Source: an uncultured Nitrospiraceae bacterium (lineage in GTDB: Bacteria > Nitrospirota > Nitrospiria > Nitrospirales > Nitrospiraceae). From it: DNA of 64,000 nt. Every line of letters begins with the position of its first letter. Within the stretch, counting starts at the first letter, position 1. The DNA lies in NCBI GenBank assembly GCA_963706325.1, contig CAVPLT010000004.1:192001-256000 (forward strand). The letters are read 5' to 3'. Below are positions 1 through 64,000 of the stretch, piece by piece. A program made the position numbers and the translations under genes. The notes below the pieces were generated by a model, which saw only the letters and a program-made list of their open reading frames with translations, was not told the origin of the DNA and searched no databases.

Positions 1-229
<229 letters not shown>

Positions 230-354
230 CTTTGCTCCTGATAGACGTGGTCTTAACAAGAACAAACCAGAGACGAGCTATGTTTTCGTGGATCAGGGAC
301 GAGTCCCGCATGATCGCCAGACATAGTCACTCCCAAGTTTGATTTTTCAGAAGT

Positions 355-472
355 TTCCGGTGGCCTTGCCGGAGGGGTCACACCCGTTCCCATACCGAAC
401 ACGGAAGTTAAGCCCTCCAAGGCCGATGATACTGCTGCCGCGAGGCAGTGGGACAGTAGGACGCTGCCGGGT
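355..472 (+). rRNA. rrf: 5S rRNA
   Basis: CACCCGTTCCCATACCGAACACGGAAGTTAAGC core, GCCGATGATACT, AGTAGGACGCTGCCGG; terminal helix; follows 23S. Confidence 0.97.
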
Positions 473-475
473 TAC

Positions 476-512
476 AAAAAGAGCCTGCTCGAGAACTCGG
501 GCAGGCTTTTTT
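476..512 (+). terminator. Intrinsic terminator of rRNA operon
   Basis: AGCCTGCTCGAG-AA-CTCGGGCAGGCT stem followed by T-run and preceded by A-run. Confidence 0.9.
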
Positions 513-815
513 ATTTTGACCTCCGTAGCACTTGCGACTTTCATGACAAGATTCGAAGGGTTTTATTCCCTGACATCAATCACGATAGGGTGATAAAGAA
601 TTGCCGGGACCAGCAGTTGGTTTGGACTTTTGCCGCTGAAATGTAGAACCCTGTTATGTTGAGAGATCTCAACAGTCATTGTATTTGAAGTGCCTTACTC
701 CATGAGGCATGCAAGTGTACGTGGGATGTTGGTGTAGACGAAGCATGGACTTCATGACGCGTATCGCCGAGTTTCTTCCAACGACCCCAGAGAGATTCGG
801 CCTGCACAATATGAC

Positions 816-1277
816 GTGCTCAGGGAAAAGGCTTTAGAGCGCGTACTGGGTACAGTGTACGAGTATGTGGGGCATGCCATCATTCCATATGAAGCTGGGG
901 GTCCCGTTCACATGTACTGCTTTCCACAATCGGATTGCTCGACAGCATTTGCCACAATGCAACTGCTAAAGCCTGATGGTAGCGGCCCAACGAAGTCTTC
1001 CATTGGTACCTCTGAACTGGTTCTTTTTACTCGCCCTAGAGTTACAAGGCCGAAACCAAATGCGCCATTCGAGTTGATCGAGAATAGAATTCGCGCTATT
1101 TTTACGACTATCGGTCGTTATTCAAGGGTGACTATACTCAACCCGGGAGATACTGCCGAAGTACAATCGGCTGAGCTTCATTATGCGCGTGCCAATGGGG
1201 CTTCGAGTTTGATCCGCCTGCTCAAGCGTGCCGGTAACTATCCGAATAGCGATCTACGGAGAGGGCGGGTCGCGTGA
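816..1277 (+). pseudogene. Suppressor-of-fused (SUFU-like) domain protein, probably internally deleted remnant
   Basis: ALERVLG..VGHAIIPYEAGGPVHMY, FATMQL, IGTSELVLFT and ELHYARANG..LIRLLKRAGNYPNSDLRR resemble bacterial SUFU proteins; central part appears missing; more AT-rich than flanks. Confidence 0.5.
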
Positions 1278-1962
1278 GTGTGGACCTGGGAGCTCTGACT
1301 TGTTGCGAAGTCTGATCTGACTTCCTACAAGATTCATGGCCGCGAGGAGCGAGATCAGCAAGATTGCAGCTATCTTGAAATGCTTCATGGTTTGGACCCC
1401 TCTCAGTCCTGAGGAGGCCCAGCTCTGCACTTCGCAATCTACTTTTGACTGGTCCGCCAATAACTTTCCAGGAAGCGAAGTAATGTTTGTTCAATCTTGG
1501 AAATCGGGTGTCAATCGCATTTTCTTCAACTGAAATGTTTTCCTGAGCCGAACGCGAGCCTTCTGTGCGTGCGAGTAGGTGTATAGTAATCGCCATAATA
1601 TTGCAGTGTCCCAGTGACCATGGGTTGTCAAATGATACATTCACTGCATGAAGATCCTGATATAAACCGAGTTCAGGTGTGCTCTTTCCTTAGTCTCTTC
1701 TGTTGTAATCCTCCCTGGCCCGCGAGAACAGTTGCCTGACTGTACGATAACCCGTCGGCCCATCTGCCCTAGACCTCAGTGGGAGCGCCAATGGCGCAAA
1801 ATTTAGCAATTATTAGAGCCTGATTTCTTAAGGCAATCCGGCCCCCCGGCGTGTTGGCGGTCCGTACATCCCATTTTATCTGCCATGGGGCTGGCCACTA
1901 AGATGCGGTAGGACAGATGTCAAAAAAATCTGATGAATCACAGCCACATCCGACGCTGGTGC

Positions 1963-2843
1963 TTATCCTTCCTTCCTCAGGCGCGCTGCAATGCGCGACT
2001 CTGCCGACGCCCAGCCGGCGTCGAAGGGATGGCCCTGGCTGTCAATGTCGATGACCACCGGGGCGTGATCAGAGGGCAAGGGTCTGCCTTTCCGTGCTTC
2101 GCGATCGATCTCTGCCCAGACGACGCGCTGTTGTAACGGCTTGGTCACGAGAAGGTGATCGATGCGAATGCCGATGTTCTTGTGAAAGTTTCCGGCACGG
2201 TAGTCCCACCAGGTGTACCGCCCTGGTTCTGGGTGATGCAATCGGTACGCATCGACGAATCCCGCGCTCGACAGTTGGGCCAACGCCTGCCGCTCGCGCT
2301 CTGTGACGTGCGTCTCGCCCGGCAGGCAGCGAGGTCCCACACATCGATATCGGCGGGCGCGACGTTGAAATCACCGCCGATCACGGCTGGTGCCTTCGGG
2401 GGAAGGTTCTGATCGATCCAGCGAGCCAGCCTGTCGAACCAGGCGAGCTTTGCTTGATAGAAGGGCGAGTCGATCTGCCGGCCGTTCGGCGCGTATATGC
2501 AGATGACGTGGAGACCACCGCACTCAGCACTGATCATCCTTGCCTCGGCCTGCGGTTCGTCGTCGCCGGTGTCAGCCGGTTGCGTCGGCCCTAATGGCTC
2601 TCCGAAATTCGTGATCACACCGGCGATGCCGCAGCGGCTCGCGATTGCCACGCCGTTCCATCGGCCCTCGCCATGATGCACCAGTCCATATCCGGCCTGC
2701 TTGAACGCTTTGATAGGTGCATCCGCGTCCGCCAGTTTCGTTTCCTGCATCAACAGGATATCCGGCTTCGCCCGATCTAGCCACCACATTACCTTCTCCA
2801 GGCGAGCGTTGAGCGAATTAACATTCCAGGTGGCAATCCGCAT
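1963..2843 (-). CDS. xth: Exodeoxyribonuclease III; split by one frameshift near 2318-2335
   Basis: MRIATWNVNS, QETK, YAPNG and GDFN in ORF 2145-2858; YTWWDYR, RIDH and SDHAP in ORF 1963-2340. Confidence 0.9.
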
Positions 2844-2981
2844 GGCTAAAGACACCACTACTTCAGTGAATTCATCGTAACGACTGGATTTAGTTCTGCG
2901 TAGAGTCGATGTCGATTTTGATCATTGGGGACGACTATCTGTCAAGAGCAGCCGTTGACTTTCAAATCGGAGGTGCGAAGC

Positions 2982-3344
2982 ATGAAATATCTACTCCTAT
3001 GTTGCCACGAAGAGAAGGAGTTTGATGCCATGTCCAAGAGCGAGTGCGATACCATGATGGAAGAGACCATGGCCTATTGCGAAGCGCTGAAGAAGACAGG
3101 TCAACTCCTGGCGGTCGAGCAACTCGAACCAATTCAGGCGGCCATGACCGTGCGAGTCCGAAACGGCAAATCCACCGTCACTGACGGTCCCTTTGCTGAA
3201 ACGAAAGAGCAGCTCGGCGGGTATTTCCTGATCAACGCCCACGATCTGAGCGAGGCGATCCAGGTCGCCTCGAAGTTTCCTTCGGTGCGGTTCGGCGCCA
3301 TGGAGGTGCGGCCTGTCAGAGGGATTCCCGGCAGCGGCCGCTAG
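2982..3344 (+). CDS. YciI (DGPF) family protein
   Basis: MKYLLL..TVRVRNGK..VTDGPFAETKEQLGGYFLI..EVRPV; SD GGAGG upstream. Confidence 0.9.
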   Translation: MKYLLLCCHEEKEFDAMSKSECDTMMEETMAYCEALKKTGQLLAVEQLEPIQAAMTVRVRNGKSTVTDGPFAETKEQLGGYFLINAHDLSEAIQVASKFPSVRFGAMEVRPVRGIPGSGR

Positions 3345-3464
3345 ATGGCTGCTTCATGGAGTTCATCATAAAGGCTCGCACGCCCGCACCATTAGGTGAA
3401 GAGTAGCGCAGGCGGAGGCAAAAGGGGCCGGGAGTCTTTCCCGATGGATAAAGAGAAGGACTGC

Positions 3465-4118
3465 ATGAACAAAGTGAAAATCGCGGCCTTTTCGGTGTCG
3501 CTCGATGGATTTGGCTCGGGACCTCGACAGGATTTGCAGAATCCGCTAAGGGTTCGTGGAGTGGAGCCGCATCCTGGTTTGTGGACCCGGATGTCTTCAA
3601 GAAAATGAACGATCAAGGTGAAGGGTCGCATGGCACCGATAATGATTTTGCGGCGCAGTCAATGGACAATGTTGGCGCCTGGATTTTGGGGCGGAACATG
3701 TTCGGGCCGTTCCGCGGTCCCTGGAAAGACAAGTCCTGGAAGGGCTGGTGGGGAGATAATCCGCCGTACCCTGCGCCGGTGTTGGTTCTCACGCATCACG
3801 CGCGCCACAACTTACGATGGAAGGCGGCACGACCTTTTACTTTGTCACCGATGGCGTCGAGTCGGCCTTGAAAACGGCGAAAGCAGCGGCCAAAGGCAAG
3901 GACGTTCGGATTGGTGAGGCGTTGCCACAATTCGTCAGTACCTGACCGCCGGCCAAATCGATGAGATCCACATAACCATGTCGCCGATATTCATGGGCGA
4001 AGGGGAGCATCTCTTTGCCGGCCTTAATCTCCACGCTCTTGGGTTCACATCCATCCAAACTGTTGCCTGTGAAAAGGCAACGCATGTTCTGATTAAAAGA
4101 GGAGGGAAATTGGAATAG
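3465..4118 (+). pseudogene. Dihydrofolate reductase/RibD C-terminal family protein, three frameshifts
   Basis: FSVSLDGFGSGP, GAWILGRNMFGP, WKGWWGDNPPY, MEGGTTFYFVTDG and GKDVRIG..TIRQYL..IDEIH spread over successive frames. Confidence 0.75.
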
Positions 4119-4169
4119 AGGTCTCGTTGAGGTGGAAGCCGAACGCAAGCTGGGAAGTGGAAGCATCTC

Positions 4170-4514
4170 GTGAAGGTGAAACGTATCGTTCCAAATATCG
4201 CAGCGCCCACTTACAAAAGGTCGACGCCTTTACCGGGACGTATGTGGCATCAAGAAACTTTTGGATCTTGGTTGGCTACGCACCTATAGCTCAGCAGCAA
4301 CTTTGAGGATTCAGCTCAGCGTCGCGTCGGAGGGAGGATCAGGCACAGCGGTCCCGGATATCTCGATCGAGGTCGATGACATTGAAGAGGCTCTGCTGAT
4401 AGCGCGGAAAGCCAGTTTGCCCATCGCCCACGGACCGGCGACCGACCGTGGTGTGCGCAAATTTTATGTCCTTATTTATTCGGAAGGTCGATCAACATTT
4501 TGCAACATGAGTAA
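4170..4514 (+). pseudogene. VOC/glyoxalase family protein, disrupted
   Basis: VKVKRIVPNIA start; QLSVASEGGSGTAVPDISIEVDD, GVRKFYV and FGRSINILQH in shifting frames. Confidence 0.65.
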
Positions 4515-4529
4515 CAGGCGGTTTCCATG

Positions 4530-6206
4530 CTATCGTGACAATAGTGTCGGCCTGTACTCCAGTCGCACTACGATTCCTTCATCCGGCCCGAGCTGGAACT
4601 GGTCTGCGTTCCAGCGGTCTGTCCTCCTTTGCTGACTGGTGGAGAGGATGACCGTACCGACGCGTCCATGGATGGCAACCGTGGTCGGGATCGAGACCGT
4701 CTGTGTCCGTGAGCTGAAATTCACCGCGATGAGCATCGCTTCTGTGTTATTTTCGGCTTGGAAGCTCCGCTGATAGAGCAGACAGTCTTTCGGGCCAGCG
4801 TCAACCGGTTGGTAGGCCCCGGCGGTCAGTGCCCGCGATCCTTTCTTCAACCGAATGAGTCGCTTGTAGAGCGATAACAGCGAGTCGGGATCACGCTGTT
4901 CGCGTGCGGCGTTCGTTTTTCGCCAATCGCGAGACAAAGGCAGCCATGGCTTCCCGGTTGTGAATCCTGCCTGAAGCCCGTCGTCCCATGGCATCGGTGT
5001 CCTCGCGGGATCGCGACCGGTCTTCCACGGCCAATAGCGGATCGTGTAGGGATCGCGTAACTCCGATCGGCGCAGCTTCCCATCCCGCAATCCTACCTCT
5101 TCTCCATAATAGACAAAGGGTGTTCCGCGAAGTGTAAAGAGCAGCAGGGCGGCAGCCCTGGCTCTGCGCACTTGGTCACCGCCTTTGCCGTAGCGATCGA
5201 CATGCCGAGCCTGATCGTGATTACTGAAGACGACGGGAGGCCATCCGCCGAGCGGCACAGCCCGGTCGCTCTCTTCGATCAGTCGTCGAAAATGGTCCGC
5301 CCGCCATGACGATCGAAGAAGACGGAAATCGAACACCTCGTGCAGCTCGTTCGAACCGCTGCCATAGAATGACGCAGGCCCACCCGGAGTGTCGGACGAG
5401 GCTTCGCCGACGAGCAGTATGTCATTGCGGTCCTTGAGAGCCCCCCGCAGCGCTCGAAGGGCCTCGTGAGTTTGGGATTGATCGCGGTCGTAGCGGTGCT
5501 CTTGTCGATAGTAACTGCGCCACGCTAGCCGTCGAGGATTGTTGGGCCATGTCAGGTCTTTTCCCAGCCAGTTGATCGCGTCGAGACGGAAGCCGTCCAC
5601 GCCGCGATCGATCCAGAAACGAAGGACATCGAAAACGGCATCGCGTACGGACGGATTGGTCCAGTTTAGGTCCGGTTGCTGAGACAGGAACGAATGCAGG
5701 TAGTATTGGCCGGTGCGCGGATCACGAGACCAGGCCGATCCACCGAACCGCGCAGCCCAATTATTTGGGGGTCGGTTCTTCGACTTGCCGTCAGCCCAGT
5801 AATACCAGTTCCGTTTGGGAGAGGTGCGAGACGACCGCGATTCGATGAACCACGGATGCTGGTCGGATGTGTGATTTAGGACGAGGTCCATGAGGATGCG
5901 AATGTCGCGGCGGCGAGCTTCAGCCGTGAGACGGTCGAAGTCAGCCAGCGATCCGAAACGCGGATCGATGTCGCAGTAGTCCATGACGTCGTAGCCGAAG
6001 TCATGCATGGGCGAGGGATAGACAGGGGATAGCCAGATGGCATCGACGCCGAGTGAGTCGGGTGTCCCCTTGAGATAATCGAGCCGGCTGGTGATTCCCG
6101 GGAGGTCGCCGATCCCGTCCCCGTTAGAATCCTGAAATGACCAGGGGTAGATCTGATAGATGACGGCCGTTTGCCACCAGGGGAGGCCTGATTGAATCAA
6201 GCACAT
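4530..6206 (-). CDS. GH13 alpha-glucosidase (oligo-1,6-glucosidase-like)
   Basis: [63 protein letters not shown]. Confidence 0.92.
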   Translation of the reverse strand: MCLIQSGLPWWQTAVIYQIYPWSFQDSNGDGIGDLPGITSRLDYLKGTPDSLGVDAIWLSPVYPSPMHDFGYDVMDYCDIDPRFGSLADFDRLTAEARRRDIRILMDLVLNHTSDQHPWFIESRSSRTSPKRNWYYWADGKSKNRPPNNWAARFGGSAWSRDPRTGQYYLHSFLSQQPDLNWTNPSVRDAVFDVLRFWIDRGVDGFRLDAINWLGKDLTWPNNPRRLAWRSYYRQEHRYDRDQSQTHEALRALRGALKDRNDILLVGEASSDTPGGPASFYGSGSNELHEVFDFRLLRSSWRADHFRRLIEESDRAVPLGGWPPVVFSNHDQARHVDRYGKGGDQVRRARAAALLLFTLRGTPFVYYGEEVGLRDGKLRRSELRDPYTIRYWPWKTGRDPARTPMPWDDGLQAGFTTGKPWLPLSRDWRKTNAAREQRDPDSLLSLYKRLIRLKKGSRALTAGAYQPVDAGPKDCLLYQRSFQAENNTEAMLIAVNFSSRTQTVSIPTTVAIHGRVGTVILSTSQQRRTDRWNADQFQLGPDEGIVVRLEYRPTLLSR

Positions 6207-6480
6207 AGCATTGTTTCGAACTTACCTCAGATCTCCCATTTCCAACAAGCGACGCATGATTTTTTGCAACATGGAAAATATCCGCTCTTCGCGCTAACTG
6301 GAGTGATGGATGTATTGGCCCTCGTCGATTGGCAGTAGCCTTTTGCGACAGGGGGCGGGACGACCTGTTTTGTTTTCTTCTATATTTCAGGGTGACCGTT
6401 TTAGTATGATTTTCTTCCGCGCATGTCCCTGTCGGCTCAAGGGTATTGCTTTTATCAAACCGAGCGATAAATCCCCTCTT

Positions 6481-7161
6481 ATGTTGCCTCCTGTTCCTTC
6501 CTGCTGGAAGGCGTTACTCAGAGACGAAACGACCAGCAATTCTCTTCATACACTCGACACATTTCTCGAACAGGAAGCGGCTCAAGGGCGGCTTGTCTTA
6601 CCACCGCGGCAGGATATCTTCAGATCGCTGCAAATAACACCGTACGAGGCAGTCCGAGTCGTGCTGGTGGGCCAGGATCCCTACCACACTCCAGGCATGG
6701 CCCATGGCCTGTGTTTTTCCGTGCGATCTCACGTTCGCTCGTTGCCGCCGTCCCTGAAAAACATATATAAGGAACTCCGCGACGATGTCGGATGTCGCAT
6801 TCCGAACAATGGTTATTTGGAACCTTGGGCGAGGCAGGGTGTGTTAATGCTGAATACGGTCTTGACGGTTCGCGCGCATGCGGCCAATTCACATCGGGGA
6901 AAAGGGTGGGAGGCGGTGACCGACCGCATCCTTGAGGGGGTAAATGCCAAGCGGACTCGCGTGGTATTTGTGCTTTGGGGCGGGGAGGCGAAGAAGAAAC
7001 GATCGCTGGTGACGAACGCAGAGCATGTCGTCGTCACCAGTGCCCACCCTTCGCCATTGTCGGCCAGCAAGTTCTTTGGCTCACGGTGTTTCTCTCAGGT
7101 CAATCGAGCCCTCAGTGCAGCGAATCTCGCGCCGATCAATTGGCAAATTCCTGACATCTGA
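6481..7161 (+). CDS. ung: Uracil-DNA glycosylase family 1
   Basis: GQDPYH, AHGLCFSV, PPSLKNIYKEL, WARQGVLMLNTVLTV, HPSPLS; start chosen at internal ATG. Confidence 0.95.
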   Translation: MLPPVPSCWKALLRDETTSNSLHTLDTFLEQEAAQGRLVLPPRQDIFRSLQITPYEAVRVVLVGQDPYHTPGMAHGLCFSVRSHVRSLPPSLKNIYKELRDDVGCRIPNNGYLEPWARQGVLMLNTVLTVRAHAANSHRGKGWEAVTDRILEGVNAKRTRVVFVLWGGEAKKKRSLVTNAEHVVVTSAHPSPLSASKFFGSRCFSQVNRALSAANLAPINWQIPDI

Positions 7162-7208
7162 GTGACTGCTCCATCCAAGAGGGTTTTCAACCGCAAAATA
7201 AGATGAAT

Positions 7209-7238
7209 TTGACTTCTCGAGATGTAGTCTTTTATACT
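7209..7238 (+). promoter_or_regulatory. Sigma-70 promoter of carbonic anhydrase
   Basis: TTGACT-N18-TATACT upstream of CDS. Confidence 0.6.
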
Positions 7239-7294
7239 ACGAATAATGTGGTACCCAAGGTACAGTTTATGAGTTGTGGAGGTTGCCTCCGAGA

Positions 7295-8083
7295 ATGAAT
7301 AGGTGTCTGGGGCTGAGCCTTAGTCTCACAGTGCTAAGCGTGACGGGTAGCTTGTGGGCGGCCGATGGTGATGTGGCCGCCGTGCAAGGACTCATTCCCA
7401 CACATGCGGTGCCACTGCAATGGCAGTATGACGGGGATCAGGGGCCCACGCACTGGGGGGCGTTGGCCACGACCACCGCATCCTGTGAAAAAGGCACTCA
7501 TCAGTCGCCCATCAACATCCGAACTGCACCCCATCTTCAGGGCCACGATGGCCTCTTGATTCGCTACACCGCAGTTCCAGGTCACGTCGTGACTTCATCT
7601 CACACTGTCGAGGTGGATTTTCAGTCAGGCGGTACGCTCGAAATCCTTGGACGGTCTTATGCCCTCAAGGAGTTCCACTTTCATGCGCCGAGTGAACATC
7701 AACTCAATGGCCGTGTATACCCTATGGAAGCCCATCTCGTGCATCGAGATGAGACGGGTCATCTTGTTGTGCTGGCGGTGTTGATGGACCTTGGAACTGA
7801 ATCGACGTCGATGTCAGCCGTCTGGGAGCGGATTCCGAGCGGAAAACAGGAAGCCGTTCGCGACCTGCTGCTTAATCCGCAGGACCTGCTTCCGACAGAC
7901 TTGCATCACTATGCCTATGACGGGTCGCTCACGACACCTCCCTGTACCGAAGGCGTCCATTGGATTGTGCTCAAATCACCCATTGCTATCACGGCAACTC
8001 ATCTCGATCGATTTATTGCTCTCATCGGTTACAACGCCCGTCCTGTCCAGCCACTGAATGAGCGGGGCATTGAAGAGGAGTGA
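7295..8083 (+). CDS. cah: Alpha-class carbonic anhydrase, exported
   Basis: Signal peptide; QSPINI, EFHFHAPSEH and MEAHLVH Zn ligands; YDGSLTTPPCTEGVHW; NARPVQPLN. Confidence 0.93.
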   Translation: MNRCLGLSLSLTVLSVTGSLWAADGDVAAVQGLIPTHAVPLQWQYDGDQGPTHWGALATTTASCEKGTHQSPINIRTAPHLQGHDGLLIRYTAVPGHVVTSSHTVEVDFQSGGTLEILGRSYALKEFHFHAPSEHQLNGRVYPMEAHLVHRDETGHLVVLAVLMDLGTESTSMSAVWERIPSGKQEAVRDLLLNPQDLLPTDLHHYAYDGSLTTPPCTEGVHWIVLKSPIAITATHLDRFIALIGYNARPVQPLNERGIEEE

Positions 8084-8712
8084 GGGACTGGACCGGTGAT
8101 GCACCCCGCCCTCTAGACATCGTGGCTCCAGGTGACGTTCTGATTCGACCTTCGAATTTCTATCCTTCAACGTAGATTCTTGAAGAACCACCGGCCTTCG
8201 ATGGCCATTTATCTGTATAGTCGGCTGCTACCTTCCGATGTAGCGGCAGGAATCTATCCAATATCTCCACTGTGCCGCCTTCCCAAAAGATCAGAGTTGT
8301 TTATTGCGAGAAAACGCAACGGCACATGGGACTTAAGGCTCAGGGGGGTGTGCGTGGTAAACCCTGTGTAGCCTGTCAGCTCTCTTGGCTCACGGCGCAC
8401 ATTCCTATTATGCGTGACGCAGCCAGAAACCAATATATCGAACTAGCTCGCACGGACGGAGGGAGAGCACGTGATTAACGGAGCCGATTGCATAGTAACA
8501 AAGTCCGGTAGAGATAGGGCCCAGCGGATAAAGGGGGGCGTAGCAAGCGCAAGCACACTGCATCCATAGGCGCATTCTCTCACGATTGGGCAAACAAACT
8601 GCTCCGCTGCCCTTGTTCGCTGCAAAAGGAGAGCGAATGGATGGTGTAGGGTCGATAATAATTATACTCGTATAGAATCATGTGCTTGCATCGGATACCC
8701 ATCGTTGGCGCA

Positions 8713-8741
8713 TTGACACCAGGCGCTGCCCTCTATAGGGT
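8713..8741 (+). promoter_or_regulatory. Sigma-70 promoter, probably leaderless transcript
   Basis: TTGACA-N17-TAGGGT, with ATG 7 nt after the -10 box. Confidence 0.6.
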
Positions 8742-8748
8742 GACTTGC

Positions 8749-9063
8749 ATGACGACCGAGCCACGTCGGCTTTCCCCTTGCGCGTGCAAGTCCCAAGTCT
8801 CCGCCGCTTCGACGCCACAGAACAACAGTTTCATCATGTTCCTCTGACAGCGATGCTTCCAGAGGTCAACGGCTTGATTTATAACGGCGGCACTCTGGTT
8901 TTTCGATGAGGCGTGCACAGGACGTGACAAGCTGTCTCGCTCGAGCAGAAGCCGCCGCATCGGAGCCGTCGAAGATTCGTTAACGATGTGTTTGGCCAGA
9001 AGTACCGCAAGTTTCGACTCCCGGACAGCGGATGGTTGCAGGACAAAGCTGTCAGCGAGATGA
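8749..9063 (+). CDS. Hypothetical ~104-aa protein hidden by two compensating frameshifts
   Basis: ATG and TGA in the same frame; indels at homopolymers 8771-8777 and 8899-8903 restore a continuous ORF (..FHHVPLTAMLPEVNGLIYNGGTLVFDEACTGRDK..). Confidence 0.45.
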
Positions 9064-9263
9064 GTCAGGGCGAGCCTTGATGCAAGTCGCTCCCGGGCGA
9101 TGGTGTCAAATACTGAATGCGCTGTCCTGGAGGAGCGCTCTGAGGCTCCTGGGGGGATTGTATGTGGCTAGTGGCGTGGTCGCTTCGGCGCAGACCATGA
9201 TAGCGGGGGCGTTTGACTGGCTGTGCAATGCTGAGATCAGGTCGAATTCAACATAAGGGATTT

Positions 9264-9560
9264 ATGAGCATAGAACGTCGTGTTCGATCAAGGCCAGCTG
9301 GTAGGCTCGGGGCATTAGAGGAACGGAGGGTCGAAGGATCCGCTTACGTTCAGGTACGAGCCGCTCGTGATATGGCGCTGGACATCAATACCGTCCAGCT
9401 ACCTAGGTTGAAATCATTGACCGGGATCGGTGAACACTACGCGCAAAAGATCGTGGAGGGTCGGCCATACCGGGATCGGGAAGAATTGCTGACGCGGCAC
9501 ATCTTGCCGCACTACATTTATGGACGCATCATGGAACGGCTTTGCGTGAGTCGGCCGTAG
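9264..9560 (+). CDS. Helix-hairpin-helix (ComEA-like) domain protein
   Basis: LDINT..LKSLTGIGEHYAQKIVEGRPYRDREELL..YGRI. Confidence 0.75.
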   Translation: MSIERRVRSRPAGRLGALEERRVEGSAYVQVRAARDMALDINTVQLPRLKSLTGIGEHYAQKIVEGRPYRDREELLTRHILPHYIYGRIMERLCVSRP

Positions 9561-9668
9561 CGGATACAAGATCGATTGGCTGCAGCCGGTGACCATTCGG
9601 GCTCCCCAAGCCAGGTGTGCTGTCATCAGGTCTGAAACATAGCCTCTAAGATGGAAGGGGACGACTGT

Positions 9669-10346
9669 ATGACACCCACTGGCGAGACGGTAGTGATGAT
9701 GCGTAGGCGCGGATCGCGGTCGGGGTATTGGCGGGAAGTGATAGCGGTGGTGATGGTGACCTGTTTCATGAGCTTGACGCCAGCACATGCAGCCGGCCTT
9801 GAGGAGGGACCGACTGAGGCTGTGAAGGAGACGGTTACGGAACTTCTCTATATCTTGAAAGAGTTTAAAGGCCCGAGCCGTTCCGAAGCACGCCGTTCTG
9901 AAATTGAGCAAGTGATTCGACGCCGAGTACATTACGAGGACATGGCCAAGCGATCTCTGGGATCGTCCTGGGCACAGATGAACGACATGGGGCGGCAGGA
10001 GTATGTGGGGCTCTTCGTGCAATTGCTTCGCGATGCCCTTGCAAACCGGATGATTGAATATTCCGGAGAACGGATCAGCTACCTGTCTGAGCGACGAGAG
10101 TCAGGATTCGCCGAGATCAAGACCAGCCTTGTGGGCGACAAGGTCGACACCTTCATAGACTTTCGATTGATGAATCAGAATGGACAGTGGTTGGTGTATG
10201 ACGCGGTCATGGACGGATCGAGCCTGGTAGGAAGTTACCATGCCCAATTCGCCAGCATAATTCGGGAGGCGTCCTGTGCGCAATTGATGGAGCGAATCAA
10301 AGAAAAAACGTTGATCGTGAAATTATTTGAGAGAAGCGGTTCCTAA
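9669..10346 (+). CDS. mlaC: MlaC/Ttg2D family periplasmic lipid-binding protein
   Basis: Signal peptide; YEDMAKRSLGSSW, YVGLFVQLL, IDFRL..WLVYDAVMDGSSLVGSYHAQFASII. Confidence 0.85.
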   Translation: MTPTGETVVMMRRRGSRSGYWREVIAVVMVTCFMSLTPAHAAGLEEGPTEAVKETVTELLYILKEFKGPSRSEARRSEIEQVIRRRVHYEDMAKRSLGSSWAQMNDMGRQEYVGLFVQLLRDALANRMIEYSGERISYLSERRESGFAEIKTSLVGDKVDTFIDFRLMNQNGQWLVYDAVMDGSSLVGSYHAQFASIIREASCAQLMERIKEKTLIVKLFERSGS

Positions 10347-10398
10347 ATTGTCTAATCCTGGACAAGGTCGAGAGTGGTTATTGCTAACGGAGAGAGCA

Positions 10399-10587
10399 AT
10401 GAGATGTCCCCGCTGTTACGGTCCGATGATGATGATCAAAATGAAGGACATCGTAACTGACACGATGGCTTATGGTTGGGGCTGTCGGCAATGCGGCGCG
10501 GTTATCGATTCCCTAATCGATATTCATCGCCAGTGGCACCTGGAGCCGCGCGCGACGTGGGCGCATTTGGCCGTCGCTTCCTGTTAG
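10399..10587 (+). CDS. Small zinc-ribbon protein
   Basis: MRCPRC..GWGCRQCGAVID, two CxxC pairs; SD GGAGAG. Confidence 0.65.
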   Translation: MRCPRCYGPMMMIKMKDIVTDTMAYGWGCRQCGAVIDSLIDIHRQWHLEPRATWAHLAVASC

Positions 10588-10651
10588 TCGGAATCTGAAT
10601 GAGATGAGCTGAAGTGCGTACCCTCTGGAATCAGGAAGAAGAAACCCCGTT

Positions 10652-10820
10652 ATGCTGAATGCTGCCCTGACGTGTATGGCGCTCGGTCTCATAATTTTGG
10701 GCATAAATTGGACCGGTGTGGCTGAGATGTCGGCACAAAATGTACTGGCTTTTTACTGTCGGCGGTATGCTCCTGATGGGAATTCATCTGGTAACAAGGC
10801 GTCCGGCTCGTGTATGGTAA
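10652..10820 (+). CDS. DUF1328-like small two-TM membrane protein; frameshift in A-run 10737-10740
   Basis: Removing one A gives MLNAALTCMALGLIILGINWTGVAEMSAQMYWLFTVGGMLLMGIHLVTRRPARVW*. Confidence 0.6.
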
Positions 10821-10941
10821 GGCGTCGCGGAAAGTACGGCGACAAAAATTTCTAGATGTCTTGGGGGCTCCTGAGTATGTATCGGTGCAAATTTCGATAG
10901 CCACCGTCATGCCAGAATAGAAAAATGCATTAGGGGGCAGT

Positions 10942-11124
10942 ATGACACCGGAAGAAAGAATTGCGAGCATGACCAAAGCGATCAATCTGGCCATCAAGGT
11001 GATGGGAGATCGTTTTGGGTCGACAGAAGAAGATGTGGCCCGAACCATTCAAGCGTTGAAGGGCTCGCTGCAAACGGTTCCGCAAGAAAAGAACCGGCCC
11101 GTTGCGGACGCCGTACAAGCTTAA
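10942..11124 (+). CDS. Small hypothetical helical protein
   Basis: SD AGGGG upstream of ATG; amphipathic sequence. Confidence 0.55.
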   Translation: MTPEERIASMTKAINLAIKVMGDRFGSTEEDVARTIQALKGSLQTVPQEKNRPVADAVQA

Positions 11125-11239
11125 AAGAGGCGACAGCGCAAAACGAGAGGTTGTTTAGTCGCATAATTAGATCCCATTTTATAAGTCGTGCCCTATTCGT
11201 CCCCGTCTGAGTGATGGAGTAGGTAGGCCTCAATAACTC

Positions 11240-11268
11240 TTGACTACGATCGCTATTGGGCTTAGCCT
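11240..11268 (+). promoter_or_regulatory. Sigma-70 promoter of iscA-forA-forB-porB
   Basis: TTGACT-N17-TAGCCT. Confidence 0.65.
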
Positions 11269-11274
11269 GAGACT

Positions 11275-11376
11275 ATGACGTCCCAAGCACCGCCGACTGT
11301 TCTCTCCCTCGCGCTTCTGCTTTCTTTTCCGCGCGACTGATTGCCAGATCTTCGTCGCTTCTTACGCCAGAGTGTC
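11275..11376 (+). repeat. Conserved 5' leader element, copy 1 (putative cis-regulatory RNA)
   Basis: Collinear identical blocks shared with 15283-15376; CGCGC/GCGCG stem; begins 6 nt after -10 box. Confidence 0.7.
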
Positions 11377-11503
11377 CTGCGCTGACCGGTGATGAACTTC
11401 TCCGTGTACGGAGCGATTGTCGATCCGGCGAAGAATATCTCTCACGCCCGTCCCAACTGAAACAGTTTGTTCGATCCATACAGCGGTAGAAGGGGATAAA
11501 TCT

Positions 11504-11826
11504 ATGATTACCATCACGACGACGGCTGAAGAAAAGATTCGGGAGTTGATGCTGGAGGAAAAGGATACGCTCGGTTTGCGTGTGTATGTGAAGGGCGGAG
11601 GGCTGCCATGGTTATCAGTACGGAATGGCCTTCGAGTCCAAGATGGCGACGACGATACGGTCATCGAAAAGGGTGACGTCAAGGTGATTATGGATTCGCA
11701 AAGCGCTCCGCTGTTGAACGGCTGTGAAGTTGATTATGTCGGATAGTGTTCAAGGGCTCGGGGTTCGCGATCAAGAACCCGCAAGCAAAGACAACGTGCG
11801 GGTGCGGCAGTTCATTCAGCGCGTAA
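11504..11826 (+). CDS. iscA: A-type Fe-S carrier (IscA/ErpA/HesB); four single-G indels
   Basis: [59 protein letters not shown] after indel correction. Confidence 0.88.
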
Positions 11827-11884
11827 CTCGTTACCTAAGGGGCGTGTCTGCGCGGATGTCACTTGAATGAAGGGAGATCGAACC

Positions 11885-13091
11885 ATGGAACCTACATCCC
11901 TGATCGGAACAAAAAATAAGAAGGGGCAGGTCTTCACGGATCCCCGCATCATGATGCGGGAGGCTCCTCGCACCCCGTCGTTCTACACCGGGAGTGAAGT
12001 CATTAAAGAAGCCATCAGGCGCGCCAGTATCGATGTGATGATTGCCTATCCGATCACTCCTCAGAGCGAAGCGGCGGCGTTGATCGGTGAGCTGTTTGCC
12101 GAAGGTTATATCGGCGATTATTTCCGTGGGGAAAGCGAATTTGCTGTGATGTCGCAGTGCGCGGGAGCCGCATTTGGTGGAGCCCGGGTGTTCACGACGA
12201 CGGCCGGACCGGGCACGATGCGGGCCATGGAAAACTTTCCCATGTGGGCCGGCGCGCGCTTGCCGATCCAATGCATTGTGACCTGCCGCGGCATCAATTC
12301 CCCATTGTCGATTCAGCCGGATACCATTGAAATCTCCTACCTGATGCAGACCGGTATGTTGGTGTGGCATGCGGAGACGGCACAGGATTTCTACGACTGG
12401 ATTCTCATGGGTTACATGGTGTCGGAGGAGCCGGACGTGCATTTGCCCTTGGCGCTCTGTTGTGACGGATTTTTTGTCACGCATACCAAAGACGTGGTTG
12501 ATCTCACGCCGACCGACATGTGCCTGCCGCCCTACGATCCTTACCGATCGCCGGTGCCCTTGCATGGATATGGAATGTCCTCCGGTTCGGATGATGCGCG
12601 ATCCATTCATCATGAAGAGCAACTACATCAGTTATGCGACTCACGCAAGTTGGCAACAAGAAATCTGGGCCGCAGCCGAACGGTCGAGAAAACACACCAT
12701 CGCGTGGCTGAATGGACTCATCGAGACGGAAGACGTCGAAGCCGATGTGCTCATCGTCACGTCAGGTACGGCCGTGTCTCAGGGCCGTGAGGCCATCCGT
12801 CTGCTGGCCGACGAGGGAATTCGAGTCGGACTCGTGAAGGTCAAGACGCTCCGGCCCTGGCCGGAAGAAGAAATTAAGGAAGCGACCAAGCACGCCACAC
12901 ATATCATTGTCCCAGAGTTCAATGTGATCGGTTGGATGGCGAAGGAAATCAAGGCCACCATTCCGAGGAGCGAGCGCGTCGTGGCCGGTCCGCGGGTGTG
13001 CGGCGGCATGACCATGCCACCGGAAATTATCGTGGAAGAAATTAAGCGTGCGCTCGGCATACGCTCGACGACCCTCGCCGCTCGCGGCTGA
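11885..13091 (+). CDS. forA: 2-oxoacid:ferredoxin oxidoreductase alpha subunit, ForA-type; frameshift near 12557-12561
   Basis: AYPITPQSE, ESEFAVMS, GPGTMRAMENFPMWAG, KSNYISYATHASWQ, GGMTMPPE; forA versus porA assigned from recalled Hydrogenobacter motifs. Confidence 0.8.
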
Positions 13092-13172
13092 CGGGCAACG
13101 AGTCAACCTGAAGACGGTAGTGACACCACAGTGCAAAAGTGAACCTCAGCAGAGCTGAGAGGAGAGATAAAT

Positions 13173-14070
13173 ATGAGTAAAGAACGCATCACCATTTCCC
13201 CCGATCTCTACGACATTATGCCGGCGGACTATCAGGATTTGGTCAGCAAAGCGACTTATGGCAAGGAAGATCGTGGTTGGAAAGATATTGGTACGTCTAA
13301 GGAACTTATTGAACAGCATTCGCTCTGTGCAGGATGTCCGGAATCCATGGCGTTTCGCTATATCCTGGCCTCGCTTCCCAATCCAGAGGACACGGTGATG
13401 GTCGGCTCGACCGGATGCACGAGTCTCGTGTTTCCGATGGTGGCCGTCCATAATATTCACTCGCTGTTCGGCAATCAGAATGCCATCGCCTCAGGGCTGA
13501 AGCGGGCGTTGAGCGTCCGCTTTCCTGATCGTGTCAAGGATGTGGTGGTGCTGGCGGGTGATGGCGCGACGGTAGACATCGGCTTGGATATGACGCTTCA
13601 AGCATGGTTCCGGCAGGAAAAGTTCACCACCATTTGCTTCGACAATGAACTGTACGCCAATACCGGCGGACAAGAGAGCGGTCTCATGCAGAAGGGTTTC
13701 GTCGCCAAAATGGCGCCGGTCGGAAAGCTTTTCGATAAGGTGCGTCTCGCCCGAGATCGCGCGGGAATCCGGCTGTCACTACATCGTGAATTGCACGGTG
13801 AGCAAGCCGTCACTGGTCGAAAAGGTGGTCCGCAACGCGGTCTTGATCGCTCGGGAAATCGGGCCGACTTATCTTCAGCTCTATACTCCGTGTATTTTGG
13901 AGATCGGTAAGAACAGCATGGAAGGTTTGCAGGAAATGCGAGACTCTGAAAAGCCGGCAGAAAGATTCGCATTCAAGGAATATATCAGCGAGCCGGCAAA
14001 ACAGCTCTTGGCGGAAAGAGACGCCAAGGCAAAGGAAAAGAAAGCCGCCGCGAAGCAATTGGTTTCGTGA
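13173..14070 (+). CDS. forB: 2-oxoacid:ferredoxin oxidoreductase beta subunit, ForB-type; frameshift near 13748-13752
   Basis: LCAGC, TGC, TPP motif AGDGATVDIG..DNELYANTGGQ, YTPCILEIG. Confidence 0.8.
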
Positions 14071-14122
14071 GAGGCGTCCATCTTACCACCGCACGCGCGG
14101 CTACGAGAGAGTGAGGTTTTAG

Positions 14123-15013
14123 ATGAGTCTTGATTATGTGAAATTTACACCCGGATTTGAGCAGTTCATGCCCAAAGAATATCGGGATATGGTCGAACAC
14201 GGCCCATTTGGAAAGAAGACGACCGTCTCGCAAATGGGGAGCTTCAAGGAAATCCTTGAAGAGCACCCGATGTGTGCCGGTTGTGCCATGACGTTGTTCA
14301 TTCGTTTAGCGATCATTGCCTTTCCGAATCCCGAAGACACCATCACGGTCGGGACAGCCGGCTGCGGACGATTGGCGATTTCGCAGGCAGCGATTCCGTT
14401 CGTCTATGGAAATTACGGTGATCAGAATGGCGTCGCCAGCGGCCTTTCGCGTGGGTTACGGCTCCGTTTCGGGGACAAGCCGAAGGATGTTGTGGTGATC
14501 GCAGGTGATGGGGGAACGGCCGACATCGGGTTCCAGCAGGTTTTGCACTCTTGGTTCCGGAAGGAACGTTTTACGACCATCATGCTGGACAACGAGGTGT
14601 ATGGCAACACGGGTGGACAGGAAAGCGGGATGACGACCCGAGGGGCTGTACTCAAGATGGCTCCTCTCGGAAAGAAGTTCGAGAAGATGGATATGGTCAC
14701 GATGGCCAAAGTTTCAGGTTGCGCCTATATCGCCACGGTTGTGCCCAACAATCCGCGGCGAGTGGAAAGCGTCATCAAGAAGGCGGTGTTGATCGCCCGA
14801 GAGGTTGGTCCGACCTACATCCAAGCGTATACGTCCTGCAACATTGAATATGCGATTCCCACCGATAAGGTGATGGAAGATGCGAAGACGGTTGAAGATG
14901 ATCGGTACAAATTCACCGAATATGTCAGTGATGAAGCCAAAGCTTATTTGGCTGAACGATACGGGTATAAAGAGTTCATTCCAAAGGCATCCGCCACGCC
15001 CACCATCGCATAG
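14123..15013 (+). CDS. porB: Pyruvate:ferredoxin oxidoreductase beta subunit, PorB-type
   Basis: EEHPMCAGC, GTAGCGRLAISQAA, AGDGGTADIG..DNEVYGNTGGQ, YTSCNIEY. Confidence 0.85.
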   Translation: MSLDYVKFTPGFEQFMPKEYRDMVEHGPFGKKTTVSQMGSFKEILEEHPMCAGCAMTLFIRLAIIAFPNPEDTITVGTAGCGRLAISQAAIPFVYGNYGDQNGVASGLSRGLRLRFGDKPKDVVVIAGDGGTADIGFQQVLHSWFRKERFTTIMLDNEVYGNTGGQESGMTTRGAVLKMAPLGKKFEKMDMVTMAKVSGCAYIATVVPNNPRRVESVIKKAVLIAREVGPTYIQAYTSCNIEYAIPTDKVMEDAKTVEDDRYKFTEYVSDEAKAYLAERYGYKEFIPKASATPTIA

Positions 15014-15059
15014 TCGGGTCCTGGTCTGAGACTCTTACATGTGACGGGATCGAAAATAC

Positions 15060-15097
15060 TGCTGACGAGCGGGCGATAAAAAACCTGCCCGTCAGCA
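15060..15097 (+). terminator. Stem-loop downstream of porB
   Basis: TGCTGACG..CGTCAGCA inverted repeat; no U-tract. Confidence 0.35.
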
Positions 15098-15247
15098 CGA
15101 TCGCGCACGATGGCAGATCTCACTCGTCTCTATGGTGAATGCCGGTATAGAGAAGGTAAGATCGTGGCCACACAGCATTCCATGCTCCCCCTGGTGAACC
15201 CCAATATATACTGACGGCATGCGGTGAGATAGGGAACCATGCGTCCG

Positions 15248-15276
15248 TTGACACGGAGCCTTCTACACTGTACTGT
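15248..15276 (+). promoter_or_regulatory. Sigma-70 promoter of CsbD-like gene
   Basis: TTGACA-N17-TACTGT. Confidence 0.7.
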
Positions 15277-15282
15277 GCGCAC

Positions 15283-15376
15283 GTGACGTTTTGAACCACG
15301 CCGACTGTCTCATCTCTCGCGCAACCCTTCGGCGCGTCTGATTCTCCGGTCTTCGATGCTTCTACGCCGGAGTTTC
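15283..15376 (+). repeat. Conserved 5' leader element, copy 2 (putative cis-regulatory RNA)
   Basis: Homologous to 11275-11376; CGCGC/GCGCG and CTCCGG/CCGGAG stems; begins 6 nt after -10 box. Confidence 0.7.
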
Positions 15377-15464
15377 ATATCAGAATACCAGGTCTTGCCA
15401 TGCGTCCGCGCGTGTCAGCCCTCACACAGTGTGGCGGTACGCCAGCCACCTAAAAGGAGCCGTG

Positions 15465-15713
15465 ATGACACAAGAACAATTCCAACAATTTTGGCTACAA
15501 CTCAAAGCTCCATTGAAAGCCAAATGGGAGAAAATCACCGATAACGATCTCGGAGAGATCCAAGGCAATCTCGCCAAGTTTAACGACATTCTTCAGAAAC
15601 GTTATGGAGATGCGAACAAGGACGAAGTGGGAATCTGGGCCGATCGTCGGCATGCCCATTGGAGCGGAAACTACTATGGATACAAGGATCCTCAGCAGCA
15701 GACTACCGGCTAA
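15465..15713 (+). CDS. CsbD/YjbJ-like small stress protein
   Basis: FWLQLKAPLKAKWEKITDNDLGEIQG..ILQKRYG; SD AAGGAG. Confidence 0.8.
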   Translation: MTQEQFQQFWLQLKAPLKAKWEKITDNDLGEIQGNLAKFNDILQKRYGDANKDEVGIWADRRHAHWSGNYYGYKDPQQQTTG

Positions 15714-16350
15714 CCTCTCTCTTGTCGCCACAGATCTGAGGCAGCTCGGTAACCTTTCTTCTCACGCCTTCGAGTGGGTAACAGAGAGAGAATCGATATA
15801 TGACGAGATTGCCACCAACAAGACTAGTGAGGTTTGCATAAGTCACAAGGCTTTTGTTCGCCCGCGAAAGTTGGGATAATCGGATTGCATTGAAGGACAG
15901 GGATTTGGGAGCCCCTTGTCCGGCCACTGCTGGTTATCAGGAGCCAAGCTTAGGTCAATTCGGCATCTTACCGTGACGATCAAGGCTTGTTCAAGCAATA
16001 GGAAGAGCTGCCTAAATAAGCCAATGAGCACTGTGTCGAACGAAGGGTCGTGATTTATTCCGGATAATGTGCAGTGGGTGATTGTCAAAAAGGTGGAAGC
16101 GAACCTGTGAGCGAGCAGTATCGCACCTGGAGTTGAGCCGATCACGCATTGGCTAGCCTCTCTGCCTAAATCCGGGGTGACCATTTTTGTAACGATCCCC
16201 CACGGCATCTTGTGCTACCCGATTGTCGAGTACATCTTCTCTGGGAGGATCATGTCTAGTGATTAAGACGTAGCTTCCAACCCTCACAAAAATGAATCCC
16301 ATAGAGTTCCACCTGGGCGCTCTCCTCCCTGCATTGACCTGCCCCTCTTG

Positions 16351-18015
16351 CTAGTACGCCCAAGTTAATAGAGTCGTGAATACGTTTTTGCTGTAGTTAT
16401 AGACGGGAACGTTCGAGCTGTTCAGTACCCCTTGATACTGAAGTGCAACAGTGAGGTTGCGAGGTAATGGCTTCGCGATCTGGAAGAAGATGTCCTGCTC
16501 GGTATCCCGGCGGGGAGATAACTGACCGGCATCATCCAAAAATATTATTTGCGCATAGTTGTAAGCGCGCCAGTGAACCTCGTAATCGAGTCGCAGACTG
16601 AGCTCATACCAGGGAAGAGTGGCTTGTCCTCCAAGTTGAAGCCGATTGCCCGAATAGGCGAAGCTGGATCCGCTTGCGGCTTCGGTATCGCGCTGATATC
16701 CAATGCGGACAATGTACTTGTCCTGCCGAAATCGGAAGGCGTGGAGAAACCCTATCATATTATTGAACGCATCCCGTGACTCGGGACCGAATCGGATGTC
16801 GTTATTGCCAGGCTCCGCATAGAATTCCTTGCGTTGATAACGATAGAGAACCGTGATCAAATTCTCCATCCGGCCGACCACCGGCAGCAAGACCGCGGGT
16901 GGAACCAACGTGGCAGGTAGGGTCAGACTGTGGCGGGAGAGAAAACCTGTCAAATCGAGAAACATATAGTCATAACTGTACTGCCCTCCAATCTCGTAGG
17001 GCATCGTCCCGATGGTCCCTCGATAGACTCCAGATAGAGCCCCCAAATGATCTTGGATATTAAACCTTCCTACGCCGCTATTGGTATTGACGGTTTGGTA
17101 GTAGGAGTAGGTCACTGTCGACTCGATCGGGCCGTTGCGATACCAGGCATAGTCACCGCGTGCCGATGTTACGAGACCCGGTGATTGGGTCGAACGCGAG
17201 CGAAGAGCCTCTGCCACCGGGTCGCTGCTCTGGCGTGGATTGACAGCCACGTTATCGTCGTAATAGCCCCCAACGGCCACCTGCAGGCGCAACCGCTGAG
17301 TGTCCGTGACCCGCTTGGTTGCGGCGAGGGCTTCCTGGACGCGTACGGATGCGCCTGTGATGGGAGAGCTAGGCTGTACACGTTGCGCGGAAGCCAACTC
17401 GGCCTGAGCCTGATCCGACAGTCCAAGGATTCCCAGCGAGAGTCCTCGATAGAATGATGCGAGCTGCCGCAAATCCTGATCAGTGGACACATTTGCGCCT
17501 AGTGCCGCGGCTGCGCCCTCATAATCCTTCTGTCGATAGCGAAGAAACCCCACATAGAATCCCAGGTTTTCACGCTGCGCTTCCTGCTCAAAGACTTCCT
17601 CCAGTAGGGGCGCGGCTTTGTCATAATTTCGGAGGGCAAAGTGGGCCGTACCCAGTTGGTAAGCGACTTCCAAATCGGATGGGCGAAGAGAGCGGAGGGT
17701 AGTCAAAGGGGCGAGTGCCTGGTCCGCATGACCCTTTGCTAGATGACAGAGCGCTAAATAATACAAGGCTCGGGCCTGACGCGGATTCAGGGCGACGGCT
17801 TTCGAAAGCAGTGCGATGGCCTCATCGTACCGTTTGGCATCATAAGCAAAGATTCCTTCGGCTACCAACACCTCCGCATCAGCCTCCTGGGCCTGAACGG
17901 AGCAGGTCAGCAATATTGTGGGAAGCAAGACGAGAATTCCTACGAGGAGTTTCATCGTCAGATAAAGATGCGATCGATTTGAAAAATGGATCGCGCGAGT
18001 TTGATATCGGATCAT
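16351..18015 (-). CDS. TPR-repeat protein with C-terminal outer-membrane beta-barrel (Slam-like architecture)
   Basis: Signal peptide, several TPR repeats, YDDNV barrel start, alternating beta strands, terminal aromatic (LTWAY). Confidence 0.75.
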   Translation of the reverse strand: MIRYQTRAIHFSNRSHLYLTMKLLVGILVLLPTILLTCSVQAQEADAEVLVAEGIFAYDAKRYDEAIALLSKAVALNPRQARALYYLALCHLAKGHADQALAPLTTLRSLRPSDLEVAYQLGTAHFALRNYDKAAPLLEEVFEQEAQRENLGFYVGFLRYRQKDYEGAAAALGANVSTDQDLRQLASFYRGLSLGILGLSDQAQAELASAQRVQPSSPITGASVRVQEALAATKRVTDTQRLRLQVAVGGYYDDNVAVNPRQSSDPVAEALRSRSTQSPGLVTSARGDYAWYRNGPIESTVTYSYYQTVNTNSGVGRFNIQDHLGALSGVYRGTIGTMPYEIGGQYSYDYMFLDLTGFLSRHSLTLPATLVPPAVLLPVVGRMENLITVLYRYQRKEFYAEPGNNDIRFGPESRDAFNNMIGFLHAFRFRQDKYIVRIGYQRDTEAASGSSFAYSGNRLQLGGQATLPWYELSLRLDYEVHWRAYNYAQIIFLDDAGQLSPRRDTEQDIFFQIAKPLPRNLTVALQYQGVLNSSNVPVYNYSKNVFTTLLTWAY

Positions 18016-18059
18016 GAATTGTTCTCCATCCCGCCTTCGTACAACGGCATTTTCATGGC

Positions 18060-18089
18060 TTGACCTAGGCACGATCCCCCACCTACTGT
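18060..18089 (+). promoter_or_regulatory. Sigma-70 promoter of FecR-domain gene
   Basis: TTGACC-N18-TACTGT. Confidence 0.5.
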
Positions 18090-18217
18090 ACGACAGGTCC
18101 TGGTTGTTTTACGGGTCACAGTACCTGTAAAGTGGCAGCAGTAAACACTTTGCAGGCCATCCTGTCAAAATAGGCATGCTCGTTTTTGAACAGGTTCACA
18201 ACAAGGATTGGTGTCTT

Positions 18218-19315
18218 ATGAGAACCGTCGACTTCTGGTTACGCATGCTCTCATGCTGGGTCATATTCTTACTGGGTACCATGATGGGAGCTTGGGCGGA
18301 AGAACCATCGCGATTTGTTCCCGGCGATGGGCATTCGGTCGGGGTGGTGATGGGAATTTCGGGTGGACTCGTTTCGATTGGTTCCGCTGGTCTCGCCAGT
18401 CGAACTGTGAAAGTGGGTGATCTCATGGCCGCCGGTGATGAGATTTCAACCGGACTCGGCGTGAAGGTGGATGTATTATGGGATCATCGCGTGTTGCTCA
18501 CCTTGCATGACGAGGCACGGCTGCAGATCCAAGAAACGCATCATGGCCAAACCGAGCTGCGCCTTCACAGGGGAACCGTGCGGATTGCCTTGTCCTATGA
18601 CGCGGGGCGGATGACTGACAGGCTTACCCTCCAGACGGCGCTCGCGCGGACAGTGAGTCGAGGAGGAATTCTAGAGGCCACAGTGATGGGAGAAGAGCAG
18701 CAATCTTTTTTTGCGCGATTGGTCAATGCCCCCGCGGTAGAAACTCTGCGAGTATTCGAAGGGCAGGCTCGAGTGGAGCCGCTGACCGGTGAAGGCAAAC
18801 CGTTTTCCATCAAGGCGGGATCAGAGGTCTCTCTGAAACCAGGGATACTCAATCCCATTTCGGAAATGCAATCGGCATCGCGCGCGCTTCAACCCCTTGC
18901 AGTCAGGGAGGAACATCGTGGGCCTCCTCAGCCGGTCACGCGTCAAATCGCCAATGCTCATGTTGATCTCGCCCTGGAAGTCGAGAAGGAAATCCAGCGC
19001 TCCAGTGCGGCGGGTACAGAAAAGGACCTACCCGGTGTGACCGCCAAAGGCGCCATTTTGCCGACAAGTACCGGGCTGCCATCTTTTCCTGGGGCTCAGG
19101 CATTCGCAGGAGGAAGCTCAATCGGGACGCCTTCGAGCACTTCTTCATCTGCCATTCCGTCAACTCCCATATTGTCTCTGCCCCTGGCTTCGCCCATTCA
19201 AGGAGCCGGTGCTGGTGCAGGCCCTGCTCAGTCCGGTGGGCTCAACAGCAGTGGATTACTTAAGCAAGTTCTCAACGAGGTCGGTAAGGGGGCAAAGGGA
19301 CAGGGGAAGAAGTAA
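18218..19315 (+). CDS. Exported FecR-domain protein with Ser/Pro/Gly-rich tail
   Basis: VKVGDLMAAGDEISTG, LRLHRGTVR, LQTALARTVSRGG, LRVFEGQARV. Confidence 0.7.
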   Translation: MRTVDFWLRMLSCWVIFLLGTMMGAWAEEPSRFVPGDGHSVGVVMGISGGLVSIGSAGLASRTVKVGDLMAAGDEISTGLGVKVDVLWDHRVLLTLHDEARLQIQETHHGQTELRLHRGTVRIALSYDAGRMTDRLTLQTALARTVSRGGILEATVMGEEQQSFFARLVNAPAVETLRVFEGQARVEPLTGEGKPFSIKAGSEVSLKPGILNPISEMQSASRALQPLAVREEHRGPPQPVTRQIANAHVDLALEVEKEIQRSSAAGTEKDLPGVTAKGAILPTSTGLPSFPGAQAFAGGSSIGTPSSTSSSAIPSTPILSLPLASPIQGAGAGAGPAQSGGLNSSGLLKQVLNEVGKGAKGQGKK

Positions 19316-19338
19316 GCGGCGTATACGAGCGGCCGTCG

Positions 19339-19764
19339 TCAAAAGGAACGGCAGGCTTGTGAACGAATTCTCATGACCGCTTCCTGGTGAAAATCATTTT
19401 TGTACGTCTCCATGATATGTTGGAGGGCGGTGTCGTTCTGCCGACTCCCGTCGTGCGTCAGCTGGAGTACGTGGGATGTTTCGTGTTGGATTGCTCCGGT
19501 TGCCATTCTCCACCGGCCAGACGCCGCCCATGTCGTCAGTCCGTCCGGGAATGCCGGTGTGACGACCGCGTCGATAAATGCGTCCCATTCTTCAGCTGCC
19601 ACTATTCCCTCCGGCTTTGCTATACCGAAATAGAGCGTCTCGGTCACCACAGCATGTTCGCTCGATAAACAGGTGAGGGGGTGAGTCACTCCACAACCTG
19701 TGGGGATGAACAGCATGATGACAAGGAAGAGGACTCGATTCAGTAGCATGATGGGAGAGAGCAA
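19339..19764 (-). CDS. DUF3574 family lipoprotein
   Basis: Lipobox PTGC; ETLYFG, EWDAFIDAVVTPAFPDGLT..ASGRW, YKNDFHQEAVMR. Confidence 0.85.
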   Translation of the reverse strand: MLSPIMLLNRVLFLVIMLFIPTGCGVTHPLTCLSSEHAVVTETLYFGIAKPEGIVAAEEWDAFIDAVVTPAFPDGLTTWAASGRWRMATGAIQHETSHVLQLTHDGSRQNDTALQHIMETYKNDFHQEAVMRIRSQACRSF

Positions 19765-19816
19765 TAATCTAGCTGACTGGAAACTCCGGAGGGAGATGCC
19801 GACCGAACCTTCGGTC

Positions 19817-20125
19817 TTACTTCCTAGCCTTGCCTGAGTCTTGGGGTGTCTTGGGGCGGTCTTTTTCCTTGTCGCCTCCGGTCACCTTCTTGAACGTGTC
19901 GCCGATCGCTGGTCCGATTTTCGGAATCTCTTCCTCGATATTTTTCGCAGCGCTTTTGATTCCTCGTCCTAGATTTTCAAGAGTCAGGCCCTGGTTTGAT
20001 CCAGCCTTGCCCGTATTCGTAGGTTCCGACGCTTGGATGTAAACCGCACCAAGCGCGGTGGGAATACACAGGGCCAGGGGTAGAAATACAACTGATGCTC
20101 GCATCAAGCCTCTCGTTCTATTCAA
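19817..20125 (-). CDS. Small exported hypothetical protein
   Basis: Signal-peptide-like N-terminus; amphipathic LGRGIKSAAKNIEEEIPKIG. Confidence 0.6.
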   Translation of the reverse strand: MNRTRGLMRASVVFLPLALCIPTALGAVYIQASEPTNTGKAGSNQGLTLENLGRGIKSAAKNIEEEIPKIGPAIGDTFKKVTGGDKEKDRPKTPQDSGKARK

Positions 20126-20218
20126 TAGTATCGGAGAAGGCGCTGTACGGCAATGGCCCGGCCAGGGCCAAACTGATTAGGAGGATCAGCAAACGGGTGC
20201 GATCGGGCAGCATATTGG

Positions 20219-20248
20219 TTGACCGCTGGTGGCAGCATGAGGTACAGT
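20219..20248 (+). promoter_or_regulatory. Sigma-70 promoter of DEAD-box helicase (long 5' UTR)
   Basis: TTGACC-N18-TACAGT about 165 nt before the start. Confidence 0.55.
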
Positions 20249-20414
20249 GGTCACTAGTGCAGCATTGTATCGGTCCACCGGTGCTGAACTCTTCTATGTG
20301 GGCCGCGCGATCGCATCGCGACCAGGTCCAGTCTGGAGCTGACTCCCTTCGGATTCACCCTCCCCTCGGTTCTCTGATCCCGTCTTAATGCGATCACAAC
20401 GAAAGGATAGCCTC

Positions 20415-21710
20415 GTGCAGACGACTGCGTTTACTAGTTTTGACACCCTTGGTGTGTCTCCTACCCTCTTGCGGAATCTGACCAAAGCAGGTTTCGCTGA
20501 ACCGACGCCCATTCAAGCTCAAGCCATCCCCTATGCCCTCGCTGGCCGCGATGTCTTGGGATGCGCACAGACCGGGACCGGTAAGACTGCAGCTTTTGTC
20601 ATTCCCATGTTGGAACGTTTAAGCGGAACGCCGAAAGGCCAACCACGCGCGCTCATTCTGGCGCCGACTCGCGAGCTGGCGATTCAAATTCAGGGAACCA
20701 TCGATACCTTGGGTCGCGATTTGCAATTGTTCGCGACCACTGTCGTGGGTGGAGCGGACATGCAAGCCCAGGTGAGAGGTTTGCGGCAACGTCCGGATAT
20801 CATCGTTGCGACACCTGGACGGTTCCTCGATCACATGTGGAACGGAACCATCAGCCTACTCGCCATGACCATGCTGGTTCTGGATGAGGCGGACCGAATG
20901 TTGGATATGGGATTTTCCCAGCAGATTAACCAAATTCTCGACGCGATGCCTGAGGAGCGACAGACGTTGCTGTTCTCTGCCACCATGCCGACTGATCTTG
21001 CCCGATTGGCTCAGGCCAGTGTGAAGGATCCCGTGAGAGTCATGGTTACCAAGTCTGCGGCGACTGCCGACGGTGTTTCCCAAGCCGTGCATCACACCAC
21101 GCATGACCGCAAAAACGCTCTTTTAATGTCCCTCCTCCAGACTGAGTCGGATACCGTCCTGGTCTTCGCCAGGACGAAGCATCGGGCAGATCGATTGGGA
21201 AATATGCTGGATACAGCTGGCCATCGCGTTGCGGTATTGCACGGTGGACGCACTCTGCCACAGCGCCGCGCAGCGTTGGAGGGATTTCGGCGGGGGACGT
21301 TTCGGGTGCTGGTGGCCACCGACATCGCCGCACGGGGAATCGATGTGGCGAATATCGCCCATGTGATTAACTACGATGTGCCCAATTGTCCGGAAGACTA
21401 CGTCCATCGAATCGGACGGACGGCTCGCATGAGAGCAACTGGCCGGGCGACGACATTTGTCACGGCGGAGGACCACGAACAATTGCGCGCGATCGAGCAG
21501 TTGCTGGGTCAAGCGGTACCGCGTGCGGATGGGAGTCTGGCTTCACCCACCATGATGACCCGATCTGAGGGGCACCCCGCGCGAAGCGAACCTGAGCGTC
21601 GTCGACGACGCGGAGCCTCATCCCAGAGGTGGCGCCAGACTGTCGAGGGTGGGGGGCGCGAGTCGAGCGGGGAAATTAAACATGGAAGTGATCTTGGACC
21701 AGTGTCTTAA
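20415..21710 (+). CDS. rhlE: DEAD-box ATP-dependent RNA helicase, RhlE-like
   Basis: Q-motif PTPIQ, AQTGTGKT, PTRELA, TPGR, DEAD, SAT, ARGID, HRIGRTAR; GTG start after SD AAGGA. Confidence 0.92.
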   Translation: MQTTAFTSFDTLGVSPTLLRNLTKAGFAEPTPIQAQAIPYALAGRDVLGCAQTGTGKTAAFVIPMLERLSGTPKGQPRALILAPTRELAIQIQGTIDTLGRDLQLFATTVVGGADMQAQVRGLRQRPDIIVATPGRFLDHMWNGTISLLAMTMLVLDEADRMLDMGFSQQINQILDAMPEERQTLLFSATMPTDLARLAQASVKDPVRVMVTKSAATADGVSQAVHHTTHDRKNALLMSLLQTESDTVLVFARTKHRADRLGNMLDTAGHRVAVLHGGRTLPQRRAALEGFRRGTFRVLVATDIAARGIDVANIAHVINYDVPNCPEDYVHRIGRTARMRATGRATTFVTAEDHEQLRAIEQLLGQAVPRADGSLASPTMMTRSEGHPARSEPERRRRRGASSQRWRQTVEGGGRESSGEIKHGSDLGPVS

Positions 21711-21739
21711 ATTCTAGGACCATACGTGGCAAGGGAGGA

Positions 21740-22084
21740 ATGATGGTAAGTGATCAGAAACACGATGCGACCCGGGCGGTGAGTCAATGGCTTAGAATTC
21801 CTGATGGAACGATGGTGCAACATCGTTTGGATGGGCAAAAGGGGCATATCGACGGACTTACTGAGATTGTTACAGGGCCGAGCAGGAATCCTGACGGTAG
21901 GACTCAGTATCGAATCAATGTTGGCAAGGGAGACAGGGTGCTGATTGCGGAGGAGGATCTCTTGATTGTGACGGATGCCGAGGGGCTAGTCAAAATGGCG
22001 AAGGAGAAGGGTGAATACCGCTCACTCGTCAACAAACAGTTGCGTGGCGTGTTCGGAGAAGACCGCTTCGTCAAGATGGTTTAG
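21740..22084 (+). CDS. Conserved hypothetical protein (possible SH3-like beta fold)
   Basis: SD GGGAGG; RIPDGTMVQHR..GHIDGLTEIV..NPDGRTQYRINV. Confidence 0.7.
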   Translation: MMVSDQKHDATRAVSQWLRIPDGTMVQHRLDGQKGHIDGLTEIVTGPSRNPDGRTQYRINVGKGDRVLIAEEDLLIVTDAEGLVKMAKEKGEYRSLVNKQLRGVFGEDRFVKMV

Positions 22085-22128
22085 TTTGTCCCGCATCAAG
22101 TGGGCCATGGTTGACCCAGGAACCCTTG

Positions 22129-22317
22129 CTAATAGAGTGGTTCCTGGGGACCCCATTGCAACCCTTCTAAGTCAGGGTCATCACCTTCGGATGTCGTGGG
22201 GCGGGTTGGTTTTTCGGCCTTTCGCTGCACACGACGAGCTTCCTTTTCTCGCTGTTTGACTTGTTTGGCTTTTTCTCGATCGCGTTTCGCGATGGTCGTC
22301 TTACCTGCTCGTGCGAT
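22129..22317 (-). CDS. 62-aa basic small protein with apparent ATC start
   Basis: SD GGAGGAGG 5 nt before ATC; in-frame TAG just upstream; (M)ARAGKTTIAKRDREKAKQVKQREKEARRVQRKAEK..EGDDPDLEGLQWGPQEPLY*. Confidence 0.75.
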   Translation of the reverse strand: MARAGKTTIAKRDREKAKQVKQREKEARRVQRKAEKPTRPTTSEGDDPDLEGLQWGPQEPLY

Positions 22318-22371
22318 GGTTGCCTCCTCCTATTCGTTCCCTATTGAGGTAGTCGAATAGACTTGCTTTCG

Positions 22372-22653
22372 TTATGTGCCGGATGGTCGACGGGGGGTGT
22401 GTGTCGTGCTGGGGCGCGCATGGGCGCGCGCAGGTCGAACTTGGGTTTGTTCCGACCGTGCCCGAGTTTCCGCCCCGAATCCAGAACTTGCTAAGTTCGT
22501 GACAGCACGTCGAATTTCCTCCATGGGAGTCTCCTGGGATTCCAAAGAAGGGTCGACGAGTCCGAGTTGCGTCCAACGAATTCTCAGCTTCGGGACAGTT
22601 CGTTTTTTCTTGTGTGCAGGTTTGTTACCCCGCCAGACAGACGTAATTTTCAT
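22372..22653 (-). CDS. Hypothetical basic protein
   Basis: SD AAAGGAG 6 nt before ATG; no recognisable domain. Confidence 0.5.
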   Translation of the reverse strand: MKITSVWRGNKPAHKKKRTVPKLRIRWTQLGLVDPSLESQETPMEEIRRAVTNLASSGFGAETRARSEQTQVRPARAHARPSTTHTPRRPSGT

Positions 22654-22873
22654 CGTACACTCCTTTCGCCGAACAACAGAATGGCGATGTCCAGGCCATC
22701 AAACTGGGTGCAGTGGGGCCTACACAAAACCGCGCCCCATGCTTGCCCATTCGGTCATCCGGTGAGGGACGAATGGGCCCTAGGAGGAACGTAGTAAATA
22801 AGGGGAACAATCGCGCAGCAGTATCGCAGAAACGCGAAGCGTAGGGCATTGCTCATAGCTCGTACGGTGAGTG

Positions 22874-22903
22874 AACCTACCATGCTTTCGGTAGTCCGGT
22901 CAA
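22874..22903 (-). promoter_or_regulatory. Sigma-70 promoter (extended -10) for the two small minus-strand genes
   Basis: TTGACC-N18-TAGGTT, with TGG immediately before the -10 box. Confidence 0.6.
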
Positions 22904-23014
22904 GGAGCCCGCTGTGCTTCGACCGGGTGAGCAGTCGGCCCTAGCCAACAATCTGTGGTTACATGTCAGCAAGCTGCAGCATGTAGAGCTCCTCCGTTCA
23001 CATTTTCATAGGGA

Positions 23015-24568
23015 CTAGGGGCGGGGGCTTGGTTCCGGGAACCTGCTGGAGGGGCGTCGAATTCCCAGCTTCCGGAGACGGCTACGCAATGTCTCGGGGT
23101 TGAGTCCAAGCACTTGGGCCGCCCCCTGGTCGCCATAAATTCGCCATTTCGTCCGTCCCAGGACTTCCAGGATGTGATTGCGTTCTACTTCACCCAGGTT
23201 TTCAGACGAGTCTCTTGAAGGGCTAGCTCCCACCTGAATAGGCCGGAACAGCCTCTCGTCCACCGTCACGCAGGACGACCTGGATAGAATCACGGCCCGT
23301 TCGATCACATTATGCAGCTCGCGTACGTTGCCGGGCCAGTGATAGGTGAGCAGTCGTGCCATCGAGTGCGGATCAAACGTGAGGCGCGTTCGCTTCAGTT
23401 TCGCGCCGATCTGAGCGAGAAAATGCTGGGCCAAGAGAGGGATATCCTCCTGTCGGTCCCTGAGCGCCGGCAAGGCAATTGGGAAGATATGCAGGCGGTA
23501 ATACAGATCGGCTCGAAAGGTTCCTCGCTGTATAGCGGCCGACAAGTCCGCATTGGTGGCGGCAATTATGCGAACGTCTACCGAAACCGGCTGGGTTCCA
23601 CCGATTCTATCGACCATCCCGTCTTGCAGGACCCGCAGCAGCTTGGCCTGTGTTTCCAAAGGCATTTCGCCGATTTCATCCAGGAATAATGTGCCACTGT
23701 TAGCGAGCTCGAAACGTCCTGCACGGCGTAACTGGGCACCGGTAAATGCGCCCCGTTCATGACCGAATAATTCACTTTCGATGAGGCCTGCAGGGAGTGC
23801 CGCGCAATTGACGCGAATAAACGGCTTGGAGCTGCGTGCGCTCAAGTCGTGAAGGGCCTGAGCGAGCACTTCTTTTCCGGTTCCCGTTTCTCCGAGAAGG
23901 AGGACAGTCGTATCCGTTGGCGCGACGGCTTTGACCAAATCCACCACTTTCGTGAAAGCGGGTGATGTACCGACAATCAAGCGGAGATTGCGGCTGGCTT
24001 TGACCTCGTCCGCGAGATACTCATTTTCACGGCGCAATTGTTCGCTGAGTTGCTTGATTTGCTGGTAGGCCAGGACGTGATCGATGGCATAGGCGATCTG
24101 GGTCGCGACCTGCTGGAGGAATTTACAGTCATTGGGATCGGGATCGCCCGCTTGCACGCTGCCGATGTTCAACGTGCCGAGGCAATGGTCCTGGACGGGC
24201 AGCGGCAAATTAATCATCCGCCCGAGGCCCTCCTCGACGTAATAGCGATCTTCCAGGAACACCTGTTCTCGCTGGAGGTCTGCTCGGATGTGCAACCGCC
24301 GATGGTCATAGACCCATCCGACCGCGCTGCCTTGGCGGGGAATAACGGTGTCATGCGCGAGAGCTGGTGCCGCCAGGTTCGTGACGACGGCATAAAATCG
24401 AAAGGAATCGGTGTTGGGTTCGTACAGCGTGATGCCGGCGCGATCCCAGGGTATCACCTTTTGAATTTGATCAGCGATGACACGCCACAAACTCTCAATG
24501 TCCCGCTGCGAGTTCAGGGCGTTCGTGACTTCAAGGAGCGTTTCATAATTCAGGGTGGCGCGCTGCAT
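23015..24568 (-). CDS. GAF-AAA+-Fis sigma-54 enhancer-binding protein (FhlA-like)
   Basis: N-terminal [50 protein letters not shown]-terminal HTH. Confidence 0.95.
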
Positions 24569-24574
24569 GGCGGG

Positions 24575-26278
24575 TCAGAAATTTGTCCAGAGTTGCACAA
24601 TGCCCCAGTCCTGGTCGGCGGAGGTGCCCAATTGTTGCCGGATATAAGGACCAGAGAAAAAATGGCCGTAGATCACCGCCAAAGAAACTTTACCGTCAGC
24701 GAACATATGACTCCAGGCGATATCGAGTTCGTCGCCAATGTGCGTAGTCGTGTTACCGGACCGTGAGAAAATCAACGGCCCTTGAGAACCACGGTACCAG
24801 TTATCGCGCGCGCTTGCCAAGTATTTGCGCAGAGCCCAGATTTCGACGTGATCGCGCGCTGTGGGGCGTGCCTGTACATTGATCTGCGGCTGCACGCTGT
24901 TGCGCCAAGCCCCGTTTAACATGTATCCGACGTGGAGAAAGTTAGTCGGGAAGAAGTTCTCGAACGTGTTGGCATTGCCTCCGCAGCTGCGGACAAGCGC
25001 TCCCCCGGGTGGCACGCAGTTACTGTCGCCGTCTCCTGAAGCGTAGTCGAATCCGATAGCCAGTCGAGGTTTCCATTCGTGATTGTACAACGTATGACCG
25101 AACCAAGTTCCGGAGGCCCATGCATTAATGGCCAGATTGCGTTGATTGTCGAATCCAACGCCGTCAGCGGCGCGTCCGAACTGGTAGGCCGTCTCTTGTA
25201 CGAAGTCCCAATTGCCGTCACGAATTTCCATCCGCAGCCCAAGCATGTGCCGCAATTGAGACGCTGACTTCGGCGTAAACAGACCTGGATTGGCCTGTTC
25301 AGGAAGCCGGTTGGAGTAGAGCACATAATAGGGTTCCAGAATCATTCCTGGAACAGCTCGGATCTGATTGTACAGCACCACCATGTCGACGTCGCTGCTA
25401 GCATCGGTCCCCTGTTGTGCCAAAGCGGGATTGCACACTGCCGTTGAATTCGCCTCGGGGCTGCAGGTCAAGAGATTTAGACTCAGACTGCCACCTGGAT
25501 GCCCTTGCCCGAGGTCCGTCTCCGAATTCCGAAACCAGCCGAGCTTCATGTCAAAATCAGTCTTGGAATAACTCATCATGACTCCATCATGCGAGTACCC
25601 GGTGTTGGCCCAGTCGAAATGGCCAAACAAACGCTGATTTCCGAACACGAGATATTGGCGACCTATTTTGACACTGAGGCCGTCGATACCGGCCAGATTC
25701 CGGATCAACGCGTACCCGGCGCGTATGCCAAGTCTGCACTGTCCTGACCCTCGCGCCCCGCATTGATGGTTGAGCGCGTCGATGTCCTGGCTGCTTCCAG
25801 TCGGGCTGCCGTTTGCACCCCACGTCGCCGAGTCTTGCAGCTCAACATAGAAGTTGAGATGCGGCGAAGGATCGTAGCCCAGGCCTAGTCGCGCCCATTG
25901 CTGAATATAGAAGTCGCTGGCTTTGCCGCCGTCGTGTGCAGAGGTGCCCGATCCGGCGGCATTCAGACTGTTGCAAGCGCCGTTGATCGGAGGACCGCCC
26001 CCGAAGCAGACGCCGTTTCGCCATTCCGGCCGCACACGGAGGTCGGCGCGCATCCAGAAGTTCCGAATGTCAAATGCCGACCAGCCAGGTACCGCCGCGA
26101 CCTGGTCAGTTTCAGTTACGACCGATTCGGGCGAGGAGAAATATACCGGGGAGAGCGGTCCATACCCGACGTGCCCGGCTTCGGCTTGGAGAAGGTGGGG
26201 CGCAAGCATGACCCTTGATGTCTCAATGAGCACGAGGCAGAGTAGGAGAAAGCTCCAACTGGTAATGAAGCGAGGCAT
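24575..26278 (-). CDS. Alginate export (AlgE-like) family outer-membrane porin
   Basis: Signal peptide; LRVRPEWR, YVELQDS, KIGRQYLVFGNQRLFGHFDW, YDYASGD, FENFFPTN, terminal F. Confidence 0.85.
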   Translation of the reverse strand: MPRFITSWSFLLLCLVLIETSRVMLAPHLLQAEAGHVGYGPLSPVYFSSPESVVTETDQVAAVPGWSAFDIRNFWMRADLRVRPEWRNGVCFGGGPPINGACNSLNAAGSGTSAHDGGKASDFYIQQWARLGLGYDPSPHLNFYVELQDSATWGANGSPTGSSQDIDALNHQCGARGSGQCRLGIRAGYALIRNLAGIDGLSVKIGRQYLVFGNQRLFGHFDWANTGYSHDGVMMSYSKTDFDMKLGWFRNSETDLGQGHPGGSLSLNLLTCSPEANSTAVCNPALAQQGTDASSDVDMVVLYNQIRAVPGMILEPYYVLYSNRLPEQANPGLFTPKSASQLRHMLGLRMEIRDGNWDFVQETAYQFGRAADGVGFDNQRNLAINAWASGTWFGHTLYNHEWKPRLAIGFDYASGDGDSNCVPPGGALVRSCGGNANTFENFFPTNFLHVGYMLNGAWRNSVQPQINVQARPTARDHVEIWALRKYLASARDNWYRGSQGPLIFSRSGNTTTHIGDELDIAWSHMFADGKVSLAVIYGHFFSGPYIRQQLGTSADQDWGIVQLWTNF

Positions 26279-26391
26279 TGGTGGTCATTGAACATGGAAT
26301 CCTCCATTTGCCGGAAGAGGCACGAGGGCCGACGGCCCCTGATGGAACCGACGGCTCTGATGACAGATTCATAGTTCCATGGGGATCGATA

Positions 26392-26883
26392 CTAGAAACT
26401 CATGCCGGCTCGTTCGTCCATGTTACGCATGAACTCCTCGTGCGCCTTCACCGTGTCGGCGCCTTTGGCCCGGACGTGTCGATCACGCGCATGGAATTCA
26501 TCGGGAGTTACTCGATAGCAAAAATCCCACAAGGCATCGGCACTGTGTTCATCAATGCCACCAACTCGCGCCTCCAGCATGACCATGAGTGTGTTGACGC
26601 CATCGTAAGTGGCGCTGCGCTGGCCTGCGCGGTGCAACTCGCGGATCTTGCTCGTCTGATCGACATAGGATTGAAAACTGCCTGGAATCAAACTTTTCTC
26701 GGCCATGGTTTGGTATGTGACCACCTGCCCGAGCAGCTCTTCCGCCCACGCAGACGACTTCTGATTGCTGTTCCACACCACTGGTTCTAGGCCATTGGTG
26801 ATTGCATAAGCGGGCGAGAGCCCCCGCAGGTTCCAACCTCCGAGAATCACCAGCGCTGAAAGCATAACGACCGTTCGTTTCAT
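26392..26883 (-). CDS. Exported helical hypothetical protein (163 aa)
   Basis: SD AAGGAGGT; signal peptide ending AYA; His/Met-containing C-terminus. Confidence 0.8.
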   Translation of the reverse strand: MKRTVVMLSALVILGGWNLRGLSPAYAITNGLEPVVWNSNQKSSAWAEELLGQVVTYQTMAEKSLIPGSFQSYVDQTSKIRELHRAGQRSATYDGVNTLMVMLEARVGGIDEHSADALWDFCYRVTPDEFHARDRHVRAKGADTVKAHEEFMRNMDERAGMSF

Positions 26884-26968
26884 GTGGACCTCCTTGACGT
26901 CGCCGACTTGTGGACCGGCGTGGGTATGGATGTATGTGAATGAGCTGCCAGTTTCTGACCCCATATCT

Positions 26969-26985
26969 AGCAATGCTCATGCCTG
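26969..26985 (-). promoter_or_regulatory. Sigma-54 (-24/-12) promoter
   Basis: CAGGCATGAGCATTGCT = GG-N10-GC with TTGCT; operon encodes an EBP. Confidence 0.8.
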
Positions 26986-27008
26986 GAAATGCCGGCTTCC
27001 CGAATTCG

Positions 27009-27021
27009 CAACATGTTGATT
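27009..27021 (-). promoter_or_regulatory. IHF binding site
   Basis: AATCAACATGTTG matches WATCAANNNNTTR exactly; A/T tract 5' of it; just upstream of the -24 element. Confidence 0.75.
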
Positions 27022-27183
27022 TATTTTAATACCAAGAAAAAAACTCTTTGACCGATCTCACGGATCGTTAAACGAAACGGTGCTGCGTTAAAGGGAACGG
27101 CGCGTGATGGATAAGCGAACGATCACGCTTGTGGTGCATTGATGGCCGGCAGGAGGCGCTATCGAACTTGACGAGCTCTTCTA

Positions 27184-29124
27184 TCACCCACCGTGGCTTG
27201 AGTGTTTGAGGAAGATAACGGAGAGTGCGGGTAAGGTTAAAGTCAGTGAGTGAGTTCGTCCGTGCAGAGGCACCGGAGTCGCGGAGACTCCACCGCCATT
27301 GCCCCATCCCGCTCCACCGTAAAGGGTGGCGTCACTGTTCAACAACTCTCTCCAATATCCACCTCGTGGTGCTCCGACGCGGTAGTTAGGGCGAGGAACG
27401 GGAGTGAAATTGCAGATCACTAGAATCACGTCATCGGTCGTGCGTGCTTTTCGGATGAGGCTGATTACGCTGGATTCGACATCCTGACAATCAATCCATT
27501 CAATACCGGAGGGGTGGACGTCTCCCTCATGCAGCGCGTGTTCCTGACGATAGGTGCGATTGAGATCGGTGACCCATTGCTGCATACCGCGATGCAAGGG
27601 GTCATCTAATGTGTCCCACTGCAGCTGGCCGTCATGCGCCCATTCAGCTCGTTGGCCGAATTCGCCACCCATAAACAAGAGCTTTTTAGCAGCCTGTGAA
27701 TACATGTGCCCGAATAACACCCGGAGGTTGGCGAATTTGTTCCATTCGTCCCCTGGCATTTTTCCTAACAGCGAACCTTTCCCATAGACCACTTCGTCGT
27801 GTGAGAGGGGCAGCACGAAATTTTCGTGAAAGGCGTAGACCATACGGAAAGTAAGATTGTGATGATGGTATCTCCGGTTGATGGGGTCCTCTTGCATATA
27901 GGACAGCGTGTCATGCATCCAACCCATATCCCATTTCAAGCCGAAGCCTAAGCCACCAAGGTAAGTGGGGCGGGACACCAACGGCCAGGCAGTAGATTCC
28001 TCGGCGATGGTTTGAGCATCAGGATAGTGCCGATAGACCTCTTCATTAAATCGCTTCAAGAATGAAATGGCCTCGAGATTCTCGCGTCCGCCGTATCGGT
28101 TTGGAATCCACTCTCCTTCTTTCCGAGAATAATCCAAATACAGCATGGAGGCCACAGCGTCCACGCGGAGTCCATCAAAGTGATACTTATCCAGCCAGAA
28201 CAGCCCGCTGCTGATGAGAAAGCTCCGCACCTCGTTGCGTCCGAAATTGAAGACAAAGGTGTTCCAGTCCGGTTGGAAGCCCTGCTGCGGATTGGCATGT
28301 TCATAAAGATGCGTGCCGTCGAAGAACCCCAGCCCATGTTCATCGGTAGGAAAGTGGGAGGGCACCCAATCCAGCAAGACCCCAATTCCATGGTTGTGCA
28401 AGGTATCGACAAGATACATGAGGTCTTGCGGCGTCCCGTAATTTCCGGATGGCGCAAAGTAGCCCGTGGTCTGATAACCCCAGGAACCAAAGAACGGATG
28501 GTCCGTCAGCGGAAGAAACTCCACATGCGTGAACCCCATCTGTTGTAAGTATTCGGCGAGGGGAACCGCCAGTTCACGGTAACTCAGCGATCGATTCTGT
28601 TCCTCGGCGATCCGTCTCCAGGATCCCACATGCATTTCATAAATGGCGATAGGTGCGTTTAGCGCATTCGCTTGCCGGCGCCTGCGCATCCAGTCGGCAT
28701 CAGTCCAGTTATAGTCGAGATCCCAGACGATCGACGCCGACTTGGGAGGAATTTCATTGAAGAAGGAGAGCGGGTCGCTCTTATCGACCTGATAGCCGGA
28801 GTAGCGAGACTGAACATGATACTTATACAAGGACCCTTTCGCAGCCTCAGGAATGAATCCTTCCCAAATTCCAGAATGTCCTCTCGGATGGAGCTGGTGC
28901 GTCCCGTCCTGCCAGTCGTTGAAGGATCCGATGACGGATACCCGCTCGGCTTCCGGCGCCCATACCGCAAAGTGAGTCCCTTGTTGCCCATTGACGCTGC
29001 CGAGATGCGCGCCGAGCTTGTCGTACAGTTGAAACTGCGTGCCCTCGTTGAACAGAAAGACATCATCATCGGTCAGCTTGCTGATTGAGTGAATGGGCAT
29101 CTGTGTCGTGTCCTGTTGAGTCAT
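27184..29124 (-). CDS. glgB: 1,4-alpha-glucan branching enzyme
   Basis: [60 protein letters not shown]. Confidence 0.97.
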
Positions 29125-30776
29125 TGTTTCACCACACTTCCGGGCTGGCCGGTTGCGCAGGAGTCACCGGTATTTTCTTTCCGCTCGCCCCACACCTCTC
29201 GATCGCTAGTAGCGGTCGATGCATTCATGCACTGTAGGATGCCGGTCAGAGGAAGGTCGACCCAATCCGGCCGGTTATTTAGTTCATAGGCGAGTTCATA
29301 AAGTGCCTTGTGGAGCAGATGCCTGTCCAGAAGAAGATGGAATTCTTGGTGAGACCGCGGTGAGAACGGCGCCTCGCCGGCAATGGCGTGATAACCTCGG
29401 AGAAATGCCGTGCGGGCGCTTTGATACCACTGTTCCGCCCAAGATATTAGACTCTGCGTCGTCTGAAACTCGCCTCTTTGCCGTAATGCGGCATGGGCTG
29501 CATAGTGGAACGAGCGAACCATACCGGCGAGATCGACAACGGGGATATGCTTGGCTCGCCGTTCTGCCAGCGGTCTGGCTGGCTCTCCCTCATAATCAAT
29601 AATCACAAAGTCCTCTCCCGTGTAGAGGACCTGTCCGAGATGATAATCGCCATGGCAACGGATGCGCATGGCCGTCAAGGGCGAATTGCCCAGAGACCCT
29701 AACCGATCCAGAATGAGGGATTGCTGTCCCAAGACCACTTGCGCCTGTGCCTGCTTGATTTCTGGGAGGGTACACAAGCGATCGCGTAGCAATGTCAGTG
29801 CACGAATGGCCGACTGTTGCATGGCTTGAACCCGCGACTGTATGTAAGACGAAGAGCAGACTTCGGCGGCAAAGGCAGGATCGTCGCTGGTTTCTCCCAG
29901 CGCCATATGGAGTTCCGCTGTGCGCCGCCCTAACAGGCGCGCCGCATCCACGAAATCAGGTTCAAAAGAGCTATTGTTCGAAGCACTTGAGGAGACGCGG
30001 TCGAAGTAATGGGAGAGTTGGGACAGCGCATATTCCCATGCATTGCCGCGATTGGCGACGAAGGTTTGTGCCAATACCAGTGTTGTAGGATCGTTGCTGC
30101 GCTGGTGATATTCCAGGGCACCCACAAGGGAAGGAGAATGACGAAAATTTCGAGCGGTGAGGGTACGACCTATTTCCAATTCAGGATTTATGCCTGGCTC
30201 GACCCGGCGATAAAGCTTCATGATGACGCGGTCGCCGAACTTCACCGACGTATTACTCTGTTCGGCTTTCATCACGCTTATAGCGGCCGCGTGGGGGCGT
30301 TCTGCTACCTCGTCAAATAATGCCGTTGCCGATCCCACGACCGTGCCTGAGGTTCCTTGAAATTGCGCGCCTTGTCCCATACTAGCCAAAAGCGAATAGG
30401 CACATGCTTCATTCCACAAGGCATCGTACAGCACTCCGACGTGATTTCCTTGAGGACCGAGCACCGTGACCGCCCCAATGACAGCGCTCGAATGATCGCG
30501 TCTAATTCGGTCAGCCTCCGCTTCGAAGGCCGCGGTCATCAAAACCGTATACGTTTCTACGTCTCTTTCGGAGTACGAGACCTCCACGAATCCCAGCAGC
30601 ATAGGAGAATCACCTCTGTCGACTCGTAGGATATCCGTAAACTTAGCGGAGCGGATGGTCTTGGCCTTACCTCCAAACCACCGGGACGATGTGAGGAATG
30701 CGGGCAGCAAGCCCTCGAGTTCCGTATGGGCCTGGCCATCAACGACCCTCTCCCAATTATTGTGAATCGTGATCAT
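29121..30776 (-). CDS. mak: Maltokinase (Mak/Pep2)
   Basis: [65 protein letters not shown]. Confidence 0.9.
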
Positions 30777-30799
30777 GAGTCCTTTCCCCACCGCTCCCT

Positions 30800-32875
30800 T
30801 TACAGGAAATAGTCAAAGTCCTGTTCACGCCGCATATTTCGCCGCACAGCAAAAATTTGGACCGGCGTTGAATGTGGGTCGAGCTGCACATAGTTTCGAG
30901 ACCCATGCCAGAGATAGTAGGCATGCGTCAGCAAATCATGGACCTGGAAGGGACGGTTGTCCTGTAGCCCCAATGCTGCGAGGTCCAACTCGAGCCAGCC
31001 CGAATGGATGTGATGCGGACTTAAATTCACCACAACGAGAATGACGTTCTTCCCGTCGTGCGTCTGTTTGCTGTAGGCGATCAGTTGGTCGTTGTCGATA
31101 GTGTGAAATCGCAGGCTGCCATCACCGTGCAGCGCGGGGTTGTCGCGGCGAATACGGTTGATCGCTCCGATAAACTCCTTCAAGCTGTCGGGCCTCGCGA
31201 TATCCCAACGTCGAATTTCATATTTCTCCGAGTCCAAATACTCCTCGCTGCCGGGTTTATGAGGTCGGTCTTCGTACAACTCAAACGCAGGTCCGTAAAT
31301 GCCATAGTTGGCGCCCAGCGTGGCGGCCAAGGCCAGTCGAGCCATGAAGACCGGGCGCCCGCCATGCTGGAGATGTTCGGTCAGAATATCCGGCGTATTG
31401 GTCCAGAGGTTGGGGCGAAAATACTCTTGCACTTGGGTCCTGGTCAGTTCAGTGAAATAGTCGGTCAGTTCTTGCTTGGTGTTGCGCCAGGCAAAGTAGG
31501 TGTAGGACTGGGTAAAGCCAACTTTGGCGAGGTGATACATGACCTTCGGCCGCGTGAAGGCTTCCGCAAGAAAAATGATATCCGGATCCCGCTGCTTGAT
31601 GTCGGCGATCAGCCATTTCCAAAAAGGGAATGGTTTCGTGTGAGGATTGTCGACGCGGAAGATGCGGATGCCTCGATCGATCCAGTACTGCACGACGGCC
31701 CGGAGTTCTTTCCACAATTCGTCAGCGGCTTCGCTCTCAAAATTCAGCGGAAAAATATCCTGATACTTTTTGGGAGGATTTTCCGCAAACTGGATCGTGC
31801 CATCAGGACGGGTGGTAAACCATTCCGGGTGCTCGGTCACGTATGGATGATCGGGAGAACATTGAAAGGCTAAATCAAGTGCGAGCTCGATATTCAGCGC
31901 CTTGGCTGCATCAATGAGGCGCTTGAAATCGTCCAGAGTTCCCAGCTCTGGATGGATGGCCGTATGGCCGCCGTCGCTCGCGCCGATGGCCCAGGGACTG
32001 CCCACCGATTTGGAGTCTCCGCGCGGGTCATTATTCGGTCCTTTCCGGTGCGTTTCCCCAATGGGATGAATCGGGGGAAGGTAGAGCACGTCAAATCCCA
32101 TTTCAGCGATATAGGGGAGACGAGATTCACAATCTCTGAATGTGCCGTGCGGCCGATCGTTGCTTACGGCAGAACGTGGGAACATTTCGTACCAGGCGCT
32201 GAATCGAGCTCTGGGACGATCGACCACCACGGCAAGCTCTCTGTCATAGGTCGTGGCCAGGTGCCGATCAACACACGACATCATCACGTCTGCGACCTCT
32301 TGTCCAAGCAGTAGGTCGAGCTGAGCCTGCAGTCGAGTTTCTGATGATGACAGTACCCGATCCATGTCTTTCAGCCGCTGACTCGAGTCAGCCGGCGCGC
32401 GAGAGGCCGCCTCCTCGAGCAGGCGTTTGCCAATTACAAGATCCACCCGTATGTCTTGCTTCGCTTCTACTCGTTTGCGCATATCGCGTCGCCAGGTGGC
32501 AAAATGATCCACCCAGCCCATCACGCTATATCGATACTGGCCGATCTCGGTAACGTCGAATGATGCGTACCATCGATCATTGGCAAGGAACGTAAGCGGG
32601 ATTTCTCGCCATCCATTATCCTGCTCATGGCAGTACCGAAGGACTCCGCGTACGATGTCATGCCCATCTGCGAAGAGGTCCGCCTCGACGAGAATGGTGT
32701 CTCCGACTACTCGCTTGATGGGGTGTCGTCCGCCGTCAAGCTCTGGTCGGACATGCTCGATCACCACCCGTTGGCGCCGTTCGTCTTTGACGTACTCGGA
32801 CGACGAAGAATTTCTCGGCGCCACCTGACTCGCGGTGGTGTCTCGTGTTGACTTGTTGGTGCTGGCCTTGTTCAT
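30800..32875 (-). CDS. glgE: Alpha-1,4-glucan:maltose-1-phosphate maltosyltransferase
   Basis: AWYEMFPRS, LYLPPIHPIG, GSPWAIG, ENPPKKYQDI, FRVDNPHTKP, AEAFT, NTPDIL. Confidence 0.97.
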   Translation of the reverse strand: MNKASTNKSTRDTTASQVAPRNSSSSEYVKDERRQRVVIEHVRPELDGGRHPIKRVVGDTILVEADLFADGHDIVRGVLRYCHEQDNGWREIPLTFLANDRWYASFDVTEIGQYRYSVMGWVDHFATWRRDMRKRVEAKQDIRVDLVIGKRLLEEAASRAPADSSQRLKDMDRVLSSSETRLQAQLDLLLGQEVADVMMSCVDRHLATTYDRELAVVVDRPRARFSAWYEMFPRSAVSNDRPHGTFRDCESRLPYIAEMGFDVLYLPPIHPIGETHRKGPNNDPRGDSKSVGSPWAIGASDGGHTAIHPELGTLDDFKRLIDAAKALNIELALDLAFQCSPDHPYVTEHPEWFTTRPDGTIQFAENPPKKYQDIFPLNFESEAADELWKELRAVVQYWIDRGIRIFRVDNPHTKPFPFWKWLIADIKQRDPDIIFLAEAFTRPKVMYHLAKVGFTQSYTYFAWRNTKQELTDYFTELTRTQVQEYFRPNLWTNTPDILTEHLQHGGRPVFMARLALAATLGANYGIYGPAFELYEDRPHKPGSEEYLDSEKYEIRRWDIARPDSLKEFIGAINRIRRDNPALHGDGSLRFHTIDNDQLIAYSKQTHDGKNVILVVVNLSPHHIHSGWLELDLAALGLQDNRPFQVHDLLTHAYYLWHGSRNYVQLDPHSTPVQIFAVRRNMRREQDFDYFL

Positions 32876-33573
32876 AGGTGCGATAACTGGTCGGGTTTAC
32901 GGTTATGATGAACGAATCGACGTTCGAGCGCGTCGCGCATAAGGTGCCGCGCACCCAATCCCACGGCTAGCGCGATCGCGAGCACCACCCCACCGAACGT
33001 AATGGAGAAGGCTGCGATCACGATCTCCTTGGCGATGCCCAACTGGGTCAGCACCATCGCGAAGGTGAAGAGCAAGAGCCCCCAGCGCACCAGTCCCGCA
33101 ACGATACGGGCTTCTTCCACCTGAGCATTCACGGCGGCAATCAGCGCCGCCTCGGCAAAGAAGTTGGCGCAGAGCACGCCCACGAGGAGGACGAGGGATG
33201 CGGCCAGGACATTCGGTAGAAAGGCGACGATCTGACTGATTAAATTAGCCGTGGCCGGTAAGTTCATCGCATCCACGCCCATGAACGCGAACAAGAGGAA
33301 GACGATCCAAAACAAGACTCTGCTGACGACCATAGAGACCGGTTGTCGAACACCGGCTTGGGACAATGGCTGGGCAATGCCCAACCGTTCGCAGAATGAA
33401 TCAAAGCCAAAGGTTCGGAGGACGCGTAGGGTGAGTATCTTTATGATCCATGCTGCCATCAGGCCCAACGCCAAGAAGGTGAGTAAAGCGAGGAGCCGCG
33501 GCAATACCTGCAGAATCTGAATGACGGTGTCACGAAAGCCGGCGACCATTGTTTCTCTCCACAGGTCACTCAT
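32872..33573 (-). CDS. CmpX-like / conserved TM-helix membrane protein (MscS-associated)
   Basis: Multiple TM helices; FLPNVLAA, LTQLGIAKEIV..FGGVVLAIALAVGLGAR. Confidence 0.8.
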   Translation of the reverse strand: MSDLWRETMVAGFRDTVIQILQVLPRLLALLTFLALGLMAAWIIKILTLRVLRTFGFDSFCERLGIAQPLSQAGVRQPVSMVVSRVLFWIVFLLFAFMGVDAMNLPATANLISQIVAFLPNVLAASLVLLVGVLCANFFAEAALIAAVNAQVEEARIVAGLVRWGLLLFTFAMVLTQLGIAKEIVIAAFSITFGGVVLAIALAVGLGARHLMRDALERRFVHHNRKPDQLSHL

Positions 33574-34888
33574 CGCGCCACCTCCATTGTTCAACCAGAT
33601 AGGACTTTGATTGCTCAAATTGCTTGCAGAGTGCCTCCACGGTTCTGTCCACTTGATCCCCGTCGCCGTGCTGTGTTTCCAACACAAAGGAGGCTGTACG
33701 GCCTAGATAGAGTGGCGTCAGCGACTTCAGCATATGCTCCCTGTGCAAGGTTTGGTCGTGGTAGGCAAGGGCAAAATCATAGACCGTCTGCACCCAGAGG
33801 GCTGGTGGAAACCGGAAGTCCTCCGGGGCCTGCATATCGAGGGTCAGGATCTGCCCCAAGGTATCTTGCGAAAGGATCAATTCCCACAGCGGGAGCAGAT
33901 CGCGAACTCCTTGCTTGAATCCGCTGACCATGCGGCCGGTCTGCAAGGGGCCAGGGTCGGGCGCCGGTTCGGCGGTGCCATACAGAGGCACCTCAATGGA
34001 TTCTTTGGTCCGCGCCCAGGAAGATTCGTATTCTTCCATTGAGTGAAAAATGCCGCCGACGGTTTGGGCGAGGACAACGGATAGATCGACAGCCCCAATT
34101 TTCGTCTCCTGATCTCTGGTTCCGAGAAAGGTGTGACAGACGCGATAGTTGCCCGCCAGAGCGGCCGTCGTCATCCAGCCGTCCACGCTGAATTTTCCAC
34201 TGGCGCCTGTCCACGTCGATCGGCTGTGCAGGTCGCGCGCGAATTTGCCCGACAGGGCGTAGGCGCCCCCGCTCGGGTACCGTAAGCGTTTCCCGTACAG
34301 CGCCCTCGTTAATGGATACAGCAGGTTGGAAACCAAGGTGCCTTCATAGCGGTGGCGGCGGTAGAGGGGAACCACGAAATCTTCGCCGGCTTCGTATACC
34401 GGTCTGGCCAGTTGATTGATCCAGGTGGTACTAAGCGAACGAAGCTGTCCCTCAAGGATGAGGCACACTTTCGGTTGAAGCTGTTCCGCGGCGAGGCAGA
34501 AGTTCCGAATACTCTCATCTCGCCCTGGGAAACCGGATTCTCTCGTCAAATTGGCATAGGTACTTGCCGCGTTGGGAATGAGTCGGACCGGAACAATGCC
34601 CGCCGCGATCCGATCGATGATGCCGGGCGTACCGTCTTGCGAGCCAGCATCGCAATTCACAAGCGACGCCGAAGTATTCGGAAATGACTCTCGCAATCCC
34701 TGGAGAAGTGATTGTACGAGTGATTCAATCGTGCCCGCATTGTTCAGCGTCAGTAGCCCCACCATGATGTCGATGGTTTCAGTCGGGCGCTCGCGGTCAA
34801 GGATGGGGGAGGCAGGCGCCGCCTGTTCCTGTGCCAGCTTATCCGCTGTCTTGTTCCCGCCTTGCGGGATCGAAGCTAAGGTCGTCAT
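33566..34888 (-). CDS. GT2 glycosyltransferase, glucosylglycerate/mannosylglycerate-synthase-like, degenerate motifs
   Basis: VGLLTLNNAGTI, NCDAGSQDGT, VPLYRRHRYEGTL..YPLTRALYG, LTPLYLGRTASFV. Confidence 0.75.
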   Translation of the reverse strand: MTTLASIPQGGNKTADKLAQEQAAPASPILDRERPTETIDIMVGLLTLNNAGTIESLVQSLLQGLRESFPNTSASLVNCDAGSQDGTPGIIDRIAAGIVPVRLIPNAASTYANLTRESGFPGRDESIRNFCLAAEQLQPKVCLILEGQLRSLSTTWINQLARPVYEAGEDFVVPLYRRHRYEGTLVSNLLYPLTRALYGKRLRYPSGGAYALSGKFARDLHSRSTWTGASGKFSVDGWMTTAALAGNYRVCHTFLGTRDQETKIGAVDLSVVLAQTVGGIFHSMEEYESSWARTKESIEVPLYGTAEPAPDPGPLQTGRMVSGFKQGVRDLLPLWELILSQDTLGQILTLDMQAPEDFRFPPALWVQTVYDFALAYHDQTLHREHMLKSLTPLYLGRTASFVLETQHGDGDQVDRTVEALCKQFEQSKSYLVEQWRWRDE

Positions 34889-34904
34889 TGGTTACGCGTG
34901 GCCA

Positions 34905-36119
34905 TTAGGATAGGGGCAAGAGCTTCAACAATGTCAGGTAATCGCTCAGCTGCCTCGTGATAAGAAAATTGCGCCGCACATGTTCGCGCGCCATGGCTCC
35001 CATTCTATTCATGAGTCCCGGGTTGTTGAGTAAGTGACGAGTCCGGAATCCCGCGCCTTCGACGGTATGGATAACATATCCCGTAACGCCATCGACAATT
35101 TGAGCGGCGATGCCCCCAGCCGTGCTCCCGACCACGGGTTTTCCTTTCCACATGGCTTCGGAAACGGTCAGGCCAAATCCTTCCTTAATGGACTTTTGCA
35201 GCACGACCGTGGCGCTCCGCTGCAATGCGTTGATTTCAAGGTCTGCTTCAGGAGGGAGTTGAATGACATGAATATCGGCATCGCGGCCTGCCGCCTCACA
35301 AAGTTCTCCAAGAACCGCTTCACCCTCCGGGTCATGCATCACACCGGCCCCGGCGAGCACCAACTGACAGTCGTGGTGCTTTTTCACGAGCCTATAGGCC
35401 TGAATGGCGCCTAGAGGATCCTTAAACCGGTCAAACCGGGCGACCTGTAACAGCATAGGTTTGGTCCGGGGAATGCCGAGACGATCCATGATTTGAGTGA
35501 TTTCAGACCGCCCCATCTCGCGATTCTTCGGACTCAACGGGTCAATGGACGGAGAGATCAAGAATTTGGGGATCGGCAGTCGTTGGGCAAAGCCGGAGAG
35601 CGAAAAAATCGCCGCGTCGTACTTCAACACAGATCGTCGAAGAAAAGTCCAGGCGGGGCGCTGCGGCTGTGCCAGATCCAGATGGCAACGCCAGAGCCAG
35701 CAGCCATTGGTCCGATAGTCCACGAGGCCAGCCGGCTGGTGGTCGTGAACCATGACGACGTCTGCTTCGAGGTTGAGCGCCTTGGCGTTGCGTTCCATGA
35801 TAGTCGAATAGGTATGGTACATCTGGTCGGTGATTTTGTCGTCCCGTCCCTGGAGCGCATTCAGCATGTGATTGACCACCACGAAATACTCTTGCGTCCC
35901 CGCCAGAACTTCCCACCGTGCGTCGACGCCTAGGGATACCATCATGGGAACAAGGCGGCGCAACACTTCCGACATCCCGCCTCCGTAGCGGACGGCGTTG
36001 AGGTGGAGGAAGCTTTTGCCCTTCACCAGATCGCTCAGCCGGTAAAGAAAATCGACGGTGCCTTTCGGCGACACGTCGCGATATTCATCCAAGGACGAGT
36101 TCACAGATGACTCCCTCAC
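34905..36119 (-). CDS. treT: Trehalose synthase TreT (GT4)
   Basis: GGGMSEVL, HDHQP, WRCHLD, SIDPLSPKN, RFDRFKDP, QKSIKEGFGLTVSEAMWK; start may be GTG at 36104. Confidence 0.85.
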   Translation of the reverse strand: MRESSVNSSLDEYRDVSPKGTVDFLYRLSDLVKGKSFLHLNAVRYGGGMSEVLRRLVPMMVSLGVDARWEVLAGTQEYFVVVNHMLNALQGRDDKITDQMYHTYSTIMERNAKALNLEADVVMVHDHQPAGLVDYRTNGCWLWRCHLDLAQPQRPAWTFLRRSVLKYDAAIFSLSGFAQRLPIPKFLISPSIDPLSPKNREMGRSEITQIMDRLGIPRTKPMLLQVARFDRFKDPLGAIQAYRLVKKHHDCQLVLAGAGVMHDPEGEAVLGELCEAAGRDADIHVIQLPPEADLEINALQRSATVVLQKSIKEGFGLTVSEAMWKGKPVVGSTAGGIAAQIVDGVTGYVIHTVEGAGFRTRHLLNNPGLMNRMGAMAREHVRRNFLITRQLSDYLTLLKLLPLS

Positions 36120-36149
36120 GCCTGAAAGGGCGTGGCCGTCTCGCGTGAA

Positions 36150-37829
36150 TCAAATCGCACTCCATTCCATGCTGTATGCGCTGGTCCGTGACCGCACTGC
36201 CGGAAGATGCAACCAGTAGGAACTGTAGGGGCCCAATGTCAGCACATAAGGACGCTCGCTGATCACGGGGAATCTTGACTCTCCGAATAATTCTTCAGGA
36301 ACGATATCTTTGTAGCGTCCAAGCTCCAGTTCCACGGCCTGGGAGGATTCCGCCAGGTTATGCACCAGCAAAACCGTGTGTTGCTCGTAGGCACGAAGGT
36401 AGACCAAAATTTTTTCATTTGCCGGGTTCAGGAATTCCAATGTCCCGCGACCGAAGACCTTGTGCTTCTTGCGGATCGCGATCATGCGACGCATCCAGTT
36501 GAGCAGCGAATGTGTGGCTTGCTTTTGAGCGTCAATATTAACGGACTGATAGCCGTAGACCGCATCGGTGACGACGGGAAGAAACAGCTGCGAAGGATCT
36601 GCTTTGGAAAATCCAGCATTGCGATCGGCCGTCCAGTGCATCGGCGTGCGCACGCCATTTCGGTCTCCGAGATGAATATTGTCCCCCATTCCGATTTCAT
36701 CTCCGTAATAAACGATCGGGCTACCGGGCAGGGTGAAAACGATGCTGTTCAGCAATTCCACCTTACGGCGATCGTTGTCCAGGAGCGGAGCCAGACGACG
36801 GGCGATGCCGATGTTGCGGCGCATCTGTGGATCGCGGGCATAGGCGTAATACATGTAGTCGCGTTCTTCCCCGGTGCACATCTCCAGCGTCAATTCGTCG
36901 TGGTTCCGCAGAAACAGGCACCACTGACAGGCGGGAGGGATGTCAGGAGTGTGCTTGAACATGTCGATGATCGGCTGGCGATCTTCACTCCGTACCCCCA
37001 TAAACAAGCGAGGCATGAGCGGGAAATGGAAGGCCATATGAAACTCATCGCCGTCCCCGAAGTAGGGACGTACATCGCTGGGCCATTGATTGGCTTCGGC
37101 CAGAAGCACACGGCCTTTGTACCGCTGATCGATACTGCTCCGAATCTCTTTCAAGTAGCGATGAGTCTCCGGCAGGTTTTCGCAGATCGTATCCTCGCGC
37201 TCAAAGAGATAGGGCACTGCATCGCATCGAAATCCGTCAAGTCCCTGATCGAGCCAGTACTCCATGACTTGAATCATGGCGCGGCGGACTTCCGGGTTAT
37301 CATAGTTGAGATCCGGTTGATGACTGAAGAAGCGATGCCAGAAGTAGGCTTGCGCTTCTGGGTCCCAGGTCCAGTTGGATTTCTCGGTATCGACAAAAAT
37401 GATTCTGGCCTGAGCATATTTCTGATCCGTATCGCTCCAGACGTAGTAATGTCTTGTCGGGGAGTCAGGAGAAGTCCTGGCTGCCTGAAACCATGCGTGC
37501 TGGTCTGATGTATGGTTCAAGATGAGATCAACGATCACCCGCATGCCGCGCCGGTGCGCCTCGTCGAGCAGGCGCCGGAAATCTTCGATTGTGCCGTATG
37601 CCGCGGCGATGCTGCGAAAGTCGGCGACATCGTAGCCGTCATCTCGGAGAGGAGAGGGATAGAAGGGAAGCAACCACAGACAATCGACACCAAGCCACTC
37701 CAGATAGTCCAGCTTTTGAATCAGTCCCGCAAAATCACCGACGCCATCGTCGTTGCCGTCATAAAATGCGCGGACATGGAGCTCGTAAAATACAGCGTCC
37801 TTGTACCAGAGCGGATCTTGATTGAGCAT
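36150..37829 (-). CDS. treS: Trehalose synthase TreS (maltose alpha-D-glucosyltransferase)
   Basis: [58 protein letters not shown]. Confidence 0.97.
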
Positions 37830-37832
37830 CGA

Positions 37833-38507
37833 TTAGACTTTCGCCGAATCACCGGTGAGGAATTCGTCGCACGCGGTGATGAGTCTGGATCGTAGGCGTT
37901 CCAGGCTGCCTTGGTATGGATTGATGGCGCGGATACAATCGGCCAATTTCCCAAGGCCAAAGTCCGAACGAATCCATGTCGAAAAATCATTTTCTTCCCG
38001 TCGTAATCGAAAATGGGCCTCGAACATATGGAAATAAATGGTACTCACGTCGATATCAGCCACCATGTCGCGAAACTCTTGCAGCGTGCGCGCCTCCAAG
38101 CCGAGCGGCACTTGAAGAATGCGTGAGCGTTTGAAGTGGAACGGCTTGCCGAACACGACTCGGGGAATAATGGGTGTTCGGGAGAGGTGGTCATCGATGA
38201 TGGAGATGATCTCTTCCCGCAACTCTTCCAAGTCCGGATAACCAAAGGGATCAATGACAGCCAACCGTTCGCCTAGGACATGATCACCGATCTGCATGAC
38301 TACCCATTGGGCGAAATCGTTAGGATAAGCGCCTTCAATCAAGCCATGCCGGAGAAAATAGCTGTGGGTATGGAAGTGAATGGAATCCAGGGGAACTTCT
38401 TCGATCAGTCCTGCCAGCTCTTTCTCGTCATCCGCTTGATGAGCGATGCTTTCCTGCAATTCGCTGCAACCAATGAACGCAAAAGGAGACTTTGCAATGA
38501 GCGCCAC
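37833..38507 (-). CDS. DUF5752 (OrfY-like) protein
   Basis: Duplicated motif: SIHFHTH..YPNDFAQWV..LGERLA / TIYFHMFE..NDFSTWI..LADCI; upstream of treS/treT. Confidence 0.8.
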   Translation of the reverse strand: MALIAKSPFAFIGCSELQESIAHQADDEKELAGLIEEVPLDSIHFHTHSYFLRHGLIEGAYPNDFAQWVVMQIGDHVLGERLAVIDPFGYPDLEELREEIISIIDDHLSRTPIIPRVVFGKPFHFKRSRILQVPLGLEARTLQEFRDMVADIDVSTIYFHMFEAHFRLRREENDFSTWIRSDFGLGKLADCIRAINPYQGSLERLRSRLITACDEFLTGDSAKV

Positions 38508-39321
38508 AATCGTGTTTCCTCGTTCATAAGAGAATCGGGCAGAGAAACGCACACGGAGTTCTGAAGGGGTTTAATTCTCCATGGCTGCCAACCAGTTCCC
38601 GTCCCAATCCGTTACTCCCACTATAAAGCGTTTGATCAAAGATCCAGACTAGTGAAACACCTAGCTGACCGTCGCGCACCATGCCGGTAAATATAGTACA
38701 GCTGCATGGCTTGCGGGGTAGGTGCGTCTATGAGATTACACACAACATGTATGGCGCCTGTTGACGGCATGCTGAAAGAAAGGTGTGGGAAGGATGCCCA
38801 GGGCCGTTCTATAACAAAGACAACACATGATGGCCAATTGCTCTCTCACTTCGAGTGTGAAGCGGGACACCTGTTCCATACCGATGAGACCTGCCAGTAT
38901 TATTTCGAATGCGACTGCCGACCTCGTTATGCGAGAGCCGGGCTTACGATGTCCGCGACTCTCTAGAAAACACACATCGTCATCATCGGCTACGTCGAGG
39001 TTGGATCGGCGCTGTGCGACCCCGGAGCCTGTTTCCTGCATTCCCCAGTAAATTGCCTGCGGTATCTGATATCCATGGGTAGTTGCCGCCATCCCATCGC
39101 CTCGTAACTTACGCCATATTCTGTTCACAAATCAGCGGTCCTCCTGTAGCGTGGAAGCATCTACGAACAGGTGCAAAATTGCGGGATCATTTCGCTCGTG
39201 GCCTTATGGGTCATACAGCCAATGTCCTTGAGTCGGTACGTTCGAGCGTTTGAGGCGCATATGGAGAGCCGCGCTTTGCCTCGCCGAAGCGATTAATCAC
39301 TTTTCTGCAGTAGTGCTGCGA

Positions 39322-40047
39322 ATGGATAAGGCACTCTACCCGTATCTTGTATTCTGGAGTATCGGCCTACTGTTCTTTCTGGCTGAGTGGCTCTATCCTG
39401 CGCGGCCCATTGCCTACCGTTCCGTCTTGTGGCGCGACGTATCGGCATTGGCTGCGTACAATCTTTCATTCCTCCTGGTGGTAGCCTGGACGGACCGGAT
39501 CCCGATTCCCGACTATGTCCCCGACGTCCTCTCCACGTTTCCCACGGTATATAAGCTCCTGCTCTTTTACATTGTTGAAGACTTCGGTCTGTACTGGGCG
39601 CACCGGCTCATGCACACAAAACTGGTATGGCGCATTCACCGCTGGCACCATGCGCCGAGGTATTTGTATTGGCTGGCAGGCATCCGCGCGACAATTCCGC
39701 ACATTGTGCTGTTCAACCTGACCTATGTTCTGGCCCTTCCCCTGCTGCACGACGCCTCCTCCTGGGCGTTTCAGGTCATCATGGTGGAGCACATCATGCG
39801 CAACAACTGGATGCATATGAACGTGACATGGCAATCGCGCTGGTTGGAGTGGCTGTTCGTGACCCCCCGGTACCATCACATCCATCATAGTAAAGATGCG
39901 GCCCATCAGGGGACGAATCTTGGCGCCCTGCTCACGATTTGGGATCGGCTGTTCGGGACGTATTACAATCCTGATGATCTGAAGGGCGAGTTATCGTTCG
40001 GACTCTCTGAACGGGTCGCGCCGGGAAGGCTCCTGATTGGTCTGTAG
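39322..40047 (+). CDS. Sterol desaturase / fatty acid hydroxylase family protein
   Basis: His boxes YWAHRLMH, HRWHH, WMHMN, TPRYHHIHH; IWDRLFGT. Confidence 0.88.
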   Translation: MDKALYPYLVFWSIGLLFFLAEWLYPARPIAYRSVLWRDVSALAAYNLSFLLVVAWTDRIPIPDYVPDVLSTFPTVYKLLLFYIVEDFGLYWAHRLMHTKLVWRIHRWHHAPRYLYWLAGIRATIPHIVLFNLTYVLALPLLHDASSWAFQVIMVEHIMRNNWMHMNVTWQSRWLEWLFVTPRYHHIHHSKDAAHQGTNLGALLTIWDRLFGTYYNPDDLKGELSFGLSERVAPGRLLIGL

Positions 40048-40187
40048 AAACCACACGCAGACAGTGGTCTGCAGGATCGATGGGGTATTTCGAGAAGTTT
40101 CCCCTAGGTTTGAGTTTGAGATCCGGTGAGGCGTAGGATGTCACTGTACCTATCAAAAATCCCAGACGTTCTCATGGAGCTGAGTAG

Positions 40188-41282
40188 TTGCCAGGGCCCG
40201 AACTTTCCATTATCGTCCCCACCTTCAACGAGCGGGACAATGTCGTCCGGCTTGTGGAGCTCCTGCAAAGCTGTCTGTCTGATGTGCAATGGGAGTTGAT
40301 CGTCGTTGATGACGATTCCCCGGACCACACCGCAGACCAGGTTCGCCTGTTAGCCAATTCAAACCATCGGGTGCGCTGTCTCCAGCGGATCGGACGGAGA
40401 GGCCTGTCCTCTGCTTGTATTGAAGGCATGCTTTCCAGCTCCGCGCCGTTCCTGGCGGTCATGGACGGTGATCTTCAGCATGACGAGCGACTGCTCGTGG
40501 ACATGCTCAGGCACTTGAAGCAGGGTGGATTCGATGTCGTCATCGGCAGTCGCTATGTGTCCGGCGGCAGCATCGGGGAATGGCAAGGCATTCGTGCGTT
40601 GACCAGCCGATGGGCTACGCTTTTGAGTCGCCCATTGGTTCCCCTTGGCCTGACAGATCCGATGAGCGGATTTTTTGCCTTGCGCCGTGAGGCCTTTGAA
40701 CAGCTCGTGCGAAGGACATCCGGGCTCGGATTTAAACTGCTGTTGGATTTTATGGCCTCATCACCTCGTCCCTTGAGGTTCAAAGAGCTGCCCTATGAGT
40801 TTAGAACGCGACAGGCCGGGGAGAGCAAAGTTGATAGCCAGGTAGCCTGGGACTATTTCATGCTACTCCTGGATAAATCGATCGGCCGATTTGTACCGGT
40901 GCGTCTCGTCACGTTCGCTTTGGTCGGCGGGTCCGGCGTTGTGATCCATTTCGCGGTGCTGCTGCTTCTCTATGAATGGTTGGCATGGCCGTTTACGTGG
41001 GGACAGGGAACGGCGACGGTAGCGGCGATGACGAGTAACTTCATCTTAAACAATGTGATCACCTATCGAGATCAGCGATTACGTGGCTGGCAGTGGCTGC
41101 GCGGGTGGGTCTCCTTCGTCCTGGTGTGCAGCCTAGGGGCCATCGGGAACGTGGGCGTGGCATCCTATTTGTTCGGCCAGGAGTACAATTGGGGATTGTC
41201 CGCGCTGGCAGGTATCCTGGTGGGAACGGTCTGGAACTATGCTGTGACGTCGTCCTACACCTGGAAAATTAAGACCCGGTAA
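40188..41282 (+). CDS. Polyprenol-phosphate glycosyltransferase (DPM1-like GT2) fused to GtrA flippase domain
   Basis: IIVPTFNE, VVDDDSPD, MDGDLQH, GSRY, DPMSGFF; C-terminal FALVGGSG..NFILNNVITY..WNY. Confidence 0.9.
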   Translation: MPGPELSIIVPTFNERDNVVRLVELLQSCLSDVQWELIVVDDDSPDHTADQVRLLANSNHRVRCLQRIGRRGLSSACIEGMLSSSAPFLAVMDGDLQHDERLLVDMLRHLKQGGFDVVIGSRYVSGGSIGEWQGIRALTSRWATLLSRPLVPLGLTDPMSGFFALRREAFEQLVRRTSGLGFKLLLDFMASSPRPLRFKELPYEFRTRQAGESKVDSQVAWDYFMLLLDKSIGRFVPVRLVTFALVGGSGVVIHFAVLLLLYEWLAWPFTWGQGTATVAAMTSNFILNNVITYRDQRLRGWQWLRGWVSFVLVCSLGAIGNVGVASYLFGQEYNWGLSALAGILVGTVWNYAVTSSYTWKIKTR

Positions 41283-41315
41283 TTATTCTCAACTGGTTGG
41301 TCTGCCTACCACTCC

Positions 41316-42881
41316 CTACGATTCTCGCCTTCCGGTCCGATAAAACTGGAACTCGTCCCCAGAACCGACTGGCGTAAAGTTTGCCGGGACAGGCGGCTTC
41401 AGCCGTTGACTCCGTCGTATCACCAAATAGTCGTATTGGGCTCCGATCCGGTCCCATGGAATGGGATCACCTTGAACAAGGAATTCTTCAATCGTCAGCA
41501 GGGGGCGGACAGCCGGAGTGAGTTGAATTGGTTGCTGCCCTGGTGCGGCAAAGAGGTTCGAGACGAAGAATGATCGCCGGAGAACCCCCCAGCAGGAGAG
41601 GTTGACCATAGGCATTGATTCAGGAATTCGTCCTTCCGCGGGAGAATACGCGTCAAAGGATGCAAGCTTGATAGCCGACAACAGACGGGTTCCCTCCGGC
41701 AGCTGGTCGAGCTGATGCACGAACTGGCGGTAGTGACGATCCGTTTCGCGCCAATGGTCCGTGATAGCGGCCATCCGGACTACAAACAACATGCCTAGTA
41801 TCAGTGCCAGCAGCGCAAGCCACCGTCTGGTCATCACCGGCCAATCAACACTCGCGAGGGCGAACAACACAAAAGCAATGGGCATTCGTATATCGACCAA
41901 CGCGGTAGTACCAATCGAACTGGGCATGGCCGCAGTCGCCAGTGCGAGGACACCCAGCGGAAGGTACATCGAGGGCAAGACGGAACAGCGGCGCCGCGCC
42001 AGCCCTACTCCCAGGAGAGCAAGCAGGATGAGCGCCGTGACGCGATCGAGCATCTGGTGCTCTGTGCGAACCGTGCCCTTCAGAGCTTCGAGCTTGGTAG
42101 CAAGGGGAAGAAAATCGACGACAGGCGGCTTTGACGGCCCTCTATACCAAAAGGGGTCATTGTCAGGATTGCCTTTGAAGCTAGGGGACAGTATGAGCAG
42201 GATGAGCGGCAGCACGACGGTGGGAAGCGCTTTCCACCAGGGTTTGACGAAGTCTGGAATACGTTCGCGACGATGGTTCCACCACTGGGCGAACTCGTAG
42301 GTCAGGAGCACCATCGCGAAGACGCCGAATGCAAAAAGATGGGCGAAGAACAAGACGGTGGTTATCAGTGAAAACAAAGGAATGACCAGAGCGGCGGAGC
42401 GGTCGCGTAGTCTCATCCAGAGTGCGCAGGCGAACAAGGCGAGACCGAGGCCAAACAGATAATTGAGAAATCCCCAGAGGAAGACACTGTTATAGAGAAA
42501 GAAGAACGCCAGCAGGGGCCAGGGCGACCAACGTCGGTGCAAAGCCCCATGGAAGGTTATCACGCCGCCTGCCAGCAATGCGAAGGTCAGTCCGATGAAG
42601 ACCTTGCCGGCGGTTTCGATTGTCATGAACCGGGTGAGCGGGGGCACCACCAAATCCATTGCGAGGTTCGGGAGAATGTTCCAATGGATCTCATAGAATT
42701 GGGTGAGCAACGGGGACCGGCCTGTGTCGGCCAGGATATGCATTCTGGCCATGTGGTTGGGATAGTCCACCAACGGAGGGATCTGGACCAGTACGACAGG
42801 GATCAATGCGATGCCGAGCAGAATGAGGGCTCCGATAAGAACTTGGAACAGAGGCGCTCTGGCGTGTGTAAAGGTCGCGAT
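41316..42881 (-). CDS. Polytopic GT-C-like membrane glycosyltransferase; apparent ATC start
   Basis: PPLVDYPNHMAR after first TM, PNLAMD, WGFLNYLFG, many TM helices; SD GAGGGG 6 nt before ATC at 42881. Confidence 0.7.
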   Translation of the reverse strand: MATFTHARAPLFQVLIGALILLGIALIPVVLVQIPPLVDYPNHMARMHILADTGRSPLLTQFYEIHWNILPNLAMDLVVPPLTRFMTIETAGKVFIGLTFALLAGGVITFHGALHRRWSPWPLLAFFFLYNSVFLWGFLNYLFGLGLALFACALWMRLRDRSAALVIPLFSLITTVLFFAHLFAFGVFAMVLLTYEFAQWWNHRRERIPDFVKPWWKALPTVVLPLILLILSPSFKGNPDNDPFWYRGPSKPPVVDFLPLATKLEALKGTVRTEHQMLDRVTALILLALLGVGLARRRCSVLPSMYLPLGVLALATAAMPSSIGTTALVDIRMPIAFVLFALASVDWPVMTRRWLALLALILGMLFVVRMAAITDHWRETDRHYRQFVHQLDQLPEGTRLLSAIKLASFDAYSPAEGRIPESMPMVNLSCWGVLRRSFFVSNLFAAPGQQPIQLTPAVRPLLTIEEFLVQGDPIPWDRIGAQYDYLVIRRSQRLKPPVPANFTPVGSGDEFQFYRTGRRES

Positions 42882-42976
42882 GGCCTACCCCTCAAAACAA
42901 GACGTATCGCTCTTGTAACGAAGAATGCGCGGTAAACGCAAGAATTTCGACGCTCACAGGAAGGGCAGGTCAACGA

Positions 42977-44227
42977 TTATTTGGCGGCGGTATCCCCGAG
43001 GCTCACGAATTGCCTGCGAAACCCAACGACTTTTGCCAGATAGTCACGGGTCTCTTGATAGGGAAGAGCGGTACGGAGGCGGTCATAGAGCGCGGCCGGT
43101 TGGAGCCCGTTAATTTGTTGCACGGCCGTGCGTTGGTCTTTGGAGAAGGTTTTGAATACATTACCGGCGCCCGTGTTATAGGCGGAGATGACACAGTATT
43201 CTCGTGAAACCAGATCCGTCACGTTGTCTAATTGAGAGTAGGTCAACACATTGAGGTAGGCCGCGCCCAGCTCAATGTTGTTTTCGGGATCGAAGAGATA
43301 GTCACGCGTGGGGGCCTTATCTTCGCCTTTGGCCTTACGATAGGCATCGCGCCCGCCGCTGGTGGGGACCAACTGCATCAAGCCGTACGCCGGCGCCGCA
43401 CTCACGGCAAATGGGTTGAAGTTGCTCTCCGTCCGAATGATGGCGAACACTAGGCTGGGACTGACCTGAAACCGCTCCGAAAACTGCCCCACGACGCCGC
43501 GATACTTCTCCGCTTGTTTGTGCGAGAAATTGGTGACCATCGGGATGTTGACGAGGTGGGCAGTCTTCTGCCCCCCATCTTGTTCGAGCGTACGCGTCGT
43601 TGGGCTTTTCGAGAGAAGCGCTTCGGCAAACTGTTCCGCTTCGGCCTGGGTTCGCACCGGTTTACCGGTCTTATCCAGTACCAGGCCGAGGAGATAGGGT
43701 TCCTTCTCTCCAGTCAGGCTGATTTCTTTATCCGTGAACAGGTCAACGCTACGGGGATCGTTGGGTGTCAGCAGGGTAGTGACTACGGCGTTTTTCAGGC
43801 TGGCTTGGGGGTTCTTGTCGTCAAGTGTTTCGATCAGAATGTTCCCTGCGTCGAAATCAACAATGGCTCGGCTGCGATAGTTTTGGGTATACTTAACGTA
43901 CGTCTTCTGCTCCGGCAGCTTGACCTCTTTAGTGCCCCACTTTTTGCCGACCTCTCCTGTCAAGGCCGCCATCAAGGCCTGGAAATCGCGTTGAATCGAG
44001 CGAAGGTCTCGCAGCAGGGCCTGAGGGTCTCGTCCATAATTCTCCATTCGTCGCCGCGCGATTACAGCGGGATCCTTGCCGCCCACGATATCCAGCACCG
44101 TTCTTCCGCTGTTGCTGCCGACGGCGCGCTCGGCGGCGCCGAGCATTTTGTCGGTCGTTTCGCAGCCGGAAAAGAACGTGAGGAGCATGAGACTGAAGAA
44201 CAGGCATGGCCATTGTCGGTTGATCAT
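42977..44227 (-). CDS. mltC: Membrane-bound lytic murein transglycosylase C
   Basis: Lipobox FSGC; YVKYTQNYRSRAIVDF (DUF3393); RTESNFNPFAVS, YGLMQ, ISAYNTG. Confidence 0.9.
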   Translation of the reverse strand: MINRQWPCLFFSLMLLTFFSGCETTDKMLGAAERAVGSNSGRTVLDIVGGKDPAVIARRRMENYGRDPQALLRDLRSIQRDFQALMAALTGEVGKKWGTKEVKLPEQKTYVKYTQNYRSRAIVDFDAGNILIETLDDKNPQASLKNAVVTTLLTPNDPRSVDLFTDKEISLTGEKEPYLLGLVLDKTGKPVRTQAEAEQFAEALLSKSPTTRTLEQDGGQKTAHLVNIPMVTNFSHKQAEKYRGVVGQFSERFQVSPSLVFAIIRTESNFNPFAVSAAPAYGLMQLVPTSGGRDAYRKAKGEDKAPTRDYLFDPENNIELGAAYLNVLTYSQLDNVTDLVSREYCVISAYNTGAGNVFKTFSKDQRTAVQQINGLQPAALYDRLRTALPYQETRDYLAKVVGFRRQFVSLGDTAAK

Positions 44228-44360
44228 GGCGGGAGTATACCGAAGGTTGCTCGGAGAGGAAAAGAAAATCTCTTAATGGGCATTGTTCGGCCTGCAAAAG
44301 ACACGAACACTGAGCTTAACCGACCAACGCTTGGATTGAGGGGCAGGTATATCCACGTGC

Positions 44361-44390
44361 TTGACGGGTGGTTTTATAGATCGGTACGAT
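44361..44390 (+). promoter_or_regulatory. Sigma-70 promoter of second mlaC-like gene
   Basis: TTGACG-N18-TACGAT. Confidence 0.5.
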
Positions 44391-44402
44391 ACTACGCGAT
44401 GA

Positions 44403-45104
44403 GTGGTGTGTGAGCGAAAGGTAGGGAGTATGGAGTGCAATTCTAGTGGCATGATGCCAAAGTGTCATCCCACAAGATGGCGCTGGAGTTACCCTGTCGT
44501 ATTCTGGTGTCTTGCCGTGATGCTGCCGGGGATTGCACAGGGGGAACCTTCCCTGTCCTCGCAGAGCTCCACGCTGGCTGTTCAACGCACCATGAACGAA
44601 ATCTTGTACATCCTCACGGAATTGAAGGATACCAGCCGGTCGACGCAACGCCTGTGGGAGATCGAGCAAGTCGTGCGCCGCTCATTCAATTATGAAGAGA
44701 TGGCTGAGCGCTCCATCGGAGAGGCATGGGATGGCCTGAGCGCAAACGAGCGTCGGCAATACGTTCGGCTCTTTGTGCAGTTGTTGCGCGACGAGGTGGC
44801 CGACAAACTTCGTGAATACTCTCCGAGGCAGGTTGCGTATGTCTCCGAAGAGGGGAATGATGAGGCGGCGCGGGTCATGACAGCGCCTGCGGGAGCGAAA
44901 GTTGATGCCAGGATTGAGTTTCAGGTGGTACGTCGATCCGGAGCGTGGATCATGAATGACTTGGTCTGCGATGGCGTCAGCATTGTAACAAACTACCGCA
45001 CCCAATTCGCGCGCATTATGCGTGAAGGCTCCTTTTTGGAACTGATGGAGCACATGAAGCAGCAGGCACTCCTGGCAAAAGTAACCGAAAAAGTCGATTC
45101 GTGA
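44403..45104 (+). CDS. mlaC: MlaC/Ttg2D family protein, second paralog (start uncertain)
   Basis: FNYEEMAERSIGEAW, YVRLFVQLL, WIMNDLVCDGVSIVTNYRTQFARI. Confidence 0.82.
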   Translation: MVCERKVGSMECNSSGMMPKCHPTRWRWSYPVVFWCLAVMLPGIAQGEPSLSSQSSTLAVQRTMNEILYILTELKDTSRSTQRLWEIEQVVRRSFNYEEMAERSIGEAWDGLSANERRQYVRLFVQLLRDEVADKLREYSPRQVAYVSEEGNDEAARVMTAPAGAKVDARIEFQVVRRSGAWIMNDLVCDGVSIVTNYRTQFARIMREGSFLELMEHMKQQALLAKVTEKVDS

Positions 45105-45157
45105 AGGGTCCTACTTCCTTGCGTCAAGAGAAGCCCATTCCGCCTTATCGCCGAAAT

Positions 45158-45940
45158 TTACGCAAGGGTCATGAATCCCACGAAATTGTCCTTATGAACC
45201 TGAATCAGGAGTTTTTGACGGTTGTTGACGCCGACTTTGTTGAAGATGCTCGTAAGGTGATGGCGTACGGTTATGTCGGAAATGGACAACCTATCTGCAA
45301 TGCCTTTGTTGGAAAGGCCCTGTCCAACTAAGGCGACAATCTCCCGCTCGCGGTCGGTCAGGGTCCCCTGCCATTTCAGTAACGATGGCTTCGCCTCTCC
45401 GATGATCCCGCCCGTTCCAACCATCTCCGATCGGCCCGTGTCGCTGCGTTGAGAAACCACCGTCTCAGTCGGGAGCCGACTGACGTGGTCGATGGTCACA
45501 AGTAGGACTGCCGCCGGCTGCGTATTCAGCACAATGCCGTCTACATTGGACGACAGGGTCTGCAAAACGTGGAGGTTGTCTTCAATGTCGCTCAAGACAA
45601 TAACTCTCGCCGTTGGGACGGATGATTTCATTTTCCGGACCAGTCCCAGGATATCGACCTCAGGCGTGAGCTCGATGATGATCACCTGAGGTTTCTCTCG
45701 CGCGATGAGTTCCTCCGCTTTCACCGCGCTCGTCGTTGCTGTGAGGAGCGTGATGTAGGGTGCAGCTTTGATGGCTGTCTGCAGGCCGAGTCGCACGAGG
45801 TGATTGTTGCTCACGAGCGCCACTGTAATCGTGGGAGGGCTTGGTTGAAGCCCTTTCATCGTGCTACCAGAAGATTTCTCCATGACATCAGTGGGTGTTC
45901 TGAGTTCCGTTCGAGAAGAGGTCGACATGCTGGTGACCAT
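45158..45940 (-). CDS. LuxR/NarL-type regulator with pseudo-receiver domain (start uncertain)
   Basis: LTDREREIVALVGQGLSNKGIADRLSISDITVRHHL HTH; receiver fold lacking DD, phospho-Asp and Lys. Confidence 0.88.
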   Translation of the reverse strand: MVTSMSTSSRTELRTPTDVMEKSSGSTMKGLQPSPPTITVALVSNNHLVRLGLQTAIKAAPYITLLTATTSAVKAEELIAREKPQVIIIELTPEVDILGLVRKMKSSVPTARVIVLSDIEDNLHVLQTLSSNVDGIVLNTQPAAVLLVTIDHVSRLPTETVVSQRSDTGRSEMVGTGGIIGEAKPSLLKWQGTLTDREREIVALVGQGLSNKGIADRLSISDITVRHHLTSIFNKVGVNNRQKLLIQVHKDNFVGFMTLA

Positions 45941-45947
45941 CCTTCTG

Positions 45948-46409
45948 TCAGCCCACAGGCGCAACCTGTGACCCCGGTGAGACCCCGGAGGAATTCAACG
46001 CCTGCCGTCGGCAATACTCATAACAGCTTGAAAGGACCAGGTCCCCTGAGGGCCGCACAGTGCCACATGCCTGTCCCATCAGCAGCGCCCACTCGGCGAC
46101 ATAGGTTGCCAGTTGGACCGGTGTCAGTCCTTGTACTCTGAAGAGATTCAACGCGATCGTCGAGAGCACGACCTTGAGATAGGAGAGGGAGGGCCCATAG
46201 CTGAAGACATATTCATGCTGCCCGGTAAATAGAAGCTGCAGCCCTTCTTGCGCCTTCAAGCCAAAGTGGCCGCAGCGGCCACAACGCATACTCTTTAGGC
46301 CTGTAGTGGCATCATCGATGCCACGGTGGTCTGGTTGCATGAATTGTTGACAGTCAGGTTTCGGACACAGGGTCATCTCTCTCTCCGTGAATGCGGTTGT
46401 GATTGCCAT
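45948..46409 (-). CDS. Hypothetical protein with N-terminal zinc ribbon
   Basis: CPKPDC..RCGRCGH; co-directional and tightly packed with neighbours. Confidence 0.6.
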   Translation of the reverse strand: MAITTAFTEREMTLCPKPDCQQFMQPDHRGIDDATTGLKSMRCGRCGHFGLKAQEGLQLLFTGQHEYVFSYGPSLSYLKVVLSTIALNLFRVQGLTPVQLATYVAEWALLMGQACGTVRPSGDLVLSSCYEYCRRQALNSSGVSPGSQVAPVG

Positions 46410-46427
46410 GTAGCCGGTTGGGCGATT

Positions 46428-46736
46428 TTACGCCGAGGGCGAGAGGCGATCAGCGCCTCGCTTGCCGGCAATTCTTGGCTGTGTGGCGGTCATTCGTTCT
46501 GCCTCTAGCCAATCTTGTTTATCATGGCCGTCCCGCCGTCCTCGTTGCAGGTAGAGTTCATACGCCAGCTCCTTAATGCGTGTACGGATTTCGTTGGTTG
46601 CAACGCCATGGCCGTTCTCGTGCGGCACCGCCCGACCCTCCTCCTTGTTCTCCTGTTTCGGGGCAGTCGTGGGGGCGAGGGATCGTCCCTGTTGCCCTTT
46701 AGTCTCCGAAGTTGTGTTGGTCCGCTGTCGTGACAT
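46428..46736 (-). CDS. DUF2934 domain protein
   Basis: RIKELAYELYLQRGRRDGHDKQDWLEAER; SD AAGGAG. Confidence 0.88.
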   Translation of the reverse strand: MSRQRTNTTSETKGQQGRSLAPTTAPKQENKEEGRAVPHENGHGVATNEIRTRIKELAYELYLQRGRRDGHDKQDWLEAERMTATQPRIAGKRGADRLSPSA

Positions 46737-46788
46737 GAGTGACGTCTCCTTGGATTGTGTCCTTTACATTTACATTGCGAGCGCCACC

Positions 46789-47196
46789 TCAGAGCAGCCG
46801 CGCGCAAGGTATGCCGAGTTTTGTTTGAAGAAGCTCCACCACTCGAGTGGGTGGGGCAATAGTCGTGCGGTCTTCGGTTGTGCAATGCGGCCTCGCAGGC
46901 AAGGTATCTTGACCCGGCTTGGTCAGCATAAGCATCGGTGCCTGCGGGCAAAGGGCTTTCACGGTTTCTAACGTGTCAGTCCCCTGGCCTCCGAACGTGT
47001 CCTCGTGGGAGTCAGCGCGGAGCAGGATGGCCCCTGGCTGCAACTCCCCGAGATCGTCGATCATGGACTCTAGACTCCGGACAAGAATCGCTTGGTAACC
47101 GCCGGTGGCTAGGCAATCAGCAAGTTCGAGTCCGAACTTCCACTCAGGATCGACAATCATGACCTTAGTTCTGGCCGTCGGGTGGGGACTGTTCAT
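46789..47196 (-). CDS. Stand-alone atypical receiver-like protein
   Basis: KVMIVDPE..LATGGYQA..QPGAILLR..APMLMLT; Arg at the phospho-acceptor position. Confidence 0.65.
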   Translation of the reverse strand: MNSPHPTARTKVMIVDPEWKFGLELADCLATGGYQAILVRSLESMIDDLGELQPGAILLRADSHEDTFGGQGTDTLETVKALCPQAPMLMLTKPGQDTLPARPHCTTEDRTTIAPPTRVVELLQTKLGIPCARLL

Positions 47197-47277
47197 GTTC
47201 TGTTCCTTTCTTTTTCCAGTTTCCGGACCGGGACGGGCACCCCCCCCCATGCGATCCTGGGGAACGCGTGTGATCGG

Positions 47278-47550
47278 CTACGGCCTGCTGCAGCTTCTCA
47301 GGGCTTCCGATTCGCCCAGGTTGGGATCGGGAGGGCGAGCTGCAGGCCGATGCGTCAGGGATAACCTGTACTCGAAGCGATGGAAGTGTTGCAGTGTGAC
47401 CGTTCCCTCCCGCGAGAGCTCGTCAATCGCCGCAAACACCTGGTTCCATGTGCAGGATGAAATTTTGAGGATGAGTGTCTCCAAGGCGCAGGGACCATGC
47501 TCTTCCAAATGCCGGACAATGAGTGACACTGTTTCCCGATTGTCAGTCAT
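47278..47550 (-). CDS. Small winged-helix-like hypothetical protein
   Basis: IVRHLEEHGPCALETL..TWNQVFAAIDELSREGTVTL..YRLSL; SD GGAGAG. Confidence 0.7.
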   Translation of the reverse strand: MTDNRETVSLIVRHLEEHGPCALETLILKISSCTWNQVFAAIDELSREGTVTLQHFHRFEYRLSLTHRPAARPPDPNLGESEALRSCSRP

Positions 47551-47787
47551 GAAATCTCTCCGATCCTTACTGCTCCCTGACAATCCCATCGGGGATTGCT
47601 CTGAATAAGCGGCCTCACTTGGCGCTTTTGATGGGCTATATGTACTAGGAAGGAAGGGTGCGCACCATCGCCCTTCGCACAGATCACCCGTAGCCGTTTT
47701 GGCGAGTTTATGCGTCGACGTTTATGCTACGAAGAACGCAGTTGGCGACGAAATGCGAAGACAGTCACGAGAAGCGGGGGAGGGAGC

Positions 47788-48429
47788 TTATTTGATCAGT
47801 CGGTTCACGAGCCGATTATTGAGCGCGTAATGCGTCAACTCCGTGTTGTTCTTGAGTTGCATCTTTTCAAGAATTCGCGCTCGATAGGTATTGACGGTGC
47901 TGATACTGACGCATAAATCCTCGGCAATGTCCTTCAGGCTTTTTCCGACGGCAATGAGGCACATGACTTGATATTCGCGATCCGATAGTTGTTCATGCAG
48001 CGGTTTTTCCAAATCACTTTCTAGGTTCAATGCTAACAATTCGGCCACCGCTGGGCTCACGAATTTTCCGCCGCTGAGGATTTTTTTGATGGCTCGTACC
48101 AATTCATTGGGGGCGCTGTCTTTCGACAAATAGCCGGACGCTCCCGCTTTCAACATGCGGAGCGCCAATTGATCCTCTGGGTAGGCGCTCAGCACAAGCA
48201 CGGGAAGTTTCGGGTGCAGATGCTTCAGTTCCTTGAGCGCTTCCAGTCCGCTTTTCCCGGGCATACCCACATCCAGGATGACGATATTCCAGTGTCTCTT
48301 CTGAGCTTGCTCGATCATCTCCTCGGCATTTTGAGACTCACCGATGACTGAACACTCAAAGTGTTCCGTCAGGATCTGTTTGACTCCGTGTCGCACCACC
48401 GCATGATCGTCGACGATTAATATTTTCAT
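47788..48429 (-). CDS. NarL/UvrY-type response regulator
   Basis: MKILIVDDHAVVR, ILDVGMPG, GYLSK, LSDREYQV LuxR HTH. Confidence 0.95.
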   Translation of the reverse strand: MKILIVDDHAVVRHGVKQILTEHFECSVIGESQNAEEMIEQAQKRHWNIVILDVGMPGKSGLEALKELKHLHPKLPVLVLSAYPEDQLALRMLKAGASGYLSKDSAPNELVRAIKKILSGGKFVSPAVAELLALNLESDLEKPLHEQLSDREYQVMCLIAVGKSLKDIAEDLCVSISTVNTYRARILEKMQLKNNTELTHYALNNRLVNRLIK

Positions 48430-48497
48430 GGCCGCTGTCCTACGTCGTCGATGTTCGTCAACCCTTCGGCCCTGTGGCGCGGGGGGATAGGCTCCCT

Positions 48498-51400
48498 TTA
48501 CTCCGGCTGTGATTGATCAATGGGAACGCGGACGGTCACCCTCGTGCCCTGTTCCAAGTTGCGGTCGATGGTAGTTTCTCCCCCCAGCAGGAGCGCCCGC
48601 TCGCGCATGCCGAGGAGTCCCAGTGACTGAGCACCGGAGACTTCAGCCTCGGTGATGCCTCGGCCATTGTCGCTCACTTGAAGCAAAAGATTTCCCGAAT
48701 GCTCTTGCATGCTGATGTCCACGCGGGAAGCCTGCGCGTGACGCGCCACATTGGTGAGGATCTCCTGAAAGATGCGGAATACCCCGGTGGAGCGGTCCAC
48801 AGTTAACGCGACGTTCCGGAGATAGATATTCAGTGTGCATTGGATGCCGGTTCGATTCTGGAATTCCTGCGCTTGCCATTCGATGGCGGGAATAAGCCCG
48901 AGTTGGTCCAATACCACCGGCCTCAGCTCGGTTGCAATCTTACGCACGGATTGCATCGTTCGATCTACGAGTGTCACGGTCGACTCGATTCTATCCCGTA
49001 TGGCCGGTCGTAGCTCGGTAACCTGGGCGCGCAATAATGCCAGCTCCAATTTTACGCCCAGCAGGGCTTGCCCCAACTCATCATGGACTTCGCGGGCGAT
49101 CCTGGTTCGTTCTTCTTCTCGGATAGATTCCAGTCGACCGGTCAGACTTCGGAGCCGTTCTTGGGACTGTTGCACCTGCTTTTCAGCACGTTTGCGTTCT
49201 TCTTCTTCGTAGGCCAGGGCGACAAGGTTGGACACGGCGATGGCAAACATCCACTCATCTTCCACCCAGTGCCGCGCAGGCCCGAAATGTTCATGGCAGA
49301 TCACGCCTTCCAATCTGCCGAATAGGTACAGTGGGATATCCATTGTGGAGGTGATGCCGTTCGACTCAGTGCACCCGCCGTGAAATTGGTTAGTCCGGCT
49401 GTCTGTCTGAACATCGTCGATCGCGATCATCTGCGACGCGCTCAATGCCTGAAAGTAGGCCGGGTGGGATGCGACAGGTATCGTCATGCCAGCCGAATGC
49501 CGATCGTCGCGCAACTCGTAGCGATCAATACAGTGGATCGCGTTGCGATTATCTGTATAGCGCCAAATGCCGATTCGCTCGACGTCGAGCGTCCGCGCTG
49601 CCATTTTCATGATATGCCGAAGTGCCTGCAAAAGTTCCGAACTCTGAAAAAACCGGCTTTGGGTGAGACCGGTCAATGCCGATTGCTGTTTGATCAGACG
49701 TAGCGCTCTCTGGCTCCGCTCCTGCTCCAACCGCTTACGAACGGTAATATCGATAAAGGTGATGACCGCTCCTGTGACGCTGTTGTGTTCGAAGATGGGA
49801 GAGGAAGAGTAGTCGGCTGGAAAAGCCGTTCCGTCCTTCCGCCACAGGACCTCGTTGTCGATGTGGCAGCTTTGCCCGCTCTGCAAGACATGGTAGATGG
49901 GGCACTCATGGAGAGCATAGGGCAAGCCATCAGACAGAGTATGGTGAACCAGCCGGTGCATGTGCTTCCCCCTCACCTCGTCTGGTTCATAGCCCAGCAT
50001 CTTGGCGCCGGCCTTGTTGATGAAGGTGCAGTAGCCTTCCGGATCAATGCCATAAATGCCGTCCCCTGTTGAGTCTAGGAGAAGCAATCGTTCCCTGGTG
50101 AGCCTCTGCCGCTCTTCCTCCGCTCGCTTGCGTTCCGTGATGTCGGTGGAAATGCCGCACATAGAGGACACGTGGCCGGCCTGGTCGCGAATCGGGACTT
50201 TGACCGACAGATAGGTATGCAGGCCGTCGGCATGGGGCGCATATTCTTCGATTTCCAAAGGTCTGCCGTTCGCGAGGACCCACCGGTCGTTTGCCCGAAA
50301 TGCATCGGCGACCTCTTTTGAGAAAATGTCATAGTCGGTTTTGCCGATCACCTGCTCCGAGGTGATATGAAAGATCTGTTCAAAGCGAGAATTGACCATG
50401 AGGTAACGCCCGTCCGCCTGCTTGGCATAGATGGCGGCGGTGGCGTTGTTGATGACAGAACGGAGCAGTACTTCGCTGCGATGGAGAGTTTCCTCGGCGC
50501 GCTTGCGCTCGGTGATATCCGTGGTCATGCCGCATAAGGCATAACAGCCTCCCTGAGGCGTTAGCAGAGGGAACTTCATGACGATGTAAGTGTGATGATT
50601 TTTGTCGAGGATCGCTGTTTCTTCAAACTCCATCGGGACGCCGGACTCAAGCACCTGCCGGTCATTCGCCTGCCAGGCTGCGGCCTGTTCCAAGGGGAAA
50701 AATTCATCGCCTGTTTTGCCGGCAATCTCCGAGTTCATTATGTGGAAGGTCTGTTCGATCTTGCGATTGATCTGCAGGTAGCGCCCTTCCAAATCTTTAA
50801 TAAAAATCATGGAAGGGCTGTTATCCATGATGGCCTTAAACCTTGCCTCGCTTGCACGGAGCGCCTCCTCCGCTCTCACACGTTCGCTGATATCGCGAAT
50901 GATGCCGGTAATGAACAAGGTGGACTTGGCCGTCCACGCCGCCAGGCTGAACTCCAATGGGAACTCCGTGTCGTCTTTTCTCAGCCCTATCAGTTCAAAC
51001 ATGGTGGCTTGTACGGTCAATTTTCCCGCAGCCGCCACACGTTGGACCCCTCGTCGGTGGGCCTCACGGAACCGCTCGGGAATAATGCGGGTCATCGGTT
51101 GGCCGACCATCTCTTTGGCGGTGTAGCCGAATGTCTTCTCTGCGCCGTTGTTCCAGAATGCGACCTGTCCCTCGGTATCCATCAAAATAATCGCATCCCC
51201 GGTCGATTGCACAATCGACCGCAACCGGCCTTCGCTCTCCAGCAGGGCCTCCTCCGCCCGTTTCCGCTCGGTAATGTCCCGAGCCACTGCTTGGAAGCCC
51301 TCCACCCGATTGTCCGCAAGCAGGACTTGCACATTCTGACCGATCCATACCTCGCTGCCATCCTTTGCGAGGGCAGGGAATTCGTAATACGTACTTGGCT

Positions 51401-52439
51401 GTTGTCGTATGGATTGCCGGACGTAGAACCGTTCGGCTGCTTTCTGATGATCGGGATGGATCAGCTCAATAAACCGACGCCCCAGCAATTCCTGCTCGGA
51501 ATATTTCATGATTCGCATGGCAACGGGATTGACGAAGGTAAACCGGCCCATTGCGTCGGTTCGGTAGATGATGTCATTGGCCTTTGTCACCAGTAGACGA
51601 TACTGCTCTTGGCTTTCCCGCAAGGCCTCGTCCGTGCGTTTTGCACCGGTGATATCGCGAAAGACCGCGACCCCTCCCTTGAGCTGAGCGGACTCGTCTC
51701 GCAATGGCCGCGCGTTGACGCTCAGCCACGCTCCGTCGGGATGCGTCGCGTTACGGAGAAATAGTATGATGTTCGTGACGGATTCGCCCCTGATTGCCCG
51801 CGCCAGCGGTAGGTCGTGAGTCGGGTAGGGTGTCGTCTTGTCGAGTAAAAAAAGTCCGTAGTGCTCGGACCATTCGCCGATTCCTGTATCGATGGGTCCG
51901 GTTCCCATGATGCGTTCGGCGGCGGGATTCCACACTTGGAACATTCCGGCCTCGTCCGCCATCACCACGCCATCGGCAATGCTGTGGAGCACAGACTGGA
52001 GAAGGCGAGTTTTTTCTCGGAGTTCCCTTTCAAGTCTGGATCGCTCCACTGCGTAACTGAGCGCGCGAGTGAGCAGTGGCGCGGTGACTTGTCCTTTCAC
52101 GAGGTAATCCTGGGCTCCTGACTGGATCAGCCGCAGGCCTAATTCCTCGTCTTCCAGGCCGGTCATCAGGACGATGGGGACACCCTTCGCCGCGGCGTGC
52201 ATACGACAAAGGGTCTCGGCTCCTTGGCTGTCCGGCAAGGACAGGTCCAGCAGAATGACGTCGACCGTCCCCTGATTGAGGCAGCGAATGCCGCTCTCAA
52301 GTCGGTCCACGTGTGTGAGCGTGAAACGGTCGGCCTGTCCTTCGGCCAAGAGTTCCCGCAATATCCGGGCGTCACCCGGATTGTCCTCGATCAGGAGGAT
52401 ATGTGTCGGACGCTGGTTCACCCCATCAGTCTTTCTCAT
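48498..52439 (-). CDS. Hybrid sensor kinase REC-6xPAS-GAF-HisKA_3-HATPase
   Basis: [15 protein letters not shown]; six PAS/PAC repeats ending (R/T)[46 protein letters not shown]. Confidence 0.93.
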
Positions 52440-52878
52440 TCACCGGAAGCACGACGATGCCGAGCCAGAAATCTTCGATCGTTCGCACCACTGTGATGAA
52501 CTGATCCAAGTCGACCGGCTTCGTGATGTAGCAGTTGGCATGGAGGTTATAACTTTTCAACACATCCTGTTCATCTTGCGAGGTCGTCAGCACGACGACC
52601 GGAATGCGTTTGAGCACCTCGTCTGCCTTGATTTGAGCCAGTACCTCACGGCCGTCTTTTCGGGGGAGATTCAAATCAAGCAGAATCAGATGGGGGCGCT
52701 TCGATTGGGCATAGGGACCTTGCCGGCGGAGATAGGTCAAGGCCTCCTCACCGTCTTTGAGCACGGTCAAGTTGTTAATGACCTTTGCCTCCTTCAGGGC
52801 CTCCCTCGTGAGACGAACATCGCCTGGATTATCTTCAACCAGCAGAATCTCGACCGGTCTCACCAATTCAGGCGTCAT
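52426..52878 (-). CDS. Rcp1-like single-domain response regulator
   Basis: [42 protein letters not shown]. Confidence 0.93.
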
Positions 52879-52900
52879 ACAAATTCCTCCTTCCGTCCGG

Positions 52901-54671
52901 TCATTCATTCAGCCCCGTTGCGTCCTGACTCTGTTGATGGTTTCGGATAGTAAAGTAAAATGTTGCTCCCTTACCAGGCTCAGATTCCACCCAGATGCGT
53001 CCCCCGTGCCGTTCGACGATTTTCTTGCAGATCGCCAGCCCGATGCCTGTTCCTGGGTATTCCTGTCTGTTATGAAGCCTCTGGAAAATTACAAAAATAC
53101 GATCGGCATACTGCGGGTCCAGTCCGATGCCATTGTCTCGAATGGAAAACAACCAGTTAGCGTCGGTTCGTGCGGAGACGTGAATGCGCGGTGGTTCGTG
53201 TCCTCTAAATTTGATGGCATTGCTCAGCAGATTCTGAAACAGCTGTTCCAATTGTTTCTCATCGCCCATCACCGTCGGCAACGGGTCATGAGTCACCACT
53301 GCGCCGCTTTCCTTCATGACATACCGTAAATTGTCTAGCGCATAGCCGAGGGCAGTTTCCGCGGAAGTAGGCTTGAACTGCCGGCCCCCCGTGCTCACTC
53401 GGGAATAGGCTAAAAGGTCCTGAATGAGCCGTTGCATGCGCATGGCTCCGTCCACGGCAAAGGCAATGAATTCATCTGCGTCGGAATCCAGTTTCCCAGC
53501 GTATCGCTTTGCCAGAAGCTGTGTATAACTGCTGACCATACGCAGCGGTTCCTGCAAGTCATGCGAGGCCACATAGGCGAATTGTTGCAACTCTGCATTG
53601 GAACGGCCCAGTTCCGCCACAGACTCTTCCAGCTCGTGCCGCGTGTTGACCAGTTCTTTACGCTCACGTCCCAATTTCCACGAAATCCAGATTCCGAAAC
53701 CCATCAGCGGGAGGACGACCAAGAATCCAATTCCTCCTACCGTCCAGAGTAGCCGGTCGACAGGCGCGTACACATCCTCGTGGTTCATCCGGAACAGGAC
53801 AATCCAATCGAGCCCGGGAAAGTCGCGATATCCTCTGGTCGATGCATAGCCGGTGACGACGGAGTTTCCACGGCGGGGAGCGATTTCTTCCACAAACCCC
53901 GGGCGATCCCGGTCGGCGGCCGCTCTGGCTCGTGAAGGTGTATCCAGTTTTACCGGACCGTTATCCAGGTACCTCTAAAGGATACTTCTCGCTGATGATG
54001 ATCCCATCGCGAGTGAGCAGGAGCCATTCGTAGATGTCTTGCCCGTATCGCAGCCTGCCTTCCTGTTCGAAAATCGACCGAAGATTTGCAATCGGCACGC
54101 GGCTGGCCACCACTCCACAAAACTTTCCTCCTGGTCCATAGATCGGTGCCGTGAACCCGACGGTCATCCGTCCCTGAGATTCAGAGGAAGGGGATACCTT
54201 ATCCAAGTGGATCGTTCCCGTTCGCCGCACCAAGTCAAAGGTGTCGGGATCTAAGCCTTGCGTGCCTTGGGCGGGAAGCGGATCGGTTGCCGCGATCACT
54301 TGTCCCTTTGCATCAGCGACGCCCAGCCAGGAGTAGTACCAGTAGAGTTGTTTGTACTGCAGGAGCCTGGCAGTCTTCTCCTCTAAGGTGCCTTCCCGGA
54401 GAACTCCGTCATTAACAAACAGCTGAATATCGCCGAATCGTTCAAACAGCACGCGATCGAGGGCTTCCGCGACCGCTGTGGCGTTCATGGCCAGTTCGCG
54501 TCCCCGTTCAGAGACCAACATGGTGCGCAAGAAGGACAGGGCGTAGAGCCCCAAGACCGTGGCGATGAAAAAACACAGAAGGAGTACCAGCGGAAGCATC
54601 CCCTCACCCCATCGGGGTGCGGGTCGGTAATAGCCACTTGCAGGAGGGTCGTTTGGTACTGCGGTGTTCAT
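52901..54671 (-). CDS. Cache-domain membrane sensor histidine kinase (Cph1-type transmitter); frameshift at 53965-53966
   Basis: TM-Cache-[41 protein letters not shown]; removing one G joins ORFs 53961-54719 and 52901-53893. Confidence 0.88.
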
Positions 54672-54780
54672 TAGCGAGTTGTCTGTGGATGAGTTCAACG
54701 GACAGAGTTGAAATATCATAACTCGTTCCTGCGGGCACTTCCATCTAGGAAAGTCATGTCAGCGCCCGTTTGCCTCATGG

Positions 54781-54810
54781 TTGACTCCCATGCTGTCAGC
54801 CACGTAGGTT
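54781..54810 (+). promoter_or_regulatory. Sigma-70 promoter of arfB
   Basis: TTGACT-N18-TAGGTT. Confidence 0.55.
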
Positions 54811-54841
54811 CTCATCACACCACCTGTCCGTAAGGCTTTTG

Positions 54842-55258
54842 ATGTTGTCAATATCAACACATGTGACTATTCCGGACGAAGAGATCGAACTGGCGGCGGT
54901 GCGCGCGCAGGGTGCAGGCGGGCAGCACGTCAATAAGGTTTCCTCAGCGATACACCTACGCTTTGATATCGTGGCGTCCTCCCTTCCGCCGTTCTATAAA
55001 GAGCGACTCCTGGCAGTGCGGGACCATCGAGTGACGCGCGAGGGCGTGATTATCATCAAGGCGCAGGATTCGAGGAGCCAAGAGAGAAATCGTGCCCTTG
55101 CGCTGGACCGACTACGGGAGTTAATTCAGACGGTGGCGGTGCCACGCACCCCGCGTCGTCCGACTAAGCCGACCAAGGGATCTGCACAGCGGAGATTGCA
55201 AAGCAAAACCAAGCGAGCACGGTTGAAGACATTACGCGGGAAGCCCGCGGAAGAATGA
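54842..55258 (+). CDS. arfB: Alternative ribosome rescue factor B (peptidyl-tRNA hydrolase)
   Basis: GAGGQHVNK, AIHLRFD, RSQERNR, basic tail RRPTKPTKGS..RRL..K. Confidence 0.95.
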   Translation: MLSISTHVTIPDEEIELAAVRAQGAGGQHVNKVSSAIHLRFDIVASSLPPFYKERLLAVRDHRVTREGVIIIKAQDSRSQERNRALALDRLRELIQTVAVPRTPRRPTKPTKGSAQRRLQSKTKRARLKTLRGKPAEE

Positions 55259-55276
55259 GGGATGAACTCGGAAGGT

Positions 55277-55311
55277 AAAAAGAAGGGGCGCTTCAGCTGA
55301 AGCGCCCCTTC
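55277..55311 (-). terminator. Intrinsic terminator between convergent arfB and RRM genes
   Basis: Perfect 30-bp palindrome GAAGGGGCGCTTCAGCTGAAGCGCCCCTTC with U-tract on the minus strand. Confidence 0.85.
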
Positions 55312-55337
55312 GGAGACAAGACGAATCTTGTATCGAC

Positions 55338-55670
55338 TTAGAAGCGGTTGCGCCCGCCGCCGCCGCCACGGTTTTCACCGCCGCCGAAACGTCCACCACC
55401 GCCGCCGCCACCGGAGCGAGCTTCTTGGGGCTTCGCTTCGTTTACGGTGAGTTGGCGGCCATCCATGTCAGAGCCGTTCAAGGCTGTGATGGCTGCTTTC
55501 GCTTCTTCCGCCGTGGACATTTCAACGAATCCAAAGCCTCGCGACTGTCCGGTAAACTTGTCCGTGATCACGCGTGCCGACTCGACGGTGCCGTGGGTCG
55601 AAAACAAGTTGCTGAGTTGGGACTCAGTGGCTGCATACGGCAAACCGCCGACGTACAATTTAGTACCCAT
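55338..55670 (-). CDS. RRM (RNP-1) RNA-binding protein with Gly-rich tail
   Basis: RNP2 KLYVGGL, RNP1 RGFGFVEM, LTVNEAKP; SD AAGGAG. Confidence 0.95.
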   Translation of the reverse strand: MGTKLYVGGLPYAATESQLSNLFSTHGTVESARVITDKFTGQSRGFGFVEMSTAEEAKAAITALNGSDMDGRQLTVNEAKPQEARSGGGGGGGRFGGGENRGGGGGRNRF

Positions 55671-56154
55671 AGGGGTCTCTCCTTTTGAATGATGACATTG
55701 TCGGCGACGCGAGAACAGACATATGAGGGGAATGAGCTGGCCGAAGGCGCTATCATTGAGGCGACTTGGGTCTGACTTCCGATCAACTTCTCGGTAACAA
55801 ACAACATCGGTGATGGGCCATCTAAACTATGTTTCTCATGTGGCCCGTCATGAGCACACGACGCATCCTAACAGAAGAATTTTGAGAATACTATGACTTT
55901 GTCGAGAGAACATAAAAAAATTTTACCTTATGCACTTAGCGGTGGGCTGAGCAGGCGGAAAGCTGCCTATTTTCTTTCGCGGTCGGTCCATTGTGGAGAT
56001 AGGCCCCTATATGCCCGGACTGCTCTTCTTCCCCGAGAGAGGCGATAATGAATAACATATGGCGAGGACGACTTAGCATCACCCACGTAAATTGAGCCAC
56101 GGGGCACTAGCATTCGCAGGGCGTGACCGGCATGGAGGTCATATGTTCGGCGTC

Positions 56155-57024
56155 TTAAACTCCGGCAGAGGCTGTCCGGAGGGAAGAGGCAAGGCCCATT
56201 TTCGACAACGCATAGATGAGCCATTTCGACGGATCATAGTTATACCAGAGCGGTCCGTTGCGATAGTCACTTGGATACGCATGGTGATAGTTGTGATAGC
56301 CTTCGCCAAATGTCAGCAGAGACACAAACCACGAATTGCGGCTCGAATTGGTCGTACTGTAGGGCTGTTCTCCCCATAAGTGACAGACAGAATTGATGAA
56401 AAATGTCGAATTGAGGACGGCAAAGGTCCGTCCAACACCGGCCAGCATGAATCCACCAATTCCCCCCTTCCAGCCGTCATACCCAAACCCCACTACAAAC
56501 GGTAGCGCCAGACCAACAAGAACGATCGCCGCATAATGCCGGTGTTGCCACATGGCCACGCGGTCCTGCATAACTCGCGAACCAAATCGTTCATCATTGC
56601 AGGGCACGGGATTGAGAAGCCAACCGCAGTGGCTATACCAGAACCCCCGTTTGGCATTGTAGGGATCGGCTGGGTCATCGCAGTGTGCATGGTGACGCAG
56701 GTGGTCGGCCGTCCATTTCGCCCCGGAGTTCTGAAGCGCCCAGCCTCCTGCGATCAACAAACAAGCCTTTACCCAGTCGGGGCACTCAAAACTGCGATGG
56801 GTCAACAGTCGGTGGTAGCCTACCGTGATCCCTAGACCGGTGATGACATAGAGCACTGCAAACATCGTCCAGTCGAGCCACGAGTAGCCGAAGACCAGTC
56901 CATAGGCCGGCACTGCAATCACCGATCCTGCGACGATCGACCAGAACAGGAGATAGGTCCAAAACTTATGATGGATGCGATGAACGATGTCGACGGGAAC
57001 AGAGCTGTCGGAAGCGTTTTCCAT
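56155..57024 (-). CDS. Delta-9 acyl-CoA/acyl-lipid fatty acid desaturase
   Basis: GYHRLLTHRSF, DHLRHH, GFWYSHCGW, INSVCH, FGEGYHNYHH. Confidence 0.92.
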   Translation of the reverse strand: MENASDSSVPVDIVHRIHHKFWTYLLFWSIVAGSVIAVPAYGLVFGYSWLDWTMFAVLYVITGLGITVGYHRLLTHRSFECPDWVKACLLIAGGWALQNSGAKWTADHLRHHAHCDDPADPYNAKRGFWYSHCGWLLNPVPCNDERFGSRVMQDRVAMWQHRHYAAIVLVGLALPFVVGFGYDGWKGGIGGFMLAGVGRTFAVLNSTFFINSVCHLWGEQPYSTTNSSRNSWFVSLLTFGEGYHNYHHAYPSDYRNGPLWYNYDPSKWLIYALSKMGLASSLRTASAGV

Positions 57025-57239
57025 CTCACCAGAATAATCAAGCCGGCGCGTTTTCGCAAGCGCGTTCTCAGCGCGTCCCTCTCAAATCAGAGATATTCCA
57101 CGCGCTGTAGTGTGACCTGCAACCGTTCGCATGGAGCGGATGGCGCGTCAACCGGCGGCCGGCCAATACGTTGAAGCGAGTGGGGGCAGGGAGAAAGCTT
57201 AAAGAGATGGGGGTGTTCACTCACTGAAAGGAGAATCGT

Positions 57240-57593
57240 ATGCCTGTGCTGTTTCTGAATCGGCGAATGTCATTGGTTGTCGTACTCTTGTGTGGAGTAC
57301 TCGTCGGCGTCTCCGGGGTGTATGAGGCAGCGTGGTCGGACACAGACTCTGTATCTTCACCCGAACCGGGACCGCCCGCCGTGACACCAGAATCACCCCG
57401 CGGAGCCGGAAAAGTGCATGAGGGGAAGGGAAATCATCTCATGAGGAAAGCCTGCGCCGAGGATGCAAAAAAGCTTTGCACTGACGTGAAAGCGGGAGAC
57501 GGACGGATTGCCAAATGTTTGAAACAGCATGGGCAAGAGCTCTCGCAGGGCTGCGCCGAAATGATCCAGTCGCGCGGCAAGCACCCCCAGTAG
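57240..57593 (+). CDS. Exported cysteine-rich-repeat (GLG1-like) protein
   Basis: Signal peptide; ACAEDAKKLC..GDGRIAKCLKQH..LSQGC. Confidence 0.8.
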   Translation: MPVLFLNRRMSLVVVLLCGVLVGVSGVYEAAWSDTDSVSSPEPGPPAVTPESPRGAGKVHEGKGNHLMRKACAEDAKKLCTDVKAGDGRIAKCLKQHGQELSQGCAEMIQSRGKHPQ

Positions 57594-57650
57594 AAACAGG
57601 CGGCACGCGGGCCTGAAGCAGATACGGGCGAAGTTTTATAAAGCTTGTGC

Positions 57651-57686
57651 GGTGGAGCTGGTTTAAGCCAGCTCCCACCATCTTTT
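57651..57686 (+). terminator. Intrinsic terminator
   Basis: GGTGGAGCTGG-TTTAAG-CCAGCTCCCACC then ATCTTTT. Confidence 0.65.
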
Positions 57687-57778
57687 CTGTCCGGTCACTG
57701 TCAGTGGATTTCTCGTATTTGTTTCTCGATCCATAGTGGATGGGATAGAGTGGCCATTATACATACGGGGGGCTACGT

Positions 57779-58159
57779 ATGAATGGCACTACGGGACAGG
57801 AAGAGTTTTCCGTCGATTTGCGTCAGCATCCGCGCCTGCGAGTGTCGGCCCCGTTCGTCTGTTCGCTCTCCCGTCTCGGTCTGGCCAAATGGCTTGGGCG
57901 TCGATCTGACGGGATCGGGGTGGTGTTCGATGTGTCGATGAAAGGGGCCAAAGTAATGAGTGAGGCGGGCATTCAGCGCGGTGACAGGTTATCGGTCAGC
58001 CTGTCCTTGCCTAATCAGGCCTCCCCGATGACCGTCGAGGAAGCGACGGTGCGTTGGGAGAAGGATCACGTGTATGGGTTAGAGTTTGTCGACCTTTCGC
58101 CTGTGGCTGAAATGCGGTTGCGAAAATTCATTACCATCTCGACGAAACCCGCCTCATAA
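57779..58159 (+). CDS. PilZ domain protein
   Basis: RQHPR and DVSMKG c-di-GMP motifs; ATVRW..YGLEF. Confidence 0.88.
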   Translation: MNGTTGQEEFSVDLRQHPRLRVSAPFVCSLSRLGLAKWLGRRSDGIGVVFDVSMKGAKVMSEAGIQRGDRLSVSLSLPNQASPMTVEEATVRWEKDHVYGLEFVDLSPVAEMRLRKFITISTKPAS

Positions 58160-58324
58160 TCTGCGAAGGCTACTCTGGACAGCACTTCTGTCGGCATGCG
58201 GAGAGGGCATTGCCTGCCAATCCAATTCGGTAAAGCCGCTGTTCTGCTCCCACTGATTGGCTGAAGATAGGTTGAGATTGCGCTCGCCGCTCCGTTTCCC
58301 TACAATGGGCCTCCCCATTCGGCC

Positions 58325-59263
58325 ATGTCCAGCACGAATACACGAAGTCAGCGGCATCATCCGCATAGCCCCCATCATTTTTTCAATTGGCTGACCTGGG
58401 TCGGCTTCGGTCTGTTTCGTCTCCTTTCGTTGCTGCCCTACCGGTGGCAACTCGCGCTCGGCCGACAATGCGGGCGCTTGTTACATGGCCTGCTTACCAG
58501 GAGACGCGATATCGTCCGGGTGAATTTGGCGTTATGTTTTCCTCACCTGGACGTCGCTGAGCGCAATAGGGTTGCGCTACGCTGCTTTGAGTCCATGGGA
58601 ATGGGCATGATGGAGATCGGTCTTGCCTGGTGGGCGAAGGATCCTCACATCCAGTGTGAATGTGCCATCAAGGGACTGGAGCATATCCGAGACGCCCTCC
58701 GGCACAAGCGGGGAGTGTTGCTCTGTGGGGCCCATTTGCATACGGCGGAACTTGCCGGCCGTTTCTTAGCGCATGAACAACCGATCGCGATCGTGTATCG
58801 GCCTCAAAACGATGTGGTGGCAGAAACAATCGCAAACGGCTGTCGTAGCCGCTACTATGCAAACCTCATCCAGCACCGCGATATGAGGGGAGTGCTCCGA
58901 GCATTGGCCGACAATCAGGTAGTTTGGTACGCCCCTGATATTGATGCCGGATCCAAGCGGAGTGTGTTTGCCCCGTTTTTCGAAGTGTCGGCCGCGTCAC
59001 TCACGGCCACTTCCCGATTAGCTAAAGTGAGCGGAGCGCCGGTGGTGCCCTGTTTTTATTATCGCAGGGCAGACGGCAGTGGTTATGACATCGAAGTGCA
59101 GCCGGCGCTCGATCAGTTCCCCTCGGGGGAAGTGTTAGAGGATACTGCGCGCATCAACCGCCTGATCGAGGGTGCCGTTCGTCGCGTCCCGGAACAGTAC
59201 TTTTGGCAGCACCGTCGCTTCAAGAGCCGCCCGCCCGGTGAGCCGCCGGTGTACGGGCGGTAG
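58325..59263 (+). CDS. lpxL: Lipid A late acyltransferase (LpxL/HtrB family)
   Basis: VRVNLALCFP, GLEH, GVLLCGAH..AEL, VWYAPD, FAPFF, PEQYFWQHRRFKSRP. Confidence 0.9.
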   Translation: MSSTNTRSQRHHPHSPHHFFNWLTWVGFGLFRLLSLLPYRWQLALGRQCGRLLHGLLTRRRDIVRVNLALCFPHLDVAERNRVALRCFESMGMGMMEIGLAWWAKDPHIQCECAIKGLEHIRDALRHKRGVLLCGAHLHTAELAGRFLAHEQPIAIVYRPQNDVVAETIANGCRSRYYANLIQHRDMRGVLRALADNQVVWYAPDIDAGSKRSVFAPFFEVSAASLTATSRLAKVSGAPVVPCFYYRRADGSGYDIEVQPALDQFPSGEVLEDTARINRLIEGAVRRVPEQYFWQHRRFKSRPPGEPPVYGR

Positions 59264-59426
59264 CGGGCCCGCATTCGCCGCAGGCATCGACGATTGTTTC
59301 GACTCCAGGATCGGCGAGATGAGGCGTTAGGCCGGTAAAATGCCGAGAAGTATTCGGCGGTTCCGGCGTCTTACGATATACTGCGTTTAGCTGGACGCAG
59401 GGCAGGTTCACATCGTTCGCTCCATC

Positions 59427-59807
59427 ATGGATCACGCCAATCAGGACATAGATAAGCGTATCGAACTGCGACAGCACCAGCGGCGCGCGGTGCCGCCCAC
59501 CTGTCTTCTTTCATTTGCGCGCTTCGCCCTCTCCATCACGTTTAGCGGCGATTCGGAGGGAGAGGGGTCCGTCATCAATCTTTCCATCAAGGGCTGTAAA
59601 GTCGAGAGTGATGCGGGGGTGAAGGTGGGAGATGCCATGTCATTGATACTACTGCTGCCTGGGGGGGATGCACCGACGCCCGTCGATTTAGCCCTGGTGC
59701 GGTGGGCTCACGGTGCATGTTTTGGATTGGAATTTGTGTCTCTTGGGACCATGGCGATGCATCGGCTGCGCACGTTTCTCGCTTCTGCCGCCGGGTCCAA
59801 ACAGTAG
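59427..59807 (+). CDS. PilZ domain protein
   Basis: RQHQR and NLSIKG; ALVRW..FGLEF. Confidence 0.88.
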   Translation: MDHANQDIDKRIELRQHQRRAVPPTCLLSFARFALSITFSGDSEGEGSVINLSIKGCKVESDAGVKVGDAMSLILLLPGGDAPTPVDLALVRWAHGACFGLEFVSLGTMAMHRLRTFLASAAGSKQ

Positions 59808-59860
59808 GCTGTTCGACGAGGGGGTCTTGGTCATACGATACTGCTGAAGTGGAGGCGTCG

Positions 59861-60190
59861 TTGGGAGAAACGAAGGAATTGCGTAAGTCTCGTCGGATCA
59901 CGATTGGCTGTCGTTTGGCATTCTTCGGCGAAGATGATCTAGAAGGCGAGGGAGAGATGCTGGATCTCTCTTTTACCGGCTGTATGGCCAAATCAGACAG
60001 CGTGCTGCACCCTGGTCTCCAGATGAAGGTGTCGTTATTTTTATCGGATGGGCATGACTGGCCGGTTCGCATAGATGAAGCCATCGTCAGGTGGGCGCGA
60101 GGGGGGGAGTTCGGGGTAGAGTTCCTCGCTATACGTCCGCCGCAACTTCAGCGTATCCAGCAGTACGTCATCAAGACAAAGCCCTTATGA
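59861..60190 (+). CDS. PilZ domain protein
   Basis: TTG start after SD GGAGG; RKSRR and DLSFTG; AIVRW..FGVEF. Confidence 0.85.
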   Translation: MGETKELRKSRRITIGCRLAFFGEDDLEGEGEMLDLSFTGCMAKSDSVLHPGLQMKVSLFLSDGHDWPVRIDEAIVRWARGGEFGVEFLAIRPPQLQRIQQYVIKTKPL

Positions 60191-60440
60191 CCGAGGAGCG
60201 TCGGGTCAGAATTTAATCAGGACACCTTGCTCCTCGCTTCGACCCATCCAAATTCATTCAGCCGACGTCTTTACACTCGTGGCTCAGTGGTGAGGCCGGT
60301 CGTCATTGGCACTCACTCAGGCTTTAAAATTCTTGGAGAAGGCGGGGCGTATGCAGGAGGTCGCGCGATGGAAAAGGGGCTGGATGGTGTGAAGATGATT
60401 CTGGACGATAAGATCTCAGCCTCATTGCGCGGCTGACAGA

Positions 60441-62753
60441 TTACTTGATGGCAACGGCTTTGACCTCCTTGTAGGTCGTGTGGCCCTGCAACACCTTATG
60501 AATACCATCCTGGACGAGGGTGGTCATCCCCTCCGACATAGCGGCCTTAACCATCTCATCAGTTTTTGCCTTGTTCTGAATCAATCGCTTTATTTCATCG
60601 CTTCCCACTAACAGTTCATGCAGCGCCACCCGCCCTTTTAAGCCGGTACGATTGCAGGTGTCGCACCCCTTGCCTCGATACAGACGGAAGGCGGTATCGA
60701 AACCGGTTCCTAAAGCATCCCACGGTTGCGCCCCATACCCCAGCCGCAGTTCCTCGTATTCTTCCTTTGACGGCTGATAGGCCTCTCGGCATTCCTTGCA
60801 AATCCGCCGTGCCAACCGTTGGGCCAGTACGCCTAACATCGCGTCGGCGAAACTAAATGAGTCGCATCCCATATCCAGCAGCCGGGTGATGGTTTCCACC
60901 GCGCTATTGGTGTGCAAGGTGCTCAGTACCAAGTGTCCGGTCAAAGACGCTTCGATCCCGGTATCAGCCGTTTCTTTGTCTCGCATTTCTCCGACCATGA
61001 TCACATCCGGGTCGGCTCGGAGAAACGCCCGCATTGCCGCGGCGAACGTGAATCCGATTTTGGCATGGACCTGCACCTGGCGGAGCCCATATTGGGTGAT
61101 TTCGACCGGATCTTCCGCCGTCCAGATTTTGATGTCGGGAGTGTTGATGTGTCCCAGCACTGAGTGCAATGTCGTAGTTTTTCCGGATCCGGTCGGACCC
61201 ACGCAGAGAATAATACCGTAGGGCTTCTGCGCAATATTTTTGATTTCGCGGAGATTCCGGTCCGAAAAGCCCATTTTGTCGAGCGGCAACGGTTCGCTCG
61301 CAGCCAGGATCCGCATCACCACATCTTCGTTATAGCCGGCGGTCGGAATCGTGGCAACGCGCAGTTCGATTTCCTTATTTTCACCAATTTTGAACTTGAT
61401 CTTCCCGTCTTGGGGTTTCCGCCGCTCCGCGATGTCGAGACTCGCCATGATCTTGAGACGAGACACGATGGCCCGGCGATAACTCGGTGGAATCTTCATA
61501 TACTCGAAGCAGTCGCCGTCGACTCGAAACCGCACCAGCGTATCGCGTTTTTCTCCATAGGGTTCGATGTGGATGTCGGAGGTGCCTTGCCGGAAAGCGT
61601 CGGCGATAATTTGGTTGGCCAGACGCACAATGGCATTATCGTTTTCATCAAGGCCTGAGCTGGAGGCATCTTCCTGGGCTTCGAGTTGGGACTCATTGAC
61701 CAGTTCGCCAAGAATGTCCGAGACATTCTCATTATTCTTTATCGACGTTTCCGGCGTCCCGGTGGTACTCGAGAGGAACAGCGAGATGTCGCGGCGCAGG
61801 CTGACGGCAAATCGAATATTCAATCCGGGGAAGGTGCGTTTGATGTCTTGGACCCGATCCAGGTCGCCTGGATCATCAGTCAAAATTTCAATCGCAGCGC
61901 GATCCCGCTTGAGCGGCATCCAATGGTTTTTCTTTAGATAGTCGACATTGAGATTCTTGAGTAATTCGATATCGACAATCGTGCGCTCGCTGTATTCGAT
62001 ATAAGGGCACTTATGATATTGCGCGAGCGATTTGCCGAGGTCGGCTTTCGGGATTTTGTATTTTTCGATCAGCAGGGACTCGATATCAGTGGAGCCTTTT
62101 TTGGATTCGTTGACGGCATTATCCAGATCGTTTTGTGCAATCTTTCCGTTCGCCAACAGGAAATCAAATTTGGAAGGAGGTTTCTTCGACGTCTTTCGAA
62201 GGCTGTAAAAGGCGGTTCCCAGCGATTTGGCAATCTCCGCAACGCTCTCTTCGTCCTTTCGGGTGAATCGCCCTCCGCTCTTTTTGTTCAGGAGCTGGAT
62301 CACTCCCATCAGGTATTTGTTTTCCGCGACCACCGGATAGGTCAGAACCTGCTTGGTCTTGAATCCGGTGGTTTTGTCGTACGTGGAATCGTGGGCGAGG
62401 GACGGGTGTACCGCACTGAGTTCCGCCAGACTATAGGCGTCGCCCACGTTGACTGGACGAAGATATTTGGCGCAGAAGCCGGCGAGGCTTTGTTCCGTAA
62501 TCGGGATGCGGACTTCCTGTATAGTGTCGAGATGGGGAATCTTCGAAAAGATTTCTTTTTTTTCGGAATCGACCACGAAAAGGGTGAGATCTTCTGCATC
62601 AAAACAACTGAGGATCTCATGACGGAGATCCAGCAGAATCTGATCGATGTCGCTCGCCGCGAGGATGTGCGTGCTGATCCGTTTGATTGTTTCAGCAAGC
62701 CCGGATTTGAGGGTGCTGTCGCTGATACCGGACAGCGGAGCTTTGGGCTGCAT
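60441..62753 (-). CDS. pilB: GAF-domain PilB/GspE family secretion/pilus ATPase
   Basis: N-terminal GAF (GVIQLLNK); SDIHIEP, DIAERRKPQDG, GPTGSGKTTT, EDPVE, LRADPD, LTGHLVLSTLHTN, Zn CxxC pairs. Confidence 0.9.
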   Translation of the reverse strand: MQPKAPLSGISDSTLKSGLAETIKRISTHILAASDIDQILLDLRHEILSCFDAEDLTLFVVDSEKKEIFSKIPHLDTIQEVRIPITEQSLAGFCAKYLRPVNVGDAYSLAELSAVHPSLAHDSTYDKTTGFKTKQVLTYPVVAENKYLMGVIQLLNKKSGGRFTRKDEESVAEIAKSLGTAFYSLRKTSKKPPSKFDFLLANGKIAQNDLDNAVNESKKGSTDIESLLIEKYKIPKADLGKSLAQYHKCPYIEYSERTIVDIELLKNLNVDYLKKNHWMPLKRDRAAIEILTDDPGDLDRVQDIKRTFPGLNIRFAVSLRRDISLFLSSTTGTPETSIKNNENVSDILGELVNESQLEAQEDASSSGLDENDNAIVRLANQIIADAFRQGTSDIHIEPYGEKRDTLVRFRVDGDCFEYMKIPPSYRRAIVSRLKIMASLDIAERRKPQDGKIKFKIGENKEIELRVATIPTAGYNEDVVMRILAASEPLPLDKMGFSDRNLREIKNIAQKPYGIILCVGPTGSGKTTTLHSVLGHINTPDIKIWTAEDPVEITQYGLRQVQVHAKIGFTFAAAMRAFLRADPDVIMVGEMRDKETADTGIEASLTGHLVLSTLHTNSAVETITRLLDMGCDSFSFADAMLGVLAQRLARRICKECREAYQPSKEEYEELRLGYGAQPWDALGTGFDTAFRLYRGKGCDTCNRTGLKGRVALHELLVGSDEIKRLIQNKAKTDEMVKAAMSEGMTTLVQDGIHKVLQGHTTYKEVKAVAIK

Positions 62754-63001
62754 CGAGCTATCTCCACACCAATTGGAAGCGCGGCTGGTTTTGTGACGAC
62801 CAGCGACCTATGCCTGGCCTCGGATTTGTTCGAGGAATGAGTTTCGTCCAGAGCGTGTCCCGTGTGTGAGTGTATCCCAACAGGCAGTCAAGGCAAGCAA
62901 AAGGCACTTTCTCGGAGACCTTACCTCAGGTGATTGCGTACGCAGCCGGATTGGCGAGCGGTAGCAGGATTCGTGGGGTCGACGGGATAAAGGGGGTGAA
63001 A

Positions 63002-64000
63002 TTAGGCGGCTCTGCTGAGCCAGGAAGCCAATGTGGCAAGCACTTGATCGGGACTGACTTTTGTGGTGTCGCCGGTCTGACGAAGTTTGAGTTCCACTTG
63101 CCCTTGGGCAAGCCCTTTCTCGCCAATGACCAAGTGGTAGGGAGCGCCGATCAAGTCGGCATCGTTAAATTTGACCCCCGCCCGTTCATCCCGATCGTCC
63201 CACAGCACCTCAATGCCGGCATCCTGCAATGAGGCGTAGAGGGTTTCCGCCAATTGCGTGACCGGCTGTGACTGACTCAATGGGAGGAGGGTGACGTGAA
63301 AAGGAGCGATGGGAACAGGCCACTTGATACCTTTGGCATCATGATTCTGCTCGACCGAGGCTGCGGCGGTACGGCTTACGCCGATGCCATAACAGCCCAT
63401 GACCGCCAGTTGTTCTTGTCCCTGCGCATCAAGGAACGTCGCGTTCATGGCTTGGCTGTATTTTGTCCCTAACATAAAAACATGGCCGACTTCGATGCCT
63501 TTGGCTGCTTTCAAGATGCCGTCGTTGTGCGGAGAGGGGTCGCCGACCTGCGCATTGCGGAGATCAGCAAATTGGTCAACGGCGAAATCCCGCGCCCAGT
63601 TGGCATCCATGAGATGTGTGTCGGCCTGATTGGCTCCCACGACGAAGTTGGCCATGCCTTTCACGGCCCAATCGGCCAAAATACGAATCTGCTTTAATCC
63701 AACCGGCCCCACAAAGCCCACCGGCGCGCCGATCAGAGCAGGCACAAGTTCAGGATTGACGAGCTCAAGATTGGTCACGCCGAGGAGTCGTTTGACTTTG
63801 ACCTCATTCACGTCATGGTCGCCCCGAATGAGTACGGCGATCGTCTCCCGCCCAGTGGTATAGAGCAAGGTCTTGACGAGTTGCCGGGGCGTGATTTTCA
63901 AAAAAGCCGTGACCTCTTCAACCGTCCGTCGTCCGGGCGTGGCGACAGGGGTCAGTGAGCGGTGAGGTGTCTCATCGGTTGCGGACGGCGGCAACACTTC
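63002..64000 (-). CDS. proS: Proline-tRNA ligase, C-terminal part (runs off window)
   Basis: INS editing domain (GAPVGFVGP, VGAN), GIEVGHVF.LGTKYS, MGCYGIGVSR, DDRDERAGVKFNDADLIG. Confidence 0.97.
   Translation of the reverse strand, partial: EVLPPSATDETPHRSLTPVATPGRRTVEEVTAFLKITPRQLVKTLLYTTGRETIAVLIRGDHDVNEVKVKRLLGVTNLELVNPELVPALIGAPVGFVGPVGLKQIRILADWAVKGMANFVVGANQADTHLMDANWARDFAVDQFADLRNAQVGDPSPHNDGILKAAKGIEVGHVFMLGTKYSQAMNATFLDAQGQEQLAVMGCYGIGVSRTAAASVEQNHDAKGIKWPVPIAPFHVTLLPLSQSQPVTQLAETLYASLQDAGIEVLWDDRDERAGVKFNDADLIGAPYHLVIGEKGLAQGQVELKLRQTGDTTKVSPDQVLATLASWLSRAA

What the first reader, a model, noticed from the sequence alone, without database searches (positions are those of the whole stretch)
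11240..15376. Candidate new cis-regulatory RNA: homologous ~100-nt leader at the TSS of two unrelated transcription units
Seen: 11275-11376 and 15283-15376 share collinear blocks RTGACGT-N9-CGCCGACTGT-N7-CTCGCGC-[loop 16 vs 9 nt]-GCGCGWCTGATT-N6-TCTTCG-N2-GCTTC(T)TACGCCRGAGTKTC. Each begins exactly 6 nt after the -10 box of a TTGACW-N17-TAnnnT promoter. CGCCGACTGT and TCGCGC sit at identical offsets (+16, +34), while promoter spacers, the hairpin loop and downstream sequence differ. The CGCGC/GCGCG stem is kept despite a different loop. Copy 2 forms CTCCGG/CCGGAG and TCTGAT/ATCAGA stems; copy 1 can pair TCTTCGTCG with downstream CGGCGAAGA. Downstream genes are iscA-forA-forB-porB and a CsbD-like gene. 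I do not recognise the motif as a known Rfam family. Inference: riboswitch, protein- or sRNA-binding leader linking alternative rTCA carboxylase subunits to a stress regulon. An old promoter duplication is the alternative.
Basis: partly seen in the sequence, partly recalled or inferred. Interest (0 to 1): 0.78.

Follow-up and report, generated by a model that had tools for sequence, protein, structure and literature searches.

The report
Multi-copy Nitrospira RNA rod leader
Nitrospira bacteria place the same ~100-letter rod-shaped RNA at the very start of several stress and spare-enzyme operons; it matches no catalogued RNA family and probably decides whether those transcripts are completed or kept.

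Summary
Confirmed and larger than reported. The two leaders belong to an RNA family with no Rfam match: 6 copies in this genome (a third, truncated, at window 8749-8822), matches in 125 of 151 genomes of the family (Nitrospiraceae by record titles), up to 13 per genome, almost none elsewhere in the phylum. It is selected as + strand RNA (pair-breaking changes suppressed 5-7-fold, G·U tolerated, ~8 compensatory events), though a tree-aware covariation test found no significant pair. A TTGAC-N17/18-xAxxxT promoter lies 4-7 nt upstream in 99 of 122 copies; first genes (CsbD-like, DUF1328/BON/Hsp20, IscA with duplicate forA/forB/porB, Zn-ribbons) are co-oriented and lost together with it. No terminator, specific anti-SD pairing, upstream operator or co-occurring protein was found. 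Best guess (about 40%): a fold-masked, C-rich Rho-loading attenuator like the pgaA leader; next, a protein-bound 5' stabiliser. Start sites and function are untested.

The parts
11240..11268 (+). Predicted sigma70-type promoter of copy 1 (TTGACT, 17 nt, TAGCCT)
   Evidence: Sequence; family-wide registration 99 of 122; not called by generic scan; TSS not observed
11275..11374 (+). RNA rod, copy 1 (iscA leader); somewhat decayed: three helix pairs broken, MFE z 0.10
   Evidence: 76.3 bits with model R2, to whose training set it belongs; fold
11504..11826 (+). iscA, second copy (end approximate; frame broken in the assembly by single-base indels)
   Evidence: PF01521; indels absent from RNA contigs of three runs; core paralogue on C7
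11867..13091 (+). forA (2-oxoacid:ferredoxin oxidoreductase alpha), second copy; apparent frameshift near 12556 is an assembly error
   Evidence: PF01855, PF17147; 89% to core copy on C5
13173..14070 (+). forB-type beta subunit, second copy; apparent frameshift near 13749 is an assembly error
Evidence: PF02775; 98% over 189 aa to core copy on C5.
14123..15013 (+). porB-type beta subunit, second copy
   Evidence: PF02775; 91% to core copy on C1
15248..15276 (+). Predicted promoter of copy 2 (TTGACA, 17 nt, TACTGT)
   Evidence: Sequence
15283..15374 (+). RNA rod, copy 2 (apical helix 15318-15322/15332-15336, shortest cap of the family, 9 nt)
   Evidence: 83.5 bits with R2, training member
15465..15713 (+). 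CsbD-like small protein
   Evidence: No Pfam hit itself; its 78%-identical paralogue hits PF05532 at E 0.004, below cut-off
8713..8741 (+). Predicted promoter of a third copy (TTGACA, 17 nt, TAGGGT)
   Evidence: Sequence
8749..8822 (+).
   Evidence: 49.5 bits, E 5e-12 with R2, not in its training alignment; folds as the shortened rod, z 0.15; orthologues intact in G001, G018, G004
9213..11124 (+). Genes downstream of the third copy: HHH_3 protein, MlaC, Zn-ribbon protein, small 60-aa protein
   Evidence: Pfam; lost together with the elements in element-negative congeners

Best explanation
A new family of cis-acting RNA leaders of Nitrospira. The first ~100 nt of the transcript fold into one rod: P1 (5' end paired, one A·C mismatch), P2, P3, P4, P5, P6, separated by 2x2, 2x2, 4x4 and 3x3 loops that hold almost only C and U, and capped by a 9-23-nt C/U loop. 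Shown computationally: the fold, its strand, its position after a promoter, co-orientation and co-loss with the genes. Inferred (about 85%): it acts in cis on these operons. Inferred (about 40%, committed mechanism): it is a conditional Rho attenuator. Whatever tips the metastable rod (a binding protein that reads the invariant helices and loop-initial UC steps, or temperature or pH acting on the C·C, U·C and A·C mismatches) would decide whether Rho stops RNA polymerase in the 50-190-nt spacer before the first gene. One leader thereby ties spare rTCA catalytic subunits, IscA and CsbD/BON/DUF1328/Hsp20-type proteins into one accessory regulon. The signal and its direction are not known.
For: Structure: 95.8% of 2,895 cells paired, 12 of 24 pairs with a two-sided change, 0 of 500 shuffles as high, slid controls 26-49%; RNAalifold finds P2-P6 unaided; folded alone, median pair probability at 37 C is 0.84-0.99 for P2-P6 over 230 copies; median MFE z -2.55 for 60 homologues. 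On 136 sequences not collected by pattern, WC pairs change to G·U rather than A·C (inner A-U 19:4, inner G-C 20:8), about 8 compensatory events; U>C rate 0.14 paired against 0.72 unpaired, G>A 0.08 against 0.51, while pair-keeping A>G is not reduced, 0.40 against 0.32. Internal loops 1,870 of 1,901 letters pyrimidine. Cis position: 139 of 139 recognised first genes co-oriented; co-loss. Rho model: C-over-G skew 0.28, 65% pyrimidine, YC 0.25 per nt, each above the 90th percentile of 293 promoter-like control sites (0.22, 59%, 0.20); spacer rod-to-AUG median 116 nt with terminator-like sites in 6 of 116; rho present; precedent of a hairpin-masked Rut site in the pgaA leader (PMC12360218, passages).
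Against: No direct evidence of premature termination or of Rho action. A home-made tree-aware covariation test found no significant pair (best structure pair E about 18). The minus strand folds about as well by MFE (z -2.30). C/U-only loops may simply prevent misfolding or serve a protein, and need not imply Rho. The 90 nt after the rod have no C skew (-0.02). The rod is predicted to survive 50 C, which does not suit a simple thermometer. In whole leaders at equilibrium the rod competes with downstream pairings (median probability 0.41). No candidate protein co-occurs with the element. 93 of 232 elements had no recognised first gene, and 20 of 122 lack TTGAC.
Confidence: 0.4

Rival explanations
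1. Protein-bound 5'-terminal stabiliser or decay switch: the rod buries the 5' end and, bound by a sequence-specific protein (an RRM, cold-shock or helicase partner), sets mRNA half-life; the regular mismatches avoid a long perfect duplex that RNase III would cut.
For: The rod starts at the predicted +1 and pairs it; helix identities are conserved beyond pairing (0-10 changes per inner paired column); no WC run above 5-6 bp; some copies lead operons with an RRM protein or a DEAD-box helicase.
Against: P1 is the least conserved helix and is not in the RNAalifold consensus; a stabiliser does not need a ~116-nt spacer; RRM genes are in 41 of 41 and the SH3-like gene in 35 of 41 genomes regardless of the element.
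Confidence: 0.25
2. The rod is released (by termination or cleavage) as a stable ~100-nt RNA that acts in trans, as a protein sponge or through its C/U cap on ribosome-binding sites of other mRNAs.
For: Self-contained fold with paired ends; many copies per genome; cap rich in CUUCC/UUCCU that pairs with any genome RBS about equally well.
Against: No U-run after the rod and few terminators; always co-oriented with and lost with specific genes; cap sequence is the fastest-changing part (35-66 changes per column) and is deleted in window copy 3.
Confidence: 0.12
3. Riboswitch aptamer for a second messenger, metabolite or ion.
For: Copy number and mixed gene content resemble second-messenger riboswitch regulons (recalled); strong sequence conservation.
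Against: Unbranched; loops constrained only to pyrimidine; no shared expression platform; no Rfam riboswitch match.
Confidence: 0.1
4. Translational switch or thermometer: the opened rod strands or the cap pair with the downstream ribosome-binding site.
For: Forbidding the rod lowers predicted SD accessibility from 0.45 to 0.32 over 116 leaders; a few copies have 12-14-bp matches (L007, L178, L037); own-RBS energy -10.9 against -10.6 within families, permutation p 0.01 without correction for kinship.
Against: Own RBS ranks at the median 48th percentile among 200 unrelated genome RBS, 4% in the top 5%; shuffled strands pair as well; SD lies a median 116 nt away.
Confidence: 0.08
5. Not a regulatory RNA: leftover of promoter duplication, a dispersed mobile repeat, or a DNA operator array.
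For: Patchy presence, not found in 22 of 40 chosen genomes; lies in an accessory block; covariation not significant.
Against: Strand-specific G·U tolerance; fixed register to a promoter whose spacer varies; constant orientation; no transposase-like cluster recognised among the 45 commonest ORF clusters downstream (read by eye); not found in viral contigs, phages or plasmids.
Confidence: 0.05

Closest known systems
E. coli pgaA leader (CsrA-controlled, Rho-dependent attenuator); rpoS leader
   Same: Long 5' leader in which a hairpin could hide a C-rich Rho loading site (PMC12360218, passages; PMC4052769, abstract start); stress-type output.
   Different: Those are single-locus leaders; this is a repeated, sequence-conserved module with a regular mismatch rod. 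No CsrA-type GGA loop; Rho action here is untested.
yjbJ motif WRC-39-1 (Narunsky 2024, PMC11109978)
   Same: Candidate RNA upstream of a CsbD-like gene.
   Different: Streptococcus only, two hairpins with an intrinsic terminator, 30 nt from the SD (passages); ours is one rod, no terminator, many gene types.
Y RNA / YrlA
   Same: About 100 nt, paired 5' and 3' ends, pyrimidine-rich loop (features recalled).
   Different: No Rfam match; no TROVE/Ro60 gene found in this genome; no own terminator.
6S RNA and small SRP RNA
   Same: Rod-like folds with internal loops (recalled).
   Different: No match; a separate 6S-like site exists at C4:878387; size, copy number and pyrimidine-only loops differ.
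Cuckoo (CCUCCUCCC-loop) sRNAs, RNA thermometers (ROSE, FourU), cspA leader
   Same: C/U-rich loop; pyrimidine mismatches; long stress-gene leaders (recalled).
   Different: No tandem small hairpins, cap sequence not conserved, SD not inside the structure and not specifically paired.
Mobile/repeat long-stem motifs such as MRSC-65-2 (PMC11109978)
   Same: Single long stem, several copies per genome.
   Different: Those show inconsistent orientation and transposase links; ours is promoter-registered and co-oriented.

Membership tests
Any Rfam 15 family | Match at gathering score | tested here: not met
Cis-regulatory structured 5' leader | Conserved secondary structure on the transcribed strand | tested here: met
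   formal covariation not significant
Cis-regulatory structured 5' leader | Between promoter and co-oriented gene | tested here: met
   99 of 122; 139 of 139 recognised first genes, 93 unclassified
Cis-regulatory structured 5' leader | Measured start site and effect on downstream expression | not testable with these tools
   Only RNA contigs available
Rho-dependent attenuator | C>G, YC-rich tract in an untranslated leader, no intrinsic terminator, Rho present | tested here: met
Rho-dependent attenuator | Rho-dependent premature 3' ends and a conditional switch | not testable with these tools
   Needs Term-seq or in vitro transcription
Riboswitch | Expression platform (terminator or anti-SD) | tested here: not met
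   6 of 116 terminator-like; RBS percentile 0.48; no shared downstream fold
Riboswitch | Specific ligand binding | not testable with these tools
   Needs in-line probing
RNA thermometer | SD sequestered in a heat-labile helix | tested here: not met
   SD a median 116 nt away; rod predicted stable to 50 C
Y RNA | Ro60 (TROVE) partner in the genome | tested here: not met
   0 matches in G000, 96% complete
6S RNA | RF00013 match, ~180 nt | tested here: not met
   Only match lies elsewhere
Leader-peptide attenuator | Conserved translated uORF | tested here: inconclusive
   AUG at +1 with stop at codon 4 in 67 of 88, no tree-aware support; copy 1 lacks it
Mobile dispersed repeat | Random orientation, transposase link, presence on mobile elements | tested here: not met
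   target-site duplications not tested

The most novel reading that the evidence does not exclude
The rod is a new class of sensor RNA in which regularly spaced pyrimidine-pyrimidine and A·C mismatches read a physical signal (acidity or cold) or a dedicated protein and gate Rho or RNA polymerase directly, so that an RNA module rather than a transcription factor defines an accessory stress-and-repair regulon, including spare CO2-fixing subunits, across Nitrospira.
Probability: 0.2. Interest if true: 0.9.

Novelty: new variant of a known kind. Interest (0 to 1): 0.72.

Why it matters
Nitrospira drive nitrite and complete ammonia oxidation in soils, groundwater and water treatment, yet my searches found no regulatory RNA described for them. 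This motif marks a regulon directly (up to 13 promoters per genome), links duplicate rTCA catalytic subunits and IscA to CsbD/BON/DUF1328/Hsp20-type proteins, and gives many unknown small proteins a shared context. The architecture (unbranched rod, pyrimidine-only symmetric loops, no platform) is unlike catalogued riboswitches and thermometers and is cheap to test in vitro and in E. coli reporters.

Tried and rejected
Anti-SD switch: no better than control RBS. Intrinsic terminators: 6 of 116. Upstream operator: no column above 0.5 bit from -80 to -1 relative to TTGAC in 190 promoters, apart from weak bias at -9 and -2/-1. 'Nitrospira lacks a stress sigma, so RNA replaces it': rejected, the genome has RpoD, two more group-1/2-like sigmas and an RpoH-like one; which sigma reads these promoters is open. 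Partner candidates: SH3-like protein 21740-22084 (no family; 35 of 41 genomes) and RRM proteins (41 of 41) do not track the element. Y RNA, 6S. Leaderless tripeptide ORF: uninformative once kinship is considered. Home-made R-scape-like test: nothing significant. RNA runs: contigs only; one contig spans 10912-12688 across copy 1, so no start could be seen and DNA in the library is not excluded; low cover over copy 2 proves nothing. Cold-adaptation idea from soil and ice runs: not tested; PMC6606698, opened on a recalled DOI, has no mention of cold, iscA, porA or forA. Viral contigs 0 with two patterns; phage and plasmid blastn none. The weak f11 match (L131, 26.5 bits) was not examined. The 80 metagenome loci served only as extra sequences.
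Full report
Observation. The two stretches are homologous as described; score 70 against a maximum of 60 in 20,000 random genome windows. Both begin 6 nt after a TAnnnT hexamer that lies 17 nt after TTGACW. The generic promoter scan calls neither. Rfam gives nothing for them, nor for a near-consensus homologue or 20 homologous loci.

It is a family. The own genome holds five strong copies and one degenerate copy: before iscA-forA-forB-porB, two CsbD-like genes, DUF1328-BON-DUF2934-Hsp20, a secreted protein followed by a NuoB-type gene, and a truncated copy at window 8749-8822. A sequence-only model without the promoter matched 125 of 151 genomes of the family, 37 of 39 genera, 482 matches, up to 13 per genome (three of the 125, G112, G066 and G133, are unpublished and enter this tally only). 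With the structural model, a phylum-wide draw gave 15 of 18 in the family and 2 of 132 outside it: one strong match in the same class (L129) and one weak, unexamined. A pattern scan of GTDB genomes stopped at 120 stretches; of the 80 shown with titles, 77 name Nitrospira or its higher taxa, one a 'Deltaproteobacteria' MAG (L135, with the same DUF1328-CsbD-BON context) and two 'uncultured bacterium'. Nothing was found in viral contigs, phages or plasmids. Presence is patchy: 22 of 40 hand-picked genomes (mostly earlier negatives) had no match, several of them single-contig. In four negative congeners whose interval could be read (G007, G009, G029, G005; G033 ended at a contig break) the block between the uracil-DNA glycosylase-like gene and the DEAD-box gene lacks both elements and their genes; G004 and G001 keep parts, with csbD then sitting behind another element-led unit.

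Structure. I aligned 121 distinct hits of at least 45 bits, out of 128 found in the first 113 loci; these are top-scoring hits, which favours conservation. The whole element is one rod: P1 UGACGU/ACGCCA with an A·C mismatch, P2 GAGC/GCUU, P3 CG/CG, P4 GACUG/CRGUC, P5 AUC/GAU, P6 CGCGC/GCGCG, joined by symmetric loops and capped by 9-23 nt. On that alignment 95.8% of cells pair, 12 of 24 pairs show a two-sided change, none of 500 shuffles reaches these values, and slid controls give 26-49% (the structure was derived from the same sequences and shuffles ignore kinship). RNAalifold recovers P2-P6 but not P1. Against this, my R-scape-like test on 261 sequences found no significant pair (best structure pair E about 18; P4, P6 and P5 pairs ranked 3, 10 and 26); the helices barely vary, so power is low. 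The stronger evidence is directional. On 136 sequences not collected by pattern, parsimony events from WC pairs go to G·U rather than A·C (inner A-U 19:4, p 0.001; inner G-C 20:8, p 0.018; outer 18:8 and 21:11), with about 8 compensatory events in P3-P6 (261-sequence version). Mutation bias does not explain it: U>C falls from 0.72 unpaired to 0.14 paired and G>A from 0.51 to 0.08, while A>G stays at 0.32 and 0.40. This fixes the + strand as the folding strand although MFE alone does not (z -2.55 against -2.30, 60 of 261 sequences). Fourteen internal-loop columns are 98.4% pyrimidine.

Position. 100 of 122 hits have TTGAC 33-37 nt upstream, 99 with a -10-like hexamer (commonest TAGGGT, TAGCGT, TAGCAT) 4-7 nt before the motif (chance 0.0045). 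No operator is conserved upstream in 190 promoters. Of 232 elements, 139 had a first gene matching one of 11 patterns that I defined from genes seen downstream; all 139 are co-oriented; 93 were unclassified. Identity between elements of different gene contexts (0.69-0.77) is close to that within contexts (0.75-0.81), while spacers share no consensus. The forA, forB, porB and iscA genes of the window are second copies of core genes. Their frameshifts are assembly errors: the same single-base differences are absent from RNA contigs of up to four runs.

Mechanism. No platform was found: terminator-like sites in 6 of 116 leaders, no U-run after the rod; pairing to the own RBS ranks at the 48th percentile of 200 control RBS drawn from 420, although forbidding the rod lowers predicted SD access (0.45 to 0.32) and a few copies show long matches. 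The leader is unusual in make-up: C-over-G skew 0.28, 65% pyrimidine and 0.25 YC per nt over 227 copies, against 90th percentiles of 0.22, 59% and 0.20 at 293 promoter-like sites; a spacer of 49-185 nt, median 116, follows (115 leaders with AUG within 300 nt; longer ones left out); rho is present. I therefore favour a fold-masked Rho-loading attenuator on the model of pgaA, at about 40%; a protein-bound 5' stabiliser (25%), a released trans-acting RNA (12%), a riboswitch (10%), an anti-SD switch (8%) and a non-RNA explanation (5%) follow. Fold, strand, register and co-loss are shown computationally; transcription start, Rho action, signal and partner are inferred or unknown. The genome has further group-1/2-like sigma factors, so sigma control may act in addition. 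The RRM and SH3-like neighbours do not track the element.

Literature. Ten searches gave no description of this motif; the library lacks most subscription papers. Features of Y RNA, 6S, SRP, cuckoo RNAs, thermometers and second-messenger riboswitch regulons are recalled. The scan's own notes hold nothing on this RNA; one note reports phage-borne copies of similar oxidoreductase subunits.

Verdict. A real, apparently undescribed, multi-copy structured RNA leader family of Nitrospira with an unusual architecture; mechanism open but directly testable. Interest 0.72.

Noticed in passing
window 11599-13749: Single-base indels at 11599, 11645, 11742, 11752, 11874, 11880, 12556 and 13749 break iscA, forA and forB in the assembly but are absent from RNA contigs of several runs: assembly errors, not pseudogenes.
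   Followed up: yes
window 8749-8822: Third copy of the RNA with apical helix and cap deleted but re-closed by a new 5-bp helix.
   Followed up: yes
L005, L012, L017, L020, L021, L035, L084: Back-to-back divergent pairs of promoter-plus-element about 220-250 nt apart, usually iscA/forB side against DUF1328 side.
   Followed up: partly
L284 886-2377; L273 2525-3832: A divergent subfamily leads an operon of an SH3-like hypothetical protein, a basic small protein and an RRM RNA-binding protein; in other loci a DEAD-box helicase follows the first gene.
   Followed up: partly
window 20219-20387: The DEAD-box helicase gene has its own TTGAC/TACAGT-like promoter and a pyrimidine-rich leader with a CGCGCGATCG stretch reminiscent of the rod, not matched by the model.
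   Followed up: no
window 21740-22084: Nitrospira-specific 114-aa protein with no Pfam or PHROG family; language-model neighbours include DUF3104 at 0.88, a lead only.
   Followed up: partly
L001 4251-4595: The protein behind many CsbD-like genes belongs to a phage family of unknown function, phrog_16527.
   Followed up: no
window 27184-38552: Cluster that reads as glycogen/trehalose metabolism (branching enzyme, maltokinase, GlgE-like, TreT-like, TreS-like; named from recall of the translations) close to the element-led block.
   Followed up: no
G000:C4:878387-878461 (L268): Partial 6S RNA match, 40 bits, below the gathering score.
   Followed up: no
window 11275, 15283 and homologues: The predicted +1 often opens a three-codon leaderless frame (67 of 88 AUG copies); no tree-aware support.
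   Followed up: yes
window ~55368-55670 (-): An RRM RNA-binding protein gene, one of three in the genome.
   Followed up: no
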